From a virus, in IMG/VR virus record IMGVR_UViG_3300035696_000038, positions 5,616-69,615 of that record: a stretch of DNA of 64,000 nt. One strand, written 5' to 3'. A model generated the notes under the pieces. That model had not been told where the DNA came from. It searched no databases and worked only from the letters and a program-made list of their open reading frames with translations. The number at the start of each line of letters is the position of its first letter. Position 1 is the stretch's first letter. Shown here in pieces: positions 1 through 64,000 of this stretch. The translations under genes and the position numbers were made by a program.

Positions 1-360
1 CACTGGCTGCGAAAACCACGTGAGCCGGCTGGCATCCCAAATGGTCAAAATAATGCCTTTTTCGTTCCCGGCGAAGTCGGCCCACACCTGCGGCAGCGAG
101 GGAAGAACCCAGTCCTCTACCCCCGCAACGGCATACTGCCGAGAGGCGAAGGCATACTGCGGAAAGACGAAACGGCGCGCGCCCGCGCCGCCGTAACCAA
201 AGGTGGCGACGCGAAATATTTCGCCGAGATGCTGGTGGATGCCGGTGGCCAGATCGGCGGCGATACGCCCCAAACCCGTCTGCGCCGAGGGCGCGTCACT
301 GAGAATCAACAACGGCCGCGGTGGTTTTACCCCTGCTTTCTCTTCCAACGGTATCCTCCT

Positions 361-705
361 TTAGAGCGGCTTTAACTCGCGCGTCTTCAACCCTTTGCGG
401 TTGTACTCGAAAAGCCGGAAGACGAAATACGGAAACATCTCAGCCGCCACTTTGACTTTGACGTAGGCGTCGTCTGTGGTGAAACCGCCCTTGACCTCGT
501 GAAATTCGATGGCGCCATCGGCCATCAGGACAAGAAAGTCGGGCTCATACGTGGTGTCGGGCGCGAGCTTGAACCGCAATGGCTGCCAGCGGTAGTCCTG
601 AATTTCGCCGGCGCGCTTGCGCATCTCAAGATCGAGGGCGTGAGCGCTCTCGGTCTTGTTCATCTGTGTGCGGTTGCGCCCCAATGCGATAAAATCCCGT
701 CTCAT
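361..705 (-). CDS. PD-(D/E)xK endonuclease, DUF1064-like phage protein
   Basis: Contains TYEPDFLV...IEFHEVKG, a PD...ExK motif. Start moved to ATG at 705 (MRRDFIALG). Confidence 0.7.
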   Translation of the reverse strand: MRRDFIALGRNRTQMNKTESAHALDLEMRKRAGEIQDYRWQPLRFKLAPDTTYEPDFLVLMADGAIEFHEVKGGFTTDDAYVKVKVAAEMFPYFVFRLFEYNRKGLKTRELKPL

Positions 706-715
706 GCCTTTTGAA

Positions 716-732
716 AGTCCAGACTCTGGACT
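716..732. promoter_or_regulatory. Perfect palindrome AGTCCAGACTCTGGACT (copy 1 of a dispersed operator/parS-like site)
   Basis: The same core GTCCAGA(C/G)TCTGGAC recurs at 3377, 12838, 28071, 42729, 58783 and 62620 (last has one mismatch). Confidence 0.6.
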
Positions 733-872
733 CGCCTGCCAATCTCGGACAGACGCAGTATCGGTGAAAGGCGGTTTGCGCGCAACGGTTGTTTTGAAGG
801 TGCATTGCGGGCCAAACAAACCTACAATGGACGCCAGGAACGTAAGCCGCCTGGAGAGCAAGGGAGCCCACT

Positions 873-1187
873 ATGGCAACGCCCGAGAGAAGACAGGACT
901 ATCCCGTGCTGGAATACAAGCTCAATGCCCTGGGCGAGAGCGTGAAGGAACTGTCTTCAACCGTGGAGAAAAAGTTCGAGGAGGTGACCGAGCGCCTTGA
1001 AACCGTGCAGGGCGACCAGCAAACCAACTCGACCCTGCTGAGGCTGGTGGTGGGCAACGGAGAACCGGGCGCCGGACGGCTGGGACAAGCCGAGAAAGCG
1101 ATTGACGCCCTGAAACGCTACTGGTGGCAGTTTGCCGGCGGCGTTGCCGTGATCCTCTACGTCCTGGACCTGCTTTTTAAGAAATAA
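873..1187 (+). CDS. Small coiled-coil protein with C-terminal transmembrane helix (holin/XhlA-like architecture)
   Basis: GGAG upstream; coiled-coil N-terminus followed by WWQFAGGVAVILYVLDLLF. Confidence 0.55.
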   Translation: MATPERRQDYPVLEYKLNALGESVKELSSTVEKKFEEVTERLETVQGDQQTNSTLLRLVVGNGEPGAGRLGQAEKAIDALKRYWWQFAGGVAVILYVLDLLFKK

Positions 1188-1398
1188 CTTGCGCTTCTGG
1201 CGCAAAAAAGGATAGAGTGATGTTGCTCTGATTGACCACCAGAGTTGCTCACGGCAGCTTCTCGGCCCTGGGCAGGAACGGTTGGCAAACTCCCCGTCTG
1301 CGGGCAAAGCCCTTGAAATGACAATCAAGGGCTTTGTTTTTTAGAGCAGGCGCAAACCAGCCGGTGAGAAAAACGGCAAGCAATGAAAGCGGAGGCAA

Positions 1399-1947
1399 GT
1401 GCGAATCAAGCACAGACCGTTCAACGAGCAAGTGCTGCGCAGGCTGAAGGCGAAGCGCGATGCCAGGAGAATGTTGATATTCAGGATCGTGTGGCTCCTC
1501 GCGCTGCTGTTCATGGCTTCAACCTCTGCCTATTTCCGCTACCAAATACGTCACCCTGTTTCGCTGTTCAGAGGAAGCGTGGCCAACAGCGCGCCGCAGC
1601 AGTGGGATATTTCAAAAAACGAAGACGGAATTCCCGCGCGCCTGAACATAAACGGCGAAAGTTGGTATGTGGTGCGAGTGAAGAACTTCAGCGACTCGGA
1701 GTTGGCGGCACAGCAGTCATGCCAGGCCAGAGTGATCTGGTATCTGCCCAGCGACGCACCCTCAGAGCTACGAAACACCATTGTGCATGAGATTTTCCAT
1801 GCGGGGGCTTGTCTGCATGGCGGCGATACGTGGTGGAACAGCATCAACCCAAACCAGAAAACCCATGAAGGCGTCTACCATCTTGCGGATTTTTGGACCG
1901 GATTTGCCCGCGCCAACCCGGAATTCATGGAGTGGTTGGCGAAGTAG
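1399..1947 (+). CDS. Membrane-anchored protein with HExxH motif (putative metallopeptidase)
   Basis: GGAGG RBS before GTG; N-terminal TM helix; TIVHEIFHA. Confidence 0.55.
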   Translation: MRIKHRPFNEQVLRRLKAKRDARRMLIFRIVWLLALLFMASTSAYFRYQIRHPVSLFRGSVANSAPQQWDISKNEDGIPARLNINGESWYVVRVKNFSDSELAAQQSCQARVIWYLPSDAPSELRNTIVHEIFHAGACLHGGDTWWNSINPNQKTHEGVYHLADFWTGFARANPEFMEWLAK

Positions 1948-1986
1948 CGAACAGCGCACAACGACCCCTGGAGGATTCAACACCTA

Positions 1987-3078
1987 ATGAACGTTGCCAC
2001 GCGTGAAACCAATGGCGGTTGCGAATTGCTTGGCGCTGTTGAGCGCCAAAAAGCCGAGAGACAGCGGATATTCTCGCTGGACGGACTGCGCGCCATATCG
2101 ATTATTCTGGTCCTCTTGGGACACCTGGGCGGGACGCGCGGATTCAGCAAGGTGGATCTGCTTATTGGCGATTATGCGCACTTGGGCGTCACGGTATTTT
2201 TTGTCATTTCAGGCTTTCTGATTACGACCCTGCTCATGTCTGAGCACGCAACTCGCGGTTCAGTGTCGCTGCGCTCGTTTTATGAGCGGCGCGCTTTGCG
2301 CATATTCCCCGCTTCATACGCTTACCTTGCCGTTATCGGCATCTTGGGATTTATTGGCGTTGTCAGTTTGAATGCGCGCGATTTGTGGTGTGGCGCTCTC
2401 TACGTGATGAACTACCTGCCGCAGCGGTCTTGGGTTGTTGGCCACCTGTGGTCCCTCTCGGTTGAAGAACAGTTCTACCTTCTGTGGCCGTTGGCGTTTG
2501 TGATGCTGCGCAAGAAAGGCCAAGTAAGGATTATCGCTGCCGTGATTGTGGTGTCGATTTTGGCGCGGGCCGCCAACCGCGTTGCCTTCATCGGCACGCC
2601 GCTGCACGACTTGGAGATCTTCCCCTCGGTCGCCGACAGCCTTGCGATTGGATGCCTGCTGGCGATTCTGAAAGAATGGCTCGAAAGGCAGAGATGGTAT
2701 CTCAAACTCTTGCAGCCGGGATGGTCGCTGCTTGTTCTGCTGACGGTACTGCTGCTGAACCGATGGGCAGGACGCACGGTCGACGCTGTTGTGGGCACAA
2801 CGCTGATCAATGTGGGCATTGCGGTGCTTATCCACCGCTGCGTGTCTTTCCCGAATGACGCTGTTGGAACCATCTTGAATTGGCGGCCTTTGGCGGCGCT
2901 TGGAGTGCTGTCGTACTCGCTGTATCTGTGGCAGCAGTTGTTCCTGAATAGATGGTCTACCGCATGGGTCAATGCCTTTCCTCAAAATCTGCTTTTTGCG
3001 CTGGCTGCCGCGTTGTGTTCGTATTTTTTGCTGGAGAAGCCGTTGATGGGTCTAAGAAAGCGCTTGGCCCGGACATAG
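1987..3078 (+). CDS. Acyltransferase family 3 (OafA-like membrane O-acetyltransferase)
   Basis: Motifs SLDGLRAISI, GVTVFFVISGFLIT, FYERRALRIFP, HLWSLSVEEQFYLLWP and SYSLYLWQ; many TM helices. Confidence 0.92.
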   Translation: MNVATRETNGGCELLGAVERQKAERQRIFSLDGLRAISIILVLLGHLGGTRGFSKVDLLIGDYAHLGVTVFFVISGFLITTLLMSEHATRGSVSLRSFYERRALRIFPASYAYLAVIGILGFIGVVSLNARDLWCGALYVMNYLPQRSWVVGHLWSLSVEEQFYLLWPLAFVMLRKKGQVRIIAAVIVVSILARAANRVAFIGTPLHDLEIFPSVADSLAIGCLLAILKEWLERQRWYLKLLQPGWSLLVLLTVLLLNRWAGRTVDAVVGTTLINVGIAVLIHRCVSFPNDAVGTILNWRPLAALGVLSYSLYLWQQLFLNRWSTAWVNAFPQNLLFALAAALCSYFLLEKPLMGLRKRLART

Positions 3079-3091
3079 CGACGCCAGGCGG

Positions 3092-3733
3092 TCAACTGTT
3101 CCAAACCCAAACGCGGTCCAAGCTGGGAAACATAGCCCGGCTGCGCAGGAATGGCAAGACGTGCTCCTGATGCGGCAGGGCCATGATCTTCTTGGCTCCA
3201 TGGACCTTGATGTTACCGATGAGAATGTAGGTCGAGCCGCCGGCGACGATCTGGTCTTCTTTGATGCCCCAGGGGTTGCCGCCGGTGGGCGGTGGCGGTA
3301 GATTGGGGTCGATCCACTCTGTGACCCAGGAGGCGATGACCACCTCGGGCCGATAGGTGGCTACGGCGTCGATGGCGTCCAGACTCTGGACGAAGCCTGG
3401 ATACCGGATGACCGGCTGGCCCATCAAGCGATAGTTGACCTGAATCTCTGGCCATTCCTGCATCCGGTTGTCAGTTGCGGGGATGCCGAGATGGTGAGCG
3501 AGATCGCCAGAGCCGGAACCGATCTCAATGACGGTACGGCCCGCGATCTGCTCCCGGAGCCAATTCACCAACTCCACGGTGGGCAACCCGTAACGCGCAT
3601 GCTTATGGCAGAAAAGGCGCAAGGCATCGCGGGCGATGGCATCATAGGCCGAAGCGGAAAGAAGTCTGAGCAAACCGTCGCCATCGAGCAGATCGGGCAG
3701 GGGCGGATTGGCGCGCAGGATGGAGAATTGCAT
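3092..3733 (-). CDS. Putative SAM-dependent methyltransferase-fold protein
   Basis: VIEIGSGSGDLA glycine-rich motif I. Confidence 0.55.
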   Translation of the reverse strand: MQFSILRANPPLPDLLDGDGLLRLLSASAYDAIARDALRLFCHKHARYGLPTVELVNWLREQIAGRTVIEIGSGSGDLAHHLGIPATDNRMQEWPEIQVNYRLMGQPVIRYPGFVQSLDAIDAVATYRPEVVIASWVTEWIDPNLPPPPTGGNPWGIKEDQIVAGGSTYILIGNIKVHGAKKIMALPHQEHVLPFLRSRAMFPSLDRVWVWNS

Positions 3734-3797
3734 GGTAGGATAATCGCACCCAAGCCGCGATGCGCGCAAATAAACCACGGAGAGTGAGCCAGAAGAG

Positions 3798-4028
3798 ATG
3801 CCGAGTCCAGAAACCTTTACGTTGCGACGGGAAGAGAATGGCTTTGCCTGCGCGATCGACTGCCGGGGCGTAACCGTACTGCATCTGCAGCCCGGAACCG
3901 AACGCAACGAACTGAGCGCAAGCGCCGGCCTGATTGAATTTATGCTCGAAGCGCTGAACGCGATGGAACCGGAGCGAATTGAGAAGATACTGCAGGCGGT
4001 GGACGCTTACCGGTTCATCGATAGCTGA
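3798..4028 (+). CDS. Hypothetical protein directly upstream of satellite CRISPR array A
   Basis: 76 aa ORF with plausible composition. Confidence 0.5.
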   Translation: MPSPETFTLRREENGFACAIDCRGVTVLHLQPGTERNELSASAGLIEFMLEALNAMEPERIEKILQAVDAYRFIDS

Positions 4029-4044
4029 TGAGACCAAATCTGTG

Positions 4045-4268
4045 CACGACGAGAGGTTTGAGTGCGCCCATCGGGCGCAACTTGGGTTGCTAGGCTTTTG
4101 CTTTGAAAAGATGTTGTCGTGACGAGTTTCGAGTGCATCGCGGAGATGCAACTGTGTGGTATCGCACGTACGCAACTATAAGTGGAAGTCGCAACGGGAT
4201 TCGAGTGCGCCCATCGGGCGCAACACTGAGGCTGAGGCTTTCGAGTTGACCGAAAGCAGCCGCAACGG
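4045..4268 (+). CRISPR. Satellite CRISPR mini-array A (3 divergent 37-bp repeats plus a 5'-half repeat, 3 spacers)
   Basis: Repeats at 4045-4081, 4116-4152 and 4188-4224 end in GAGTGCGCCCATCGGGCGCAAC or GAGTGCATCGCGGAGATGCAAC. Spacers are 34-35 bp. Remnant GCCGCAACGG at 4259. Confidence 0.85.
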
Positions 4269-4323
4269 CTCCCAAACACGCTGTTGGCGGCGTAGCCGTA
4301 GGTGGTTAAGGTAGGGAATCGCG

Positions 4324-5010
4324 ATGGTGATCAAGTCCCCATTCAAGGACTACTACGACTTTGTCGCCCACCAATATGGCGGGGGCGACCCCGCGATTGT
4401 CTACGTCAGAAACCGCCTGGCGCCGATGGAGCAGGACCGCCTTGGCGGCTTGCGGCAAACTTCGCGGGAAGTGACGGTTCCTGGGGATTGCCCGCTACCG
4501 GCGTCGATCTGGTGGCGACCGACAGAAGGCACTAGCGAGATGTTTTTGTCAGCTGTGGGCAGGGGCTATTTGCTGCGCAAAAAGAGCGACTTGAACGACG
4601 ACGATCCGAACACTTACGCCGTGATTGCGCCGGCGGAGATCGATCGCGAAGAGCAGAAACGTGGCTACTACGGGAAAAGGTACCGGAGATTCGAGTTTGG
4701 CAAGGAATCGGCTTTCCTGGTTGAACTGTCGCGGACCATCGGGGCACCCGTTTTTGCCATCCAAAGCATTTTGTATCTTCACCGACCGGATACCTGCGTC
4801 TTGCGCATTCCGGGCCCGTGCCCGGTGCTGCGGGAGATCGGAATGCCAGCGCTGATTTCACCCCGGCAGATGTACCAGGACTTGGCCTACTTTTTGGGCA
4901 ATACCATGAAGCCGCACCCGGACACCGAACCGCCCGTCGAAGTGAGCAACCGGCAAAAAATTGTGAAGGCGGGATTCGACTTGAAACAGTCTTTCCGCCA
5001 CCGGCTATAA
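4324..5010 (+). CDS. Hypothetical phage protein
   Basis: 228 aa ORF (IKSPFKDYYD...KIVKAGFDLKQSFR). Confidence 0.7.
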   Translation: MVIKSPFKDYYDFVAHQYGGGDPAIVYVRNRLAPMEQDRLGGLRQTSREVTVPGDCPLPASIWWRPTEGTSEMFLSAVGRGYLLRKKSDLNDDDPNTYAVIAPAEIDREEQKRGYYGKRYRRFEFGKESAFLVELSRTIGAPVFAIQSILYLHRPDTCVLRIPGPCPVLREIGMPALISPRQMYQDLAYFLGNTMKPHPDTEPPVEVSNRQKIVKAGFDLKQSFRHRL

Positions 5011-5029
5011 TTGCGCGCATGGAGGAACT

Positions 5030-5236
5030 ATGGCCCTGGGACCGGGAAAGTACGATACGCAATGCACGCAGGTTCGCGAAGAAACCCAGGCAACCGGCGT
5101 TTGCTTGCTGGTTTTTGACGGGTGTAAGGGCAGCGGCTTCTCTGTGCAGACCGAAAACCTGTGCTCGCTGGCCATGCTGCCCCAGATTCTGCGCGATGCC
5201 GCCGACCAGATTGAAAGCTCGGGCGGGACGGCTTGA
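5030..5236 (+). CDS. Hypothetical protein
   Basis: TATAAT at 5006 and GGAGG RBS upstream. Confidence 0.65.
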   Translation: MALGPGKYDTQCTQVREETQATGVCLLVFDGCKGSGFSVQTENLCSLAMLPQILRDAADQIESSGGTA

Positions 5237-5277
5237 CGAAGCCCGCAACAGTGTTATACTGCGCGCGGAGATGAGCG

Positions 5278-5967
5278 ATGCGCGATGAACTGACACAAAT
5301 TGCATTGATCCTGGACAGGTCGGGCTCAATGGGCTCGATTGCAGGCGCGACCGTGGAAGGCGTAAACGCCTTTGTGGCCGAACAGCAAAAGGCTCCTGGC
5401 GAGGCGCTGCTTTACTTCGTACAGTTCGATGACGTGTATGAGCGCGTCTACGATGGCAGCATACAGAACGCGCCCCTGCTGACGCTTGCCAAGACCCTGA
5501 ACGTGCGCGAGCACCGCTTCCAGCCGCGCGGATGGACGGCGCTGCTGGACGCCATTGGCACAACCCTCGACGACGTAGGCAAACGCTTGGGCGAGATGCC
5601 GGAAGCCGAACGGCCGGGCAAGGTAGTAGTGGTGATCATGACCGACGGCATGGAGAACAAAAGCAAGAAATTTACCCGTGACCGGATTGCCGAGATGATT
5701 GCCCTGCAGCGCGACGTGTACAAGTGGCAATTCCAATTCCTGGGCGCCAATCAGGACGCGATTCAGGAAGCGGCGAAGTACAACATTCCTGCGGCCAATG
5801 CCGTGAGCTTTGCCAGCACGGCCACCGGCACAGGGAACGTGATACGGGCTATGTCGATCAATTTAACCAACTATCGCGTGAGCGGCCAAGCGCGGGCGAT
5901 GAGCTATAGCCCCGAAGATCGCGCCAAAGCCATGGCCGAGGACCGGCCAGCGCCCGGAAAGCATTAA
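5278..5967 (+). CDS. von Willebrand factor A domain protein
   Basis: MIDAS motifs ILDRSGSM, TALLDAIG and IMTDGMEN; TTGACG-N16-TATACT promoter upstream. Confidence 0.88.
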   Translation: MRDELTQIALILDRSGSMGSIAGATVEGVNAFVAEQQKAPGEALLYFVQFDDVYERVYDGSIQNAPLLTLAKTLNVREHRFQPRGWTALLDAIGTTLDDVGKRLGEMPEAERPGKVVVVIMTDGMENKSKKFTRDRIAEMIALQRDVYKWQFQFLGANQDAIQEAAKYNIPAANAVSFASTATGTGNVIRAMSINLTNYRVSGQARAMSYSPEDRAKAMAEDRPAPGKH

Positions 5968-6058
5968 CGAACCGCCGCACGCCAACTTTTTGAATGGGCC
6001 CTAAGCATAATGCCGCTCGATCTTTTCGGCTCGGGCGGCATGGGTTTTTGGAGGAGCA

Positions 6059-6391
6059 ATGGACCTTTGCGATTTTTGCAGCTCCCCGGCGGTGATAAAA
6101 CGTTTTGAGTGCCGGGACTTTGATAGCGCATCGAAGGACGCGGGCGTGATTTACCCGGAAACCGCGGCCGCTACCGGGCCGACCAACCTGGTATTTGCCA
6201 GCAAGGGCTATTGGGCCGCCTGCGCGCCTTGCGCGGCGCTGGTGGAAGCCGGCGACGTTGAAGGCTTGGTAAAACGCGTGCTCGATGAGTTTGAGCCGCT
6301 GCGGCATCGAGCGGAACTTGAAAGCCACCTGCGCAGAACCTACAAACTGTTCCTCGAAAACCAGATCGTCAAAGAAGAATCTGGCCTTTAA
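6059..6391 (+). CDS. Hypothetical protein with two CxxC pairs
   Basis: GGAGGAG RBS; CDFC...CAPC. Confidence 0.65.
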   Translation: MDLCDFCSSPAVIKRFECRDFDSASKDAGVIYPETAAATGPTNLVFASKGYWAACAPCAALVEAGDVEGLVKRVLDEFEPLRHRAELESHLRRTYKLFLENQIVKEESGL

Positions 6392-6469
6392 CGGCAAGCG
6401 ACCTTTGGCTGCCGCCAGGGGCCCAAAACCGGCGGCTTGAACTTGCTGCCGGACACAGGAAGGCAGGCG

Positions 6470-6865
6470 ATGAAACAACTGCTTCTGGTGGCGCTTTTTG
6501 TTGCTTTGGCGCCGTTGATGCGCGCCCAAAACAAAGGGACCGCCCCGGTGACGATGAGCGGGGCCAAGACCTTCTCTGTTTGGCTTACCTGGATCGCGCC
6601 GGCAAGTTCGCCAGACCCGGTTGCGGGCTACGCCGTCTTCCGGTCCTTGGACGGCACCCAGACTTACCAGCGGCTGAACACGCAGCCGACGACGGCGACG
6701 GCCTACACCGATTGGACACCCCAAACCAGTACGGCGTACGACTACTATGTGGTAAGCGTTGATGCCCAAGGGATAACGAGCGTACCATCGAACGTTGTGG
6801 CAGTGACGATTCCAACGCCGCCCGCAAGCGCCACAAACCTGACGGTGGCTGGAAAGGGAGCTTGA
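6470..6865 (+). CDS. Secreted fibronectin type III-like protein
   Basis: Signal peptide; LTW..P, VAGYAVFRS, YTD, YDYYVVSVD...S.PSN. Confidence 0.8.
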   Translation: MKQLLLVALFVALAPLMRAQNKGTAPVTMSGAKTFSVWLTWIAPASSPDPVAGYAVFRSLDGTQTYQRLNTQPTTATAYTDWTPQTSTAYDYYVVSVDAQGITSVPSNVVAVTIPTPPASATNLTVAGKGA

Positions 6866-7288
6866 ATGAAACCCCTGTTTGTACTACTGACCCTTGTACT
6901 GGCGTCTGTGCTTCCCGGACTGGCGCAGACCAAAGGAACCACAACCGTAACCCTTAGCGGAGCCTCACCGCAGACCGTGGTGGTAAGCTGGGCGGCACCG
7001 GTTGCTTCTGGCAGTTGGGCAGGCTGCACGACCGCCGCGCCCTGCACCTACGTGGTTTCAGTGCTTGCCGGTGCCTGCCCCTCTACCGTGGTTGGCTCCA
7101 GCGGCTGGCTGCAGTTTACGCCGGTGAGCGCGCTGACCCTGACAGACACAACGGAGACGCCCGGCGCAACTGTGTCTTATGTTGTTACGACGGTCCAGAA
7201 CGGTTTTAACGCCGCGCCATCGAATTGCGCGTCTTACACCGTCCCTTTGGACCCAAGCCCTGCCACCGGGCTGACAGTGGGTGGCTAG
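6866..7288 (+). CDS. Secreted FN3-like protein (paralog-like neighbour)
   Basis: Signal peptide; VVSWAAP...SYVVTTV...PSN. Confidence 0.7.
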   Translation: MKPLFVLLTLVLASVLPGLAQTKGTTTVTLSGASPQTVVVSWAAPVASGSWAGCTTAAPCTYVVSVLAGACPSTVVGSSGWLQFTPVSALTLTDTTETPGATVSYVVTTVQNGFNAAPSNCASYTVPLDPSPATGLTVGG

Positions 7289-7327
7289 CCAAGTTGTGGT
7301 GCTGGCTGAAACGGGTGTTTTGAGAAA

Positions 7328-7399
7328 CAGTTTTCAGTTCTTAGTTCGTAGTTCACAGTTGCAAAGGTCGGGGACTAAGAACTGTGAACTACGAACTAG
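7328..7399. repeat. Inverted heptamer tandem repeats (CAGTTNN / NNAACTG)
   Basis: CAGTTTT CAGTTCT TAGTTCG TAGTTCA CAGTT, followed by the mirror ACTAAGA ACTGTGA ACTACGA ACTA. Confidence 0.75.
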
Positions 7400-7416
7400 C
7401 CTTTATAATTGCGCCC

Positions 7417-7926
7417 ATGCCGATCTTGATTGCATACGACGCTTGGTTCGAAGGGCGCATCGAGGCGCTGTTGCGATGGCTGGATAACTGGCTCTCGATC
7501 AGCCAAAAATGGGCCGAACGCGGCATGATCGCGATTTACGTTGTCTTGTATCTTTGCGACGAGACAGAAGCTCTGGCATTGATCGCGTTGCGGCTCTCGA
7601 TAGCCTTCTTTTTGGCAATGATCATGTGGCATTTGCACCGGAGCCCGGCGGCAATGCGCGGACGGCGCAAACGCGTTCCGTTTTATCCTCTTATCCGAGT
7701 CGGCTTTCAATTGCTTATGTGCGGAAGCGGAGCTTTAGCGTCCCAAACGGCGAAAAGCCAGCGAGAAACCATCTCGCTGATGGCGATGCAGATTGTCTAC
7801 ATCGTCTTCTTCTATGCAACAGACATTGCCTTCGATGGCGAAAGCGGCCGTAAACGGAAGCTTGCGTGGGAGAAGATTCATAGTTCTCAGCTCCCGGGCT
7901 TTGCAACTGAGAACTATGAACTGTGA
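7417..7926 (+). CDS. Membrane protein, probably leaderless
   Basis: TATAAT-TGCGCCC-ATG at 7404-7419; four hydrophobic segments. Confidence 0.6.
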   Translation: MPILIAYDAWFEGRIEALLRWLDNWLSISQKWAERGMIAIYVVLYLCDETEALALIALRLSIAFFLAMIMWHLHRSPAAMRGRRKRVPFYPLIRVGFQLLMCGSGALASQTAKSQRETISLMAMQIVYIVFFYATDIAFDGESGRKRKLAWEKIHSSQLPGFATENYEL

Positions 7927-7991
7927 ACTGAAAACTGTTCCAAGGAACTATTTGGCGCAACGTGGATTCCGAAACCGATCGAAGTGCCGCA

Positions 7992-8348
7992 ATGAGCGAT
8001 GAAGACAAAACGATAAGCCGCCGCCCACCCGACTTTCTGGTATGCGGCGAGGCGCCTGTCTTGAACTCGCGGGAGGCGCAATGCTGCCGGTGCCAGGGCA
8101 AAATCTGGGTTACGGCAGGGAGCCTGGAACTGGCCATGCGGCAAAAGATCGCGCTAATCTGCTTGACCTGCTATAGCAAGGTTCCGGTCAGTTACTTTGC
8201 CGGATTTATGCACCACGGCACCATGCTCGACCCGGTGACGAGCGAAAAGATGCTCGTTGAAGTGCTTCAGCGTCTTGCCGCCGATGCGGAAGGCAACCGC
8301 CGTGCCCAGCCGCCGTTTTCCCCCCAGGCTCCGGGAGCAAAAAGCTGA
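7992..8348 (+). CDS. Hypothetical Zn-binding protein
   Basis: CCRC...CLTC. Confidence 0.5.
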   Translation: MSDEDKTISRRPPDFLVCGEAPVLNSREAQCCRCQGKIWVTAGSLELAMRQKIALICLTCYSKVPVSYFAGFMHHGTMLDPVTSEKMLVEVLQRLAADAEGNRRAQPPFSPQAPGAKS

Positions 8349-8371
8349 CCCGCGGCGTTATAATTGCGCGC

Positions 8372-8845
8372 ATGGGTGGAGATATCTTGCCAATCACGCG
8401 GGACAATTTGGGACGATTCACAGGTGGCTCTTATTGGCAAGAACACAAGGGTGACACTCGCCTGCAAGGCCCAAACCACTGGAATTGGAGTGGAGATACT
8501 GTCGGTTACTCTGCCCTTCATAAGTGGGCGAGGAAACAATTTGCTGGACCAGATTACTGTTGGCTTTGCGGCAAAACCGATTGCCGCGTTGAAATGGCGT
8601 GCATCAATAAGGTCTACACGCGCTCAGGATCAACTTGGGCAAAACTTTGTGTCCGGTGCCACCACATTATCGATGGCCACCCATTTTCGCCATGGAAGGT
8701 TGAGACCCGAAGAAAAGAGGTTTATCGGTTGATTGCCGCAGGGAACACGACTAGCCAGATTGCAAAAAAGTTGGGCGTGAGCAAACGCACAATCCTTCGT
8801 GACGTTGTGGTGGTTCGGTCAAGTCATGGCGCGAGCGAAGATTAG
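8372..8845 (+). CDS. HNH-like endonuclease with C-terminal HTH, leaderless
   Basis: YSALHKW, CWLC, LCVRCHH; HTH TSQIAKKLGVSKRTILR; TATAAT-N7-ATG upstream. Confidence 0.7.
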   Translation: MGGDILPITRDNLGRFTGGSYWQEHKGDTRLQGPNHWNWSGDTVGYSALHKWARKQFAGPDYCWLCGKTDCRVEMACINKVYTRSGSTWAKLCVRCHHIIDGHPFSPWKVETRRKEVYRLIAAGNTTSQIAKKLGVSKRTILRDVVVVRSSHGASED

Positions 8846-8909
8846 AAAAAACGTTTTCTTGCTGAAATTCCACAAGCAAGTCAACCAACTTGGTCGCAAC
8901 GAGGTGAAG

Positions 8910-9332
8910 ATGAACCGCAGAGGCTTTGCAAAACAGGTTTTGGGAATTGCGGCCATGGGAGCCGCCCTGCCCAAGGTGGTGTGGGAACAGCCGCTGGAAG
9001 ATGCCAGCAATCGCAGCTATGAATCGGCGACTCTTTCGGTGCGCCTGCTGGAAGAGGAACCCGGTAGAACGTCGGTGTATCTGACCGAACATGGAGACGC
9101 TGATTACGCCATCGTGGATGCGTTTTACTGGAGCACGTTTGAAGACCAACGTCTTTTGCTCCACAAAGAGACGACTGCTCCACTGGTCAAAGGAGCCATC
9201 GTGGGGGCCGATCTCCCGATGACAGTGGCCAGCATCGTCTTTCTCCGGGTCTATGAGTTGAAACTGCTCAGCCAATCTGAATTTGGCAAGGTGCCCGGCA
9301 CGGCACCAGTGAAAACACAGCCTGCGCCTTAA
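8910..9332 (+). CDS. Hypothetical protein with twin-arginine-like signal
   Basis: GAGGTG RBS; MNRRGFAKQVLGIAAMGAA. Confidence 0.55.
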   Translation: MNRRGFAKQVLGIAAMGAALPKVVWEQPLEDASNRSYESATLSVRLLEEEPGRTSVYLTEHGDADYAIVDAFYWSTFEDQRLLLHKETTAPLVKGAIVGADLPMTVASIVFLRVYELKLLSQSEFGKVPGTAPVKTQPAP

Positions 9333-9342
9333 ATTTCGCTTG

Positions 9343-9370
9343 TAGACTGCTTCAAAAATGGGTGTATACT
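9343..9370 (+). promoter_or_regulatory. Candidate sigma70 promoter of the tRNA-like RNA / Ro operon
   Basis: TAGACT-N16-TATACT. Confidence 0.45.
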
Positions 9371-9391
9371 CATTTCCGTTGCGTTTTGGGT

Positions 9392-9514
9392 TTCCCTGCT
9401 ACTTGGCGGCATACACGTAGCTCATCGGTAGAGCATCTCAATTGAAATGAGAGGGTAGTTGGTTCGAATCCAACCCTGATCCCGAAAGGGATTTGCCACC
9501 AGACTTGCAGGGAA
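9392..9514 (+). ncRNA. tRNA-like RNA unit 1 (D, anticodon and T arms; acceptor stem extended into the UACU/GACUU motif)
   Basis: D arm TAGCTCATCGGTAGAGCA; TCTCA-ATTGAAA-TGAGA; GTTGG-TTCGAAT-CCAAC; extra GAAA hairpin; closing stem TTCCCTGC/GCAGGGAA. Confidence 0.75.
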
Positions 9515-9522
9515 CAAACTTA

Positions 9523-9641
9523 GCCGGGTTAGCAAAGCGGAAATGGACGAGACTTTTGGGCGTGAGCCCGATACTTCGGTCATATACATGCACAGGTTCC
9601 ATAAACCTGCTACGCTGGTTCAAATCCAGCACCCGGCTCCA
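9523..9641 (+). ncRNA. tRNA-like RNA unit 2 (anticodon CAT, 3' CCA) with a ~45-nt hairpin inserted in the D-loop
   Basis: Acceptor GCCGGGT/ACCCGGC-T-CCA; CAGGT-TCCATAA-ACCTG; GCTGG-TTCAAAT-CCAGC; insert GACTT-TTGGGC-GTGA-GCCCGA-TACT. Confidence 0.8.
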
Positions 9642-9689
9642 GTTTGCGGCGCCCCGGCGATAGGTCTACCTTGCCGGGGCGCTAGAGGT

Positions 9690-9811
9690 AATGGCGGTTA
9701 CTGTACGGTTTACACGCCCTTTCAAGGCGAATGCAGGTTCGAATCCTGCCGGTCGCGCAAGCGAACGTTGCTAAATTGGCAAAAGCACTAACCGGACGAC
9801 TTACCGCCATT
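9690..9811 (+). ncRNA. Circularly permuted tRNA-like RNA unit 3 (YrlA-like)
   Basis: Closing stem ATGGCGGT/ACCGCCAT. Order is anticodon-like arm (CGCC-CTTTCAA-GGCG), T arm (GCAGG-TTCGAAT-CCTGC), GCAA-capped acceptor hairpin, D-like arm. Confidence 0.75.
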
Positions 9812-9820
9812 GAACTTCAG

Positions 9821-9939
9821 GGGGGAGAAGCAGATGAACAAACGGATGCGACTTTCTGGGCGACCGGATACTGCCTGCGTTTACATGCACAGCCTGTCCA
9901 AGGCTGCTTTAGCTGGTGAAACACCAGCCTCCTCCACCA
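9821..9939 (+). ncRNA. tRNA-like RNA unit 4 (anticodon TCC, 3' CCA) with D-loop insertion
   Basis: Acceptor GGGGGAG/CTCCTCC-A-CCA; CAGCC-TGTCCAA-GGCTG; GCTGG-TGAAACA-CCAGC; insert GACTT-TCTGG-GCGA-CCGGA-TACT. Confidence 0.75.
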
Positions 9940-9940
9940 G

Positions 9941-10084
9941 TCTGGGCTGATACGGGTCGCGGTTACATGTTGATTTCCACCTCGTAAGTGGAAGCCCCCC
10001 CATAAAAATCACGGGGGCTTCAGGGATAGGCCGCAAGGCCGAGTCCTGAATCGAACAAAACCACAACCGACTTTCAGCCCAAGA
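9941..10084 (+). ncRNA. Structured RNA unit 5 with the same internal-loop motif
   Basis: GGGCTGA-TACG-GGT...ACC-GACTT-TCAGCCC encloses three hairpins, one anticodon-like (TTCCAC-CTCGTAA-GTGGAA). Confidence 0.65.
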
Positions 10085-10110
10085 CCTTCCTGCCGAGGAC
10101 TCAAAAAACC

Positions 10111-10650
10111 ATGGCCAGCGGTGACAGGTTTTACGAACTTGACTTGCGCCATCGTGAGGCGCTGTACGGCGACATTGGCTCGATCTTGCGGATCGAGGGA
10201 CTGGTGATCGGCGGCGAAGGCGCGCAATGTGTGCTGATGCTCCCCGATACCGAATGGAAGGGATGGGAAACGCCCGTCAACCATCTTGACGAAGCGGAAT
10301 GGACCGACTGGCTGCATAGATCCGACAACCCCGAGATACTGGTGATGCCGGCCAAGGCCTTCCACCGCAAGGTGCGCCACGAAATATCGGGTGCCGTGCA
10401 GCAGAAAGTGTGGATGGCCGATGGGCTGAAATGCGTTTACTGCGGCGCGATGATGGGCAAGGTACAGTTGACCGTGGACCATTTCGTCCCGATGGAAATG
10501 GGCGGCACGAACGATACCTCGAACTACCTTTCGGCCTGCCGAAAGTGCAACAAGGATAAGGGCGCCATGGACCCACGCGACTTTTGCGAGTGGCGCAACC
10601 TGAACTATGAAGCGCTGGTGGATTACCTGGCGCGGCGGAAGGTGGCTTGA
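10111..10650 (+). CDS. HNH endonuclease domain protein
   Basis: CVYCG...LTVDHFVP...GG.ND.SNYLSACRKCNKDKG. Confidence 0.88.
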   Translation: MASGDRFYELDLRHREALYGDIGSILRIEGLVIGGEGAQCVLMLPDTEWKGWETPVNHLDEAEWTDWLHRSDNPEILVMPAKAFHRKVRHEISGAVQQKVWMADGLKCVYCGAMMGKVQLTVDHFVPMEMGGTNDTSNYLSACRKCNKDKGAMDPRDFCEWRNLNYEALVDYLARRKVA

Positions 10651-10678
10651 GCGGACTTTTGGGAAGGGGGTAAAAACA

Positions 10679-12178
10679 GTGGAAACAGGACTGACCAAGA
10701 ACCAGATTTTGTCGCAACTTTCGAAGTCGCCACACGGAGACCTGAAGGAATATATTCCGGTGGTGCAGGTGGCCGTGAAGCAGGAACCCGAGTTCCTGGC
10801 CCACCTGATTGCGTGGGACCGGCTGAACGGCCAGGTGCGCGACGCTAAAGTCGCGCTGCCGGTGATCACACTGACGGTGCCCGGATTCCCGGTAGAACTG
10901 GCCGAAAACTCTCTGGCCCACGCCGCGCTACTCGGACCGCGGGAGCTGCTGCGCGCCTGCCGCTTTGCCGGCCCGGTGGTGTTTGGACCGAACGGCAAGA
11001 TCCGCAAGATGCGCCTGCTGATCCAAAAGTGGCTGCAAGAAAAAGAGCGGGACCAGAGGGGCTGGGACCGAGTTGCCCTGCAGCACCGGCAGACGCTGAA
11101 GGAACTCTACTGCCTGGCGCACGCCAAGCCGGGAAGCGACCGAGCCAACGTGGTGATGTTTGGCCGCGCACTGGATAAAACCAAGACGCCACTGCCCAAA
11201 GGCTCGGTGTTTGAAGCGGTGGCGCGGCTGAAGGATATGTCTGCCGCCGAAGCGGCGGGCGAGATTGTGCGCCGCAAAATTCCCTTTCTGGTGGCGCACG
11301 GCGCGCTGGGCGCGAAGGCCAAGGACCCTGACCTGGTGCTGGCGCTGATTGGCCAAATGTCACCGACGGAGCTGGTGACCAATACCAAGATGCTGGAGAA
11401 GCTCGGTGTCAAAAGCAATCCGGCGCTGCGCGGCGCGTTCGAGGAGGCCATCGGCAAGGCCGCGAAGAGCAAGAAGAACGTGCTGAAGACCACGCGCGCC
11501 GCCGAAGCCATTGAAGACGAAACGCTCAAGGAAAAGCTGCGCGGCTTGCAGGACAAGCAACTGCAGGCGATGGGCGTGGAAGGGAACTGGCTGGTGCTGG
11601 GCGATAAATCTGGCTCAATGACGCGCGCCATCGAGATTGCGAAACAGATTGCCGCAACCCTGGCCAAGATGGTGAAAGGCAAGGTGTGGCTGGTCTTCTT
11701 CGACACCGCGCCGCAGACCATTGACGTGACCGGCGCCGCGCTGGACACCATCCAGAAGGCAACGCGCTACATTACGGCCAATGGCGGCACCTCAATTGGC
11801 TGCGGGCTGCAACGGATGCTCGAAGCCAAGGAAGAGATCGACGGCATCGCCATTGTTTCAGACGGCGGCGAGAACACGGTGCCCTACTTCCACCAGGTTT
11901 ACCCGCAGTATGCGGCGTTTGCCGGGAAGCAGCCGACCGTTTACCTTTACCATTGCGGCGACCGCAGCAGCGCCTTTACCGGCTTTATGCAGCGCGCGGG
12001 AATCGATATGCAGGTGTTCGAGATTTCAGAGAACATCGACTTCTATTCGCTGCCAAATTTGGTGAGCACCATGCGGACCAATCGCTACTCACTGTGTGAC
12101 GAGGTGATGGCGACGCCGCTGCTGACCATGAACGATGTATTCAAAACAGAACAGGAGGAGTTGAGCCATGCTTCTTGA
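10679..12178 (+). CDS. TROVE/Ro60-like RNA-binding protein with C-terminal vWA domain
   Basis: ~300 aa helical N-terminal region (EPEFLAHLIAW..GQVRD) followed by MIDAS motifs LVLGDKSGSM, GGTSIG and IVSDGGEN; ~500 aa; adjacent to tRNA-like RNAs. GTG start after AAGGGGG. Confidence 0.7.
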   Translation: METGLTKNQILSQLSKSPHGDLKEYIPVVQVAVKQEPEFLAHLIAWDRLNGQVRDAKVALPVITLTVPGFPVELAENSLAHAALLGPRELLRACRFAGPVVFGPNGKIRKMRLLIQKWLQEKERDQRGWDRVALQHRQTLKELYCLAHAKPGSDRANVVMFGRALDKTKTPLPKGSVFEAVARLKDMSAAEAAGEIVRRKIPFLVAHGALGAKAKDPDLVLALIGQMSPTELVTNTKMLEKLGVKSNPALRGAFEEAIGKAAKSKKNVLKTTRAAEAIEDETLKEKLRGLQDKQLQAMGVEGNWLVLGDKSGSMTRAIEIAKQIAATLAKMVKGKVWLVFFDTAPQTIDVTGAALDTIQKATRYITANGGTSIGCGLQRMLEAKEEIDGIAIVSDGGENTVPYFHQVYPQYAAFAGKQPTVYLYHCGDRSSAFTGFMQRAGIDMQVFEISENIDFYSLPNLVSTMRTNRYSLCDEVMATPLLTMNDVFKTEQEELSHAS

Positions 12179-12464
12179 AGCTTACCGAAACTTCAACAAG
12201 GAACGGATGGATCTGGACGAGTTGGTGGAGTTGGCCGCGTTTGGCCGGATGCTGCGCCAGGAGTACGAGGCGCAGAAGGTGGACGAACCGGAGTTTGTGG
12301 GAATCCAACTTACCGGCTTGCGCCGCGAGATCCAATCGCGCCTGGATGACCAGCGCGAAAAGCGCCGCCGGCAGATCAAGACCCAACTGCAGGGCTTGAA
12401 GACCACCGCCGAGCGCCGCACCGAGCTGGAAGAGGAACTGAAGAACTTGGAAATCGTGCCGTGA
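12168..12464 (+). CDS. Small coiled-coil protein translationally coupled to the TROVE-vWA gene
   Basis: AGGAGG RBS; overlaps the upstream stop. Confidence 0.75.
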   Translation: MLLEAYRNFNKERMDLDELVELAAFGRMLRQEYEAQKVDEPEFVGIQLTGLRREIQSRLDDQREKRRRQIKTQLQGLKTTAERRTELEEELKNLEIVP

Positions 12465-12467
12465 AGA

Positions 12468-12543
12468 CAGTTCTCAGCCGCCAGTTGTCAGTTTTCAGCA
12501 AAAAGCCCGGGGCTGAAAACTGACGACTGGGAACTGACAACTG
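12468..12543. repeat. Inverted heptamer repeats around AAAAAGCCCGGG
   Basis: CAGTTCT CAGCCGC CAGTTGT CAGTTTT CAG ... CTGAAAA CTGACGA CTGGGAA CTGACAA CTG; near-identical layout at 37725-37815. Confidence 0.75.
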
Positions 12544-12559
12544 CGCTATAATTGCGGCC

Positions 12560-12781
12560 ATGACGAACCTGCAGCTAGCCCTGTCGATCGGTATTCCTTC
12601 CATCTTGGTTCTGGTGGGAATCTTTTTGAATAACGCCCGTTTCGGCGCTATCGACGGGCGGTTCAGCGCGATCGACGCACGCCTGGATCGGATGCAAGCC
12701 GATCTTTCGCAGTTTTACCGCGACCTGGGCCGGCACGATGCGGAGATTGCGAACCTGAAGGACCGCCAGCGCAACGCTTAG
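12560..12781 (+). CDS. Small TM plus coiled-coil protein, leaderless
   Basis: TATAAT-TGCGGCC-ATG; MTNLQLALSIGIPSILVLVGIFLNNARF. Confidence 0.75.
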   Translation: MTNLQLALSIGIPSILVLVGIFLNNARFGAIDGRFSAIDARLDRMQADLSQFYRDLGRHDAEIANLKDRQRNA

Positions 12782-12898
12782 CTTCCGGCTCTGCGCGTTG
12801 CCACCCGCGAATTTGCCAAATTGGGTCTTCACCAGAAGTCCAGACTCTGGACTGAAAACTGACAACCGAAAACCGACAACTGAACTATAATTGCGCTC

Positions 12899-13441
12899 AT
12901 GAATTGGCGCGAAGAATGCCGCAACCTGCACTGGGAAGCAATTGCAGCGCTGAAACGGGATGGGCGCATCCCTTTTTTGCTGCGAGCCTATGACCAAGAT
13001 GGAAAAATTAGCGCACCAGATCTGGCGCTCAAAGACGGGCTGGACGACATAAGCCGAACCTTGCTGCGCACCGTAGCGGCAGCTTTGTTTCGCGCCGTCG
13101 ATCAACCTGCGGCATTGACCCAAAGCGATGCCATGGAAGTGAGCCAGCCGAAGTTCTGTGCTTATTTCAACCTTCCCAAGACCTTGCGGGCAGAGCAATA
13201 CATGGAGGAGTACAACCGCATAGTGAGCAGTCAATTTGGCGGCACAATGGCTAACTTGCCCAGGCAACTTTGGTCGGAGGCGATTATTACGCGCTTGAAG
13301 GGCCCCAAAATCGAGCCGGTCCTTTTTCATACGGCTTACCAGAGGGAGGAAGAGGCCGGGATCGTCTTTGGAAAAACCAGGGAGTTGGACGTGGGCTTTG
13401 ACTACCTGCTGCCAGACTGGTGGGACGCGATGAAGCAGTGA
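12899..13441 (+). CDS. Hypothetical protein, leaderless
   Basis: TATAAT-TGCGCTC-ATG, preceded by heptamer repeats and a palindrome copy. Confidence 0.7.
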   Translation: MNWREECRNLHWEAIAALKRDGRIPFLLRAYDQDGKISAPDLALKDGLDDISRTLLRTVAAALFRAVDQPAALTQSDAMEVSQPKFCAYFNLPKTLRAEQYMEEYNRIVSSQFGGTMANLPRQLWSEAIITRLKGPKIEPVLFHTAYQREEEAGIVFGKTRELDVGFDYLLPDWWDAMKQ

Positions 13442-13502
13442 ACGGCACAAATTTGCGCGCATTCGGGAGAAGGTGTATAGTCTCTTGCTTTGGGAGAAGA
13501 AC

Positions 13503-14267
13503 ATGACCAAATTGCACGAATTGCTGGCTGTGCAGAGCAGCTTGAGCGGGCAGGCATCGAAGGTGCGCCAGGAACTGGCCGTGACCTTCGAGAAAAAGCG
13601 CCACCTCTTCGAGGAGCGGCGCAAGAGCTTCCGATCAAACGAAGAAGGAGTCCCGGTAGCGGTGGAGGAGCAGCAGGACATCCAGACCACCGTGGCCAGC
13701 GAGATTGAGTGGATCTCAAACCACCTTGCCAAAGCCGTGGACGTGGCCTACCAGGTTGACTTGGCCAACACCGAAGCCAAAGCCGACGTGGTGACCGAGG
13801 ACGGAGAGACGCTGGTAAAAGATTTGCCGGCGACGACGCTGCTGCAACTGGAAAAGCGGGTGGCGGAGTGGAAGGAACTGATTGTCGCCATTCCCACGCT
13901 CGACCCCGCCAAGGGCTTTAAGCCAGACGAGATGCGCGGCTTGGGCTTTTGGAAAGCGAGGGATGTCACCAAGCCGCGCACCAAGAAAGAAAAGAAACCG
14001 CTGGTGCTTTACCCAGCCACCGACAAACACCCCGCGCAAACCCAAGTGCTCGACGTGGACACCGTTACTGGAACCATCTTGGAGCAAGAATGGAGCGCAT
14101 TGATCACGCCGACAATGAAAGCCGAACTGCTGGACCGCGTGGAAACGCTGTACAGAGCGGTGACCAAGGCGCGTTCGAAGGCCAACGACCACTCTGTCGA
14201 CACCGCCGGCAAGAAGATTGGCGAAACGCTGCTGGACTTCGTGTTTAAGCCGCTGACCGCGAGTTGA
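13503..14267 (+). CDS. Conserved coiled-coil protein of unknown function (MTKLHELLAV...ATDKHPAQ family)
   Basis: GGGAGA RBS. The ATDKHPAQ motif resembles a family recalled from phages and actinobacteria (not verified by search). Confidence 0.8.
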   Translation: MTKLHELLAVQSSLSGQASKVRQELAVTFEKKRHLFEERRKSFRSNEEGVPVAVEEQQDIQTTVASEIEWISNHLAKAVDVAYQVDLANTEAKADVVTEDGETLVKDLPATTLLQLEKRVAEWKELIVAIPTLDPAKGFKPDEMRGLGFWKARDVTKPRTKKEKKPLVLYPATDKHPAQTQVLDVDTVTGTILEQEWSALITPTMKAELLDRVETLYRAVTKARSKANDHSVDTAGKKIGETLLDFVFKPLTAS

Positions 14268-14276
14268 GGAGGCGTT

Positions 14277-14543
14277 GTGCGACTGCCGGAGCTGAACGCC
14301 GAAGAGTTCGAGACGCTGTTGATTATGTGCGGCTATGCTACGGGAGCGGCGGCTGAAAAGGGTGATAGTTTTTTTGTCGATCGCTTTTTACGCCTGGTGA
14401 ACAAATTGAACGAATGCAACCCGCAATTCGTCCCCTACGAAACTCGGGGCGATGCAGGAGAAGATCGACGGGCTGAAGCAAGATGCCCGCGCAAGTTGGG
14501 TGGGGCCGAAAGGCTCGATCCAGGCTCAGACTTAAACTCATGA
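14277..14543 (+). CDS. Small hypothetical protein; 3' part overlaps the structured RNA
   Basis: GAGGAGG RBS before GTG. Confidence 0.45.
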   Translation: MRLPELNAEEFETLLIMCGYATGAAAEKGDSFFVDRFLRLVNKLNECNPQFVPYETRGDAGEDRRAEARCPRKLGGAERLDPGSDLNS

Positions 14544-14623
14544 CTCAAACTCAACCCGGCACCGCAAAGCCGGTTCAGATTCTCACCCAAAGGCTTATCG
14601 CGGTAAAACGATAGCAAGGCAGG

Positions 14624-14722
14624 CTGAGCCAACCAAACACGAGTCGCCGGTTCAAATCCGGCAGGGCCGCCCAAAAAACACCGGCCCTTAGCTCAGCGGT
14701 AGAGCACGTGGATCAGGCTCAG
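14624..14722 (+). ncRNA. YrlA-like circularly permuted tRNA mimic
   Basis: T arm GCCGG-TTCAAAT-CCGGC, then closed acceptor hairpin AGGGCCG/CGGCCCT, then D arm TAGCTCAGCGGTAGAGCA; enclosed by CACG/CGTG and CTGAGCC/GGCTCAG. Confidence 0.8.
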
Positions 14723-14758
14723 GGCTCTGGGTTGCCAAGCAAGGCGTGGCCGCACAAC

Positions 14759-14831
14759 CATCGACTAGCTCAGAGGTAGAGCATACGACGGCAAATCGTA
14801 GATCATCGGTTCAAATCCGGTGTCGATAACA
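14759..14831 (+). tRNA. Atypical or pseudo tRNA (anticodon GCA, Cys-like; G33; no CCA)
   Basis: ATCGAC/GTCGAT acceptor; TAGCTCAGAGGTAGAGCA; TACGA-CGGCAAA-TCGTA; ATCGG-TTCAAAT-CCGGT. Confidence 0.6.
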
Positions 14832-14833
14832 TA

Positions 14834-14863
14834 GGGGCCGTTCGCGCGGTAGCGGGCGGCCCC
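14834..14863. repeat. REP-like GC hairpin GGGGCCGTTCGCGCGGTAGCGGGCGGCCCC (copies at 15296-15314 and inverted at 16904-16934)
   Basis: 19-bp identical direct repeat at 14844 and 15296; reverse-complement copy after the AAA ATPase gene. Confidence 0.7.
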
Positions 14864-14906
14864 ACCTATTTTGATGCGGAGTTCCTCCGCACTCTAGGAA
14901 TGCGGT

Positions 14907-15296
14907 ATGGGCTACACGGGCGAGAAAAAGCGGACATATCAGCGCCAATGGATCAAGGCGAGGCGAGACGTATGGATCAAGGAACATGGACCATGCGTCG
15001 ACTGCGGCGGCTGGGAGGAACTTGAGATTGACCATCGGGATCGGTCAACAAAAGAGAGATTTATTAGTCGGATATGGTCATATTCTGCCGCAAAGAGGAT
15101 GGAAGAGTTGGAGAAGTGCGTTGTCCGCTGCACCGCCTGTCATCGCAAGAAGACACACAAAGAGACCACCCGCTCCGAGGCCGAAAGACACGGACGGTAC
15201 ACAACCTACAACAAAGACAAATGCCGTTGCGCGGCATGTGTGGCGGCAGCGAATGAACATAAACGGGAATACCGCACAAAGGGCGGTGCGCATTAG
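14907..15296 (+). CDS. HNH homing-type endonuclease
   Basis: CVDCG..LEIDHRD...ELEKCVVRCTACHRKKT; C-terminal HG..TTY..KCRCAAC. Confidence 0.85.
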   Translation: MGYTGEKKRTYQRQWIKARRDVWIKEHGPCVDCGGWEELEIDHRDRSTKERFISRIWSYSAAKRMEELEKCVVRCTACHRKKTHKETTRSEAERHGRYTTYNKDKCRCAACVAAANEHKREYRTKGGAH

Positions 15297-15394
15297 CGCG
15301 GTAGCGGGCGGCCCTTTAATTTGCCGTGAAAATTATTTGCGCGCGTGCACGGAAAACGCGATAGAGTGCTGTTTACGCTTTAAGGAGGCGTGAT

Positions 15395-16879
15395 ATGGGG
15401 CTGAAGATCAACGAAGCAGAGAAGCCGCAAAAGACCGTGGTTGCCGAAATAACACGCGCTGGCGAGGCGATCACCATACCTACCGGGGTGACGATTGCCG
15501 AGGCAATTGAGGTTCTGGCCGCGAAGCAAAAAGAAGAAGAACAGGTTGTAGCACTGTCGGAAGAGTTTGACGCGTTTATCTGGGATGGTTGCTTTGCGCT
15601 GGCCAACGCCCTGGATAAGAAGTTTGGTTGGTACAGGCAGATGTCCACGCCGGGATCGTTCTTCTCGCCCAACCAGTCACCGCAACTGCGCAGCGTGAAG
15701 GCGGGGCCTGACGAGACCGTGCAGGTGCCGTGGGGCCGGTTTCTGATTCCTGGAATTCCGGTTGGCGATGGCTATATGTCCACTGCGTATTTTCAGAACC
15801 CCACGGGCATGATCTGCTTCAGGCTCGCGGCAGAGATCCGCAGGAAGCACAGCGACCTGTTCAAGGAACTGTGCAAGGAAATCAACCTGCAACTGAAGAC
15901 AGCAAGCCTCTACAAGGCCAAGGCGATTACGATCCAGTTCCACGACGAGGACGGTGAGAAGATCGAGTTTCCCGAACCCGTGTTCCCAAAGATCGCCGCC
16001 GTGGACCCGAGCCAACTGATCTTTTCGCGCGAGATCGAAGCCTCGCTCAACGCCAACCTTTACACGCCGCTGACCAAGACCGCGCTGGTGCGCGAGGCCG
16101 GAATTCCGCTGAAGCGCGGCGTGCTGCTGGCCGGCCCCTACGGCACAGGCAAGACGTTGATTGCCACCGTCACCGCGGGACTGGCGACGAAGAACGGATG
16201 GACGTTTCTGTTTTGTCAGAGCGCGGCAGACTTTCCCGATTGCGTCCGCTTCGCCTCAAAGTACCAGCCCGCCGTGGTTTTTTGCGAGGATATTGACCGC
16301 GTGACGGATGGGGACCGCGACGAACAGATGGACGAGATTTTGAACGTGATCGACGGTGTGGATTCAAAATCGAGCGAGATCATGCTGGTGCTGACCACCA
16401 ATGAAGTTGAAAACATCCACCAGGGAATGCTGCGGCCCGGCAGACTGGATGCGGTGGTTGCCGTGGAGCGGCCGGATGCCGAGGCCGTGGAGCGGCTGAT
16501 CCGCTATTATGCGGGCACACTGCTTGAAAAAGAGGAAGACCTTGCCGAGGCCGGAGAACTGCTGGCCGGAGCGACGCCGGCGGTTATCCGCGAGGTTGTG
16601 GAGCGTGCGAAACTGACGGCGCTGGCACAGAACGAGAGTCTGCGCTTGACCGAAAACGCATTGAAGGTTGCCGCCAAAACGATGCGCGTGCAACTCGACC
16701 TGCTCAACAGGGAAGCAAAACGAGACCCTCAGCCGATGGAGGTTTTTGGCCGCGTTCTCGCGGAGCACCTTATAGCGGGAAGCAAGGCCGCGCATGTTGC
16801 CGCTCCACAGGTCTTTCGTAGTCTACAGAAGCCCGAGAATGGATATGCGCCGAAGTCTAACGGCGCGGCGGAAGCCTGA
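15395..16879 (+). CDS. AAA+ ATPase
   Basis: Walker A GPYGTGKT, Walker B VFCEDID, SRH LTTN...MLRPGRLD; AAGGAGG RBS. Confidence 0.92.
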   Translation: MGLKINEAEKPQKTVVAEITRAGEAITIPTGVTIAEAIEVLAAKQKEEEQVVALSEEFDAFIWDGCFALANALDKKFGWYRQMSTPGSFFSPNQSPQLRSVKAGPDETVQVPWGRFLIPGIPVGDGYMSTAYFQNPTGMICFRLAAEIRRKHSDLFKELCKEINLQLKTASLYKAKAITIQFHDEDGEKIEFPEPVFPKIAAVDPSQLIFSREIEASLNANLYTPLTKTALVREAGIPLKRGVLLAGPYGTGKTLIATVTAGLATKNGWTFLFCQSAADFPDCVRFASKYQPAVVFCEDIDRVTDGDRDEQMDEILNVIDGVDSKSSEIMLVLTTNEVENIHQGMLRPGRLDAVVAVERPDAEAVERLIRYYAGTLLEKEEDLAEAGELLAGATPAVIREVVERAKLTALAQNESLRLTENALKVAAKTMRVQLDLLNREAKRDPQPMEVFGRVLAEHLIAGSKAAHVAAPQVFRSLQKPENGYAPKSNGAAEA

Positions 16880-16978
16880 TAGAGAACGGGAAATGGGGCG
16901 CTTGGGGCCGCCCGCTACCACGCGGACGGTCCTTTAATTTGCGCCATTTTTGGCGCGAAAACGGTTATAATTGCGCGC

Positions 16979-17314
16979 ATGACTACGGATAAGGGAAAAA
17001 CGGGTCACTTCTGGGTCAATGGAATTGTCGCTGCGCGCAATCAAAAGCCCTATATTCAACTCTCCAATGAAAAGGGTCTGATTGTGCAATTCACGATGAG
17101 CGAAGCGCGGCAGGTGGCCATGGACATCCTGGTGATGGCGGCGCACACCGAGGCCGACGCCATGATCTTCAAATTCTTCGATAAGGCTCAATTTCCGCAA
17201 GGCGCGGCAGGCGCGTTGATGCAAGAGTTCCGCGACTTTCGCGCCGAACTCGACAGGGAAGCGGTCGAGCGGGGAAGCGAAGACGGCGATGACTCAGAAG
17301 GAGAGACGCCATGA
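16979..17314 (+). CDS. Hypothetical protein, leaderless; first gene of the run leading into the Cas12 operon
   Basis: TATAAT-TGCGCGC-ATG. Confidence 0.7.
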   Translation: MTTDKGKTGHFWVNGIVAARNQKPYIQLSNEKGLIVQFTMSEARQVAMDILVMAAHTEADAMIFKFFDKAQFPQGAAGALMQEFRDFRAELDREAVERGSEDGDDSEGETP

Positions 17315-17556
17315 ACTACGCAATGGCGCGCAAACTTGGCACGGGAGAAGCCGTGGACGTGCGGCATCTGGGTGAAGAGATCGAGCCCGGGATCTTCAGG
17401 CTGCATCATTTTATTGAAGACGTGGACTATTGCAACGCCCAGCGCGAGGTGTGGACCTGGAGCATTGGAAGACGCAAAACCGATGACGCGATTCTGGCCG
17501 CAACCGATGTGCGCTTCTATGAAAACCCGGAATTCGAGTGCCTGTGGCTGAGGTAG
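17311..17556 (+). CDS. Hypothetical protein
   Basis: ATGA overlap with the upstream gene; GGAG RBS. Confidence 0.65.
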   Translation: MNYAMARKLGTGEAVDVRHLGEEIEPGIFRLHHFIEDVDYCNAQREVWTWSIGRRKTDDAILAATDVRFYENPEFECLWLR

Positions 17557-17568
17557 TTCCGCTGGCCA

Positions 17569-18026
17569 ATGGGAAAGATCAAAATGCCGTGGAATATGGA
17601 CGAAGACAAGCTGCTCTGCCTGATGGCGCTGAACGACGGCGTGGCCCTGAAACTGAGTTCGCAGGCCGGAAAGCATATTGGCGGGGATTTATTTTGGAGA
17701 ACCGCACCACCCGCGCCGTGCACGCCCTGTTCCGGTTCAAATATAAGAACGGCAACCGGAATTGGTTCAGTATGCAACCCAAGCAGAAGGGCGACCGGGA
17801 AACGACGATGCACGCGCTGCGCTGCAGCCTGGAAGACAATATCAAGCTGGCCATGAAAGTTTTTGGCATTCCACCCGAAGTTGCTGCCCAGGCGATTGAA
17901 TGCTTTTATCCGCCTGACGACGAGGGAGATCCTGGAAAGACCGTTATTTGGCTGGAGCAGCGCAACTTGATTGAAATCCATGTACAACCCGAGGAAGCAG
18001 AAGATGATCGAAAAAGTAACCTATGA
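17569..18026 (+). pseudogene. Frameshifted paralog of 52864-53367 immediately upstream of the Cas12 gene
   Basis: The N-part KLLCLMALND..SSQAGK and the C-part AYWRGFILEN...PPDDEGD..WLEQRNLI lie in different frames, switching at GGAAAGCA (~17668-17675). Both align to the intact paralog. Confidence 0.7.
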
Positions 18027-20295
18027 CGGCGCGACCGTGCGCGTCCACCTGGCTTCGATTTCATTGAAGGCAACCAAGGCGTTTACCCACGGCAGCTTCA
18101 TCTTCGACAAAGAGACGCAGCGGCTGACCATGGGCCAACTGGCTCCGGTGCCCATACCAGCCGAGTTGGAGCTGAGCGAAGGCGCACAGCTCAACTTTCA
18201 ACTGGTGGCGCCCGACGGCGCCCTGCGCAAACAAACCCGCTGTGGCGTGCTCAAAGCAAATGAGAAACAACCATCGATCTTGCGTATCGCCGGCATGGCC
18301 AAGACGGCGCGACGCTACCCCGCCGAAGAAGGCTGGCGCAACGAAATCTATAAATACCGCGCCTGCTTTGCCCACGAGGGTCTGAAGACCGACGCCGTGC
18401 TGGGTGAGCCTCTCAACTTGCCCGAATGGCTCAAGGGTTGCGTTGCGCGGCAAAAAGCGCTGTGGAACCGCCTGGCCTGGCTTTGCCGCGATGCGCGGCG
18501 TAAATGCTCCCCGGCGCCGACCGAGGCGATTGCGGAGCTTGTTAAAGGCACGATTTTGCCCATGATCGATGCCTTCAATTTCAACCTTGGCCGCGCCAGA
18601 GCCAAGGAGAAGATGCGCCACCCGGCCAAGCTGAAAGTGGAGATGCCGGGGCTGGACGGAGTTTGGAGCTTTATTGGAGAACTGCGCCATAGAATCGAAA
18701 AGGGCCAAGCCGTGCCGGAAAAACTGCTTGAAGAGGTGGTGGCCTTTGCCGAACAATACAAGGCCGAGTACACGCCAATCAACGAGTTTCTGAACAACTT
18801 TGCCGCCATTGCCGAGAGAGAAGCTAGGGCGCTGGGGCTGCGGCACTTTGAGGTGCGTCCCACCGTGAGCGCCTTCAAAGCCGTGCTGGACCGGCGCAAG
18901 ACCACCAACGCGCCATGGTCGGAGGGTTGGCCCTTGATCAAGTATCCAGACCGGCCAAAAGCCGCCGATTGGGGTGTTTACTTCTACTTCAACAAGGCGG
19001 GCGTGGACGCGAGCCTGCTGGAGACGGGACCCGGCGTGCCCGGCTTGCGCTTTTCGCCGCCGGTACCGCCCGAAAAGACCGGACACAAAGGCATGACGGG
19101 CGCGGCGGCCAAACGCGCGCTGCGCGAAGCGGAAATTTCAATTACCGGAGACGACGGTGAGAAAGGCGAACGATGGTCGCTGCGCTTTGGCGTCCTTCAG
19201 CATCGTCCGCTGCCGCCAAACTCGCACATCAAGGAATGGAAACTCCTGTTTCAGAACGATGCCCTGTGGCTTTGCCTGGTGGTTGAGCTGCAACGGCCCC
19301 CAGCCACACGTACCCCGCAAACGGCTGGCTTGGATATTGGCTGGCGGCGCACGGAAGACGGCATCCGCTTTGGCACCCTGTATGAATCCGCCACCAAGAC
19401 CGTGCGGGAATTGACGCTCGACCTGACACGATCACCCGGAGACCACAAGAACCGCGTGCCCTTCCGGATCGACTTGGGGCCCGATAGCTGGACGCGTACG
19501 GTTTTTGCTCAACTGGAACGCGGCGAGACCGAGAACCCGCGCCGCGGCCCCTGGGACAGCACCGTGCTTTGGCGTGCCTATAAGGACTGGAAGCCGAAGG
19601 ACGGAATCCCCGGCATTTTGGAGATTCGCACCACGCTACAGGCCCGTAACGACTACCTGAAGGAGACCGCCAAGATTTTGCTGCGCAAGCACCTGGGGGA
19701 CAAGACTCCGGCCTGGCTCGAAAAAGCTGGCCGCAGGGGTTTGTTCAAGATGCAGACAGAGTTTTTGGAAGACGCGCGGGTGCAGGAGATTTTGACCCCA
19801 TGGCGCGAAGAAGACGGCAGGATTGCCCGCTTTCTAGCGGTGTTTGCCGCCAACGCAGCCCGGCGCATTGAATACGGCCAAGCGCAAGTGGCGCACGACA
19901 TCTGCCGGTACCTTGTACAGAAAAACGTGAAGGTGCTGGTGGTTGAAAAGAACTTTCTAAGCAAGCTGGCGCAGCACCACGACAACGAAGACCCAGTGAG
20001 CTTGAAGCGCAGCCAGAAGTACCGCCAGTTTGCGGCGGCGGGAAGATTTGTGACCATCGTGAAGAACACGACTGTAAAGTATGGGATCGTGGTTGACGAG
20101 ATCGATGCAGCCAACACCACACGTATGTGCCACTATTGCGATTTTTTGAACCCGTCGACGGAGAAGGAATGCTACAACTGCGGGGGTTGCGGCCGACAAG
20201 TGAAACAGGATGAAAACTCGGGGATCAATCTGGTGCGGTTTGCGGCAGACCCGGAACTGGCAAAGAAAGCGCAGGAGGGGGGACGCGAAGCCTAG
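18004..20295 (+). CDS. cas12: Type V CRISPR effector (TnpB/Cas12 family, Cas12m/V-U1-like), ~763 aa
   Basis: WED/REC start IYKYRA...KALWNRL; RuvC-I TAGLDIGWRRTEDGIRFG; RuvC-II VLVVEK; Zn finger TTRMCHYC...CGGC; RuvC-III QDENSGINL; abuts cas4. Alternative starts at 17971 and 17980. Confidence 0.85.
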   Translation: MIEKVTYDGATVRVHLASISLKATKAFTHGSFIFDKETQRLTMGQLAPVPIPAELELSEGAQLNFQLVAPDGALRKQTRCGVLKANEKQPSILRIAGMAKTARRYPAEEGWRNEIYKYRACFAHEGLKTDAVLGEPLNLPEWLKGCVARQKALWNRLAWLCRDARRKCSPAPTEAIAELVKGTILPMIDAFNFNLGRARAKEKMRHPAKLKVEMPGLDGVWSFIGELRHRIEKGQAVPEKLLEEVVAFAEQYKAEYTPINEFLNNFAAIAEREARALGLRHFEVRPTVSAFKAVLDRRKTTNAPWSEGWPLIKYPDRPKAADWGVYFYFNKAGVDASLLETGPGVPGLRFSPPVPPEKTGHKGMTGAAAKRALREAEISITGDDGEKGERWSLRFGVLQHRPLPPNSHIKEWKLLFQNDALWLCLVVELQRPPATRTPQTAGLDIGWRRTEDGIRFGTLYESATKTVRELTLDLTRSPGDHKNRVPFRIDLGPDSWTRTVFAQLERGETENPRRGPWDSTVLWRAYKDWKPKDGIPGILEIRTTLQARNDYLKETAKILLRKHLGDKTPAWLEKAGRRGLFKMQTEFLEDARVQEILTPWREEDGRIARFLAVFAANAARRIEYGQAQVAHDICRYLVQKNVKVLVVEKNFLSKLAQHHDNEDPVSLKRSQKYRQFAAAGRFVTIVKNTTVKYGIVVDEIDAANTTRMCHYCDFLNPSTEKECYNCGGCGRQVKQDENSGINLVRFAADPELAKKAQEGGREA

Positions 20296-20931
20296 ATGGA
20301 AGAAGATGATTTTGTCTCAATTTCCGCCTTGCAGCACTACAGCTATTGCCCTCGCCAATGCGGTCTGATCCATGCCGAACAGAGCTTTGCGGAGAATGTC
20401 TACACGGCGAGGGGTAATGCGGTTCATCGTAAAGCCGATTTTAGTGGCTATGAGCTGCGAGTTGGACTCCGCATGGAGCGCGCTCTGCCGTTGGCAAGCC
20501 AAAAATTGGGGCTGATTGGAAGAGCCGATATCGTTGAATTCTCTTCAGACAGATCGGCTTATCCGGTGGAATACAAGCACGGACTGCGCCGACAGCAAAA
20601 CCATGACGACATCCAATTGGCCGCTCAAGCTCTATGCCTGGAGGAAATGACAGGTCTCTCCGTACCGTTTGGTGCAATCTATCACGCGAGCAGCCGCCGT
20701 CGGCGCGAGGTGGAAATCACAGACGCACTTCGCGTGGAAGTTGTCGAAACAACACAAGCAATTCGCGTCATGATCCAGACGGGATGGTTGCCGCCGCCCG
20801 CCAATGACGCGCGTTGTCCCCAATGTTCCCTGATCGGTCTTTGCCAGCCACAGGCGCTCGCGGAGCGTTCGAGACGGAGAACTATGCAAACGAATCTCTT
20901 TATTGTGGAGGATGAATGCGGCCCTTATTGA
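20296..20931 (+). CDS. cas4: CRISPR-associated exonuclease Cas4 (I-C-like)
   Basis: ISALQHYSYCPRQ, GRADIVE, PVEYKHG, QLAAQALCLEEM, CPQCSLIGLC. Confidence 0.96.
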   Translation: MEEDDFVSISALQHYSYCPRQCGLIHAEQSFAENVYTARGNAVHRKADFSGYELRVGLRMERALPLASQKLGLIGRADIVEFSSDRSAYPVEYKHGLRRQQNHDDIQLAAQALCLEEMTGLSVPFGAIYHASSRRRREVEITDALRVEVVETTQAIRVMIQTGWLPPPANDARCPQCSLIGLCQPQALAERSRRRTMQTNLFIVEDECGPY

Positions 20932-21956
20932 ACACGCTCTACATTACACTGCGCGGCTACCTGCACCTCGAAAACGACACACTTCGTTTTGAAGTAGAAC
21001 ACGAAACCAAGTTGCGTGTGCCCTTGCATCACCTTGGATGCGTGGTGTGCTTTGGCGATGTAATGGTTTCGCCGGCAGCTATGGCTCGATTGGCGAAAGA
21101 AGGCAAATCGCTTGTCTTTCTCGATATGAATGGCCGTTTTAAGGCGAGGGTTGAAGGGCCGATCAACGGAAATATCCTGCTGCGCAAGGCGCAGTTCGCC
21201 CGTGCGGATTCGCCAGAGTTTGCCTTGGCGCACGCCAAGGCGTGCATTGCTGGGAAGTTGAGAAACAGCCGTTCCGTTTTGCTGCGCAGCGCCCGCAATG
21301 CAGATGAAAGAGAAGATACCGACAACTTGCGAAAGGCCGCAGCTAGCTTGGTTGTAAACTTGCGCTCCTTGGAGAGCGCACTCACGCTCGATGCTGTGCG
21401 TGGATTGGAAGGTGAATCGGCGAGACGCTATTTTTCTGCGTTTGGTTGCATGATCCGCAAAGACCTGCGCGCGCAATTCGCACCCGACGGACGGAGCCGT
21501 CGACCGCCGCGCGACCGAATGAACGCGCTTCTTTCGTTTCTTTACAGCATGTTGGCTAACGATTGCCGCAGCGCGCTTGAAACCGTCGGGCTCGATCCGC
21601 AACTTGGCTATCTGCACGCCGTGCGGCCCGGACGCGCGTCGCTCGCTCTTGACTTGATGGAGGAGTTTCGGGCAATTTTCGCAGATCGCTTGGCAGTGAC
21701 GCTTGTCAATCGCAAACAGATTCAATACGACGATTTTGAAGAACGGCCAGGAGGAGGAATTGAGTTGCGGGAGGCCGCTCGAAAAACGCTTATTTTCGCC
21801 TTCCAAGAACGCAAGAAGGAGATCGCTTACCACCCATTGTTGGACCAAAAACTAGCTCTTGGCTTGCTTCCACAAATTCAGTCCAGATTTCTCACTCGCG
21901 TAATTCGTGGCGAAGCCGAGCACTACCTGCCCTTTTTGGAGGACCGACCGTGCTGA
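20916..21956 (+). CDS. cas1: CRISPR-associated integrase Cas1 (type I-C-like)
   Basis: [64 protein letters not shown]. Confidence 0.97.
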
Positions 21957-22240
21957 TCTTGGTTTGTTACGACGTGGCAACGGATACGCACGACGGCAGA
22001 AACCGGCTGCGCAGAGTGGCTAAAGCCTGCGAGGCGGTTGGACAACGAGTGCAGCGGTCAGTGTTCGAATGCCGAGTGAATCAGATGGAGCGTGAAGAGT
22101 TGGAACGGAATCTTCTGGAAATCATTGATCCGTTGGAGGATTGCCTACGGTTCTACCGCATCACCGAACCCTCTGGTCAGCACGTCAAAGAATACGGTAC
22201 ATTTACAGCCGTGGATTTTGACGGGGTACTCGTAATTTGA
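21950..22240 (+). CDS. cas2: CRISPR-associated endoribonuclease Cas2
   Basis: MLILVCYDV...[21 protein letters not shown]...DCLRFY. Confidence 0.97.
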
Positions 22241-22425
22241 GGCGTGCTGCGCTAACCCCAAGTGAACATGAAAATGCCGGGGGGTTAGTAGGCACGGTAA
22301 CAGCTTGATTTTATGGAGTATAGGCCGTAGTATGAGTTCATTGCGCCTGTTCGAGCCTGTGGAAAAGTCGAGGTTAGCGCAAAATGCCCCTGGCGCGTTG
22401 ACACGAAAGAGCTTTTGGCGGTGGC
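22241..22425 (+). promoter_or_regulatory. CRISPR leader
   Basis: Non-coding gap between cas2 and the first repeat with inverted GCGCTAACC...GGTTAGCGC boxes, as typically seen in I-C-type leaders. Confidence 0.75.
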
Positions 22426-23461
22426 GGCGCAACGCAGTTCCAGTGCACCCCATGGGTGCAACTTATTGGAGGATTCAAGAATCGCCTGGGCGATGGGGCG
22501 CAACGCAGTTCCAGTGCACCCCATGGGTGCAACCGCCGGCCGCCGCATACAGGCTTCTTTACCGCAAGGCGCAACGCAGTTCCAGTGCACCCCATGGGTG
22601 CAACGTCCTGGTCGTACATCTTCCCGCACTTCTCACACGGCGCAACGCAGTTCCAGTGCACCCCATGGGTGCAACTTCTTTTGGTTCCAGCATCATCCTT
22701 CCCGAGCATCGGCGCAACGCAGTTCCAGTGCACCCCATGGGTGCAACGCTGCGCTGGCGGCGTTGTTCACTGGTGTTGACCGGCGCAACGCAGTTCCAGT
22801 GCACCCCATGGGTGCAACTTTGCAACGCTCGCGACTGCGACCGCGCAGACTCGGCGCAACGCAGTTCCAGTGCACCCCATGGGTGCAACTTTGGCATGCT
22901 GTGGACGCATAGCACTTTAGGGCCGAGGCGCAACGCAGTTCCAGTGCACCCCATGGGTGCAACTTTGTGGAATGCCTCGCTGATCTCGAGCGGAAGATGG
23001 CGCAACGCAGTTTCAGTGCACCCCATGGGTGCAACTGGCGTCCGTTTAGCCACTCTTGAAACTCGGAGGCGCAACGCAGTTTCAGTGCACCCCATGGGTG
23101 CAACCTCTTGCTCGACCGCAACAAGCGCGCCGGCACAAGGCGCAACGCAGTTTCAGTGCACCCCATGGGTGCAACTTATGCTGCGCGCACAGCCACTCGA
23201 TGACGCGCTGGCGCAACGCAGTTTCAGTGCACCCCATGGGTGCAACCGTTAGAAGGTGAATATCGAAAATGGACAAAAACGGCGCAACGCAGTTTGAGTG
23301 CATCCTCTGGATGCAACTTTCGACAGCTTGTTTGCTCTCGCCTTCCCGCCGCGGCGCAACGGGATTTGAGTGCATCCTCTGGATGCAACTGTTGTTCAGA
23401 CCGATCTGATGATGATTGTTTCTGGTCGCAACGCAGTTTGAGTGCACCCCCGGTGGGATCT
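22426..23461 (+). CRISPR. Main CRISPR array: 15 repeats of 37 bp and 14 spacers of 32-37 bp
   Basis: Consensus GGCGCAACGCAGTTCCAGTGCACCCCATGGGTGCAAC. R9-12 carry TTTCAG; R13-14 have stem TGCATCC-TCT-GGATGCA; R15 is degenerate. Confidence 0.98.
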
Positions 23462-23637
23462 CACCAAGCACGCACCCCCGACCAATTCATCGCCAATCGG
23501 TCGCAAATTACGCAAAATGGCCAGGAATTTTTCGAATGGTTTGCGGAATTGTTTTGATTTATCGCGATTAACCGAGTAATAAACACAATGAACGCTGTTT
23601 AGCCACGATTTTTTAAGAATTTATCCCAAGGCCAGAA

Positions 23638-23820
23638 TCAAACCGCCTTCTTCGGCCTGCCGCCGTTGTAAGAATCGCGAGGGTGGCTCTTGGCCGCCAG
23701 CTTGGAAAAATACTGCGTGCCCCTTTTACGCACCAATTTTTCACCGGCCAGTTTGGCAATCTTTGAATAAAATTCCGGGTCTGCCTTGCTGAGCTTCTCG
23801 CCTTGCTTCACCTTTGCCAT
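23638..23820 (-). CDS. Small basic protein
   Basis: 60 aa with repeated FYSKIAK / YFSKLAA and a GGRPKK tail. Confidence 0.6.
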   Translation of the reverse strand: MAKVKQGEKLSKADPEFYSKIAKLAGEKLVRKRGTQYFSKLAAKSHPRDSYNGGRPKKAV

Positions 23821-23974
23821 AAGCGCAGTATGCGAAAAATTCCAGGTTCCGTCTACACCAATTTTCTGCGCGCGCCAAACCGCGCATCAAACCTGAGCGG
23901 CGGAATTTTTACCGTAGACAGAAAAACAAAATTGAATTATTGGTGAGTCACCGAGGAGCGCATCGGAGGCGCTC

Positions 23975-25093
23975 ATGACCGAAGAGATTGAAATGGTGGC
24001 TCACACTACCGCGGACTTTTTTCACTCGCCGGAATTCAAGGAAGCCTACGCGGCGTTTGTTGAGGCTCAGGCGGAATTTACGCCCGTGCCAAAAAACAAA
24101 ACAGCCAAAGTCAAAGGCCGCACGAAAACCGGCACCGATTACGAGTACAGCTACAAGTACGCCGACCTGGCCGACGTGCTGGCCATGGCGTTGCCCGTGC
24201 TGACCCGGCACGGCCTGGGCCTGCTGCAACCAAACCTGATGGTGGATGGAAGGCTGAGAGTGTGTACGCGGCTACTGCACAAATCTGGCCAGTGGCTGCA
24301 ATCCTATGGGCTGATGCTGCCGGAAAACATGGCTCCCCAGGAGTTTGGCAGCATCTCAACCTATTGGCGCCGCTACGACGTGTGCAGCCTGCTGGGCATT
24401 GCCGCCGACGAAGACGTTGACGCGCAGGGAACCGGACAAGGGACCGGACAGAAAACCGGAGAGGGACGCGCCCCAGCGGCCCAGAGCCGCGCAGTGCGCC
24501 AGCCCGCCGCCGCGAATGCGCCAACAGCGCCAACGCTTTCCGCCGGAGAGCAGTTGCTGGCCCGGCGCGACGAGATGGTGGAGAAACTTACCGCGCTCGT
24601 CCCGGACCGGAAAGAACTCGGCCATCGCGCCAAACTGATGTTCCCCGAACACAAGACCACAAAAACCCTGACCGTGATCGATCTTGAAAACCTCTACGAG
24701 ACTCTGCTGCGGGAAAAAGCCGACGAAGAACGCCTCGAAGAACCAAAACTGGCTGCGCCAACGCCCACCAAAGAACCCGCAAAACCAGCACCGGAGCCGC
24801 GGACGGGGTTCCCCGCGGATATTCCGGCCGATGTGGCGGCCATGTTCGACGAAGGAAAACTGACCACCGCGGGGCAGCTACGCGGACGCACCATTGGGAA
24901 AGGCCTGGCGCAGCGGCTGCACAAACTCATCGGCATCCACAAAATCCATACCGAAGAGGAATTGATGGAAGTGTATCTGAAACCGTCGGGACTGGAGCAC
25001 GTTTCAGACTTGCCCTACGACTTGTACGACACGCTGTGCGCCTGGGCCGAGGGAAAGCTCGAAGAAGGTACCTCGGGCGACGGCGCGGAATAA
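23975..25093 (+). CDS. ERF-family single-strand annealing protein
   Basis: YSYKYADLADVL, TRLLHKSGQW, PQEFGSISTYWRRY..GIAADEDVDA. Confidence 0.88.
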   Translation: MTEEIEMVAHTTADFFHSPEFKEAYAAFVEAQAEFTPVPKNKTAKVKGRTKTGTDYEYSYKYADLADVLAMALPVLTRHGLGLLQPNLMVDGRLRVCTRLLHKSGQWLQSYGLMLPENMAPQEFGSISTYWRRYDVCSLLGIAADEDVDAQGTGQGTGQKTGEGRAPAAQSRAVRQPAAANAPTAPTLSAGEQLLARRDEMVEKLTALVPDRKELGHRAKLMFPEHKTTKTLTVIDLENLYETLLREKADEERLEEPKLAAPTPTKEPAKPAPEPRTGFPADIPADVAAMFDEGKLTTAGQLRGRTIGKGLAQRLHKLIGIHKIHTEEELMEVYLKPSGLEHVSDLPYDLYDTLCAWAEGKLEEGTSGDGAE

Positions 25094-25210
25094 GTGGCGG
25101 GAGATGTAAGCGCAAATGTGCGCGCATTGGAAACGCCATTGCTCAAAAGGGTTACGAGGTTTTGATTTATCATTCATGGGTTACCGAAAACCGTACCGAG
25201 GAGACAACTT

Positions 25211-25534
25211 ATGAAAATGATGGATCAGTCCGCGGCCTTTCCGAGAAAAGTCAACTTCGACCAGTACCTGCCTTTGGTGGAGGCGGCGCTGAACGCCGCC
25301 AAGGGCGTGGACGGCTTGCCCAGGGTGGTGATTGAGGGCTACGAGAACAGCAAACTGGCCGTCCGCGCGGCAAACGCGATTCGCAACCACGTGAAGCAGA
25401 ACGGCCCGGAACTGCGAGTCTCGTGCCCGGAGAACGGCAAGAGCGTTTACGTGGTAAAGGGCAAACCGCGCGCAAGGAGACCGAATGCGCCCAAGCAGAC
25501 AGTATCCTCAGCAGACAACGGGACAGAAGCTTGA
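25211..25534 (+). CDS. Hypothetical protein
   Basis: GAGGAG RBS; 107 aa. Confidence 0.65.
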   Translation: MKMMDQSAAFPRKVNFDQYLPLVEAALNAAKGVDGLPRVVIEGYENSKLAVRAANAIRNHVKQNGPELRVSCPENGKSVYVVKGKPRARRPNAPKQTVSSADNGTEA

Positions 25535-26162
25535 AATTCCAGGCGGCTGGTTTGAGCCCGAAGGACACATCTACCGTGACGCGCAGGGACAGAGGGTACT
25601 GAGCGTCACGCAGATATTCCAGATGCTGGGGCTGGTGAACTACGACGACGTGGATGCGGACACGCTAAAGCGCAAGTCGGAGATTGGGATTGCAGTGCAT
25701 AAGGCGGTTGAACTGCTGCTCGAAAACAATCTGGACTGGGACACGGTGGACGACGCCGCCATGGCCTACGTGGTAGGCACGGAACTCTGGTTCCGCGATA
25801 TGCGCTTTGAGTTGCTGGGCTGCGAACAGCAGGGCATCCACAGCATCTATGGCATCAGATACGGCTACCAGTATGACCAGCTTGGCCGCATCGTTTACCA
25901 GAACCAGTGGCGGCTCGTGGTGGTGGATCTGAAGACGGCGGTGGCGAAAAGCCCGACCTGGGCATTGCAAACCGCCGCCTACGCGCTGGCCGCGCCTGCG
26001 TTGCCAGCGGGCGAACACTACCTGCGCGTGGTGCTGCACCTGCAAAAGGACGGTCGGGTGAAGCCGCTTTACTACAATGATCCGCAGGACGAAAAGACGT
26101 TTTTGTATATGGCTTATAGTGCAATATGGAAGGCTAATCACGGGTACCCGCTGGCGGCGTAA
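25485..26162 (+). CDS. PD-(D/E)xK exonuclease (partner of ERF)
   Basis: H.Y....LSVTQI, G.AVHKAVE, VVDLKT, LQTAAY; start uncertain. Confidence 0.8.
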   Translation: MRPSRQYPQQTTGQKLEIPGGWFEPEGHIYRDAQGQRVLSVTQIFQMLGLVNYDDVDADTLKRKSEIGIAVHKAVELLLENNLDWDTVDDAAMAYVVGTELWFRDMRFELLGCEQQGIHSIYGIRYGYQYDQLGRIVYQNQWRLVVVDLKTAVAKSPTWALQTAAYALAAPALPAGEHYLRVVLHLQKDGRVKPLYYNDPQDEKTFLYMAYSAIWKANHGYPLAA

Positions 26163-26174
26163 GGAGAACAGAAA

Positions 26175-26471
26175 ATGGCAGAGAAAAGCGAGTTGGAACG
26201 CTATATGGCGGCGGCGCACGCCATGCAGTCGGGCGTGGCCGCGGCGATGAACGTTAACGACCAATCACTGGAAACCAGCCCCAAACACCTGCGCGTGGGA
26301 GTCAACTCCGCGATGTGCGACCACGCCGCGCTGGTGCGGCTGCTGATTGCAAAAGGACTGTTTACCGAGGCTGAATACAACAAGGAAATTGCCGACGAGA
26401 TGGAACGGGAGAAGGCGCGTTACGAGCGCGAACTCTCCGAGCATTACGGTAAGCCGATCACGCTGGCGTGA
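26175..26471 (+). CDS. Conserved hypothetical phage protein
   Basis: AAGGAG RBS; AHAMQSGVA...TSPKHLRVGVNSA. Confidence 0.75.
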   Translation: MAEKSELERYMAAAHAMQSGVAAAMNVNDQSLETSPKHLRVGVNSAMCDHAALVRLLIAKGLFTEAEYNKEIADEMEREKARYERELSEHYGKPITLA

Positions 26472-26478
26472 GACCGCA

Positions 26479-26949
26479 ATGAAAGTTGTTTTTCTCGATT
26501 TCGACGGGCCGATTATTCCCGAGCAGTCGCACCTGGAACGCCGCCCGCTGAAGCAAAAGGCTTGGCCCCCGGCGATCACCGCGCTGAACCGGATTACCAG
26601 AACCACCGGGGCCAAGATTGTGGTGAGCAGCACATGGCGGCTGGCTGGCTTTGAAGACGTGCGCCGTCATCTGAGAAACTGGGGCGCGAGCGGAGATGTC
26701 ATTGGGATTACGCCCTGTGGCATGGAAGAAGAAGGAAAAGAGGCGTGGTCGGCAACGCGGGGCCAGGAGATTGCGGCGTGGCTTGCAGAGCACCCAGAGG
26801 TTGAGTCGTTTGTCATTCTTGACGACGACCGCGACATGGAGCACCTGATGCCGTTTCTTGTTCACACTCCCTTTGTGGTGGGATTGACGGAAAGCACCGC
26901 AGACCGAGCAATCGAGGTATTGAAGCAGGGAAACACACGGGATAGGTAA
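26479..26949 (+). CDS. HAD-superfamily phosphatase (RNA-repair-associated HAD type)
   Basis: VFLDFDGPI, IVVSSTWR, RGQEIAAWL, FVILDDD. Confidence 0.85.
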   Translation: MKVVFLDFDGPIIPEQSHLERRPLKQKAWPPAITALNRITRTTGAKIVVSSTWRLAGFEDVRRHLRNWGASGDVIGITPCGMEEEGKEAWSATRGQEIAAWLAEHPEVESFVILDDDRDMEHLMPFLVHTPFVVGLTESTADRAIEVLKQGNTRDR

Positions 26950-26991
26950 TGGCTACCCGACGAAACACACCGAGGGGAAAGCGATGACAAC

Positions 26992-27684
26992 GTGGAGGAC
27001 TTTGAGTTTGAGTCGGAGATAGGCACCGACCTGGTGCCCCGCGCAGAGCCGGAACTGCTGCTGCCTTCGGAGTTCCACACGCGCATGAATGCGATGCGCG
27101 CGGAATCGATGGCCGTGGTGCGCCACGCGGAAATGCTGCTGGCCAGCAAGATTGAGACGCTTGAAGAACACGACCGGGTGATTGAAGCCGGCCGCCTGCT
27201 GCAGGCTTCGCTCAAGAACGTTACCGAGTTCTATAAGCCGATCAAGCAGAAGATCGACGCGCTCAAACAGCCGATCTTGGACTGGGAGCGCGCAGACGCC
27301 GACGTGCTGAAGGGCACCAAGGAGCGTTGCGGCGCCGCGGTGCAGGAGTTTGAAGAGCGCCAAGCCGCCGCCGAAGCCCTGGCCCTGAAACAGAATGAGG
27401 CGCAGACGAGCGCCGCGGCCGCCGATGGGGAACTACCCCTGCCCGCCATTGTGCAGGCCACCGTGCCAGCAAAGACGCGCGGGAAGGTGCCGCGCACCAC
27501 TTGGCACGCCGAAGTCGTAGACTTTTTGAAACTGATCAGGGCCGTTGCGGCCGGAGAGGTTTTGACCGCCGCGCTGCTGCCAAACGAAAGCTATCTGAAC
27601 AAAAGAGCCGACTCGGACCGGGGGGGAATGAGCATTCCCGGGGTAGTGGCGCGCGAAGTGAAAAAAGTGCATTTCAGAATGTAA
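26992..27684 (+). CDS. Coiled-coil phage protein
   Basis: 230 aa with a C-terminal SIPGVVARE motif; start uncertain. Confidence 0.7.
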   Translation: MEDFEFESEIGTDLVPRAEPELLLPSEFHTRMNAMRAESMAVVRHAEMLLASKIETLEEHDRVIEAGRLLQASLKNVTEFYKPIKQKIDALKQPILDWERADADVLKGTKERCGAAVQEFEERQAAAEALALKQNEAQTSAAAADGELPLPAIVQATVPAKTRGKVPRTTWHAEVVDFLKLIRAVAAGEVLTAALLPNESYLNKRADSDRGGMSIPGVVAREVKKVHFRM

Positions 27685-27699
27685 GGAGGATGCTTCGGC

Positions 27700-28053
27700 A
27701 TGAACCAACGAAATCGAGTAACCGTGGGTGCCGCGCTGTTTCTTTCAACCCTTTTTGCCGTTGGGGCGATCTGCGCCGCAGCCCAGGCAGGGAAACCGGA
27801 ACCGGTGCCGGCGACGGTCCCGGCGCCAGTGGCGGCCACCGCCGAACAGCAAGCCAAGATCGACAGCGCATGGAAGGATGTGCAGATCGCCAATCTCCGG
27901 CTCCAACTGATGGTGGAACAAGTGGTGAGCGAGATGGAGAAGGGCACCTATTACGACTACAACCAGCAACGGTTTTTCCGCCGGGTTCCGGCACCGGCAA
28001 AGCCTGCGCCAGCGCCGCCGCCTGCGCCGCCGCCCGCCCCAGCCAAGAAGTAA
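27700..28053 (+). CDS. Secreted Pro/Ala-rich protein
   Basis: AAGGAGG RBS; signal peptide. Confidence 0.7.
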   Translation: MNQRNRVTVGAALFLSTLFAVGAICAAAQAGKPEPVPATVPAPVAATAEQQAKIDSAWKDVQIANLRLQLMVEQVVSEMEKGTYYDYNQQRFFRRVPAPAKPAPAPPPAPPPAPAKK

Positions 28054-28172
28054 AAGTGCGTCGGAGCAGAGTCCAGACTCTGGACTTGTTTGCCGCGCAC
28101 AGATCGCGGGTAAATTGCGCTGGTTCAAAATCGGCCTTGACAGGATTTTGGAACGGCCGTCCAATCGAGGTG

Positions 28173-28318
28173 TGCAGGCCTTCCCCTCTGCTGAAGGTCT
28201 GCGTTGGCTGAGCCGCGAAATGCCCCCCAGCTAATGCGGTTGGCCGCCCATGCAGGCCGGTCTTTCCTCGGTGACCGGCCTGCAGCCATTTGGGGCCGTG
28301 ATTCCTCAGTTGGCGCCC
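28173..28318. ncRNA. Candidate small RNA with four hairpins sharing CC(T/C)CNG loops
   Basis: Hairpins TGCAGGCCTTC/GAAGGTCTGCG and TGCAGGCCGGTC/GACCGGCCTGCA plus two weaker ones, in a non-coding gap. Confidence 0.45.
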
Positions 28319-28450
28319 TAAACCCTTTAGAAAAGTGAGAAAATAACGCTCTATTCATTTTTCTCTTGCGCAATGATCCAAAAAGGTCTACGCTGCGTTG
28401 GTTAAATACGAAACATCGCGTTCAGACAGATAGGTACCGCGAGGATCGAT

Positions 28451-28681
28451 ATGGGCATTATCCAGATTGAACCGGCCGGAGAACCGCTGATCGGTCTGCG
28501 GCCCGCAGCGCGGATGCTGGGAATGGGGCGGGTAACGGTAAGCAAGATGGCGCGTTGCGGACAGATCCCAACCATGGCCTTTCCGATGAAGGGAGGCAAG
28601 TTTCGCTACATGTTCCGCGTATCGGAGCTGGAAGCTTATCTGGCTACGCTCCGCCGTCCATTGCAGGAAAAAGCGTCATAG
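28451..28681 (+). CDS. Excisionase-like HTH protein
   Basis: AARMLGMGRVTVSKMARCGQIP...FRVSELEAYL; upstream of the recombinase. Confidence 0.8.
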   Translation: MGIIQIEPAGEPLIGLRPAARMLGMGRVTVSKMARCGQIPTMAFPMKGGKFRYMFRVSELEAYLATLRRPLQEKAS

Positions 28682-28792
28682 CCTGCGTTTTCCACACAGG
28701 GACCCAAAAAGTTACTATGAACAACCGACCGCCGTCCGATAGACTCACTTATCGGCCGCTGTCTGGTTGGTTGGCATGCACAGGAGTACGGC

Positions 28793-29011
28793 ATGATCAC
28801 TCACGCCAAGGAGCGGACCTACGAAGGAGTAGCGCGTGCCGCATGGGCCCTGGCGCAGCAGGAGGCCAGCGCCCTGGAGCGGATAGAGCACTTTCTGGAA
28901 AATGGGGATTCTGAAAGTGCGCTCACGGCCATGAAAGACTTCTTCGGTCAGAAAAAACCGAGCGCGAGGGCTCAACTGTATGACACCGAGGAAAGAAAAC
29001 GAGTCGTTTGA
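28793..29011 (+). CDS. Hypothetical protein
   Basis: AGGAG RBS. Confidence 0.55.
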   Translation: MITHAKERTYEGVARAAWALAQQEASALERIEHFLENGDSESALTAMKDFFGQKKPSARAQLYDTEERKRVV

Positions 29012-30716
29012 CCGGATTCCGGTCGTAGCGCTGATTCGCGTCAGCACTGAAGAGCAGGCAACCGAGGACAAGGGCGGCATTCCCGCGCAACAAGATGCCA
29101 TCAAGCGGATCGCCCAACAGCACGACCTGGACATCCGCTGGACCGTTCAAATCGAGGGCGTCAGCGGCGCCGTCGTCATGCAATCGCAGCAAATGAAGGA
29201 AGTTCTGCGCATCGTGCGCGGCGGCGTTTGCAAGGGCATCGTGATGAAGGAAGAATCCCGCCTGATGCGCGCGGAAAACTTTGAAGACTACGCGATCTTG
29301 CAGACGCTTCAACAGCACGGAGTCAAAATCTACTTGGTCGACGGCGTGATGGACCTGAGCAAGGCCGGAGACAAACTGTTCAGCCATATCAAGTTTGCTT
29401 TTGCCGGCTACGAACGGACCATCATCCGCGACCGCATGCTGGGCGGAAAAAAGGCCAAGCGGCGCCGGGGAGAATGGGTCGCCGGCCCAAATTCAGTAGC
29501 CTTTGGCCTGAAGCTGGTTAAGGATGGCAAGATCAACCGCCTGCAGGTGGACGATGCTTCGATTCACAGAGTCCAGCACCTCTTTCAACTCTTCATCAGC
29601 GGCGTAACTTCGTTTGGGAAACTGGCCCGCGAAACCGGCATTTCTTACTATTCCATCCCGTATATCCTGGAAAATGAGATATATGCGGGCGTGCATGTGC
29701 CGCGCAAAACGGTTGATCCGAACCGCAACGTGTACCGCGACGACGGAAGCCTGCGCTACCAGAGGCGCTTGGTTGTCCCGGTGACCGAACGGGAACGTAT
29801 CCAGGTTCTGGATAACCCGCCCATCTCACCAGAGGTCTTTGCCCAGGCCCAGTGGCTTTTGAAACTCAAGCGCGAAATGCGATGGAAGCGGACCCAGGAA
29901 ACGGAGGACCTCTACATCTATCGCGGCTTTCTGCGTTGCGCTGAGTGCGGAATGCGCTTGACCACCGTGAAGTACCTCAACAAGCAAGCCAATAACTTTC
30001 GGGCAGACTACTACGTGTGCAGGGCCGCGCACGGTGCCGCCAGAGCCAATGGAACTTGGCAAATCAAGCCCGCTAGCTGCAAGACCCGGCGGATACGGCG
30101 GGAAGTGCTGGAACCAATGCTGGATGATCTTGTCGTCCGGCGCTTCGCCAACCCGAATTTTTTGCTGGAGCTGATCGAGGCGCACTCGGTCGCCGAAACT
30201 CAGGCTGCGGTGACCAAAACCATCGAGAGACTGCACCTTGAAATCGAAGAGGCTGACAGGGCAATTGAACGCAATCAGGAAATGTACATCCGGGGCAAAA
30301 TTTCCCAAGCCGTCTTCGACAAGAATGACCACAACTTGCAATTGGAAAAACGCACTTCAGAGGTGGAACTGGCCAAGTTGCGCCCCAATGTAGAGCAAAT
30401 CACCCCAGAGATGTGGGTTCCGATTGCGCGACAGTTTCAGCGCTGGCCGAAGGTAGCACCACAGCAGAAGAAAGTGCTGCTCGCAGCCATCGCGCCGATC
30501 TTTATCGTCGGCGGCTACGCAGGGGAGAAGTATCACGATACCGTGGTGAAGGTGAAGGGATGCCACGTCAACTTGACCGGCGAGCATCTGAGTGTTGAAT
30601 CGGACAAATCTGCGGAAGGTGAAGGTTCAGAGGAAGAGGACGTATTGGTTGACATTGGGAGCCGATTGTATTCGGGTCGTGATGTGAACCAATCATCTAT
30701 CTACATTCCTTTCTAA
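28980..30716 (+). CDS. Large serine recombinase (integrase type)
   Basis: ALIRVSTEEQ, EGVSG, SRLMR, recombinase domain (ILENEIYAG), Zn ribbon LRCAECG..YYVC, coiled coil. Confidence 0.92.
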   Translation: MTPRKENESFDRIPVVALIRVSTEEQATEDKGGIPAQQDAIKRIAQQHDLDIRWTVQIEGVSGAVVMQSQQMKEVLRIVRGGVCKGIVMKEESRLMRAENFEDYAILQTLQQHGVKIYLVDGVMDLSKAGDKLFSHIKFAFAGYERTIIRDRMLGGKKAKRRRGEWVAGPNSVAFGLKLVKDGKINRLQVDDASIHRVQHLFQLFISGVTSFGKLARETGISYYSIPYILENEIYAGVHVPRKTVDPNRNVYRDDGSLRYQRRLVVPVTERERIQVLDNPPISPEVFAQAQWLLKLKREMRWKRTQETEDLYIYRGFLRCAECGMRLTTVKYLNKQANNFRADYYVCRAAHGAARANGTWQIKPASCKTRRIRREVLEPMLDDLVVRRFANPNFLLELIEAHSVAETQAAVTKTIERLHLEIEEADRAIERNQEMYIRGKISQAVFDKNDHNLQLEKRTSEVELAKLRPNVEQITPEMWVPIARQFQRWPKVAPQQKKVLLAAIAPIFIVGGYAGEKYHDTVVKVKGCHVNLTGEHLSVESDKSAEGEGSEEEDVLVDIGSRLYSGRDVNQSSIYIPF

Positions 30717-30751
30717 CATTTACCCAAAGACGGTTTGCCAAGGAAAGTGTA

Positions 30752-30777
30752 CCACTCCCCCTTTCGAGGGGGAGTGG
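30752..30777 (+). terminator. Strong hairpin after the recombinase gene
   Basis: CCACTCCCCCT-TTCG-AGGGGGAGTGG. Confidence 0.6.
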
Positions 30778-30808
30778 ATAGATTTTGCGCGTTTTTTGAG
30801 GGTTTGCC

Positions 30809-32272
30809 TTGCGCGCTTACTACAACGAACTCGACGCCGTGAAAGCCGAGGTTTTGCGCGAAGCAATCAGGGCGGGCGCAATCGCGCCAGGGGACGTAGA
30901 TGAACGCAGCGTCGCCGATGTCGAATCAGCCGACCTTGTGGGATATACCCAGTGCCACTTCTTTGCCGGCGGCGGCTTCTGGTCCCTCGCCCTGCGACAG
31001 GCCGGATGGCCCGACGACCGCGAAGTGTGGACCGGAAGCTGCCCCTGCCCCAGCTTCTCCGCCGCAGGAAAAGGCCAAGGGTTTAGAGACCCTCGTCACC
31101 TCTGGCCTCATTGGGCGCGACTCATCGCCGAGCGCCGCCCTGCAGTCGTCTTTGGAGAGCAGGTTAGTGCCGCGATTGGACACGGCTGGCTCGACCTTGT
31201 TCAGACTGACCTGGAAACACAAAACTACGCCGTTGGGAAGGCGGTACTTGGAGCGTGCAGCGTCGGCGCTCCGCACATCCGCCAAAGACTCTACTTCGTT
31301 GCCACCACCTGCGGTGGGGCCAACCGCAGCTACACCGGCGACGACAGGTTGGCCGACGCCGCAGACCCACGACGACAAACTGCGTGGCAACACGGAAGCC
31401 GACTGCCACTACTCCCCCCACGACCTGAGCAACGCGGCCACGCTGAGCAGTTGGTCGCCACCGACCCAGTGGGACTCCGAGGGCGGTGGCCAAGCGGCGC
31501 AGGCGACGAACCCAGCACGCTCGAACGATCTGGGCGACTTTGCGCTGCTTGCATCGTGGAGCACGCCGAGGAACGAAGACGCGGAATCGGCTGGCATGAG
31601 GCTGGCACGGGGAACAGCGGATACGCTGACGGCGCAGACTTCGCTGGCAGCTTGGGCGACGCCGGCGGAACGGGACTACCGCACCGCCAACCTGAAGAGC
31701 TTCGAAGAGCGCGGCGGCGGCAAGAAGGGCGAGCAACTACCCAACCAAGTGAAGCATCTGGCGGGCTGGCCGACACCGATGGCGGGATCTCCGGCGACCG
31801 AGGACTACAACGAGGCGGGCAACACGGACAGCAGCCGGAAAACGGTGGCGCTGGCGGCGTGGCCGAGCCCCTGCACGCCGAACGGTGGCCGTTCGATGTC
31901 GACGGACCAGATGGACGCGACCGGGAAGACGCTGGACGGCAGGAAGCACACGGCCTCTTTGGAACACGCAGTGAAGTTCGCCGGCCCGGTGCGCTTAACG
32001 GCTTCTGGGCTGGCGCTGACTGGATCGGATGCCGGGATGGAAAGTTCAGGCCAGTGCCAGGGACAACTCAATCCGGCCCACTCGGCTTGGTTAATGGGGA
32101 TTCCGCCGATTTGGGATATTTTCTGCTTCCGGGCGGCCAAGGCTATGCGTTCTCGCCGCTCATCCAAAAAGGAAAAGAAAGAACTGGCAGGCTCAGGCTC
32201 TACGGCGACGCAATCTGCGTGCCCGCCGCGCGGGCGTTCATTGAAGCATTCCTTGAAACCGTCAGCAAATAG
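30809..32272 (+). CDS. DNA cytosine-5 methyltransferase, large subunit
   Basis: HFFAGGG (I), TGSCPCPSFS (IV), FGEQV (VI), VGAPHIRQRLYFV (VIII), RLRLYGDAI (X). Confidence 0.88.
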   Translation: MRAYYNELDAVKAEVLREAIRAGAIAPGDVDERSVADVESADLVGYTQCHFFAGGGFWSLALRQAGWPDDREVWTGSCPCPSFSAAGKGQGFRDPRHLWPHWARLIAERRPAVVFGEQVSAAIGHGWLDLVQTDLETQNYAVGKAVLGACSVGAPHIRQRLYFVATTCGGANRSYTGDDRLADAADPRRQTAWQHGSRLPLLPPRPEQRGHAEQLVATDPVGLRGRWPSGAGDEPSTLERSGRLCAACIVEHAEERRRGIGWHEAGTGNSGYADGADFAGSLGDAGGTGLPHRQPEELRRARRRQEGRATTQPSEASGGLADTDGGISGDRGLQRGGQHGQQPENGGAGGVAEPLHAERWPFDVDGPDGRDREDAGRQEAHGLFGTRSEVRRPGALNGFWAGADWIGCRDGKFRPVPGTTQSGPLGLVNGDSADLGYFLLPGGQGYAFSPLIQKGKERTGRLRLYGDAICVPAARAFIEAFLETVSK

Positions 32273-32276
32273 CTGA
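30900..32276 (+). CDS. Overlapping alternative-frame subunit of the C5 methyltransferase
   Basis: 458-codon +1 frame ORF with repeated W(P/S/A)TP units and motif IX-like GQLNPAHSAWLMGIP, which is absent from the main frame. Confidence 0.7.
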   Translation: MNAASPMSNQPTLWDIPSATSLPAAASGPSPCDRPDGPTTAKCGPEAAPAPASPPQEKAKGLETLVTSGLIGRDSSPSAALQSSLESRLVPRLDTAGSTLFRLTWKHKTTPLGRRYLERAASALRTSAKDSTSLPPPAVGPTAATPATTGWPTPQTHDDKLRGNTEADCHYSPHDLSNAATLSSWSPPTQWDSEGGGQAAQATNPARSNDLGDFALLASWSTPRNEDAESAGMRLARGTADTLTAQTSLAAWATPAERDYRTANLKSFEERGGGKKGEQLPNQVKHLAGWPTPMAGSPATEDYNEAGNTDSSRKTVALAAWPSPCTPNGGRSMSTDQMDATGKTLDGRKHTASLEHAVKFAGPVRLTASGLALTGSDAGMESSGQCQGQLNPAHSAWLMGIPPIWDIFCFRAAKAMRSRRSSKKEKKELAGSGSTATQSACPPRGRSLKHSLKPSANS

Positions 32277-32312
32277 AGTCTGCGTAAGCAGATATGGAAG
32301 CGGAGCGACGCA

Positions 32313-33272
32313 GTGATTATCGAACCGGAAGGCTTGTTCGGAGGAGAGAGATTGGCCGCTTGTAGCGATCTGGCACAGCTCTACTGGCCGAGGCTCTACA
32401 TCGGCTCGAATGGCTATGCGCGCTTGGAACTGTCTTATCCGTCAATCATTTCAAAAATCTTCCGAAACTTTCGGAAAGTACCGGATCAAAAAACGCTATG
32501 GAACGTCTTTCGTGAGTACGAAGCCAACTACTTGGCGGTGTTGTATGAGGCAGATGGCACTTGGTGGTGCCAGTTCGCCACTTCGGAGAAGTTCCTGCCT
32601 CGATACAAGACGCGGCGAGACAGCGAAAGCCCGAGCCCTAGCGCGGAAACCATGCAGGCGTTCCGAAAAGGCTACATGAAGTGGAAATCCACTAAGTCCC
32701 TTTCAGGCCAACCTTTTCAAAAAATTCCAGAAGATTTTGGAAAGTTTCCGCTGGAGAGGAGAGGAGTAGGTGTTGGTGTTGGAGAAGGTGTTGGTGTGGT
32801 TGAAGAACCGCCGGAAGTAGCAAAGAACGCTACTTCCTCGTCCGGCGGCTCGCCGGACCAAGACGGCGCGGATTTTTTTGAACTGGAAGTTGCGCAAACT
32901 ACCAAGACACGTAAGAAGGCACGTCCTGAGCGCGTCTTGGCCGTTGAGGATGTTTGGAAATTCTACCAAGAGACGTTCAACAAGCAGGGTATGACGCTTA
33001 CGGATAAACGTAAGCAAAAAGGGCTGGCGCGGCTCGGAGAAGCACTCCGTATGCCAGAAGCAAACGGCAATCTTGCCGTCGCAGTGAACTTGATGAAGGC
33101 GGCGATTGAAGAAGTAGCGCAAGACCCGTGGGAAGGTCGCCTGACTTTTAACGATTGGGAAAAGTATGTTTTCGGCAGTGCCGAGCGATTTGAGAACTGG
33201 GTGGATAGATGGCGGAAGGGAAGCGAAAAGGAAGAGAGATCGACTGAACGGAGGCAAGCCTATGCACGATAA
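32313..33272 (+). CDS. Putative replication initiator / replisome organizer
   Basis: N-terminal helical domain, low-complexity GVGVG linker and C-terminal domain; lies upstream of the primase-helicase. Confidence 0.55.
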   Translation: MIIEPEGLFGGERLAACSDLAQLYWPRLYIGSNGYARLELSYPSIISKIFRNFRKVPDQKTLWNVFREYEANYLAVLYEADGTWWCQFATSEKFLPRYKTRRDSESPSPSAETMQAFRKGYMKWKSTKSLSGQPFQKIPEDFGKFPLERRGVGVGVGEGVGVVEEPPEVAKNATSSSGGSPDQDGADFFELEVAQTTKTRKKARPERVLAVEDVWKFYQETFNKQGMTLTDKRKQKGLARLGEALRMPEANGNLAVAVNLMKAAIEEVAQDPWEGRLTFNDWEKYVFGSAERFENWVDRWRKGSEKEERSTERRQAYAR

Positions 33273-33840
33273 AGCCAACGTTGGCCACCGGACCCCAGCG
33301 GAGATTTTGTTCTGCGACGGTTTTTTGAAAACGACCGTGAAGTGGGAGCACCTCAGCGAAAAGGCGAAGCAGTTCGTGCTGCTGGAGAAGCGGACGGAAC
33401 ACGAATTGTTATTTGAGGAGGAGATTTGCTCATGGTTTGAATGTAAACCAAATGACGGCTTTTTCTTTACGCAATACCCGTTCGGACCGTACTTTGTGGA
33501 TTTTGCCTTTTACGCAGGCTACATGAATTTCACTCGGTTTGTTGTGGTCGAGATCGACGGCGGGTACCACTCCACCGAGGAGCAAATCGAAAAAGATGCG
33601 CAGAGAACACGGTTTCTGGAAAAGCAAGGTTGCGTAGTCCTGCGGTTTACGAACCAACAACTGGAAGACGGGTTCGAGACGGTTGTGAAGAAGATCAAGC
33701 AAGTAATTAAAGCAACCAAGGCCGAAGCGCGTGCACTCTTCTTTTCCGACACCAACGCAGACTACCGGGCTCGACTACCACACCCGCAGCGTCGAACAGT
33801 GCAATCGATTTTGAGCCCACAGGAGGCCAAACATGCGTGA
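33262..33840 (+). CDS. DUF559 / Vsr-like endonuclease
   Basis: QYPFGPYFVDF, VVEIDGGYH, KDAQRTRFLEKQGCVVLRFTN. Confidence 0.88.
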   Translation: MHDKANVGHRTPAEILFCDGFLKTTVKWEHLSEKAKQFVLLEKRTEHELLFEEEICSWFECKPNDGFFFTQYPFGPYFVDFAFYAGYMNFTRFVVVEIDGGYHSTEEQIEKDAQRTRFLEKQGCVVLRFTNQQLEDGFETVVKKIKQVIKATKAEARALFFSDTNADYRARLPHPQRRTVQSILSPQEAKHA

Positions 33841-34153
33841 GTTGAACGGTGTGGAAATGATTGCCCAGGAGCGCCGCCGGCAGGTGGACGTGGAAGGGTG
33901 GACGCCCGAACACGACCGGCAACACTACTGCGGAGAACTGCCGATTGCCGCCGCCTGCTATGCCAGCCTGGCCAGCGCGCAAGCACGGTGGTCGAGCCCG
34001 CTGCTGGTTTACGAGTTGCCCAAGTTCTGGCCGTGGGCCCTGAAGTGGTGGAAACCGTCAACCGACCCGCTGAGGAATTTGGCCAAGGCCGGAGCGCTGA
34101 TTGCCGCCGAGATCGACCGCATCTTGACAGAACAGGAGAAACACGATGCCTGA
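33833..34153 (+). CDS. Conserved hypothetical phage protein
   Basis: ERRRQVDVEGWTPEHD...RNLAKAGALIAAEIDR. Confidence 0.8.
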   Translation: MRELNGVEMIAQERRRQVDVEGWTPEHDRQHYCGELPIAAACYASLASAQARWSSPLLVYELPKFWPWALKWWKPSTDPLRNLAKAGALIAAEIDRILTEQEKHDA

Positions 34154-34373
34154 ACCGATGGTGACCGTGACCCTGAACCCGCTGGAACTGAAACTGCTGC
34201 GCCGGGCGATCGCCAAAGCCGTGGACGACGGCCTGCTCGACCTGAACGTGGGCACCAAGCGCATTTGCGAACTGGACGTGCTGCGGCACCTGGCGGAAGA
34301 GGCGGGCGGCAACGCCAAAGTGGCCGCCCGGGTGAAGCGCGACCACCGCCAGCCGGGACGGAGGGTGGCATGA
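34146..34373 (+). CDS. Hypothetical protein
   Basis: AGGAG RBS; coupled to neighbours. Confidence 0.6.
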   Translation: MPEPMVTVTLNPLELKLLRRAIAKAVDDGLLDLNVGTKRICELDVLRHLAEEAGGNAKVAARVKRDHRQPGRRVA

Positions 34374-34696
34374 GCCTGCCGTTGCGCTATTACCTCTCGT
34401 TCTTTCCGCGGACGCTGACGTTTATTGCCGGAGCGCCCGAACAAAAAGAGAAACCTAACTTGGGCCGCTTCCGCCTGGCCTTCAAGCTAAACAAGGGCGA
34501 CGTGCTGAGCTATACCTGCACGGATTGCCTGCTGGTCTGCGCGAAGGCGCGGATAGGCGAGTTTACCTCGCCGGTTTTTGTGGAAGACGAAAAAAACACC
34601 GTGCCCGACGCGGTGAGGCGCTGGATGGAAAACCACACCCGCCTGCATAGCGAGATGCGGAACTGGGCCGAGACGCGGATGCGGGGTGCGGCATGA
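34370..34696 (+). CDS. Hypothetical protein
   Basis: ATGA overlaps at both ends. Confidence 0.6.
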   Translation: MSLPLRYYLSFFPRTLTFIAGAPEQKEKPNLGRFRLAFKLNKGDVLSYTCTDCLLVCAKARIGEFTSPVFVEDEKNTVPDAVRRWMENHTRLHSEMRNWAETRMRGAA

Positions 34697-34986
34697 AGCG
34701 CCATGAGCAGGCAGAGCCAACCCAGTGCATCTGCGGACACTGGATGACCGAAGAGCGTTTCGACATGTGGATCGACGAGATCAATACGCCGGGTACCTCA
34801 CCGCCGCGCTGGACCTGCCCCACCCCGGGATGCTGCGGCAATGTGCGGGAACTCGAAGCCAAACGGCTGCGCGCGATGCTGAGGCTCACCAACGAAGAAC
34901 TGCAAATTCTGGGGCTGTGGCACTACGCGGACGAAGAAAGCAAACACGCCTTCGGGCGCTTGCTGCACGGGATCTTCCATGTCTGA
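34693..34986 (+). CDS. Hypothetical protein with Cys pairs
   Basis: ATGA overlap; CICG, CPTPGC. Confidence 0.55.
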   Translation: MKRHEQAEPTQCICGHWMTEERFDMWIDEINTPGTSPPRWTCPTPGCCGNVRELEAKRLRAMLRLTNEELQILGLWHYADEESKHAFGRLLHGIFHV

Positions 34987-37720
34987 GTTCCAACCCAACT
35001 TCGACCAGGCTTACGCCTACTTCAGCTACCGGCTGCCGATGGAGCGGCTGGCCAAGCACGACGCGCAAAACGTGCGCTGCCCCTTCCACGGCGATGCGCA
35101 CGCGTCGATGAGCCTGAGCCTGGCCAAGGGAATCTTCAACTGCCATACCTGCGATGCCCACGGCGGAATGCTGGAATTCGAGCGCCGCATGATGGGCACC
35201 GACACCGAAACCGCCTGGGCGGAGATTTACCGCATTACCGGCATGGAGCCGCCAAAGGTAACTCGCAAGTTGGTAAAGGTCTACGACTACGTGGACGTGC
35301 AGGGCAAACTGCTCTACCAGAAACTGCGCTACGAGCCGAAAGACTTTTCTCAGCGCCAGCCAGACGGCAAAAACGGCTGGTGGTACAACCTGAACGGCGT
35401 GAAAAAGGTGCTCTACCGCCTGCCCGAGGTGATTACCGCCAAGTTGGTTGTTTGTTTGGAGGGCGAAAAAGACTGCGACAACCTGAAAGAAGCCATGGAT
35501 GCAGCGGGTCTGAAGGACTGCGCGACGACCACCAGTTTTGATGGTGCCGGGCATTGGAAGGCGGAGTACGCGCCTTACTTTACCGGGCGGCTGGTGATGG
35601 TGATTCCCGACAACGACGCCAAAGGCAAAGCCCACGCCCAGACCGTGGCCGCCAGCGTGAAACCCTATGCCGCCAAGGTGAAGGTGGTGGAGCTGCCGGG
35701 ACTTCCCGAAAAAGGCGACGTGAGCGACTGGCTGGCGCAAGGGCACACGGTGAAGGAACTGATGGCGCTGGTAAAAGCCGCGCCCATCTGGGAGCCGGAA
35801 GCCTGCGACCATGTGCTGCTTGAAGAGATGCGCGACTTTCTGGACCGCGCGCCAGCCGAGATTGAATGGCTGGTGGAAGACTTGATCCCGGTGAAGACGC
35901 GCGGCCTGATGGTGGCAGATCCCAAGGTCGGGAAAGCGAGCCCGCTGGATACGCCGGTATTGACGCCTGACGGCTGGAAGCCCATGGGCAGCATTCGACC
36001 GGGCGATTTGGTCATTGGCAGCAACGGCAGCCCGACGCGCGTCCTTCAGATTCATCCGCAAGGAAAGTTGCCTTGCTACAAAGTAACGATGTCCGATGGC
36101 GTTTGGGTGGAGACGACAGCCGAGCATCTATGGGAAGTAAAAAACGCTAATGCGCGAAAGAGACATCGCGCAGCGAAGAAGGCAACAACGCAGGAAATTG
36201 CAGAGATGCTCGCGAAAGGCAAGAAGAGCGATGCTTACGTACCGCTAGTCAAGCCAGTCGAGTTCAGCGAGCGTGAATATGTGATTAGCCCATACGTGAT
36301 GGGGGTGATCCTGGCCAACGGCGGCATGGCACCGCTTGGTTGCCGGATTACGACGGGCGACCAACCCGTATTGGACCGTGTGGCGCAAGAACTGCCTTTT
36401 GGCGCGGAACTTTCCCACTTGTCGGTTGAAATCACGCACGGAATACGCGCGACTTCGAGAAAGATCGACAACGTGGTGGTGGGCGAGCTGAAGCGGCTGG
36501 GCCTGATTGGTCACAAGTCGACGGAGAAATGGATTCCAGAAGAGTATCTGCATGGCTCCGTGCAGCAGCGTTGGGCATTGTTACAGGGCCTACTGGATAG
36601 CGATGGATGCTTCGAGGCTGGGAAACTGCTGACCTACACCAGCGCAAGCAAGCGTTTGGCTGAAGGCGTGCGAGAGCTTGTGCTCTCTCTCGGCGGAACT
36701 TGCCGCATGAAGCCAAAGCGAACCTTTTACACGAAGAAGGGTTCGCGTGAGCGGCACGAAGCCTCTGGCGCTTACACTCTGGTAGCCAAACTGGAACGGG
36801 AAATGGGAAGCCCTTTCTGGCAGGACCGAAAGCGTGAAGCGTGGGAAAACAGCAGGGTCGGGATGAAAAAGAAGCCGTGCCGAAAAATCAGCGCAGTGGA
36901 GTTTTCGCGCAGCGCAGAAGCTCAGTGCATTACCGTTGACGCCGCAGATGGCTTGTATGTGACAAAAGACTACATCTTGACGCACAACTCGCCGCTGGCA
37001 TTGGACCTGGCGCTGGCGCTGGCATCGCAGTCAAGCTGGCTGGGCCACGTGGTGCCGCGGCGGCGCAGGGTGGCCGTCATCAGCCGCGAAGACTCACCGG
37101 ATGAAACCGCGCGGCGGCTGAAGCTCTTTGCGGCCGGCTCGGCGGCGCGCAGCGAATACAACTGGGGCCAGATTTGGGTGAACACCACGGCGCACTCCGC
37201 GCAACTGCATGTGGACAACCTGGAACAGATGGACGCGCTGATTGGCGAACTGAAGATGGAGCAGTTCGACCTGACCATCTTCGACGTGCTGAACGTGCTG
37301 CACTCCGGCGACGAAAACGACAACACCGTGATGGCCGGAGTGTTGGCGGCGCTCAAACGGGTGCAGACCGAGGCCGGCTGCGGCATCTTGCTGCTGCACC
37401 ACATCTCAAAGGCGCAGTCGACCAACATCTTTCGCGATGCGCGCGGCGCGGGCGCCATCCACGGCTGGCCGGAGTGGGGCGTGGGCCTGACCGTAACGGA
37501 TGAAACCCTGCCCCGCCGGGACTGGGTGCGGCGCACCGAGTTTGAACTGAAGTATGCCTGCCCCGCCGACCCCGTCTACTTCAAGATTGTGGGCGACGAC
37601 ACCGCCCTGCGCATTGAGCTGACCGAGACGCCGGAAAAGCCGGCGGCAAAACAGCGGCGCAAGGTGGAGGAGATTGCAAGCCCCTACGACGGACGCCAGC
37701 GGGCGGCGGGGGAGAACTGA
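34979..37720 (+). CDS. Primase-helicase (CHC2 Zn finger, TOPRIM, RepA/AAA_25-like helicase) with an intein
   Basis: RCPFHGD..FNCHTC; CLEGEKD; IPDND..G; KGDVSDW; P-loop ADPKVGK|S split by the intein; Walker B TIFDVL; LLHH.SK. Confidence 0.92.
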   Translation: MSEFQPNFDQAYAYFSYRLPMERLAKHDAQNVRCPFHGDAHASMSLSLAKGIFNCHTCDAHGGMLEFERRMMGTDTETAWAEIYRITGMEPPKVTRKLVKVYDYVDVQGKLLYQKLRYEPKDFSQRQPDGKNGWWYNLNGVKKVLYRLPEVITAKLVVCLEGEKDCDNLKEAMDAAGLKDCATTTSFDGAGHWKAEYAPYFTGRLVMVIPDNDAKGKAHAQTVAASVKPYAAKVKVVELPGLPEKGDVSDWLAQGHTVKELMALVKAAPIWEPEACDHVLLEEMRDFLDRAPAEIEWLVEDLIPVKTRGLMVADPKVGKASPLDTPVLTPDGWKPMGSIRPGDLVIGSNGSPTRVLQIHPQGKLPCYKVTMSDGVWVETTAEHLWEVKNANARKRHRAAKKATTQEIAEMLAKGKKSDAYVPLVKPVEFSEREYVISPYVMGVILANGGMAPLGCRITTGDQPVLDRVAQELPFGAELSHLSVEITHGIRATSRKIDNVVVGELKRLGLIGHKSTEKWIPEEYLHGSVQQRWALLQGLLDSDGCFEAGKLLTYTSASKRLAEGVRELVLSLGGTCRMKPKRTFYTKKGSRERHEASGAYTLVAKLEREMGSPFWQDRKREAWENSRVGMKKKPCRKISAVEFSRSAEAQCITVDAADGLYVTKDYILTHNSPLALDLALALASQSSWLGHVVPRRRRVAVISREDSPDETARRLKLFAAGSAARSEYNWGQIWVNTTAHSAQLHVDNLEQMDALIGELKMEQFDLTIFDVLNVLHSGDENDNTVMAGVLAALKRVQTEAGCGILLLHHISKAQSTNIFRDARGAGAIHGWPEWGVGLTVTDETLPRRDWVRRTEFELKYACPADPVYFKIVGDDTALRIELTETPEKPAAKQRRKVEEIASPYDGRQRAAGEN
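35936..36988 (+). mobile_element. Class 3 intein with LAGLIDADG homing endonuclease (351 aa)
   Basis: Starts ASPLDTPVLTPDGW; block B TAEHLW; LLQGLLDSDG; block F AQCITV; ends ILTHN|S. Confidence 0.9.
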
Positions 37721-37724
37721 AAGG

Positions 37725-37815
37725 CAGTTGTCAGTCTACAGTTGTCAGTTGTCAGTAAAAAGGCCCGGGACTGAAAACTGTGGACTGAAAACTGTGGACT
37801 GAAAACTGATAGCTG
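37725..37815. repeat. Inverted heptamer tandem repeats
   Basis: (CAGTTGT)n ... AAAAAGGCCCGGG ... (ACTGAAA/ACTGTGG)n. Confidence 0.8.
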
Positions 37816-37833
37816 AAACCCGAAAGGAGACAC

Positions 37834-38052
37834 ATGAAGGGGTTGAAGATTTTCACGGGCGTGGTGGGAATGTGCATCACCCTGCCGATTTGGTTTTACC
37901 TCATCTACTCGATCTTGTGCGCCATCCACCCAGACAGGCTGGTGTGGTTCCTGTTCTGGGTCTACGTGCCGTTGACGTTCCTGGTTGCCGCCATGCAGAA
38001 GGTCATCGATGCAGGCGAGAAAGACAAGAAGGCAACTGCTGGAGCGAAGTAA
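37834..38052 (+). CDS. Small two-TM membrane protein
   Basis: AAGGAG RBS; two hydrophobic helices. Confidence 0.7.
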   Translation: MKGLKIFTGVVGMCITLPIWFYLIYSILCAIHPDRLVWFLFWVYVPLTFLVAAMQKVIDAGEKDKKATAGAK

Positions 38053-39791
38053 TGTACCAGATTTTACAGGGCGACGTGATTGAGCAACTGCGGACGCTGG
38101 CAGATGCGTCGGTGGACGCTGTTGTGACCGACCCGCCTTACGGACTGGCGTTCATGGGAAAAGAATGGGACGACTTTGGCCGCCAACAAGAATACAAGGA
38201 GCGCGGCGGCTACAACGATGCCGGAATCATCCCGGGCTATGGGCGCGGCGGAACGAGCGAGCAACGCGAAAAATTCCGCCGCACATCGAACAGCTCTTAC
38301 CAGATGTTTTGCGAAGCGTGGACTACCGAATGTTTACGTGTACTGAAGCCGGGTGGCCACCTGCTGGCCTTTGGCGGAAGCCGGACCTACCACCGCCTAG
38401 CGTGCGCTGTTGAGGATGCCGGGTTTGAGATTCGCGACCAGATCATGTGGATCTACGGGAGCGGGTTTCCGAAGTCGCTGGACGTTTCGAAGGCGATTGA
38501 TAAGGCCGCGCGCGGCGTCCCGCAGGGCGGTGCCGACCCGACCAGTCCCCATCACGGCCAATACAAGAGCGGCTGCTCAGAGGAGAACGCGAGTGGGAAA
38601 GGCTTTGGCGCGGGACCGGGGCAGTTCATGAAGGATAGCCGCTCCAAATACGACAGCTCCAATCGCAAACCCGCGCCAAGCACAAGCAAAGGGTTCGGAT
38701 ATGAAAGCAAGGGCAATATCCCAGAATCGCAACCCCTCACCGATGCCGCGAAGCAATGGGATGGATGGGGCACGGCGCTGAAACCGGCACATGAACCCAT
38801 CGTGGTGGCGCGCAAGCCACTGGCAGGAACAGTTGCGGCGAACGTGCTGGAGTATGGCACTGGGGCGCTGAACATCGATGCCTGCCGGATTGGGACAGAT
38901 GGAGGATGTGCTGGTGCTGGTGCTGGTGCTGGCGGAAGAGTCTACGGCAACGGGTTAAACGGACCCTTCGCTCAACCTATCGAAGGCTTGGGCCGCTGGC
39001 CAGCCAACGTGATTCATGACGGCAGCGAGGAAGTAGTGAGCCTGTTCCCAGAGGCACAAACGGGGGATTTCTCTGGCCGTCGCAATGAACCCAAGACGAA
39101 AAACACTTTCAGTTCGTTCCAATTGCGGGACGAAGTTGGACACCGGGGCGACTCGGGCTCCGCGGCGCGGTTTTTCTATGCTGCGCGCAAGGATGAGCCG
39201 AGCGCGGAGCGCACCTACGAAGACAACGGCGGAACCAACTTTGCCATGAAGCCCGGCGCCCGGCGGCTGGACGAAGGCTCGCCTGCGCGCTTCTTCTACT
39301 GCGCCAAAGCAGATAAGGAAGAACGCGAGATCGGCTGCTATGCAGTGAACGCGCAGCCTCTTGCTTACGGAAACCAAGCGCTTGCCGAAGTTAAGCGCGG
39401 CGTGACAGAGAAGCACAGTAACAGCGGGATGAACGCCGTCAAAATGCGCGGAAACACGCATCCAACGGTCAAGCCTCTTGACTTGATGGCTTATCTTTGC
39501 CGGCTGGTGACGCCGCCGGGCGGGACGGTCGTGGATTGCTTTATGGGGTCGGGAAGCACCGGCATCGCCGCGCTGCGCGGCGGCTTCAACTTTATCGGTA
39601 TCGAGAAGAACCCAGAGTATGTGGAAATTGCGCGCCTGCGCCTGGAAGGCGATGCGCCGCTCTTCAACCGCGAAGCCGACAGTGGACAGTGGTCAGTGGA
39701 CAGTGAGCAACCGCTGCTTTTTGCTGAGAACTGCGAACTGACAACTGAGAACTGCGAACTGACAACTGAGAACTGCCCGGAGGACACGTAA
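38052..39791 (+). CDS. DNA amino (N6-A / N4-C) methyltransferase, beta class
   Basis: VVTDPPYG, RVLKPGG, GSGFPKS, HPTVKP, VDCFMGSGSTG; the C-terminus runs through heptamer repeats. Confidence 0.93.
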   Translation: MYQILQGDVIEQLRTLADASVDAVVTDPPYGLAFMGKEWDDFGRQQEYKERGGYNDAGIIPGYGRGGTSEQREKFRRTSNSSYQMFCEAWTTECLRVLKPGGHLLAFGGSRTYHRLACAVEDAGFEIRDQIMWIYGSGFPKSLDVSKAIDKAARGVPQGGADPTSPHHGQYKSGCSEENASGKGFGAGPGQFMKDSRSKYDSSNRKPAPSTSKGFGYESKGNIPESQPLTDAAKQWDGWGTALKPAHEPIVVARKPLAGTVAANVLEYGTGALNIDACRIGTDGGCAGAGAGAGGRVYGNGLNGPFAQPIEGLGRWPANVIHDGSEEVVSLFPEAQTGDFSGRRNEPKTKNTFSSFQLRDEVGHRGDSGSAARFFYAARKDEPSAERTYEDNGGTNFAMKPGARRLDEGSPARFFYCAKADKEEREIGCYAVNAQPLAYGNQALAEVKRGVTEKHSNSGMNAVKMRGNTHPTVKPLDLMAYLCRLVTPPGGTVVDCFMGSGSTGIAALRGGFNFIGIEKNPEYVEIARLRLEGDAPLFNREADSGQWSVDSEQPLLFAENCELTTENCELTTENCPEDT

Positions 39792-40276
39792 TGGCGATCC
39801 TCAATTACTCCACCGCAGTTTCGCCCGAACGCACGATCGGGGAGATCACTTCCTTGCTGGTTCGCAAAGGCGCACGCGCGATCACCACCGAATTTAGCGA
39901 GAACGGAGAAGTCTCTGCGGTGTCGTTTGTGATGCCCGTGGGCGGGTTACCCATCCGCTTCCTGTTGCCGGCCAATGCGGACGGCGTGGCCGCGGCCATG
40001 CTGCGCGACGAGCCGTGGAACAGCCGGCGGCAGAAGACACGGCTGGACTACGAAGCGAGTGTGCGCCATCGCTCAAAATGGGTAGCTTGGAGAATTTTGA
40101 AAGACTGGGTGGCCGCGCAGATGGCGCTGATTGAGTCAAACCAAGCCGAAGCCGCGCAGGTGTTTATGCCCTACGCTCAGGACGGCAAGGGGCAAACAAT
40201 GTTTCAGGTCTGGGTGGAAAACAACCAAAAACGGCTAACGGCTGGAAATGGGGTGCTGCATGGCGATCTCGATTGA
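39791..40276 (+). CDS. Conserved hypothetical phage protein
   Basis: ILNYST....TIGEI...VAWRILKDWV.AQMALIE. Confidence 0.8.
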   Translation: MAILNYSTAVSPERTIGEITSLLVRKGARAITTEFSENGEVSAVSFVMPVGGLPIRFLLPANADGVAAAMLRDEPWNSRRQKTRLDYEASVRHRSKWVAWRILKDWVAAQMALIESNQAEAAQVFMPYAQDGKGQTMFQVWVENNQKRLTAGNGVLHGDLD

Positions 40277-40496
40277 AAAAGGCAGGCCCGCGCCGCGCAG
40301 GCGCGCAGGCGCGGAAGAGATTGTGCCGGAACTGGCGCAAATGGAAGTGGGCGACAGCATCTTTATCCCCAACCAGACCGCCAGCGGCAACCCGGCGGTA
40401 AGCGCGCTGGGCGTGGGGATCTATGGGGTGAGAGTGGACAGGCAATTCGAGACTCGCTACGAGGACGACGGGCTGCGGGTGTGGAGGACGAGATGA
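40260..40496 (+). CDS. Small DNA-binding-like phage protein
   Basis: IEKGRPAP...MEVGDSIFIP...GLRVWRT. Confidence 0.65.
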   Translation: MAISIEKGRPAPRRRAGAEEIVPELAQMEVGDSIFIPNQTASGNPAVSALGVGIYGVRVDRQFETRYEDDGLRVWRTR

Positions 40497-40750
40497 AAGA
40501 CCTGCGCCCATTGTCATCGCTTGAAAGCGCTCTCGAAGCCGCCGCGCGGCTGTGCTGCGAGGCGCCGCAACTGCAAAAACTGCTGGTGCTGGGAGTGCGC
40601 CGCGACGGAACCAGCTTCTCTTGCGACAACGGCCTCACCGTGGACGAGGCCAAGACCATGATGGTGCACTTTGAAACCTGGCTCGATGCCTGCCTGGAGC
40701 GGCAGAGAAAACGCGAACGGAACCTGGAGAACAGCGAACGACCAAACTGA
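40493..40750 (+). CDS. Hypothetical protein
   Basis: GGAGG RBS; ATGA overlap. Confidence 0.6.
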   Translation: MKDLRPLSSLESALEAAARLCCEAPQLQKLLVLGVRRDGTSFSCDNGLTVDEAKTMMVHFETWLDACLERQRKRERNLENSERPN

Positions 40751-40760
40751 GGAGAGAACC

Positions 40761-41549
40761 ATGGAGACCCTACCGATTGCGGGCGGATGGGCGGAGCCGA
40801 TCAGCGACACGCTCCTGGCGCAACTGAAAGAAAGCGACCGGCGCATCACAGGAAACGGCGGCCGGTTCAACCGGATCAGCATGGAGATTGGCTGGGACGG
40901 CTACTTCATCAAACGCCACAACGGCTGGCGCGTGCTGGGCTATGAGGACGAGAAACACTACCGGCGCATAAAAGGCATCGGTCGCTCAACGTGGTACAAG
41001 ATGACCGGCATTGCCGAGCGGCTCTCGCACCTGAGCATGGAAGAGTTTTTAGCCATGACGGTGGAGAATGCCGAGCAGCTCTCAGTGCAGCCCTCCGAAG
41101 CCAAGCGCGACCCCGAACTGATATTGAAGGCGCAGACCAAGACCGCGCAGGAGTTTGCCGACGAGCTGGTGATGGCGCAGGCTACGCGCGAGAACAAGCC
41201 GCTGGGCGAGGTCTACGTGACCATTAAGTGGCGGCTAAAGCAGGCGCAGCGCGAGGTGATCGAGCGCGGACTTGAAGACTGGCAGCACGAGCACGGCATC
41301 GACGACCCCGGCTATGCGCTGGAACTTTTGGTGACCGAATACCGGGAACGGCCGACCCTGGTGGGCTTTATGACCGAATCGATTCCGCGGCTCTCGCGCG
41401 AGGTGCTGGGAGTGCATACCGGCAGCCCGGAGATCGAGCTGGTCGAGCTGCGCCACCTGCGCGACGAGTTCGCCGTGCACATCCACGAGATGGGCGAAAT
41501 ACTGAGACTCTGCTGCGGCGAGGCGGACAGCGATCAAGTTGCGGCGTGA
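40761..41549 (+). CDS. Hypothetical protein
   Basis: GAGGAG RBS; 262 aa. Confidence 0.75.
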   Translation: METLPIAGGWAEPISDTLLAQLKESDRRITGNGGRFNRISMEIGWDGYFIKRHNGWRVLGYEDEKHYRRIKGIGRSTWYKMTGIAERLSHLSMEEFLAMTVENAEQLSVQPSEAKRDPELILKAQTKTAQEFADELVMAQATRENKPLGEVYVTIKWRLKQAQREVIERGLEDWQHEHGIDDPGYALELLVTEYRERPTLVGFMTESIPRLSREVLGVHTGSPEIELVELRHLRDEFAVHIHEMGEILRLCCGEADSDQVAA

Positions 41550-41807
41550 GCCGCCGTCCTGCAACTCCCGTAAAAAGGGAACGGGCAACGGCTGCTGCCG
41601 GGAGCTGTTGCCCGCAGGGACGGTAAAGGCAGCCGGTGATGTCTGGTCGAGGGTCGGAGTTGAAAGCTGTTTTGATACGGGGAGCTTGCTGCAGAAGGGT
41701 AGGGCTCCCCTTTTTCTTAAACGCTGGCCTAGCCAGCATAACCAGCGTAGGTGCGGCACGGCGAAGCAGGCCCGTGCCAGATGTGGCCAACCTGCTTCTG
41801 GAAGGGT

Positions 41808-42022
41808 TGGCAGGCGCGGTATGGCAGTTAAGGCATGGCACGGCAGGGCCTAGTACGGCGCAGCAAGGCGAGCCAAGGCATGGCAGGCGGGGCTGGGCAA
41901 GGCAAGGCTCGGTCGGGCATGGCTCGGCCCGGCATGGCAGGCGAGGCGAGGTTTGGCGGGGCAACGCAAGGTATGGCAAGGCGGGACAAGGCTAGGCCCG
42001 CCCAGGATAGGCGCGGCAGGCC
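41808..42022 (+). repeat. Degenerate pentamer tandem repeat (GGCNN)n, ~40 units
   Basis: GGCAT GGCAC GGCAG GGCCT ... GGCAA GGCAA GGCTC GGTCG GGCAT GGCTC GGCCC GGCAT GGCAG. Confidence 0.8.
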
Positions 42023-42116
42023 ACCGCAACAAAGCAGTATCTGGCTGCTGGTTCTTGGTTGGCAGTTTGCGGCTGAGAGCTAGCAGCTAGAAGTTGCTTC
42101 AAAAAAAGGAGGATAA

Positions 42117-42509
42117 GTGAACCGCGAAATCGTTTTGGAACTTTACCGCGCTCTGATCCTGCTGAATGCGCCAGGCGAACTGCTGGCGACTGTGGGCTCG
42201 TGGGGAAGCACCATGCCCGACGAAGACACGTTGGCGCACCTGAAGGGTTGGAACGAAGCCGCTCTGGACGGCCTCAAGAACCGCATTATCCATTACGCCT
42301 TGGGCCGCCCGGACATGCAACCAGATACGCCAGCGAAGCCTAAACGCGACGAAAAACCACCCCGTGCCGACACATTTGCCGCGCGCTTGGAAGAGTTGTT
42401 GATGCCCTTGCTCGAAATCAAGCGGCGACAGCTCGACGAAGAATGCGCGCGGCTGGTGGCCGAAGCAAGAGAGGCGGCAGAACTGAAAACTGACGACTGT
42501 GAACTGTGA
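42117..42509 (+). CDS. Hypothetical protein
   Basis: AAGGAGG RBS before GTG; ends in a (GAACTGT)n repeat at 42481-42534. Confidence 0.65.
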   Translation: MNREIVLELYRALILLNAPGELLATVGSWGSTMPDEDTLAHLKGWNEAALDGLKNRIIHYALGRPDMQPDTPAKPKRDEKPPRADTFAARLEELLMPLLEIKRRQLDEECARLVAEAREAAELKTDDCEL

Positions 42510-42550
42510 ACTGTGAACTGTGAACTGTGAACTGTTACGGAGGAACAAAA

Positions 42551-42844
42551 ATGCCATTCCCGAAGAACGCCGAAGAGATGTGGGCACAGGGCTACCAGTT
42601 TGCCGGCCACGGTGAGTGCGCCGGGTGCCACGACCAGATAGAGTGGTGGCGTACACCGCAAGGACGGCATATCCCAATGAACAGGATGTGCGAGTCAACC
42701 AGCCCCGCCATTGCGCACTGGGCAACCTGTCCAGAGTCTGGACAGTTCAGAACCCCACAACAACAAAAACAGGTTCCCGCGCCGGACGCGCGGTTGGCCG
42801 CACCGCAGGTACCGCCGCAGATGGCAATGAAGAAGGCAAGTTAA
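42551..42844 (+). CDS. Hypothetical Zn-binding phage protein
   Basis: GGAGG RBS; CAGC..IEWWRT..G..IPM...HWATCP. Confidence 0.7.
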   Translation: MPFPKNAEEMWAQGYQFAGHGECAGCHDQIEWWRTPQGRHIPMNRMCESTSPAIAHWATCPESGQFRTPQQQKQVPAPDARLAAPQVPPQMAMKKAS

Positions 42845-42907
42845 GGGAATCACGTACTTAATCCTTTTGGTTAACGTCGTCACTGGCACGAAAGTAGAAA
42901 GGATTTT

Positions 42908-43920
42908 ATGGCAAGCGGAACGTCAGGTCATTTCGAGGGGTGTTGGGAATCGCATCTCCCATGCGCTCTGAAGCGATTGAAGGCAGCCGAACAGGCTGTG
43001 TTTGATGCAGTAAAGTCTTTCGGTGATCGATACGAGCATGGTCCGAATAGAAACGATGAGTATTGGCAAAAGCGCGCTAATGACTTCATCGCACAAGCCC
43101 TTCGCAAGTAACGTCGCGACAGTGAAGACGACAGGAAAGCGGGTGAGCGATGACCAAGGAGGAAATTATCGATGGGCTCAAGAACGGCCGACGGCTGCGC
43201 TGTGACCGCAAGGATGAACCCTTGCTGCCCTGGCTGCTTGAACACCCCATGATCGACAACATGTTTGTGCAGGCAACGGAGGAATCAAGCTATATCGAAT
43301 TCAGGTGGAAAGAGGAGAAGAATGCGGAAAACACCCGAGGAACAGGCCGATGAGGCGGTGGCGCTGCTGAGGCGACTGCTCGAAACGCACTCTGCGGCGG
43401 AGACCGGCCTGATGCTGACCAGCGCGCTCATCACACTGATGCGGGTGATGGGAGTGGAAAACCAGGACGCCCTTGATGTCTACGGGCGAGCCTTTACCGA
43501 GATGTATTTGGCGGAGGCCGAAGATGCGGGCATCGGCAATGCGCAACCGTGCCTTTTTACTGAGAACTGTGAACTAACAACTGAGAACTGTTCGTTAACA
43601 ACTGACAACTGTTCGTTAACAACTGAGAACTGCCCGGAGGAAAAGCCATGTATCCAGTGAGCCCGGTGCTGGCGGGAGACCCGAGGCCGGAAGTGATGCT
43701 GGCCAAAGACCAACACGAGTATGAACCGCTGCCGGTGGTGCGCCTGCCGGGCCACAAGTGGCCCATGGTTTCACGCTGGCGCTTTACCGACGAAGAGCGC
43801 GGCGCGGTGGCTGCCGGAGCCGATGTGCTGCTGACTCAGTTGACCTTTGGCAACCTTTTTCACCCGGTGTTTTTGGAAACCGCGATGCCGGACCAAGGCC
43901 TGCAGACGGCAAGCGAATGA
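42908..43920 (+). CDS. Run of four short hypothetical genes (42908-43111, 43150-43353, 43322-43660, 43648-43920)
   Basis: Consecutive co-oriented ORFs with RBS motifs; the third ends in translated heptamer repeats (ENCELTT). Confidence 0.55.
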
Positions 43921-44276
43921 GCCGGAAGTCGGCTGCGCCCACGGTAAAAGTGCTGCGCGACGGCAGAGAGATTGTGAACCTGCTGACCAAGGCCGGGCAC
44001 GACGAATACCAGCGGCGCAAACGCGTAATGTGGGAGCGGCAGGGCCGGCGCTGCTGCCTGGAACGCTGGGTGATTGGCTGCCCCGGAAAACTGGCGTGGG
44101 CCGATTGTGTTTTCGAGCACCAGGACGGCCGGGGTATGGACGCGGGACACCGGGATGACCGCATTGAAAAACCGAACCCGAAGACAGGAAAGATGGAACA
44201 CTATAACGGTGTAGCCCACCCGGAGTGCAACAGCGCGAAAGGTTCGCGCAGAATCGATTACCATGACGTGCCGTGA
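43917..44276 (+). CDS. HNH-like / Zn-binding protein
   Basis: RQGRRCCL...FEHQDGRG...HRDDR..AHPECNSAKGS. Confidence 0.65.
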   Translation: MSRKSAAPTVKVLRDGREIVNLLTKAGHDEYQRRKRVMWERQGRRCCLERWVIGCPGKLAWADCVFEHQDGRGMDAGHRDDRIEKPNPKTGKMEHYNGVAHPECNSAKGSRRIDYHDVP

Positions 44277-44312
44277 AAAAACAGCGGGTAGCGAACCAGA
44301 GTTGCGAAGGCG

Positions 44313-44540
44313 ATGGAGATGATCAGAAAGTCTTATGACTGCGAGGTCTGCGGCGCTGAGCGCAAGCAAGCCAACCACTGGTTTGTATTTACGCGCACCG
44401 CTACGGGCATTGAATTCCATACGTGGAAGTGGGCCGTGCAGAAAGGAGTTTTGGACTGTGAACCGTTCGGCCATTTGTGCGGCCAGGAGTGCGCGCATAA
44501 GCTGCTTGACGATTTCCTGGCTCAACCGGAACAAGAGTGA
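44313..44540 (+). CDS. Small Zn-ribbon protein
   Basis: CEVCG...NHWF...HLCGQEC. Confidence 0.7.
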   Translation: MEMIRKSYDCEVCGAERKQANHWFVFTRTATGIEFHTWKWAVQKGVLDCEPFGHLCGQECAHKLLDDFLAQPEQE

Positions 44541-44559
44541 GTGTATTGGAGGAGAAAGA

Positions 44560-45066
44560 ATGAACCGACGTGATTTTGGAAAACAAGCGACTGCCGCCGC
44601 CCTGGTGTTTTCACTAGCCGGGTGCGGCGTGAGCACCATTCAGGGCTACATCAATGCCGTCGATATTGCCGTGACCGGCGTGCTGAACCTGATTGGAGAC
44701 GCGGCCCTGGCCAACAAGATTCAAGATGCCATGACCGCTGTTAACGCCGCATTGGCCAACTGGAAATCGGGGACGATTCCGCAGATGGTGATCGAGGCGC
44801 TGAACGACCTGCAACAAGTGCTGGACGCCGTGCCGATCTCAAGCAAGCTGACCGCGCTGATTTCGATTGCCATTGCCGCCATTGACGCGATTTTGACGGC
44901 GAGCGGCGCCGGGACACTGAAGCCGAACGCAGTGGCCAGGCCGCGCCTGCACGGCAAACTGAACCTGGAGCTGAAGACACGCCGCCAATTTGCCAAAGCC
45001 TGGAACAAGGCCATCGACGACGCTGGCTTGTCTGCGACAGCCAAAGTTAAGGTGCCGCTGTTTTAA
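44560..45066 (+). CDS. Tat-signal lipoprotein
   Basis: MNRRDF...LAGC lipobox; GGAGGAG RBS. Confidence 0.75.
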   Translation: MNRRDFGKQATAAALVFSLAGCGVSTIQGYINAVDIAVTGVLNLIGDAALANKIQDAMTAVNAALANWKSGTIPQMVIEALNDLQQVLDAVPISSKLTALISIAIAAIDAILTASGAGTLKPNAVARPRLHGKLNLELKTRRQFAKAWNKAIDDAGLSATAKVKVPLF

Positions 45067-45181
45067 GAAAGACAGTTCTCAGTTCGCAGTTCACAGTTCG
45101 CAGTGGACAGTTCACGGTTGTCAGTTAAAAACACGGCTGTGGACTGCCCGCTGCGAGATTTGAGAGTGGTGAAATACACTG

Positions 45182-45218
45182 CTGGAGACGCGGTTTGAGT
45201 GCGCCCGCCGGGCGCAAC
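45182..45218 (+). CRISPR. Solitary CRISPR repeat B
   Basis: CTGGAGACGCGGTTTGAGTGCGCCCGCCGGGCGCAAC has the same 3' hairpin and AAC end as the arrays. Confidence 0.65.
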
Positions 45219-45248
45219 CGGGGCCACCACATCGCCTGCACGAAGAAT

Positions 45249-45809
45249 TTACTCGGGTTCCTCGGCGGGCGTTTGCAGCGTGACGGCCGCGGTGACGCCG
45301 TTGAGCACCATGAGAATGGCCAAGCCCGCCAAGCTCAGCCACACCACGCTGCAAAAAGTAAGAGTGCCCTCAAGCAACACCACAAAGCCCAGAGCCTTGA
45401 GCCGGTGATTGAACGCCTGCCGCGCCCACCCGAAAACAGAAAACGCCGAGTACACCAGGCCACCCGCCACCAAGGCCCACAACTGCGGACGCCGGGCCAC
45501 CTCAAGATGAATCAGCGTATAACTGGCCAAGGGCACAAAGCCCCCCAGCACCAGCCCGACCAGCGCGGACAAACGATGACCCGCGCCAAACGCCGCAACC
45601 GCCTGGTCAACCGGGTTGCCGCCAGCGCTTTTAAACGCCGCCAGCCGGGCTGCCTCAGCCCGCTGCGCTTGAACGGCGAACTTTCTGGCTTGCTCGGCTT
45701 CAGCCCGCGCCGCGCGCTCTTCGTCAGTAAGAGTTGGGCGCCCACGCTTGCGTTTGGCTTCTATCTGTGGCGCGGCCTCGGGGGTAACTTTCAGGCTCAG
45801 CAATCTCAT
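45249..45809 (-). CDS. Membrane protein with N-terminal AT-hook-like motif
   Basis: KRKRGRP followed by four TM segments. Confidence 0.65.
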   Translation of the reverse strand: MRLLSLKVTPEAAPQIEAKRKRGRPTLTDEERAARAEAEQARKFAVQAQRAEAARLAAFKSAGGNPVDQAVAAFGAGHRLSALVGLVLGGFVPLASYTLIHLEVARRPQLWALVAGGLVYSAFSVFGWARQAFNHRLKALGFVVLLEGTLTFCSVVWLSLAGLAILMVLNGVTAAVTLQTPAEEPE

Positions 45810-45959
45810 CGTCTCTCTGCTCTCTCCAAGCGTTCAAACGCTACCCTAAAATAGCGAAAGCGCTTTGGCTTGTCAAGCAGATAAAATAAATAACAGGCAA
45901 AGCTCAACGACGATAGAGATCAGGCGCTGGCAGCCGGACTGCCGCTGGATAGTCGTGGA

Positions 45960-46280
45960 GTTGCATCCGGGGGATGCACTCAAACTTTATTGCGGCTATA
46001 CTTTCGCGGTATCAGACCATCCGAAAACAGTTGCACCCAATGGGTGCACTTGAACTTCATTGCGGTAAGACGAGATCGTCGGGCCTGTTCAGCGCCTCGG
46101 GGTTGCACTCGGCAGGTGCACTTGAACCTCATTGCGGCAGAGACGACTGCGCTTTGCGACATTCCAGAGCACGTTGCACCCATCAGGTGCACTGAAACTT
46201 CATTGCGACTAACGCAGACCAAAGGGGCTGTTTTGTCCGACTCGTTGCACCCATCAGGTGCACTGAAACATGCTTAGCCG
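45960..46280 (-). CRISPR. Satellite CRISPR array C (5 repeats, 4 internal spacers)
   Basis: Reverse-complement repeats at 45960, 46030, 46102, 46173 and 46244, e.g. GTCGCAATGAAGTTTCAGTGCACCTGATGGGTGCAAC; spacers 33-35 bp. Confidence 0.92.
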
Positions 46281-46720
46281 TTTGGCTTGCTTTGCGCAGC
46301 CTTGCATTGCTCAACCACCAACCGATGCCCTTCAAGCGCCGCCTGGCGGGAAGTATAACGCGACTGCCGCTGATCGAGCGGGCCGCCAAAGACCATCGTC
46401 TCCCACAAGACGGGCTCGTAAGTCAGCGGCGAGGCCATGGGGTGAGAACAGAAAGAGTGATCGAGGCCGAGGAAAACCGTGGAGACCCTGCCCCACCGGA
46501 ACTCGGTGAGCGCTACGTGGCGCGAATGCGTAGCCATCCATTGAGACCAAACCACCACGTCCCGCTCTGGCATGGGATCGCCGCGCTCGTTGAGGATGTA
46601 AAAACCGCACCAATATGCGGCAGGTTCATCATCTTTCCGTTGACCAACTTTCTTGCGCGTCACAACCCAGCCAACCGATAGATGCCGAAACTGATGCGCT
46701 GAATCTTGCCGTCTCTGCAC
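46274..46720 (-). CDS. Conserved hypothetical phage protein
   Basis: VSTVFLGLDH...LWETMVFGG...RY.S...A.EGH; the stop overlaps the first repeat of array C. Confidence 0.75.
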   Translation of the reverse strand: MQRRQDSAHQFRHLSVGWVVTRKKVGQRKDDEPAAYWCGFYILNERGDPMPERDVVVWSQWMATHSRHVALTEFRWGRVSTVFLGLDHSFCSHPMASPLTYEPVLWETMVFGGPLDQRQSRYTSRQAALEGHRLVVEQCKAAQSKPNG

Positions 46721-47724
46721 ATGGTTGCAAGCAGGACCGGAAGATAGTGCTTGGCGTGAGCGCGCTTGCCGGCAGGGAGTTGCTCGCGAATCTCGGCCGA
46801 GGTCCAGTTTGTTCCTAAATTTTCAGTGAAGAACTTGACAATATCGGCTTGCCGGCACATGGAGGCATCTGAAACACTCCATCGGCCCGTAGCCCCTTTT
46901 GTGGGCTTTTCAGGCTTGGCGTGGTTGCGCCGGGCGGCAAGAAGCGTTGGCTCGATGCCTGCGCTTTGCTCCGCAACCAGAGCGCAGGCCGAGATGGTGT
47001 CGTCAATCTGGCGCAGGCTTTCTCTTTGTTGCTCGATGCGGTATTGAACGGCAAAAAGCTCTTCTTCAAGCTTCTTTTGCTGGGTTCGTTCCTGCTCCAT
47101 GGAAAACGCAATGTGGCTTTTGGCATCGCGCAGATGATCGACCATCGCCTTGAGGCTGTCACTAAACGGGGTTTGCTTTTCAAGCCAGCTTAGGTCGGGC
47201 GGCACAAACGGCACAAGTGTCTCGCTTATTGCCTCACCTGGAGCTTCAAGGGCTGGAGCCTCTGCCGCGCTTGCTTCTACCGCGGCGGGATCTGCGGGTT
47301 GAACGGCTTGAAGCGGAATTTCAGGGAAGGAGACCAGCGCGTCTTGCTCACTTGCCGGTTGAACCGGCGCGGTGATGAATTGATTGCCCTCTTTGCTCTG
47401 CTGAACTTTAGCGAGGACTAGTTCCGGCGCCGGCGAATCAACTAAGATCGCTGGAATTTCTGACTCAGCCGCTATGCTCTCAGTCTCTGGCATGGGCGGC
47501 TCACTAGTTGAAAATGCGTGTACCCTGAAAGGGTTTGACCGTTTGGCCGGAGGCACATAACGCGGCCCTAAAACTGGAGCGGCCGCGGCGGCTGACACGG
47601 GCTTTTCAGCCTTTTTGAGCACCCTTGAACCGTTTGATGCCGCTTTGGCTTTGCTGCTTGCCTCGGAACCGCTGCCTGCCGATAATACGCTGGACAACTT
47701 CTCTTGCATGATCGTGTTGCGCAT
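46660..47724 (-). CDS. Protein with low-complexity N-terminus, coiled coil and C-terminal winged-helix-like domain
   Basis: GAGGAG RBS; C-terminus ...MCRDGKIQRISFGIYRL. Confidence 0.65.
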   Translation of the reverse strand: MRNTIMQEKLSSVLSAGSGSEASSKAKAASNGSRVLKKAEKPVSAAAAAPVLGPRYVPPAKRSNPFRVHAFSTSEPPMPETESIAAESEIPAILVDSPAPELVLAKVQQSKEGNQFITAPVQPASEQDALVSFPEIPLQAVQPADPAAVEASAAEAPALEAPGEAISETLVPFVPPDLSWLEKQTPFSDSLKAMVDHLRDAKSHIAFSMEQERTQQKKLEEELFAVQYRIEQQRESLRQIDDTISACALVAEQSAGIEPTLLAARRNHAKPEKPTKGATGRWSVSDASMCRQADIVKFFTENLGTNWTSAEIREQLPAGKRAHAKHYLPVLLATMCRDGKIQRISFGIYRLAGL

Positions 47725-47836
47725 TTTTCTCCTCGGTTTTTTCCCACAGCGTTTTGAGTTGGACCGCGACTCAAAAAAGATTTGTGCCGACACAATAAGT
47801 TAAAAAACGCGCTTTGTCTAGCTCGATCACGGCATT

Positions 47837-48241
47837 TTATGCAATTTTGGCGCGATAGACGCCGCGGCCGACGCGCACAATGCCGCCCTCACGGCAAAGA
47901 TCGAAGAGCCGCTGGGCGGCGTAACGGCGGGCGCTCAACCGCTTTTTGGGCGGCGCCGCATCGATGAGGTCGGAGGCCCGCACATCCCGGCCAGGATGAG
48001 ACTGAAAGTAGTCACGGCAATCTTCGATCGTCCAAAGGTCAGCCCGCTTCCGCTCTGACGCGCTGACGGGTTGCGGCTTTTTGGCCGCGGTGCCTTTGGC
48101 GCGAGCCTCAATGGCCTTGGCAATGTTGCGGCGGGCGGCGGCCAGCTTGGCCGAAGTGCGCGCCGAACCCCCTGCCCTGCCGCCCTTGGACCCCAGGCAG
48201 GAGAGACAAACCAACTCGGTTTGATGGAGCGGACAGCGCAC
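47837..48241 (-). CDS. Protein with Zn knuckle, KGG motif and winged-helix-like C-terminus
   Basis: CPLH..CLSC, GSKGG..TSAKLAAARRN; C-terminus LCREGGIVRVGRGVYRA resembles its neighbour. Confidence 0.65.
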   Translation of the reverse strand: MRCPLHQTELVCLSCLGSKGGRAGGSARTSAKLAAARRNIAKAIEARAKGTAAKKPQPVSASERKRADLWTIEDCRDYFQSHPGRDVRASDLIDAAPPKKRLSARRYAAQRLFDLCREGGIVRVGRGVYRAKIA

Positions 48242-48303
48242 GGCAAAACCCCTTTCAACTTGCGTGGATCATAACAAGGCGGTTTTGCTCAAGTCAACAA
48301 GGC

Positions 48304-48546
48304 GTTGCATCCGGTGGATGCACTGGAACTGCGTTGCGGGGGTCAATGAGGCGTTTTATTCCGGAGGTATCAAAAGTTGCATCCAGAGGATGCACTGGAA
48401 CCTTATCCCGCCAACATGTCGAGAGAAATCCAAAGTTGCACCCGATGGGTGCATTAAAACATTACCGCGAGGGACACCGCCATTGACAAGACGCCATGGC
48501 ATCTCGAAAGTTGCACCCGGTGGGTGCACTCGAACCCGCTCGCCGT
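48304..48546 (-). CRISPR. Satellite CRISPR array D (4 divergent repeats)
   Basis: Reverse-complement repeats at 48304, 48376, 48435 and 48510, e.g. CCCGCAACGCAGTTCCAGTGCATCCACCGGATGCAAC; spacers of 35, 22 and 38 bp. Confidence 0.88.
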
Positions 48547-48612
48547 AAGTCTATCCGCCGCCGCTGCTTGCTGACAACTGTGAACTGCGAACTGTGAACT
48601 GTGAACTGTCCC

Positions 48613-49215
48613 CTACGGCCTGGCGAGAAGCCGATAAATGGTCGACGGCGCGGCGCCCAAAGCCTGCGCGATGGCACTGTAAGGCATGCGCGCGGCGCGC
48701 ATGGCCCTGGCTTTGTCAATGTCGATCTTTGCGGACGGACGGCCCGGACCGGTTTGCCCCGTGGGACCCGGTTTTTTAGTCTGCTTTTGCCGCCGCAGCC
48801 CGGCCTTGGTGCGCTCGGACTGCAGAATGCTCTCTTGCCGCCAAAGTGACGCCAAAATCGAAAGCACCAGACCGCCAGAGGCACCGCAGGTATCGATAGT
48901 CGACTCGGTAAACGACCGGAAGCTCACCCCCAAGTCGGAGAGTTGAACCAGAAGGCGCAGCGTGGCCAGCGCGCCCAGACGCGAGAACTGATCGAGCGAC
49001 CAAAAGACCACCACGTCAAAACGGCCGCACGTGGCGTCGGCCAGCATCGCGGCCCGCTGCTGCTGCTGAACGGCAAACCCGGTTGCGGCTTCGCAATAAA
49101 CCTTTACAAGCGTCCACCCTTGCCGATGAACGAACTCGCTGAGCTTGCTTGACTGAGCCTCGTCGGCAAACGCCTCACCCGCGTTACCGGCGCGTAGATA
49201 GATGGCTGCCCGCAT
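48613..49215 (-). CDS. Small serine resolvase/invertase with HTH; catalytic motif degenerate
   Basis: MRAAIYLRAGN (canonical YxRVST), FDVVVFWSLDQFSR, ERTKAGL, GRP, STIYR. Confidence 0.82.
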   Translation of the reverse strand: MRAAIYLRAGNAGEAFADEAQSSKLSEFVHRQGWTLVKVYCEAATGFAVQQQQRAAMLADATCGRFDVVVFWSLDQFSRLGALATLRLLVQLSDLGVSFRSFTESTIDTCGASGGLVLSILASLWRQESILQSERTKAGLRRQKQTKKPGPTGQTGPGRPSAKIDIDKARAMRAARMPYSAIAQALGAAPSTIYRLLARP

Positions 49216-49312
49216 GAAACACCCCCCGATAATGGAACATTGTACCTCACTACCGGGCGCAACGCGCCACCAATGTTGGTAAATATGCCCCTTTGGTTTA
49301 CATTGCATCTAT

Positions 49313-49577
49313 GATTCGGGACGGCAAAATTGCTCACTGCGATGTGTGCCACGAGGAATGGGTGCACGACGAGAACCAGCCGAAGCGCGAACGGTGCAAA
49401 AACCGGCGATGCCGCTCAAGACGCTGGGACTCTGGGGGAGAAGACCGCCGCACCTGGCCGCGCCTAGATCCGCGATTAGACCCGCGCCTAGATCCGCGAT
49501 TGGACCCGCGCCTGAACCCCCCACCCCCTGCCTCACCCGGACCCCCGTTGCCGCCGCCCCGCAAACCAACCCGCTGA
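49313..49577 (+). CDS. Small Zn-ribbon protein with (LDPR)4 tandem repeat
   Basis: CDVC..W....P.RC...CRSRRW; 12-bp tandem repeat at ~49460-49515. Confidence 0.55.
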
Positions 49578-49624
49578 GCCGCGGATGAGCCAAAGCATAT
49601 TATTTTGCGCTTTACCAATGCAAA

Positions 49625-49996
49625 ATGGGGTATCGTGTTGTGCATCGCATTGGCCCCCCAAAAAACGAAGCCGAGGAGCGGGTTTTGGACTTTGAAGACG
49701 AAATGGCTTTTACGAATTTCAGAACGCCACCGGCTGTTTGCCCGAAGTGCGGCTACCAGATGAACGCGGCGACCCCAGCGACCCCTGGCACCAAGACCGC
49801 GCCCGAGCCGGGGGACTTTAGCATCTGCATTGAGTGCGCCGCCGCCCTGCGTTTTGGCCCCGCCCGATGCCTGCGCGAAGTGACCGATGAGGAACTGGCG
49901 GAGCTGGCGCTTGAAGACCTGCAGGGCTTTCAGCTCTTGGTGAAGGCGCAGAATGTAGTGGCGACCCTTGCCGGGCAAAGAAAGAAAAAGCGATGA
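49625..49996 (+). CDS. Zn-ribbon hypothetical protein
   Basis: CPKCG...PEPGDFSICIEC. Confidence 0.65.
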   Translation: MGYRVVHRIGPPKNEAEERVLDFEDEMAFTNFRTPPAVCPKCGYQMNAATPATPGTKTAPEPGDFSICIECAAALRFGPARCLREVTDEELAELALEDLQGFQLLVKAQNVVATLAGQRKKKR

Positions 49997-50199
49997 GCGA
50001 GAAGGTGACACTGGTGATGGATATTCGCGGTCTGCGGCGGGAAGCCGGAGTCACCATCGAACAAGCGGCGGCGATGACCGAAGTTCCCAAGGCAACACTG
50101 ATGCGCATCGAGACCGGAGCCGCGCCAGCGCTGGAGAACGCGCTGAGGATTGCGCGCTTTATGCGGACACCGGTGGAAGAGATTTGGAGGCTTGAATGA
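49993..50199 (+). CDS. XRE-family HTH regulator
   Basis: LRREAGVTIEQAAAMTEVPKATLMRIETG..P.LENALRIA. Confidence 0.85.
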   Translation: MSEKVTLVMDIRGLRREAGVTIEQAAAMTEVPKATLMRIETGAAPALENALRIARFMRTPVEEIWRLE

Positions 50200-50597
50200 C
50201 TAACGAGCTTAAATGCGACCTATGCGGCGACGGTGGAACGATTTATTTGCATGCGCGGTGCCACGGCGTGGAGCCGCCCTGGGTCTGCTTGACCGGCGAT
50301 GTGCTGACCCTGGAATGCTCGGTTTGCAAGCGGCTGGTGAGCCGGTTCAGGCTGGCGCAAGAAGGAACGGACCCAGCCGCCGCGCGGCTGGAACAAGCCC
50401 TGCAAATTGCCCGGCACGCCTTGAGCGAACAGCACGACGCCATCGATCAATTGTTTGCCCGGCTGACAGTGGCGGACGAAAACTTTTCTCCATCGCGCAC
50501 CGGACAGCCCTGGCGGGCGCTGCTGGAGGGCAACGAAGCCATGAAGGCGATTGAGGCCACCATGCTACGAGCGGACAACCAGGGAGAACCGCAATGA
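50196..50597 (+). CDS. Hypothetical protein
   Basis: ATGA coupling; Cys/His cluster. Confidence 0.65.
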   Translation: MTNELKCDLCGDGGTIYLHARCHGVEPPWVCLTGDVLTLECSVCKRLVSRFRLAQEGTDPAAARLEQALQIARHALSEQHDAIDQLFARLTVADENFSPSRTGQPWRALLEGNEAMKAIEATMLRADNQGEPQ

Positions 50598-50977
50598 GGG
50601 TCATCATTGCCGGCAGCCGCAATATTGGCGATATGTGGGCGCTGGAGGCGGCCATTCGCCAGGCAGACTTTGAAATTACCGAGGTGGTTTCAGGCCGGGC
50701 CGCGGGCGTGGACACGTTGGGCGAGATATGGGCCGACCTGAACGGAATACCGAAAAAGCTGTTTGCGCCCGACAGGAAGAAACACGGCTGGCCTAAAGCC
50801 GCCTTTGTGCGAAACGCGCAGATGGCCGACTATGCCGATGCCTTGATTGCCGTGTGGGACGGCGAAAGCCACGGCACGAAACACATGATCGAGTGTGCCA
50901 GGAAGAAAGGCTTGAAGGTGCACGTGTTTTTGCTTGACCCAATCAGGTACCGCCCCTGTGACCGAGGCAACTCGTGA
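50594..50977 (+). CDS. SLOG-family (YspA/DUF2493-like) nucleotide-binding protein
   Basis: VIIAGSR, VVSGRAAGVDTLGE.WA, RNAQMADYADALIAVWDGESHGTKHMI. Confidence 0.88.
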   Translation: MRVIIAGSRNIGDMWALEAAIRQADFEITEVVSGRAAGVDTLGEIWADLNGIPKKLFAPDRKKHGWPKAAFVRNAQMADYADALIAVWDGESHGTKHMIECARKKGLKVHVFLLDPIRYRPCDRGNS

Positions 50978-51348
50978 CCAAAAAACATGAACTCATGGAA
51001 GAACTTGACTTTATGCTCTTGGGCTTGGTAAGCGCGGAAAGGATGCAATTATCGAGACAACAGGCGATTATCCGGCGCATTGTCGGGCGTTTAGTGGAGC
51101 AACTGGCCGAACTTGAGACAAACAAAAATGAAGATCGCTGCGATATCTGACACCCATGGGCTGGCCTTTGACCGGCCCCCCGGCAGACAGAATGCTTCCG
51201 CCGCTGGTGTTTGAGATTACCTAACTGGCTCAATGCGCGCAGATTAAACTAGACTTGCGCCTTGGGCTCGGTTATCTTGCTCAAGAATGCCTGCCGGGCA
51301 GTTGAGGGACGGCAGGAGCTAGAACCCCACGAGGAGGGGGAAACGGAA

Positions 51349-51756
51349 ATGAAGGCCGCAAATAAAAAAGCGAAGCTGAAGTGCCCGGAGTGCCACCGCG
51401 GCGACTTTGAAAACCTGCGCAATTTGGGCGTGCATCGGAAGTTCCAGCATGGGGTGCCGGGACAATCTGCCGCGTCGGTTTACAAGCGGAAGCACGAGCA
51501 GAACGAAAAGCTGGCCGAGGACCCGAACCATGACCAGGACCGGGCCCGCGAGCCCCAGGAGCCGCAGGGGGCCGTCGAAGCTCTGCCGTCGATAGCGGCG
51601 GCGCAAGCCGCGGCCACTATTACTCCAGTGCTGGTGGGCTACGCCGTGGCCAAGTTGGAACACCTGGCCGAGACCATTGCGCGCGCCCAAGCAGTGCCTG
51701 AAAGGGAATTTGTAAAACTGGTGGCCCGGCAGCTGGTGGCCTTGAGAGACCGGTAG
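51349..51756 (+). CDS. C2H2 Zn-finger-containing hypothetical protein
   Basis: CPECH...F..L..LGVHRKFQH; TAGACT-N17-TATCTT promoter at ~51250. Confidence 0.65.
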   Translation: MKAANKKAKLKCPECHRGDFENLRNLGVHRKFQHGVPGQSAASVYKRKHEQNEKLAEDPNHDQDRAREPQEPQGAVEALPSIAAAQAAATITPVLVGYAVAKLEHLAETIARAQAVPEREFVKLVARQLVALRDR

Positions 51757-51876
51757 AACAATGGCAGACGAGCTGGCTGCGAGGCGGCGCGTGACAATGT
51801 CGCAGTGGGTGATCTATGACCACCCACGCGACCACCCCCAAAAGGAACATAGCCAACCAGAGAAAGACGCGAACGA

Positions 51877-52302
51877 ATGACGGCGGAATGGAAAGAGACC
51901 CTGCTAACTCTTGCTGACATCTTCGCCAGCCTGTTGCTGGTCGCTTACGGGATGATGATCGGTCATCAATCCCGCCACAGCATGTGGTTTGGGGCTTTGT
52001 TGTGCTCAGCGATTGCGAGCTTTCTTATCGCCTCGACCGCAGTGCGAAACCACGCTGCGCGTAAGTTGATTGAGGTGTCGAAACAACTGATCCTGATGCA
52101 GAAGAGACTGATCGGCGATGCCGACATCCTGAACCTGCGGGAGCGGAACGCCAAGCTTACTGACGTTGCATTGTCCGCAGTGGCGCTGATGGTGACCATT
52201 GAACATGGAATGACGCCCGACCTGCACGCCCTGAAACGGGATTTGGCGGCTGCGGGCCAACTGCGCGCTGAAGACAAGCCGAACAGCGCCGCAAAACCTT
52301 GA
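51877..52302 (+). CDS. Membrane protein
   Basis: Two N-terminal TM segments. Confidence 0.55.
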   Translation: MTAEWKETLLTLADIFASLLLVAYGMMIGHQSRHSMWFGALLCSAIASFLIASTAVRNHAARKLIEVSKQLILMQKRLIGDADILNLRERNAKLTDVALSAVALMVTIEHGMTPDLHALKRDLAAAGQLRAEDKPNSAAKP

Positions 52303-52336
52303 CCGCCGATCGCTGCGATAGGAGAAAGAGCCCGCC

Positions 52337-52867
52337 ATGCCCTATGACCTGACACCCGTGAACCGCGAAGCCGGTGCCTTTCGCTTTGGCGCCTTCAGCT
52401 TTGTTGTATTGCTCGAAGCCTGCGGGTACCTGTTTACCTGTGTTCATGGGCCAGCGCAATGGTTTTGTGTGTGGGAAGCCGATGAACGGATGAACGGAGC
52501 GCACCCCGACGGCTCAAAAGACCCTTACCCTGCGATCTTGGGCGGCGGTTTTGACGTGAGCGACGAAGAAGCGCGCATCATGGCGCGCATGGCGCGAAAC
52601 TTTGCGGCGGTGCAGCGCAAGCTGCCAGAAGAAAACCGTGCGCAGGATCTGCGCTCAAAACCGAGATTCGACCGTGCCGACGTTCTGCACCTGCTGACCA
52701 AGGCAATGGCGGGTGGCCAGGCGGGTCCCTGGCCGACGAAGGTACGCGACGACTTTACCGCCAGGATCGAGCGGTTTGCCGAATGGGCGCCGCGCTCGGG
52801 CGGCTTCCACGTCAACTTCAGTTTGACCGTGCGCTTTACAAACGCCCAAGAAAAGGATGAAGCATGA
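52337..52867 (+). CDS. Hypothetical protein
   Basis: AGGAG RBS; 176 aa. Confidence 0.7.
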   Translation: MPYDLTPVNREAGAFRFGAFSFVVLLEACGYLFTCVHGPAQWFCVWEADERMNGAHPDGSKDPYPAILGGGFDVSDEEARIMARMARNFAAVQRKLPEENRAQDLRSKPRFDRADVLHLLTKAMAGGQAGPWPTKVRDDFTARIERFAEWAPRSGGFHVNFSLTVRFTNAQEKDEA

Positions 52868-53367
52868 CCGACAAAATAACCGCCCCGCTGGCCGACCCAG
52901 ACTTGGACTGCGTGGGCTTTAACCTGGACACGCAAAAACTGCTGTGTCTGATGGTCTTGGACGACGAGCTGGCCGCGCTGCTCAGCGACCAGGCCGGAGA
53001 GGCTTTTTGGCGCGCGTTTATTGTGGAAGATCGTGTTACTGGCGAGATCCACGCGCGGCAACGCTTCCGCTACGTTGACCACGATTCGTGGTCGCACCTG
53101 AACCTGAACGCCGAGCGGCAAAAGAAAAGCCGTGAGGAGCGCGTGGACTATCTGCGGGGAGGGCTTGAGTTTGTGCTGCGCGGGGCTTTTGCCATGCTGA
53201 CCAAGGGTGCACCGGCACCTAAGGATATGGTGGTCAACTTCTTTCCGCCAGACGACCAGGGCGACGGCAACAATACACTCAAGTGGCTGATCGAGAAGGA
53301 CCTGATTTACGTGCGCGGGGTGGAGAAAGCAGAAGGCGAACCGGCAGAGGGAGATGTTTTGATGTGA
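52864..53367 (+). CDS. Hypothetical protein; intact paralog of the gene upstream of cas12
   Basis: KLLCLMVLDD, FWRAFIVED, FFPPDDQGD..LKWLIEKDLI; the stop lies within the first repeat of array E. Confidence 0.8.
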   Translation: MTDKITAPLADPDLDCVGFNLDTQKLLCLMVLDDELAALLSDQAGEAFWRAFIVEDRVTGEIHARQRFRYVDHDSWSHLNLNAERQKKSREERVDYLRGGLEFVLRGAFAMLTKGAPAPKDMVVNFFPPDDQGDGNNTLKWLIEKDLIYVRGVEKAEGEPAEGDVLM

Positions 53368-53938
53368 CGCGAGTGCATCCCACGGATGCAACTGTCCAGG
53401 CGGTATGCTTGGGGGACGCCAACTGGGCGCGGCGTGATTCGAGTGCACCCCTTGGGTGCAACATACTGATGGGAACCGCGCTTGACTTCTTTGGTCGGGT
53501 CGTCACGTGGTTTGAGTGCATCCCACGGATGCAACTACGTCGAACGTCCCGATCAGCATCGCGCTGAATGGGCGCAACGCAGTTCAAGTGCACCCCTTGG
53601 GTGCAACAATCGGCCCTGTTTGATCGCCGCGTGGAGAGTGCGCGGCGCAATGCAGTTTCAGTGCACCCCATGGGTGCAACACTCATCGGTCCTATCTCCT
53701 CGGTTTTGTTGATCGGCGCAACGCAGTTCAAGTGCACTTTCTCGGTGCAACCTTAAACTCGTAGGTCAACGTCTCTGTATTGCCGTGGCGCAACGCAGTT
53801 TCAGTGCACCCCACGGGTGCAACGTATTCGCTGTTTTCAAGAATGCGGTGAGTGATCTCCCGCAACGCAGTTCGAGTGCATCCCCAGGATGCAACCGCGT
53901 AGGCCAAAAAGATCGTTGGCGCGCTTTGCCGTAACGCG
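53356..53938 (+). CRISPR. Satellite CRISPR array E (8 repeats plus a 5'-half remnant)
   Basis: Repeats end at 53392, 53462, 53535, 53607, 53680, 53751, 53823 and 53895; spacers 33-36 bp; remnant GCCGTAACGCG at ~53928. Confidence 0.95.
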
Positions 53939-54006
53939 CTATGATGCCCCAAACACTGCGGACCAGGGCCAAACGGGGCGCGCACGGCGCGCGGAGCGCG
54001 AACGAG

Positions 54007-54408
54007 ATGTCAAAGAGCGTCAACAAGGCGATCCTACTGGGCAATGTGGGCAAGGACCCGGAGATTCGCGCCCTGCCCAATGGCACCAAAGTTGCCACGC
54101 TGAGCCTGGCTACCAGCGAAAGCTACAAAGACGCGACCGGCAACCAGAAAGACCGCACCGAATGGCACACCGTGGTAGCCTACGGCCGCGCCGCCGAGCT
54201 GATTGAAACCTACGTGAAAAAGGGCGCCAAACTCTACGTCGAGGGCCGCATCGAAACCCGCTCATGGGACGACAAGCGCAGCGGCGAAAAAAGATACGCC
54301 ACCGAGATCCGCGTGAACGAAATCGTGTTTGCCGGCGCACCCGCCACCGCCGCCCCTGCCGCGCAAGCACAGCGTGAGCCCGGCGAAGACTGGGACAATT
54401 TCCGCTAA
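54007..54408 (+). CDS. ssb: Single-stranded DNA-binding protein
   Basis: SVNKAILLGNVGKDPEIR, TEWH.VV, YVKKGAKLYVEGRIETRSW. Confidence 0.96.
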   Translation: MSKSVNKAILLGNVGKDPEIRALPNGTKVATLSLATSESYKDATGNQKDRTEWHTVVAYGRAAELIETYVKKGAKLYVEGRIETRSWDDKRSGEKRYATEIRVNEIVFAGAPATAAPAAQAQREPGEDWDNFR

Positions 54409-54508
54409 CGAAAACACGCCGAAACACACCAAAACAAGCCGTAACGCACCCGCCGCGAACAGTGGGTTTATCATGCCTGCCGAGGGTTGTATTTTTCGGG
54501 GGGGCGTT

Positions 54509-55387
54509 ATGAGCAACACGGCAGTCCAGACCGTGGACTCGGCTGTTGAGCGGACATGGCACATCCTGAACCTGGGCGCGGGCGTGCAGTCGACCACGCT
54601 CTACCTGATGGCCATGCAGGGCGCTTTCCCGGTGGACTACGCCATCTTTGCCGACACCGGCGATGAGCCCCGCGCTGTTTACGACCACCTTGCGTGGTTG
54701 CAAAGCCTGAACGGGCCGGCGATCTTGGTGCGCAGCAAAGGGCGGCTGAGCGACGACCTGAAGCGAGGCGTCAACTCAACCGGCGGCCGGTTCGCATCGA
54801 TCCCGGCGTATACCAAACTGCCCGGCGCGGAAGAAGAAGGCCGCACCCGCCGCCAGTGCTCAAAAGAATACAAGGTGGAAGTGATTGAGCGGACGATTCG
54901 CCGCGAGGTGTGCGGACTGGCGCCGGGAAGGCGCATCCCCAAGACGATCACTATCGTGCAGTATGTCGGGATCTCCTTGGACGAAGCCGGCCGCTTTGAA
55001 CGCATGAAGCGGAACCGCAAACTAGGCACGATGCGCGCCCCGCTGATCGAGCGCTTTATGACCCGCGAAGCCTGCAAGATATGGCTCACGGAGTTTGGCA
55101 ACGTGCCCCACGAGGTGCCGCGCTCAGCCTGCGTCTTTTGCCCCTTCCACGACGACGAGGAGTGGCTGCGCGTAAAGAGCGTGCCGGACGACTGGGCGCA
55201 CGCCGTGGAAGTGGACGAGGCGCTGCGCATCAAGGGCAACGTGGTAAACCGCAATATGGATGCGGAGATGTTTGTGCATCGCAGCTGCCAGCCGCTGGTG
55301 CAGATCGACTTTCAACCAAAGATAAAGGACGACCGCCAAGCGAGCATTCCGTTCTGGCGCGAGTGCTTGGGAGTGTGCGGGGTATGA
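54509..55387 (+). CDS. PAPS-reductase-like (PP-loop) phage protein
   Basis: LNLGAGVQSTT, IFADTGDEP, RQCSKEYKV, RSACVFCPF. Confidence 0.8.
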   Translation: MSNTAVQTVDSAVERTWHILNLGAGVQSTTLYLMAMQGAFPVDYAIFADTGDEPRAVYDHLAWLQSLNGPAILVRSKGRLSDDLKRGVNSTGGRFASIPAYTKLPGAEEEGRTRRQCSKEYKVEVIERTIRREVCGLAPGRRIPKTITIVQYVGISLDEAGRFERMKRNRKLGTMRAPLIERFMTREACKIWLTEFGNVPHEVPRSACVFCPFHDDEEWLRVKSVPDDWAHAVEVDEALRIKGNVVNRNMDAEMFVHRSCQPLVQIDFQPKIKDDRQASIPFWRECLGVCGV

Positions 55388-55929
55388 TGCCAGCCTTGAA
55401 ACAAAGAGCGCCGCACCTGCGGCTTTACCGGCGGGAATGGGCGCTGCCCGCTTGCCGGCTGGTTGAGCGAAGCGACGATATTGAGCCGCTGGTGCGGGAG
55501 ATGACACGGATTTGCCACACGATGCGCGCGGGCGGCCTGTCTGCCCCGCAACTGGGCGTGAACCTGCGCCTGGCCGTGGTGATGACCGAGAGCGGAATGG
55601 CGGAGACCCTGATTAACCCCGAGATCGTGAACCTGGCCGGCCGCGACCTGCTGGCGCCCGAGGGCTGCCTGAGCCTGCCGCCGCACAACCAAGCCATGGC
55701 GCGCGTGTGGCGCAGCGAGATTGTGCAGGTGAGAACAGGCACGGCGGAAGACCCCGGCGCGCGCCTGCTGCGCGATTACCACAGACAGGCGGCGCGGCTG
55801 GTGCAGCATGAGATCGACCACCTGGAAGGCGTCTTCTTTATCGACCGCTGCGGACCAATCGCCCGCTCGATTGTGCTACGGCAGTTCGACCGCTGCCTGC
55901 GAAGCAGAGCGCCGCATCCGCTCCCGTAG
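55384..55929 (+). CDS. def: Peptide deformylase
   Basis: GGLSAPQLG, LINP, EGCLSLP, QHEIDHLEG. Confidence 0.92.
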   Translation: MMPALKQRAPHLRLYRREWALPACRLVERSDDIEPLVREMTRICHTMRAGGLSAPQLGVNLRLAVVMTESGMAETLINPEIVNLAGRDLLAPEGCLSLPPHNQAMARVWRSEIVQVRTGTAEDPGARLLRDYHRQAARLVQHEIDHLEGVFFIDRCGPIARSIVLRQFDRCLRSRAPHPLP

Positions 55930-56382
55930 GATGTCGGGCTTGTGCTGCCGCTTCCAGCGCGACCAAAGGCGATTCCATAACTTGGCATACAGGTCACCGG
56001 CCCGCCACGCCTTCATGACCTCTACCAAACCCTGAGACGACAGATTGCCGCGCTCGGGGCCGCAATCGAAGTACGCACACCCGAACGGCGCCACGGCGTG
56101 AATGCCGCAACGCAGTTGCCCGGTAAGGTGAATGCACGAGCCATCTTTTTTGACCGCCGGAACCAGCGTGTGAATGCGGAACGTCTGGCCGTCTCTGATA
56201 GCCAGAGCGCCGGGCGATGCCAGCAAATGCTTGTCGGCCCACAAGTACGCGTCCTCGCCCGCCGGGATCATCCGCTCAAGGTCGCTCGGGATCAGAAAAC
56301 CCGGCATGAACCGGCAGTTGGTGGTGCAGGCTTGGCACCCGCAGATAGTACGCTCAAATCCGAATTCTGCCCGAACGCTCAT
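55876..56382 (-). CDS. YkgJ-like Fe-S/Zn cysteine-cluster protein
   Basis: C.C..C...C, CIHL...CGIH..PFGC..F.C. Confidence 0.7.
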   Translation of the reverse strand: MSVRAEFGFERTICGCQACTTNCRFMPGFLIPSDLERMIPAGEDAYLWADKHLLASPGALAIRDGQTFRIHTLVPAVKKDGSCIHLTGQLRCGIHAVAPFGCAYFDCGPERGNLSSQGLVEVMKAWRAGDLYAKLWNRLWSRWKRQHKPDILRERMRRSASQAAVELP

Positions 56383-56479
56383 GAAACCCCTCAAAATAAC
56401 CTGTAGGCGCGGAAACCCGCGCAGGACGCGCCGAAAAACACCGAAAGCGCAGGTAAAGCGCAAGAATGGTGCACCCAAC

Positions 56480-57136
56480 TCAAACTTGCCGATTCCGTGC
56501 CAGAATCTTTGCCACCGTGCCGGCGTTCCAAGGCCGCCCCATGCGCGTGGGAACCGCCTGTTGACCGAGGATGGCCGCGATCTCACGCGGCTTTAATCCA
56601 TCGGCCCTGTAGGCCCGGATTTGCCGTAAGACTTCGGCTTCACCGGGCTTCTCTCCATACGCATGACGACCCTCGCCCTTGCCCGTCCGCGCCTTCTTCC
56701 GCTGCCGCGCGCCGCGCAGCTTGAGCACGGTGATTGCCCTATCGTACTGAGCTATGGCGCCGAAAATCTGCCGCATGAGTACACGGCTGGGATCTTGCGA
56801 GCAAAGATCGGGCTCGCAGGTTGAAACGAGCGTGTAACCGTGCTTCTGAATGTCTGCAACGATGGTCTCTTGCACCATGAGGTCGCGCGCCAAGCGGTCG
56901 AGTTTCTCGATAATGACCGTCTTGATGCCGTTCTCTTCAAGCGCGGCCAGCAGCTCGGCCAGGGCGGGGCGATCGTCGAGTTCCTTGGTGCCCGAGACGC
57001 CCTCTTCGCGGAAGACTTCAATGATCTCAATGCCGTTTGCCGCGGCATACTTGGTGCACGCTGCTAACTGGCGGTCGAAGCCGTCGCCGTCTACTTGACC
57101 GAGGCCCGAAACCCTTAAATATGCGAATGCCTTCAT
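56480..57136 (-). CDS. Serine recombinase (resolvase family)
   Basis: AYLRVSG..Q, EEGVSG, RPAL, EKLDRLARD. Confidence 0.92.
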   Translation of the reverse strand: MKAFAYLRVSGLGQVDGDGFDRQLAACTKYAAANGIEIIEVFREEGVSGTKELDDRPALAELLAALEENGIKTVIIEKLDRLARDLMVQETIVADIQKHGYTLVSTCEPDLCSQDPSRVLMRQIFGAIAQYDRAITVLKLRGARQRKKARTGKGEGRHAYGEKPGEAEVLRQIRAYRADGLKPREIAAILGQQAVPTRMGRPWNAGTVAKILARNRQV

Positions 57137-57215
57137 TTTTCCTCTGTTGACGGCGGGTTGTTGATTTATTCGTCCTAGTCCATGCGGTAACGGTTGAACC
57201 AGCGTTGCTCGGCCA

Positions 57216-59025
57216 TTATGAAAACCTCTCTTCATTCGCCAGCCAAGTAGCTATGTTCTCAGGCTCCACGACGCCATCGGGGCCGGGCAGGTCGATGTGA
57301 TACTCAAAGCCGTGATCGGCGCGGCTGAGCCTGAGATAGAACCGCTCGCGGTTGTTGCAGCCGACAAGCATCTTGTTGAAGTCCTCGTCGCTGAGTTGCT
57401 GAATAATCGGCTGCATGTTCATGCTAGCTTCTCCAGCCGGCTGACCAACTCGCGGATTGGCCCGGCTCCGCATTTGTTCCATCCGTTGCCGCGCGTGAGA
57501 TGGTGCCACCAGCAATCTTCAACTTTGACAGGCACCGGGTTGTGCCCCTTGCTGCCCCGGCAATGCGGACACATGGCTAGAGCGGCCTCAAGCAAGACGG
57601 CGCGGCGTACCGCGGGATCAATCGGCATCGAGGCTCCTGGTGCGCTTGGGCTTGGGTAACGCAATCGCCACCTTGCCGGTTTTCTTGGATGGCCGGGCGG
57701 CGGGCGCCGGAGACGCACCGAGCGCGCCATGGCCGTTTGGTTTTTTGCTGGCGGCGCCGATCTTGGCGGCGCGCGTTGGCACCGCCACGGGCGCGACCTC
57801 TTCAAACTCAAACTCGCCGGTAGCGTCCCGGTCAACGTAGAGCATCTTCTTGCCCTTGCGGTCGGTGCGCTTGTCGTGGCCGTTCCAGGTATGACGACCG
57901 CACCAGCGGCAGCGATCTGGAATACCCTTGCCGGGTCGCGAGACCCAAGGCTCGCCCTTGCCGGGACAATCCTCCAGCTCACAGACGCACTTGTACACAA
58001 CTTGCGTGACGGTTTCGTAGCTCAATAGATTCCTCGATTAGCAGGAAACACTCGGATTCCTGAAGGTTAGAGTTGCTCTGCCGCGGGCCGGCGCTCGTTC
58101 ATCTTCCGCACTTGGACCCGGCAAGCTGGATGAGGGCAGGTGATTAGCCCACGAGACCAGTCACCCGCGCTCCAAAGAATTTCGCCGCGCAGAGACTCAT
58201 GACCACCAAACATGCGCCCGCAATTGGGACATGGTAGCCAGAAGTAGCCGCCACGCCACGCTTTGAGGCGCTCTAGAAATTCGATCCTGGGCATTACCAA
58301 TTACCCCCGATCGTGTCGGCTTCTCCAAAGGTGCATGGGCCGCACATGCCTGTAGCCGGAACGATAGGCGACTCACCGCACACCTCGCACTTGCCTGTCC
58401 AGTCCGGCTCCATCTCGGGATCGCGCACCGTCTTGGGTGGCTTCTTATGAACCTGCGGGCGGGCTGGCTGTTTGCTTGGCTGCTTGGTTGTTTGCTTCGT
58501 CATTGCGTCCTCCAATCTGCCTGCATTTTCCGCTCAGCCTCCCAGCGGAGCAAGGCCCCTTTGCAGCGCTCGCTGCACGTGCGGCGCAGATTGGACAACA
58601 CGCGCGCCGCTGAAACCGGCTGCCAAGTGAAAAGCTGCTTGCACCACTCACAGCGCAGATGGAGCGCGGGCACTGGCCGTCTGCGCCCGCACACACAGCA
58701 CCGCATTACTTTGGCAAAGGCGATGTAACGGTGCTCGTGGTGAGATGCTGCCATGCGAGGCCAACTTCTACGCCGCAGTTTCGTCCAGAGTCTGGACTGC
58801 CATGGTTTCCACAATCCGCTGGATGTCGAGCAGATAGCGGTGATAGTCGCACACGTAAATGTTGCCGGCGTGCGTGGCCCAGGTGGCATCTTCGCCGCAC
58901 ATGCCCACGCGATCACACGCGATGCGATGCCGGTCGCGGGGATCGACCGCCCGCCAGACCCGGTTTTCGGTCATGGGCGGGACGTTGACCAAAACCCTTC
59001 CGCGATACTGCTGCCCTGAATCCAT
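57216..59025 (-). CDS. Run of short minus-strand hypothetical genes (57216-57422, 57419-57629, 57618-58025, 58067-58300, 58294-58503, 58500-58754, 58768-59025)
   Basis: Co-oriented, abutting or overlapping short ORFs, mostly with CxxC pairs; individual boundaries are uncertain. Confidence 0.45.
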
Positions 59026-59194
59026 GATTGGCCTCGATCTGCCCGGAGCGCCGGGCCGGTTGATTCATTTGGTCCGCTATCAAAGAGACCGGACCGAATT
59101 ACCTGTGTTTACGTTGCGCTTGTTGCATCGATATGTCAAGTACAAAGGGCAACGTGATGCACGTTATAAACGGCGTCGAGTTGGAGCCTCGATC

Positions 59195-59674
59195 TCACCC
59201 GCCGCAGTTCAGCCGCTGGCAGAGCGCGTCGATCTCTTTGCTTGTAAGCTCTTCGGCTTCGGTGAAGTGGTCGCAGTTCCCAGACATGCAGTCACCGGGC
59301 CCGTCGGCGCGCTCCTGAACCATGCGCAGACCATGCAGGACCGTGGCCCACTCGCCGCGGCTGAAAGATGGGCCGGCTTGCTGAGGACGGAACTGAATAC
59401 CTGCCCCTACCGTGGCCGCCCAGTAATGCACGGCGGCCAAGCGCAGCCGGCCGCTAAGGTCGATGCCGTCGCGGTCGCACATGTGCGCCAGGTTGGCCAG
59501 GAGATTGGAGAGATTTTGTTCGCGGATCTCACGGCGCAGCGTTTCGCCCAGCCCGGGCAAGGACGGCTTGCCGTGGGCTTGGATGAACTGCTCGAATGCC
59601 TCTGCCGCCCACTGCGCGCGCCGGCTGTTCATTTGCTCAGGATCGGGCGGCAATGCCCGTGCTTTGGTCTTCAT
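59195..59674 (-). CDS. Hypothetical protein
   Basis: GAGGAG RBS; PPDPEQMN..RAQWA..A...LLANLAHMCDR. Confidence 0.7.
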   Translation of the reverse strand: MKTKARALPPDPEQMNSRRAQWAAEAFEQFIQAHGKPSLPGLGETLRREIREQNLSNLLANLAHMCDRDGIDLSGRLRLAAVHYWAATVGAGIQFRPQQAGPSFSRGEWATVLHGLRMVQERADGPGDCMSGNCDHFTEAEELTSKEIDALCQRLNCGG

Positions 59675-59747
59675 GATCTCCTCGGTTTCTGCCCGGTTGT
59701 GTGCGGGCGCGGTTTGGGTTTCATTTGGTTCGCTATCAAACAAAGCG

Positions 59748-59957
59748 CTAGGCCGATGGCTGATTCTCGACAAGACAACAAGCCGCGGAAGGAAAAATAT
59801 AGCCGTGCCTCCCGAGAAACCTGTATCGCAGATCGATACGTGCATGTTGGAGAAACTTGTCGACGGCTTCAGTCTCGGTTGCGGCTTCCACGTTCGCAAT
59901 GTACTCGCCGACAGATTCGCCATCCTGTGAGACTTGAATTGTGATTCTGGTTTTCAT
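59748..59957 (-). CDS. Hypothetical protein
   Basis: GAGGT RBS; 69 aa. Confidence 0.5.
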   Translation of the reverse strand: MKTRITIQVSQDGESVGEYIANVEAATETEAVDKFLQHARIDLRYRFLGRHGYIFPSAACCLVENQPSA

Positions 59958-59966
59958 GCCGTTACC

Positions 59967-62045
59967 TCACCCCTCAATGACCAGCAGCGCCGTGTTTACA
60001 TTGGTGCCCTGCTCGCTGAACGTGCCGGCGGGCAAGTCTTCCCACCATCCGCCGGAGTTCTCCGCCAGGGGCTTCAGAATCTCGCGCTGGCGCGGACCGT
60101 TGGCACAGAGCGCGACCAGCCGGCCGCCAGGCTTCAAAAACTTCTGCGCGTGCTGGATGTGGCGAATGTCTGCACCGTTCTGAAACGGCGGATTCATTAC
60201 GATGCGGTCGTATGGCTTGGGCCCTCCCAGAGCGCCGTCCAGGTTGTACTGCAAGAAGTCCATACAAAGAACGGGCATGAGAGGGAATTCGGCTCGCAAT
60301 CGGCCAGCAAGCCGGTTGTCGATCTCTACAGCGGTCGGCAGCCCCTTATCTGTGTTCATAAGGGCTTGCACAAGGTTTCCCGTTCCCGCGCTGGGCTCCA
60401 GAATGCGGTGCCCGGGCTCGATTTCTGCCTCTTCGACCATGCGCGCGGCCAGCTCGGGCGGAGTGGGGAAGAGTTGCGGCGCGCTCACCACTTGCACGCC
60501 GGCGCGCAACGTGGCCTTGAGTTCCTCGATCTTGGCGCTGAGCGCGGCGGGACTGACAGCGGCTTCAATTTCCGCATTGGTGGCGCGGGTGAATTGCACC
60601 TCGTGGTTAAACGGCAATGTAGGGCGCTCCGGCTCCGGCTGGGGTCTGGCGGCGGGCAGGACGGGGCGCGCGGGCTCGATGGCTGGCGCGGGCTCGGCCA
60701 GGAGCGAAGCAGGCGGCGCATCCTTGCGCTTGGCGTCGGTGATGAATACGGGCCAGTAAATGTGCGTGCGGTTGGCAGAGCAGTAACCGGGTTCCAGCTC
60801 CCGGCCCACGGGCGCGGGAAGATGTAGCCGGTAACCAATGGCGGTGCGGACGCGGTGCGCTCCAGCGGCTGCGGTTGCCTCCAGCTTGCGGCTACCCTTC
60901 AAATCCTTGTGGATGGCGTCCCATTCGGCCTGCGTGCAGGTGGCGAAGCGCCCGCCAGGATAGTTGCAGAGCGGGCCCGGCTTGTTGGCCGCTGCGACGG
61001 CCTGCGCCTGCTCTTGGCTGGGCGCTTCGTAGCTCTGGATATTCTCAGCGCTCACAACCGGCACGTAACGGCGATTGGTGGTGACGCTCAAGATCCGGTC
61101 ATCTTTGCGGGTGACGCGGAGCACGGTGAGCCACTCACGGCCAACCAGCACGCGACCGCCTACGGCGATGTCTGTTTGGTCCGCTATCAAACCGCCGCTC
61201 TCGCCCAGCATGGCGCGCTCATAGGCCAAGCGGTTATCCAGGTGCGCGATCCACCGGGCATTGACGGCCAGCGTGTGGCGCGCATTGCTGAGCGTGGCGC
61301 GCTGCGCCTCCTCTGGCGTCATGCTGCCGTTGCTCAGGCCCAGGTAGACGCCCATACTTGCCGTGTTGGTATGCCCGGCCAAAAACAGTGCGCGATCCGG
61401 GAAAGTGGTAGCGCTCCCGTCACGGTTTACGCTGGGGACAGCGCCGTCAAGATGCACATTTTCCCACAGCTTGATGGTCTTTTCGGCGTCGGCTTGGTTG
61501 CGCTCACACTTGCGCTTGTCTGCTTCCAGGCCCTTGATGCGGCGGGCGCGCACGTCGGAGCGCTCCTTGTACTTGGCCAGGGCCAGCGCGCCAGCGGCGC
61601 GGCCTTTCCAGTATTCGGCGGCTTCCCAGCAGGAAACGGCCTTGCGCATTCCGTTCTCGATGCGTTCGGCATCCTTGCGGGCGCGGCGCTCACTGTGATG
61701 GCCGATCAGGATAGGTTGGCCCAGGGGAATTCCGCTGGTGATGCGCTCGACCGCCTTGTGTGCCTGCGCGGCTTGCTCGGTGCGGCGCTCGCTCAGATCC
61801 TCAAGGCGCTCGGCCTTAGCTTCGGCGCGCTCGACCAGGCTGGTGTCTTCGTCGCCGATGTCTCCGCACATCTGCAGGAGCAAGTCCTCGCGGTCGGGAG
61901 TCCAGGCAGGCGCGACAAATAGCTCTTGCTTGGGCGCCCAGCCGAAACCGGCGGCCTTGACGGTGGCGTAGTCTTCCGCGCTAAGCCGGTAAGCGGGATA
62001 GAGCCGGAGCTTGTTGTCTTCAGGGCTGTACGTGGCGGTGTGCAT
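59967..62045 (-). CDS. DUF3560-domain protein fused to an amino-methyltransferase domain
   Basis: ATYSPEDNKLRLY, IPLGQPILIGHHSERRAR; FPTP, ILEPSAGTG, IVMNPPF. Confidence 0.88.
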   Translation of the reverse strand: MHTATYSPEDNKLRLYPAYRLSAEDYATVKAAGFGWAPKQELFVAPAWTPDREDLLLQMCGDIGDEDTSLVERAEAKAERLEDLSERRTEQAAQAHKAVERITSGIPLGQPILIGHHSERRARKDAERIENGMRKAVSCWEAAEYWKGRAAGALALAKYKERSDVRARRIKGLEADKRKCERNQADAEKTIKLWENVHLDGAVPSVNRDGSATTFPDRALFLAGHTNTASMGVYLGLSNGSMTPEEAQRATLSNARHTLAVNARWIAHLDNRLAYERAMLGESGGLIADQTDIAVGGRVLVGREWLTVLRVTRKDDRILSVTTNRRYVPVVSAENIQSYEAPSQEQAQAVAAANKPGPLCNYPGGRFATCTQAEWDAIHKDLKGSRKLEATAAAGAHRVRTAIGYRLHLPAPVGRELEPGYCSANRTHIYWPVFITDAKRKDAPPASLLAEPAPAIEPARPVLPAARPQPEPERPTLPFNHEVQFTRATNAEIEAAVSPAALSAKIEELKATLRAGVQVVSAPQLFPTPPELAARMVEEAEIEPGHRILEPSAGTGNLVQALMNTDKGLPTAVEIDNRLAGRLRAEFPLMPVLCMDFLQYNLDGALGGPKPYDRIVMNPPFQNGADIRHIQHAQKFLKPGGRLVALCANGPRQREILKPLAENSGGWWEDLPAGTFSEQGTNVNTALLVIEG

Positions 62046-62077
62046 CGATTTGGTCTCCTATCAATTTTGGTTCGCTA

Positions 62078-62347
62078 TCAAAACAGCGTCGGGTTTCCGC
62101 CGGTGCCGAAAAACAGCGGCGATTCGCGCTCGATTCGCCCCGCTTTGGCGCTGATGTCGGCCTTGGGTGTGCGCATGGCTGCGGTGAGTTCCTCGGCTTG
62201 GGCAAGCTGGCGCACGGTCTCGCGGTCAGTGTCGGTCGTCTCCATGCCAGGCAATGCGGCGGAGTGGATGGCGGTGCCGGGGAGCTGCCCGCAGGCCAGG
62301 CAGGGCTGGCCAGGACGCGCGCGGCGCATGTAAGGGTGTGGCTGCAT
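62078..62347 (-). CDS. Hypothetical protein
   Basis: Short co-oriented ORF ending PLFFGTGGNPTLF. Confidence 0.55.
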   Translation of the reverse strand: MQPHPYMRRARPGQPCLACGQLPGTAIHSAALPGMETTDTDRETVRQLAQAEELTAAMRTPKADISAKAGRIERESPLFFGTGGNPTLF

Positions 62348-62349
62348 GG

Positions 62350-62568
62350 CTATTCGTCCCCCTCTGTCACTTGCTCGAAAACGAAACCACCGATAACCGT
62401 GGGCCCCTCGGCATCGCAGGCGGACCACTGCGCGCCGCTGGGCCGGTGCTCAACGAACCATTGCCCGTGTTCAAAGAACGCGGAAAGATTGCGCTTGCCC
62501 AGCGTGGCGCGGGCCGATGCCAGCATCTTCTTTTCTATCGCCGGCGTGTTTTGTTCGGTCTTCAGCAT
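62350..62568 (-). CDS. Hypothetical protein
   Basis: GGAG RBS; FFEHGQWFV...QWS..DA.G. Confidence 0.65.
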   Translation of the reverse strand: MLKTEQNTPAIEKKMLASARATLGKRNLSAFFEHGQWFVEHRPSGAQWSACDAEGPTVIGGFVFEQVTEGDE

Positions 62569-62712
62569 AAAAATTCTCCGGGTTACAGTTGGTTGCCTAT
62601 CAAAGCAGCGGCGGCTGGTGTCCAGACTCCGGACTCAGGCCGTCATCATCTCAAGTTCAAGATCCATCAGGGCGGCGCGAATATTGTTTTACGGTGCGCG
62701 TACAATGGCCGC

Positions 62713-63294
62713 ATGTCGAGCCCAGAGTACAACAAGCGATATCGGCAAGAGCGGAAGAAAGCGGGCATGTGCGGCAGTTGTTTTACGCGACCGTCCCAGC
62801 CAGGCAAAACCCAATGCGACCGATGCAGTGAAATGCGAAGGCAGCGAGAGCGATCCAACTATCGTGCAGGGCTGTGTATTTGTGGCCGGCCGCGAGACGG
62901 AAAAGCAAAATGCCCCGCATGTGCTGAGCGGCATAAGGCATGGATAAGCATTCCAGAGAACCGGAAACGCTGGGGTGAGCGGGTGAACGTGAGTAACCGA
63001 GTCAGGCGCATTAGGGTCCTCATGCACTACGGGGGCAAGTGTGCTTGCTGTGGCGAAACAGGTATGCCGTTTCTGACACTTGACCACATCAACAACGACG
63101 GCAAGAAAGATCGAAAATACATGGTCGGTTCGTATTGGTTCCGGTGGATTGTCAAAAACGGTTATCCAAACGATCTGCAAGTCCTGTGCTGGAATTGCAA
63201 TATGGCGAAGTCGCGTTACGGGAATGGAGTGTGTCCGCATAAGATTCTCACGCCATCAGTAGAGCAAGCTCTAGATCCATCAGCGCTGCTCTAA
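62713..63294 (+). CDS. HNH-type homing endonuclease inserted against the local gene orientation, leaderless
   Basis: TACAAT-N6-ATG; HYGGKCACCGE...LTLDHINNDG...LQVLCWNCN.AK...CPH. Confidence 0.8.
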   Translation: MSSPEYNKRYRQERKKAGMCGSCFTRPSQPGKTQCDRCSEMRRQRERSNYRAGLCICGRPRDGKAKCPACAERHKAWISIPENRKRWGERVNVSNRVRRIRVLMHYGGKCACCGETGMPFLTLDHINNDGKKDRKYMVGSYWFRWIVKNGYPNDLQVLCWNCNMAKSRYGNGVCPHKILTPSVEQALDPSALL

Positions 63295-63907
63295 TGTTTG
63301 AATTGTTTTCCTTGATGATCCGCGCAAAATTCGGCGTCTCTGGTTTACCGTCCGTTTCGGTCTGCCAGATGCGCTCCAATAGCGCTGTAGCCTCTTTTGC
63401 AATGCCGTAACTGGAGAATTCCAAAACGCGGTTGCGGCTGAGAAACCGCGGCTCAAAGCGCTCGGTTGAGTTGCAGGTAAAGATCCAAATGGTATCGGGC
63501 GCGGGAGTCGTTCCGTCAAGCTTGCTTAGCAACGAATCCTGTGCTGCTTTGCTCATGGTGTCGGCTTCATCGACCAGCACGACGTGAAAGCGCTTGCCAG
63601 GTTCAGGCAGGTAAAAGCAGTTTGCCCAGACCGTTTCAATGCGGCTCACCGTGCAGTCTTGGCTGGCAATGTGCTGAATTTGCGCCGGTATGCTTTCAGC
63701 CAATGCCAGCGCCAGGGTTGTTTTCCCGGTCCCGCTTGCGCCGGTGAAAATCCAGTTGGACGAATAGGGCCGCGCGGCCAGCTTGGCCATGATGCGGCGC
63801 GGCTTTTCCAGGCCGGCAAAGTCGGCAAGTTGGCGCGGGCGGTACTTATCCACCAGACTGACAGGCGGCGCGGGTTGAGACGGAAACATCAGCGGCTGCG
63901 CGGACAT
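63248..63907 (-). CDS. Clamp-loader-clade AAA+ ATPase (DnaX/RFC-like N-terminal domain)
   Basis: LVDKYRPRQLADFAG, GASGTGKTT, VLVDEAD.MS..AQ..LL, FLSR. Confidence 0.85.
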   Translation of the reverse strand: MSAQPLMFPSQPAPPVSLVDKYRPRQLADFAGLEKPRRIMAKLAARPYSSNWIFTGASGTGKTTLALALAESIPAQIQHIASQDCTVSRIETVWANCFYLPEPGKRFHVVLVDEADTMSKAAQDSLLSKLDGTTPAPDTIWIFTCNSTERFEPRFLSRNRVLEFSSYGIAKEATALLERIWQTETDGKPETPNFARIIKENNSNIRAALMDLELALLMA

Positions 63908-64000
63908 GGGAACCTCTCTGAACTGATTACAGTATCTTGCAAGTAGCTGTTACTTGTCAATACTAAAATACAAGTGACCGTTCTTTAGTTGGTTCGCTAT

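Follow-up and report, generated by a model that had tools for sequence, protein, structure and literature searches.

The closest described relatives of the locus reported here are the type V-M (former V-U1) CRISPR-Cas systems, whose single effector, Cas12m, has approximately 600 amino acids (aa) and starts at the WED domain. In the available parts of two accounts V-M appears without adaptation genes (PMC10691335, PMC11013384), and the available part of the latter gives T/C-rich PAMs and states that D-E-D Cas12m proteins do not cut (all variants tested failed); a YTN PAM has also been given for Cas12m (10.64898/2026.03.26.714355). Among V-M effectors in viral genomes, MvCas12m of the myxophage MV-1 has 610 aa, keeps the D-E-D triad and lies next to an array, and the accessible portion of that report has neither cas1, cas2 nor cas4 at the locus, and no spacer targets (10.64898/2026.09.14.751636). 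A non-cutting CRISPR system is also found on plasmids, where type IV-A3, as far as the part of the source at hand goes, uses a multi-subunit class 1 effector and borrows the host module to acquire spacers in trans (10.1101/2023.06.23.546257).

We report that a mobile element encodes a type V effector related to Cas12m together with its own adaptation genes. The locus shares with MvCas12m the Cas12m-type effector, adjacent array, a (here putative) viral-genome setting and the D-E-D triad, while its effector is larger and it has both adaptation genes and spacer targets. Like IV-A3 it is borne by a mobile element, and it would likewise be non-cutting, use type I adaptation machinery and serve in inter-element conflict; unlike IV-A3 it combines a single type V effector and a captured module in one physical unit.

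The window, i.e. the entire stretch of 64,000 nucleotides that was analysed, is part of a 69.6-kb record covering about half of an approximately 130 kb element that belongs to Terracidiphilus (Acidobacteria) from peat soil. The record is classed as viral by IMG/VR, in agreement with the mobile-element location proposed in the first-pass annotation, and the element is probably temperate; it encodes a serine integrase, and two relatives carry a provirus flag in IMG/VR. The Pfam models for HK97 capsid and Terminase_6N had no match in five records, and ten large ORFs in the other half of a complete relative gave no hit to PHROG and a single adaptor hit below threshold.

The operon is co-directional throughout and reads type V effector, cas4, cas1, cas2, leader and array. 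The effector gene (18004..20295, + strand; identified by ORF, Pfam, PADLOC and fold) encodes 763 aa when read from its ATG (18004), the start position in nearly all homologs; the frame is open from a TTG at 17971 (17971..20295, +), corresponding to 774 aa, and residues are numbered here according to this longer form. The RuvC-I Asp D455 (codon 19333..19335) lies within GLDIGWRRTEDG, the RuvC-II Glu E659 (19945..19947) within VVEK and the RuvC-III Asp D747 (20209..20211) within QDEN, and the TNB domain has a CxxC...CxxC zinc finger, CHYC...CGGC (C720, C723, C737 and C740; 20128..20190), all on the + strand. The translation has the full canonical D-E-D triad and all four zinc-finger cysteines, and a Pfam search finds the Cas12f1-like TNB domain PF07282. 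All motifs quoted in the first-pass annotation are present, as is the zero-base gap that it described between effector (stop at 20295) and cas4 (ATG at 20296).

In sequence, profile and predicted fold alike, similarity ranking puts Cas12m (V-M/V-U1) nearest to the effector (reference structures MmCas12m2 8hhl/8hio, GoCas12m 8pm4, 23vw and UnCas12m4a 23vu). Its top three PDB sequence matches are all Cas12m (23vu, 4.6e-8; 23vw, 7.3e-8; 8hio, 5.7e-4), and the PADLOC Cas12u1 profile matches residues 386-759 (1.1e-23) with a score similar to that of a PADLOC model labelled Cas12f (PDLC01692; 4.6e-25). Cas12m is also the closest fold to the predicted structure with both Foldseek and VIA-align: Foldseek ranks 1-4 are Cas12m (E 1e-18 to 2e-16; 8hhl, E 1.2e-18), with Cas12m2 and GoCas12m first (1e-18 to 5e-17) and Cas12f as the next family (5e-12), and VIA-align gives Z 19.3 (8pm4) and 19.0 with 448-461 residues aligned, a modest margin over Cas12f (Z 16.6). 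Among 1.84 billion representatives, the nearest proteins outside the effector's own family are Cas12m (P0198 to 23vw, 2.6e-48; P0187, 8.8e-15). Hence the view that this is a Cas12m-like effector larger than those studied is borne out.

Features common to V-M and the window system are a GWR-type RuvC-I motif, the zinc finger, an array downstream of the effector, a 3' hairpin in the repeat, no anti-repeat, a T-rich 5' PAM and the location on mobile elements; in both families the RuvC triad is eroded family-wide and most loci are without adaptation genes. Differences are a structural-alignment identity of just 12-16%, an effector of 763-774 aa compared to approximately 600 aa, an extra N-terminal domain, and the presence in the window and a few relatives of cas4-cas1-cas2 with a leader. 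The effector's own family is separate and unnamed and comprises over 110 metagenomic proteins (112 relatives); on similarity and predicted fold it would form a branch of its own, with larger proteins, in the Cas12m lineage (V-M, formerly V-U1). Of the 150 aligned family rows, 92 have the D-E-D triad, 29 have E-E-D and a further 29 have another triad or a gap (including H-Q-D), that is, 58 (approximately 40%) are non-canonical or gapped; position by position, 108 rows have D, 31 have E and 6 have H at RuvC-I, E at RuvC-II and D at RuvC-III each occur in 134 rows, and the zinc-finger cysteines are retained in 133-144.

The N-terminal extension of approximately 115 aa, as first proposed, is real since residue 1 of Cas12m, which starts at WED, aligns structurally with residue 116 of the model; the IYKYRA sequence begins near residue 125 (774-aa numbering). 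It corresponds to a family-specific alpha/beta domain of roughly 110 aa ahead of the WED strand (18004..18333, +) that is absent from Cas12m. The domain is conserved in all 32 aligned family members and is predicted with a pLDDT of 82 when folded alone, and a comparison with the PDB returned no fold match (best Z only 4.5).

The adaptation genes, all on the + strand, are cas4 (20296..20931; type I-C-like, Pfam Cas_Cas4 6.5e-23, NCBIfam cas4 127 bits, PADLOC Cas4c 1.2e-75), cas1 (20916..21956; type I-C Cas1c, NCBIfam TIGR03640, 466 bits versus a cut-off of 385) and cas2 (21950..22240; Pfam CRISPR_Cas2 1.6e-22, PADLOC Cas2c 1.2e-34); cas4 and cas1 overlap by 16 nt, and cas1 and cas2 by 7 nt. The best PADLOC models are Cas4c, Cas1c and Cas2c, and the closest Cas1 relatives (75-78% identity) include an NCBI-named type I-C Cas1c of Terracidiphilus, which together with the TIGR03640 score supports the type I-C assignment of the module. 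In the Cas1 tree the effector-linked proteins form a group of their own, weakly supported and on longer branches. The order cas4-cas1-cas2 is that of type I-C, and Cas1 scores above the NCBIfam I-C cut-off, whereas the repeats served are the 37-nt repeats of the effector family and not of I-C type. Searches of the 69.6-kb record with the cas3_core and cas_Csd2 models returned neither a Cas3 core nor Csd2/Cas7c.

In most family loci only an array accompanies the effector: apart from the window, the I-C-type module is present in 2 of 23 dereplicated loci and missing from the other 21, and it appears to have been lost repeatedly. The earlier suggestion of a system assembled with a captured module thus stands as regards the I-C module, but not as a one-off, given the 112 relatives of which most are without adaptation genes. 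The 185-nt leader (22241..22425, +), aligned with two other cas-positive loci, contains the motif CGAGGTTAGCG at 22369-22379. On the array strand this motif is confined to loci with cas genes, namely L010/L033, L059 and the window, and it is inverted in L028/L029; the module travels with its own conserved leader motif.

The main CRISPR array (22426..23461, +) comprises 15 copies of a 37-nt repeat at 71-nt spacing, separated by 14 spacers that measure 32-37 nt; the spacers are all unique and of uniform length, and the last three (distal) repeats are degenerate. The 7-bp hairpin at the 3' end of the repeat is identical across the 12 leader-proximal repeats, its stem pairing is kept by compensatory changes among window copies and family loci, and the hairpin 21-mer is matched 22 times in the window but never in 100 shuffles. 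No anti-repeat longer than 10 nt is present at 15000-26000, the 11 kb around the locus, which agrees with the claim that the operon leaves no room for a tracrRNA. From these sequences we infer a crRNA with a structured repeat handle that would act without tracrRNA.

Two cas-positive arrays contain spacers with matches in genomes of Terracidiphilus, the host genus. For the main array, full-length matches were obtained in 70 of 401 host-genus genomes at E<=0.01, and family-wide only partial matches in 15 of 301 genomes; full-length matches concern 4 of the 14 spacers and none is perfect in genomes (best 33/34 nt). Spacer 2 (22534..22567, +) corresponds, with a 5'-TTC flank, to a TonB-dependent receptor gene that encodes a Plug domain (PF07715) and adjoins mutS, and matches more than 30 of the 401 genus genomes; its protospacer is also near-perfect (33/34) in contigs of two peat runs, with unlike flanks. 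Spacer 3 (22605..22638, +) matches at 33/34 nt, with a CTC flank, the gene of a divergent effector of the same family; the encoded protein shares 63% identity with P0117 and 31% with P0001, and the gene adjoins an IS66 transposase. Spacer 10 (23105..23138, +) matches an ABC ATPase gene in a MacB/FtsX-type transporter operon (Pfam ABC_tran beside FtsX/MacB_PCD) in about 19 genus genomes, best 32/34 nt, and the orthologous targets are flanked by GAC, not TTC. Spacer 12 (23247..23280, +) matches a small Cys-rich ORF in one genus genome (31/34 nt, TTT flank). The sister cas-positive array, L059, matches 22 of 401 genus genomes at E<=1e-4, four of them perfectly, while L012, a cas-negative array of similar length, matches none of the 401 at this threshold. 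The targets of L059 include ParB-like, RepB-primase and GT4 glycosyltransferase genes.

A TTY flank is present at 8 of the 11 best protospacers (5 TTC and 3 TTT; the remainder are CTC, GTC and GAC) compared to a background of 3.1% (binomial P ~1e-10). The TTC flank matches the PAM of type I-C. The targets include conserved chromosomal genes on megabase contigs, and none of four genomes with a target that were examined contained the element, the rival effector gene being the sole exception; therefore, tolerated self-targeting within one cell is not supported.

There is direct support for the gene content, for the family relations and the similarity in fold, for the spacer matches and the bias in PAM, and for the sporadic distribution of the module. 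The explanation that we consider probable is a complete, self-sufficient and tracr-free type V system on a mobile element, equipped with a host-type I-C module and acting by binding. With respect to its targets, a possible but less favoured explanation is that host-matching spacers are harmless by-products of sampling TTC-flanked DNA and that the selected role is inter-element competition only. In the sister array, the ParB-like and RepB-primase targets are genes typical of mobile elements, spacer 3 is directed at a rival effector gene beside a transposase, the targets are few and without strand or position bias, and plasmid V-M systems are thought to serve inter-element competition, according to the accessible part of PMC11656645. 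Against this, of the four window spacers with a match, two fall in envelope or transport genes, as does one L059 spacer, numbers too small for a test. Genes of this class are often manipulated by phages.

As to how the effector acts, the analysis favours binding and silencing over cutting because the triad is eroded in approximately 40% of the family, spacers match the host, and Cas12m provides a precedent. That it is instead an active RuvC nuclease, cutting rival elements and perhaps the host chromosome during lytic growth, we regard as unlikely. The window protein does keep D455, E659, D747 and the four cysteines, which counts against a binding-only reading; moreover, D-E-D is the commonest family triad, the predicted fold spans a complete RuvC domain, and own adaptation genes are typical of the nuclease-active V-A, V-B and V-E types in the part of PMC10691335 available. 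However, an intact D-E-D is no predictor of cutting in Cas12m, where no such variant tested could cut (PMC11013384, available part), and the non-canonical or gapped rows include the cas-positive relative L010 (E-E-D). Furthermore, spacers with the correct flank match conserved chromosomal genes of the host, and with an integrase and provirus-flagged relatives, cutting the host chromosome would kill the lysogen. The first-pass suggestion that the protein might be cleavage-competent is consequently not borne out. That the locus is a decaying relic, with module or effector inactive and the array passively inherited, is very improbable: the module is rare and appears repeatedly lost, three distal repeats are degenerate and the gene directly upstream of the effector is frameshifted, but each of the four cas ORFs is intact, with translational coupling between them, twelve repeats have an identical hairpin, the spacers are unique and uniform in length, the flank bias is strong, and a 33/34 protospacer occurs in the same habitat.

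In the favoured explanation, a self-sufficient system acting by binding, the effector would consist of a WED-REC-RuvC-zinc finger core preceded by the family-specific N-terminal domain, and would be guided by a crRNA with a repeat-derived 5' handle that ends in the conserved 7-bp hairpin, followed by a spacer of about 34 nt, with no tracrRNA. The cas4-cas1-cas2 module and leader would derive from host-type I-C systems, and the module, presumably active given its I-C-type genes, the leader motif and the identical hairpins of the leader-proximal repeats, would take up DNA that has a 5'-TTC/TTT flank and add it next to the leader as new spacers, oriented with the PAM-proximal end against the handle, which is what a type V effector with a 5' PAM requires. 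Interference would most likely be Cas12m-like, in that PAM-dependent tight binding to DNA blocks transcription or replication with no cleavage. Finally, the host-genus spacer matches with a TTY flank are new here, and they suggest that the system is directed at DNA that resides in genomes of the host genus: mobile-element genes, i.e. the rival effector gene for the window and ParB-like and RepB-primase genes for the sister element, and host envelope and transport genes, such as those for the TonB-dependent receptor, the MacB-type ABC ATPase and the glycosyltransferase, which the element may silence.

The effector gene of the window (17971..20295, + strand) has a reading frame that extends back to a TTG at 17971, giving 774 aa, with an ATG at 18004 that gives 763 aa; the start matching this ATG is used by nearly all effector relatives, while the entry in the protein collection has 771 aa. 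In one tight operon, it is followed on the same strand by cas4 (20296..20931), cas1 (20916..21956) and cas2 (21950..22240), with a gap of 0 bases between the effector stop and the cas4 start and overlaps of 16 nt (cas4/cas1) and 7 nt (cas1/cas2). A leader of 185 nt separates cas2 from the main array (22426-23461), which comprises 15 repeats of 37 nt each with a spacing of 71 nt, the final three being degenerate, and the 21-nt hairpin portion of the repeat occurs in 22 copies in the window vs 0 in 100 shuffles. Cas1 scored 466 bits against the NCBIfam type I-C model (cut-off 385) and shares 75-78% identity with Terracidiphilus proteins that bear the name type I-C Cas1c. Hence, the I-C-like adaptation module proposed in the first-pass annotation is upheld by the Cas1 score, and the zero-base junction and the motifs GLDIGWRRTEDG, VVEK, CHYC/CGGC and QDEN that it listed are all present in the ORF coordinates and the effector translation, respectively. 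The models for the Cas3 core and Csd2 matched nothing in the 69.6-kb record.

For the effector, Pfam returned only the Cas12f1-like TNB zinc-finger domain and NCBIfam only TnpB-type matches, all sub-threshold. The best PDB sequence matches were Cas12m (23vu, 4.6e-8; 23vw, 7.3e-8; 8hio, 5.7e-4) with TnpB next, and the PADLOC V-U1 profile (Cas12u1) matched residues 386-759 at 1.1e-23, a Cas12f-labelled profile scoring alike. An AlphaFold2 model was generated from an alignment of 41 family members (mean pLDDT 85.8); Foldseek ranked Cas12m2 and GoCas12m at the top (1.2e-18 to 2e-16) followed by Cas12f (5e-12), and VIA-align gave Z 19.3 for 8pm4 (448 residues, rmsd 6.5), 19.0 for 8hhl (461 residues) and 16.6 for the best Cas12f. 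The likeness to Cas12m suggested by the first-pass annotation is thus borne out by the PDB sequence, Foldseek and VIA-align comparisons, in which Cas12m ranks top. Moreover, residue 1 of Cas12m aligns at residue 116 of the model and therefore the first ~115 residues of the effector constitute an added domain, in agreement with the N-terminal extension of this length noted earlier. This domain is kept in 32/32 aligned family members and, folded by itself, has a pLDDT of 82; its comparison with 48,161 PDB chains gave no match above Z 4.5, which does not imply a novel fold.

Using a word-indexed search we found 112 effector relatives at E≤1e-100 with identities of 31-65%. Full-length members are mostly 710-800 aa; nearly all relatives are metagenomic, and a few carry the name of a Terracidiphilus or Acidobacteriaceae MAG. 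When 1.84 billion representatives were searched with a profile, 69 proteins fell below 1e-30, followed by a tier of 640-730-aa proteins lacking the N-terminal part and then a tier of 480-620 aa. Three proteins from these two lower tiers were compared with the PDB: P0198 matched Cas12m 23vw at 2.6e-48 as well as GoCas12m and Cas12m2, P0187 matched Cas12m at 8.8e-15, and P0169 matched UnCas12m4a at 1.2e-7. Because these nearest proteins from outside the family match Cas12m structures, the family is best placed, by similarity, as a probable distinct branch beside or within the V-M lineage. Cas-delta (867-936 aa, RYR PAM, DNA-cutting; PMC12721324) was considered as the family of the effector and rejected.

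The 3' end of the repeat is predicted to form a 7-bp hairpin, and the stem is kept by paired changes (C-G to U-A, A-U to G-C) in other copies in the window and in other family loci. No anti-repeat longer than 10 nt was detected in 15000-26000 outside the array, and for the locus Rfam gave no CRISPR-DR family, only IRES_HCV by chance (E 0.011, far below the gathering score); a scan for promoters and terminators gave no excess over shuffles. We infer from the sequence that the guide would be of the Cas12a/Cas12m type, with a 5' handle, a 3' spacer and no tracrRNA.

Gene order was compared across 76 related loci, most of them metagenomic (63) and the rest from genomes (7) and IMG/VR (6). The full-length effector genes numbered 49, and 35 after identical cores had been dropped, 23 of which had ≥3 kb downstream. 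The cas4-cas1-cas2 genes are present in 2 of these 23 dereplicated loci, L010 (duplicate L033) and L059, and where present ("cas-positive") they always lie between the effector gene and the array; in most other family loci the array is directly 3' of the effector. Two further effector/Cas1 pairs, P0032/P0274 and P0036/P0342, were matched by equal source-contig sizes in the protein tables. In the effector tree (34 rows) the three cas-positive genes lie scattered among cas-negative ones, with at least three changes forced by well-supported branches. In the Cas1 tree (51 rows), the five effector-linked Cas1 fall, on longer branches, within one 10-row group, which is sister to chromosomal-looking Cas1 with weak support (SH-aLRT 84). 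The best fit is a single capture of the module with repeated loss or recombination thereafter; several captures would be a less likely alternative.

The leaders of the three cas-positive loci have blocks in common, including CGAGGTT(A/C)GCG ~50 nt 5' of the first repeat, which reads CGAGGTTAGCG in the 185-nt leader of the window, and among 95 loci this motif is found on the array strand in the cas-positive loci only. It also occurs inverted, between effector and array, in the cas-negative loci L028 (3093-3103) and L029 (6588-6598), which are the nearest kin of the cas-positive L010, and there it seems to be the remnant of an adaptation module that was lost or rearranged. In another locus, L036, the effector gene is almost the same as in the cas-negative locus L012 and is followed by an array (2419-2727) whose type I-C-looking repeat ends in GGATTGAAAC; at the equivalent position L012 has the family's own repeat.

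The window also carries five satellite repeat loci of the same repeat family, at 4045-4258 (+), 45182-45218 (+), 45926-46264 (-), 48270-48530 (-) and 53372-53929 (+). Their repeats are diverged in the 5' half, the stem of the hairpin shows compensatory changes, the leader motif is present in none of the five, and in peat assemblies satellite-array repeats are cross-linked with main-array repeats. A 167-aa protein of unknown family is encoded at 52864-53367 (+), its gene running up to the first repeat of the 53372 array. A paralog of this protein (33-51% identity) is an ORF split across two frames directly 5' of the effector gene (17590-18002, +), and homologs adjoin the effector on its upstream side in L012, L032 and L072; the 167-aa protein and its paralog may represent an accessory gene.

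Two contigs from two peat runs cover 22533-22565 only, with unlike flanks, i.e. they carry the protospacer of spacer 2, preceded by TTC. We then searched 401 genomes of the genus of a MAG with a family member (record title Terracidiphilus), and the main array matched 70 of these full-length at E≤0.01, while a family-wide search gave partial matches only (15/301). According to the genus-level search, the family-wide partial matches of spacers 2 and 10 are orthologs of genuine targets; those of spacers 1 and 11 were discounted, one spacer matching unrelated genes (an acpS end, an outer-membrane ORF and two amidohydrolases). One of the discounted matches (L081) is in genome G273, flagged as unpublished, and no conclusion draws on it. 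Spacer 2 matches more than 30 genomes, in a gene that adjoins mutS and encodes a CarboxypepD_reg domain as well as a TonB-dependent-receptor Plug domain, the contigs reaching megabase size, and spacer 10 matches ~19 genomes in an ABC ATPase gene of a MacB/FtsX-type operon. Spacer 12 matches 31/34 nt in a small Cys-rich ORF. Spacer 3 matches 33/34 nt in two genomes, in the 3' part of a divergent effector gene of the same family (L117 9390-11744, - strand, in genome G366), which lies beside an IS66 transposase on a 102-kb chromosomal contig. The 784-aa product is 63% identical to the related protein P0117 and 31% to the window effector, and no repeat array was detected within ~4 kb on either side of the gene; it is a solo effector belonging to the H-Q-D subgroup.

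The array of the sister cas-positive locus L059 (21 spacers) matched 22/401 genomes at E≤1e-4, with 8 spacers matching, 4 of them perfectly, and targets including ParB-like, RepB-primase and GT4 glycosyltransferase genes; in the single control, the cas-negative array of L012 (16 spacers, similar length), 0/401 genomes matched at the same threshold. The window spacers gave no matches in the element's own contig, the 77 related loci or G306, a complete 132.7-kb relative of the element. Searches of IMG/VR with exact 26-mers of spacers 1-3 and with 30 letters flanking the protospacer in the peat contig both gave 0 matches, no spacer variation was seen between the two peat runs, and the element was not found among the target-bearing genomes that were checked. 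In a genome of the host genus, a stretch (G442:C7:10517-10626) is 70-72% identical to both cas-positive arrays over ~108 nt and probably represents a related repeat-spacer-repeat unit.

The trinucleotide flanking the protospacer on its 5' side (best match per spacer, n=11) is TTC in five cases, TTT in three, and CTC, GTC and GAC in one each; TTY accounts for 3.1% of the trinucleotides in the target loci (binomial P ~1e-10). The orientation of flank and spacer is that required of a type V effector whose PAM lies 5'. The PAM of type I-C systems is TTC. Published Cas12m PAMs are given as T/C-rich or YTN in PMC11013384 and the preprint 10.64898/2026.03.26.714355. A TT at the spacer start was rejected as PAM evidence because, although seen in 7/13 window spacers, it is rare in L010 (1/10) and L059 (2/21) and hence not general.

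The window corresponds to bases 5616-69615 of a 69,615-base IMG/VR record that is classed as linear and estimated to be 52% complete. It shares synteny with half of a second record, which has 132,674 bases and an estimated completeness of 99%, and several related contigs are 129-133 kb. The window half carries replication, recombination, methylase and integrase genes: an Erf-like annealing protein (Erf-type recombinase; 23975-25093), a serine integrase (28980-30716) and a primase-helicase (34979-37720) flank the CRISPR region, and several DNA methyltransferases are encoded at 30900-32276 and 37872-39791. The Phage_capsid (PF05065) and Terminase_6N (PF03237) models matched 0/5 records. Ten large ORFs of G306 (438-1065 aa, ~60-118 kb, loci L092-L094) matched 0 PHROG families, with a single sub-threshold Pfam match, SU10_adaptor. 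Because the capsid and terminase models and PHROG gave no matches, the element is described as a mobile element classed as viral by IMG/VR and not as an established phage. Half of the element family is dark matter, with viral hallmark genes absent among the matches in the ten ORFs.

The window effector has a complete D-E-D triad (D455/E659/D747). In a fast and rough triad alignment of 150 family rows, with overlapping sources and one mis-extracted 10-aa row (L025), 92 rows have D-E-D, 29 E-E-D and 29 other or gapped triads, including H-Q-D; each of the four zinc-finger cysteines is conserved in 133-144 of the 150 rows. The H-Q-D forms recall the H-D-D of Cas12m. According to PMC11013384, D-E-D, H-D-D and N-D-D variants of Cas12m all bind without cutting, and PMC10691335 describes a gradual inactivation in V-M. 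Since the triad is eroded in the family, D-E-D Cas12m is reported not to cut and inactivation has been described for V-M, we favor binding over cutting, and interference by the effector would probably be silencing based on binding. That it cuts DNA, as its full D-E-D triad would allow, seems rather unlikely, because spacers flanked by TTY that match conserved chromosomal genes would make a nuclease lethal to a lysogen, and the element has a serine integrase and two relatives flagged as proviruses by IMG/VR.

PMC10691335 and PMC11013384 describe V-M and V-U1 loci as devoid of adaptation genes, and PMC11656645 reports V-M as enriched on plasmids and present in some prophages. A 610-aa phage Cas12m without cas1, cas2 and cas4 is presented as the first of its kind in a 2026 preprint (10.64898/2026.09.14.751636). 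In the literature we found no description of the effector family or of a Cas12m-type effector together with cas4-cas1-cas2, while the V-U variant listings of PMC10691335 and PMC12669027 may include the family.

Given binding-based silencing, we tentatively propose that a temperate element could run an adaptive, heritable CRISPR-interference program on its own host. The captured I-C module would draw TTC-flanked spacers from two sources, the host chromosome and co-resident elements, and the non-cutting Cas12m-like effector would then silence the spacer targets. Turning off the TonB-dependent receptor and the MacB-type transporter could exclude superinfecting phages or toxins, silencing of a rival copy of the same effector would amount to CRISPR against CRISPR, and the family-specific N-terminal domain would be the effector's adaptation to its host-silencing role.

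Cas12m serves as the paradigm of CRISPR immunity that binds its target instead of cutting it, and is described as lacking spacer acquisition. The effector family is a large natural family one step from Cas12m. Some of its members have become autonomous by way of a captured host module and leader, and the arrays of these members are readable: the PAM is clearly TTY, and the matches fall within the host genus, in a gene for a rival effector and in genes of the host envelope. If it only binds, the effector would provide a tracr-free platform of ~760 aa with a TTC PAM, which can be compared with natural variants that have D-E-D, E-E-D or H-Q-D triads. How a non-cutting effector coexists with an adaptation module that is active and draws on the host chromosome, whether mobile elements reprogram hosts through adaptive CRISPRi, and what role the added N-terminal domain has can now be tested.
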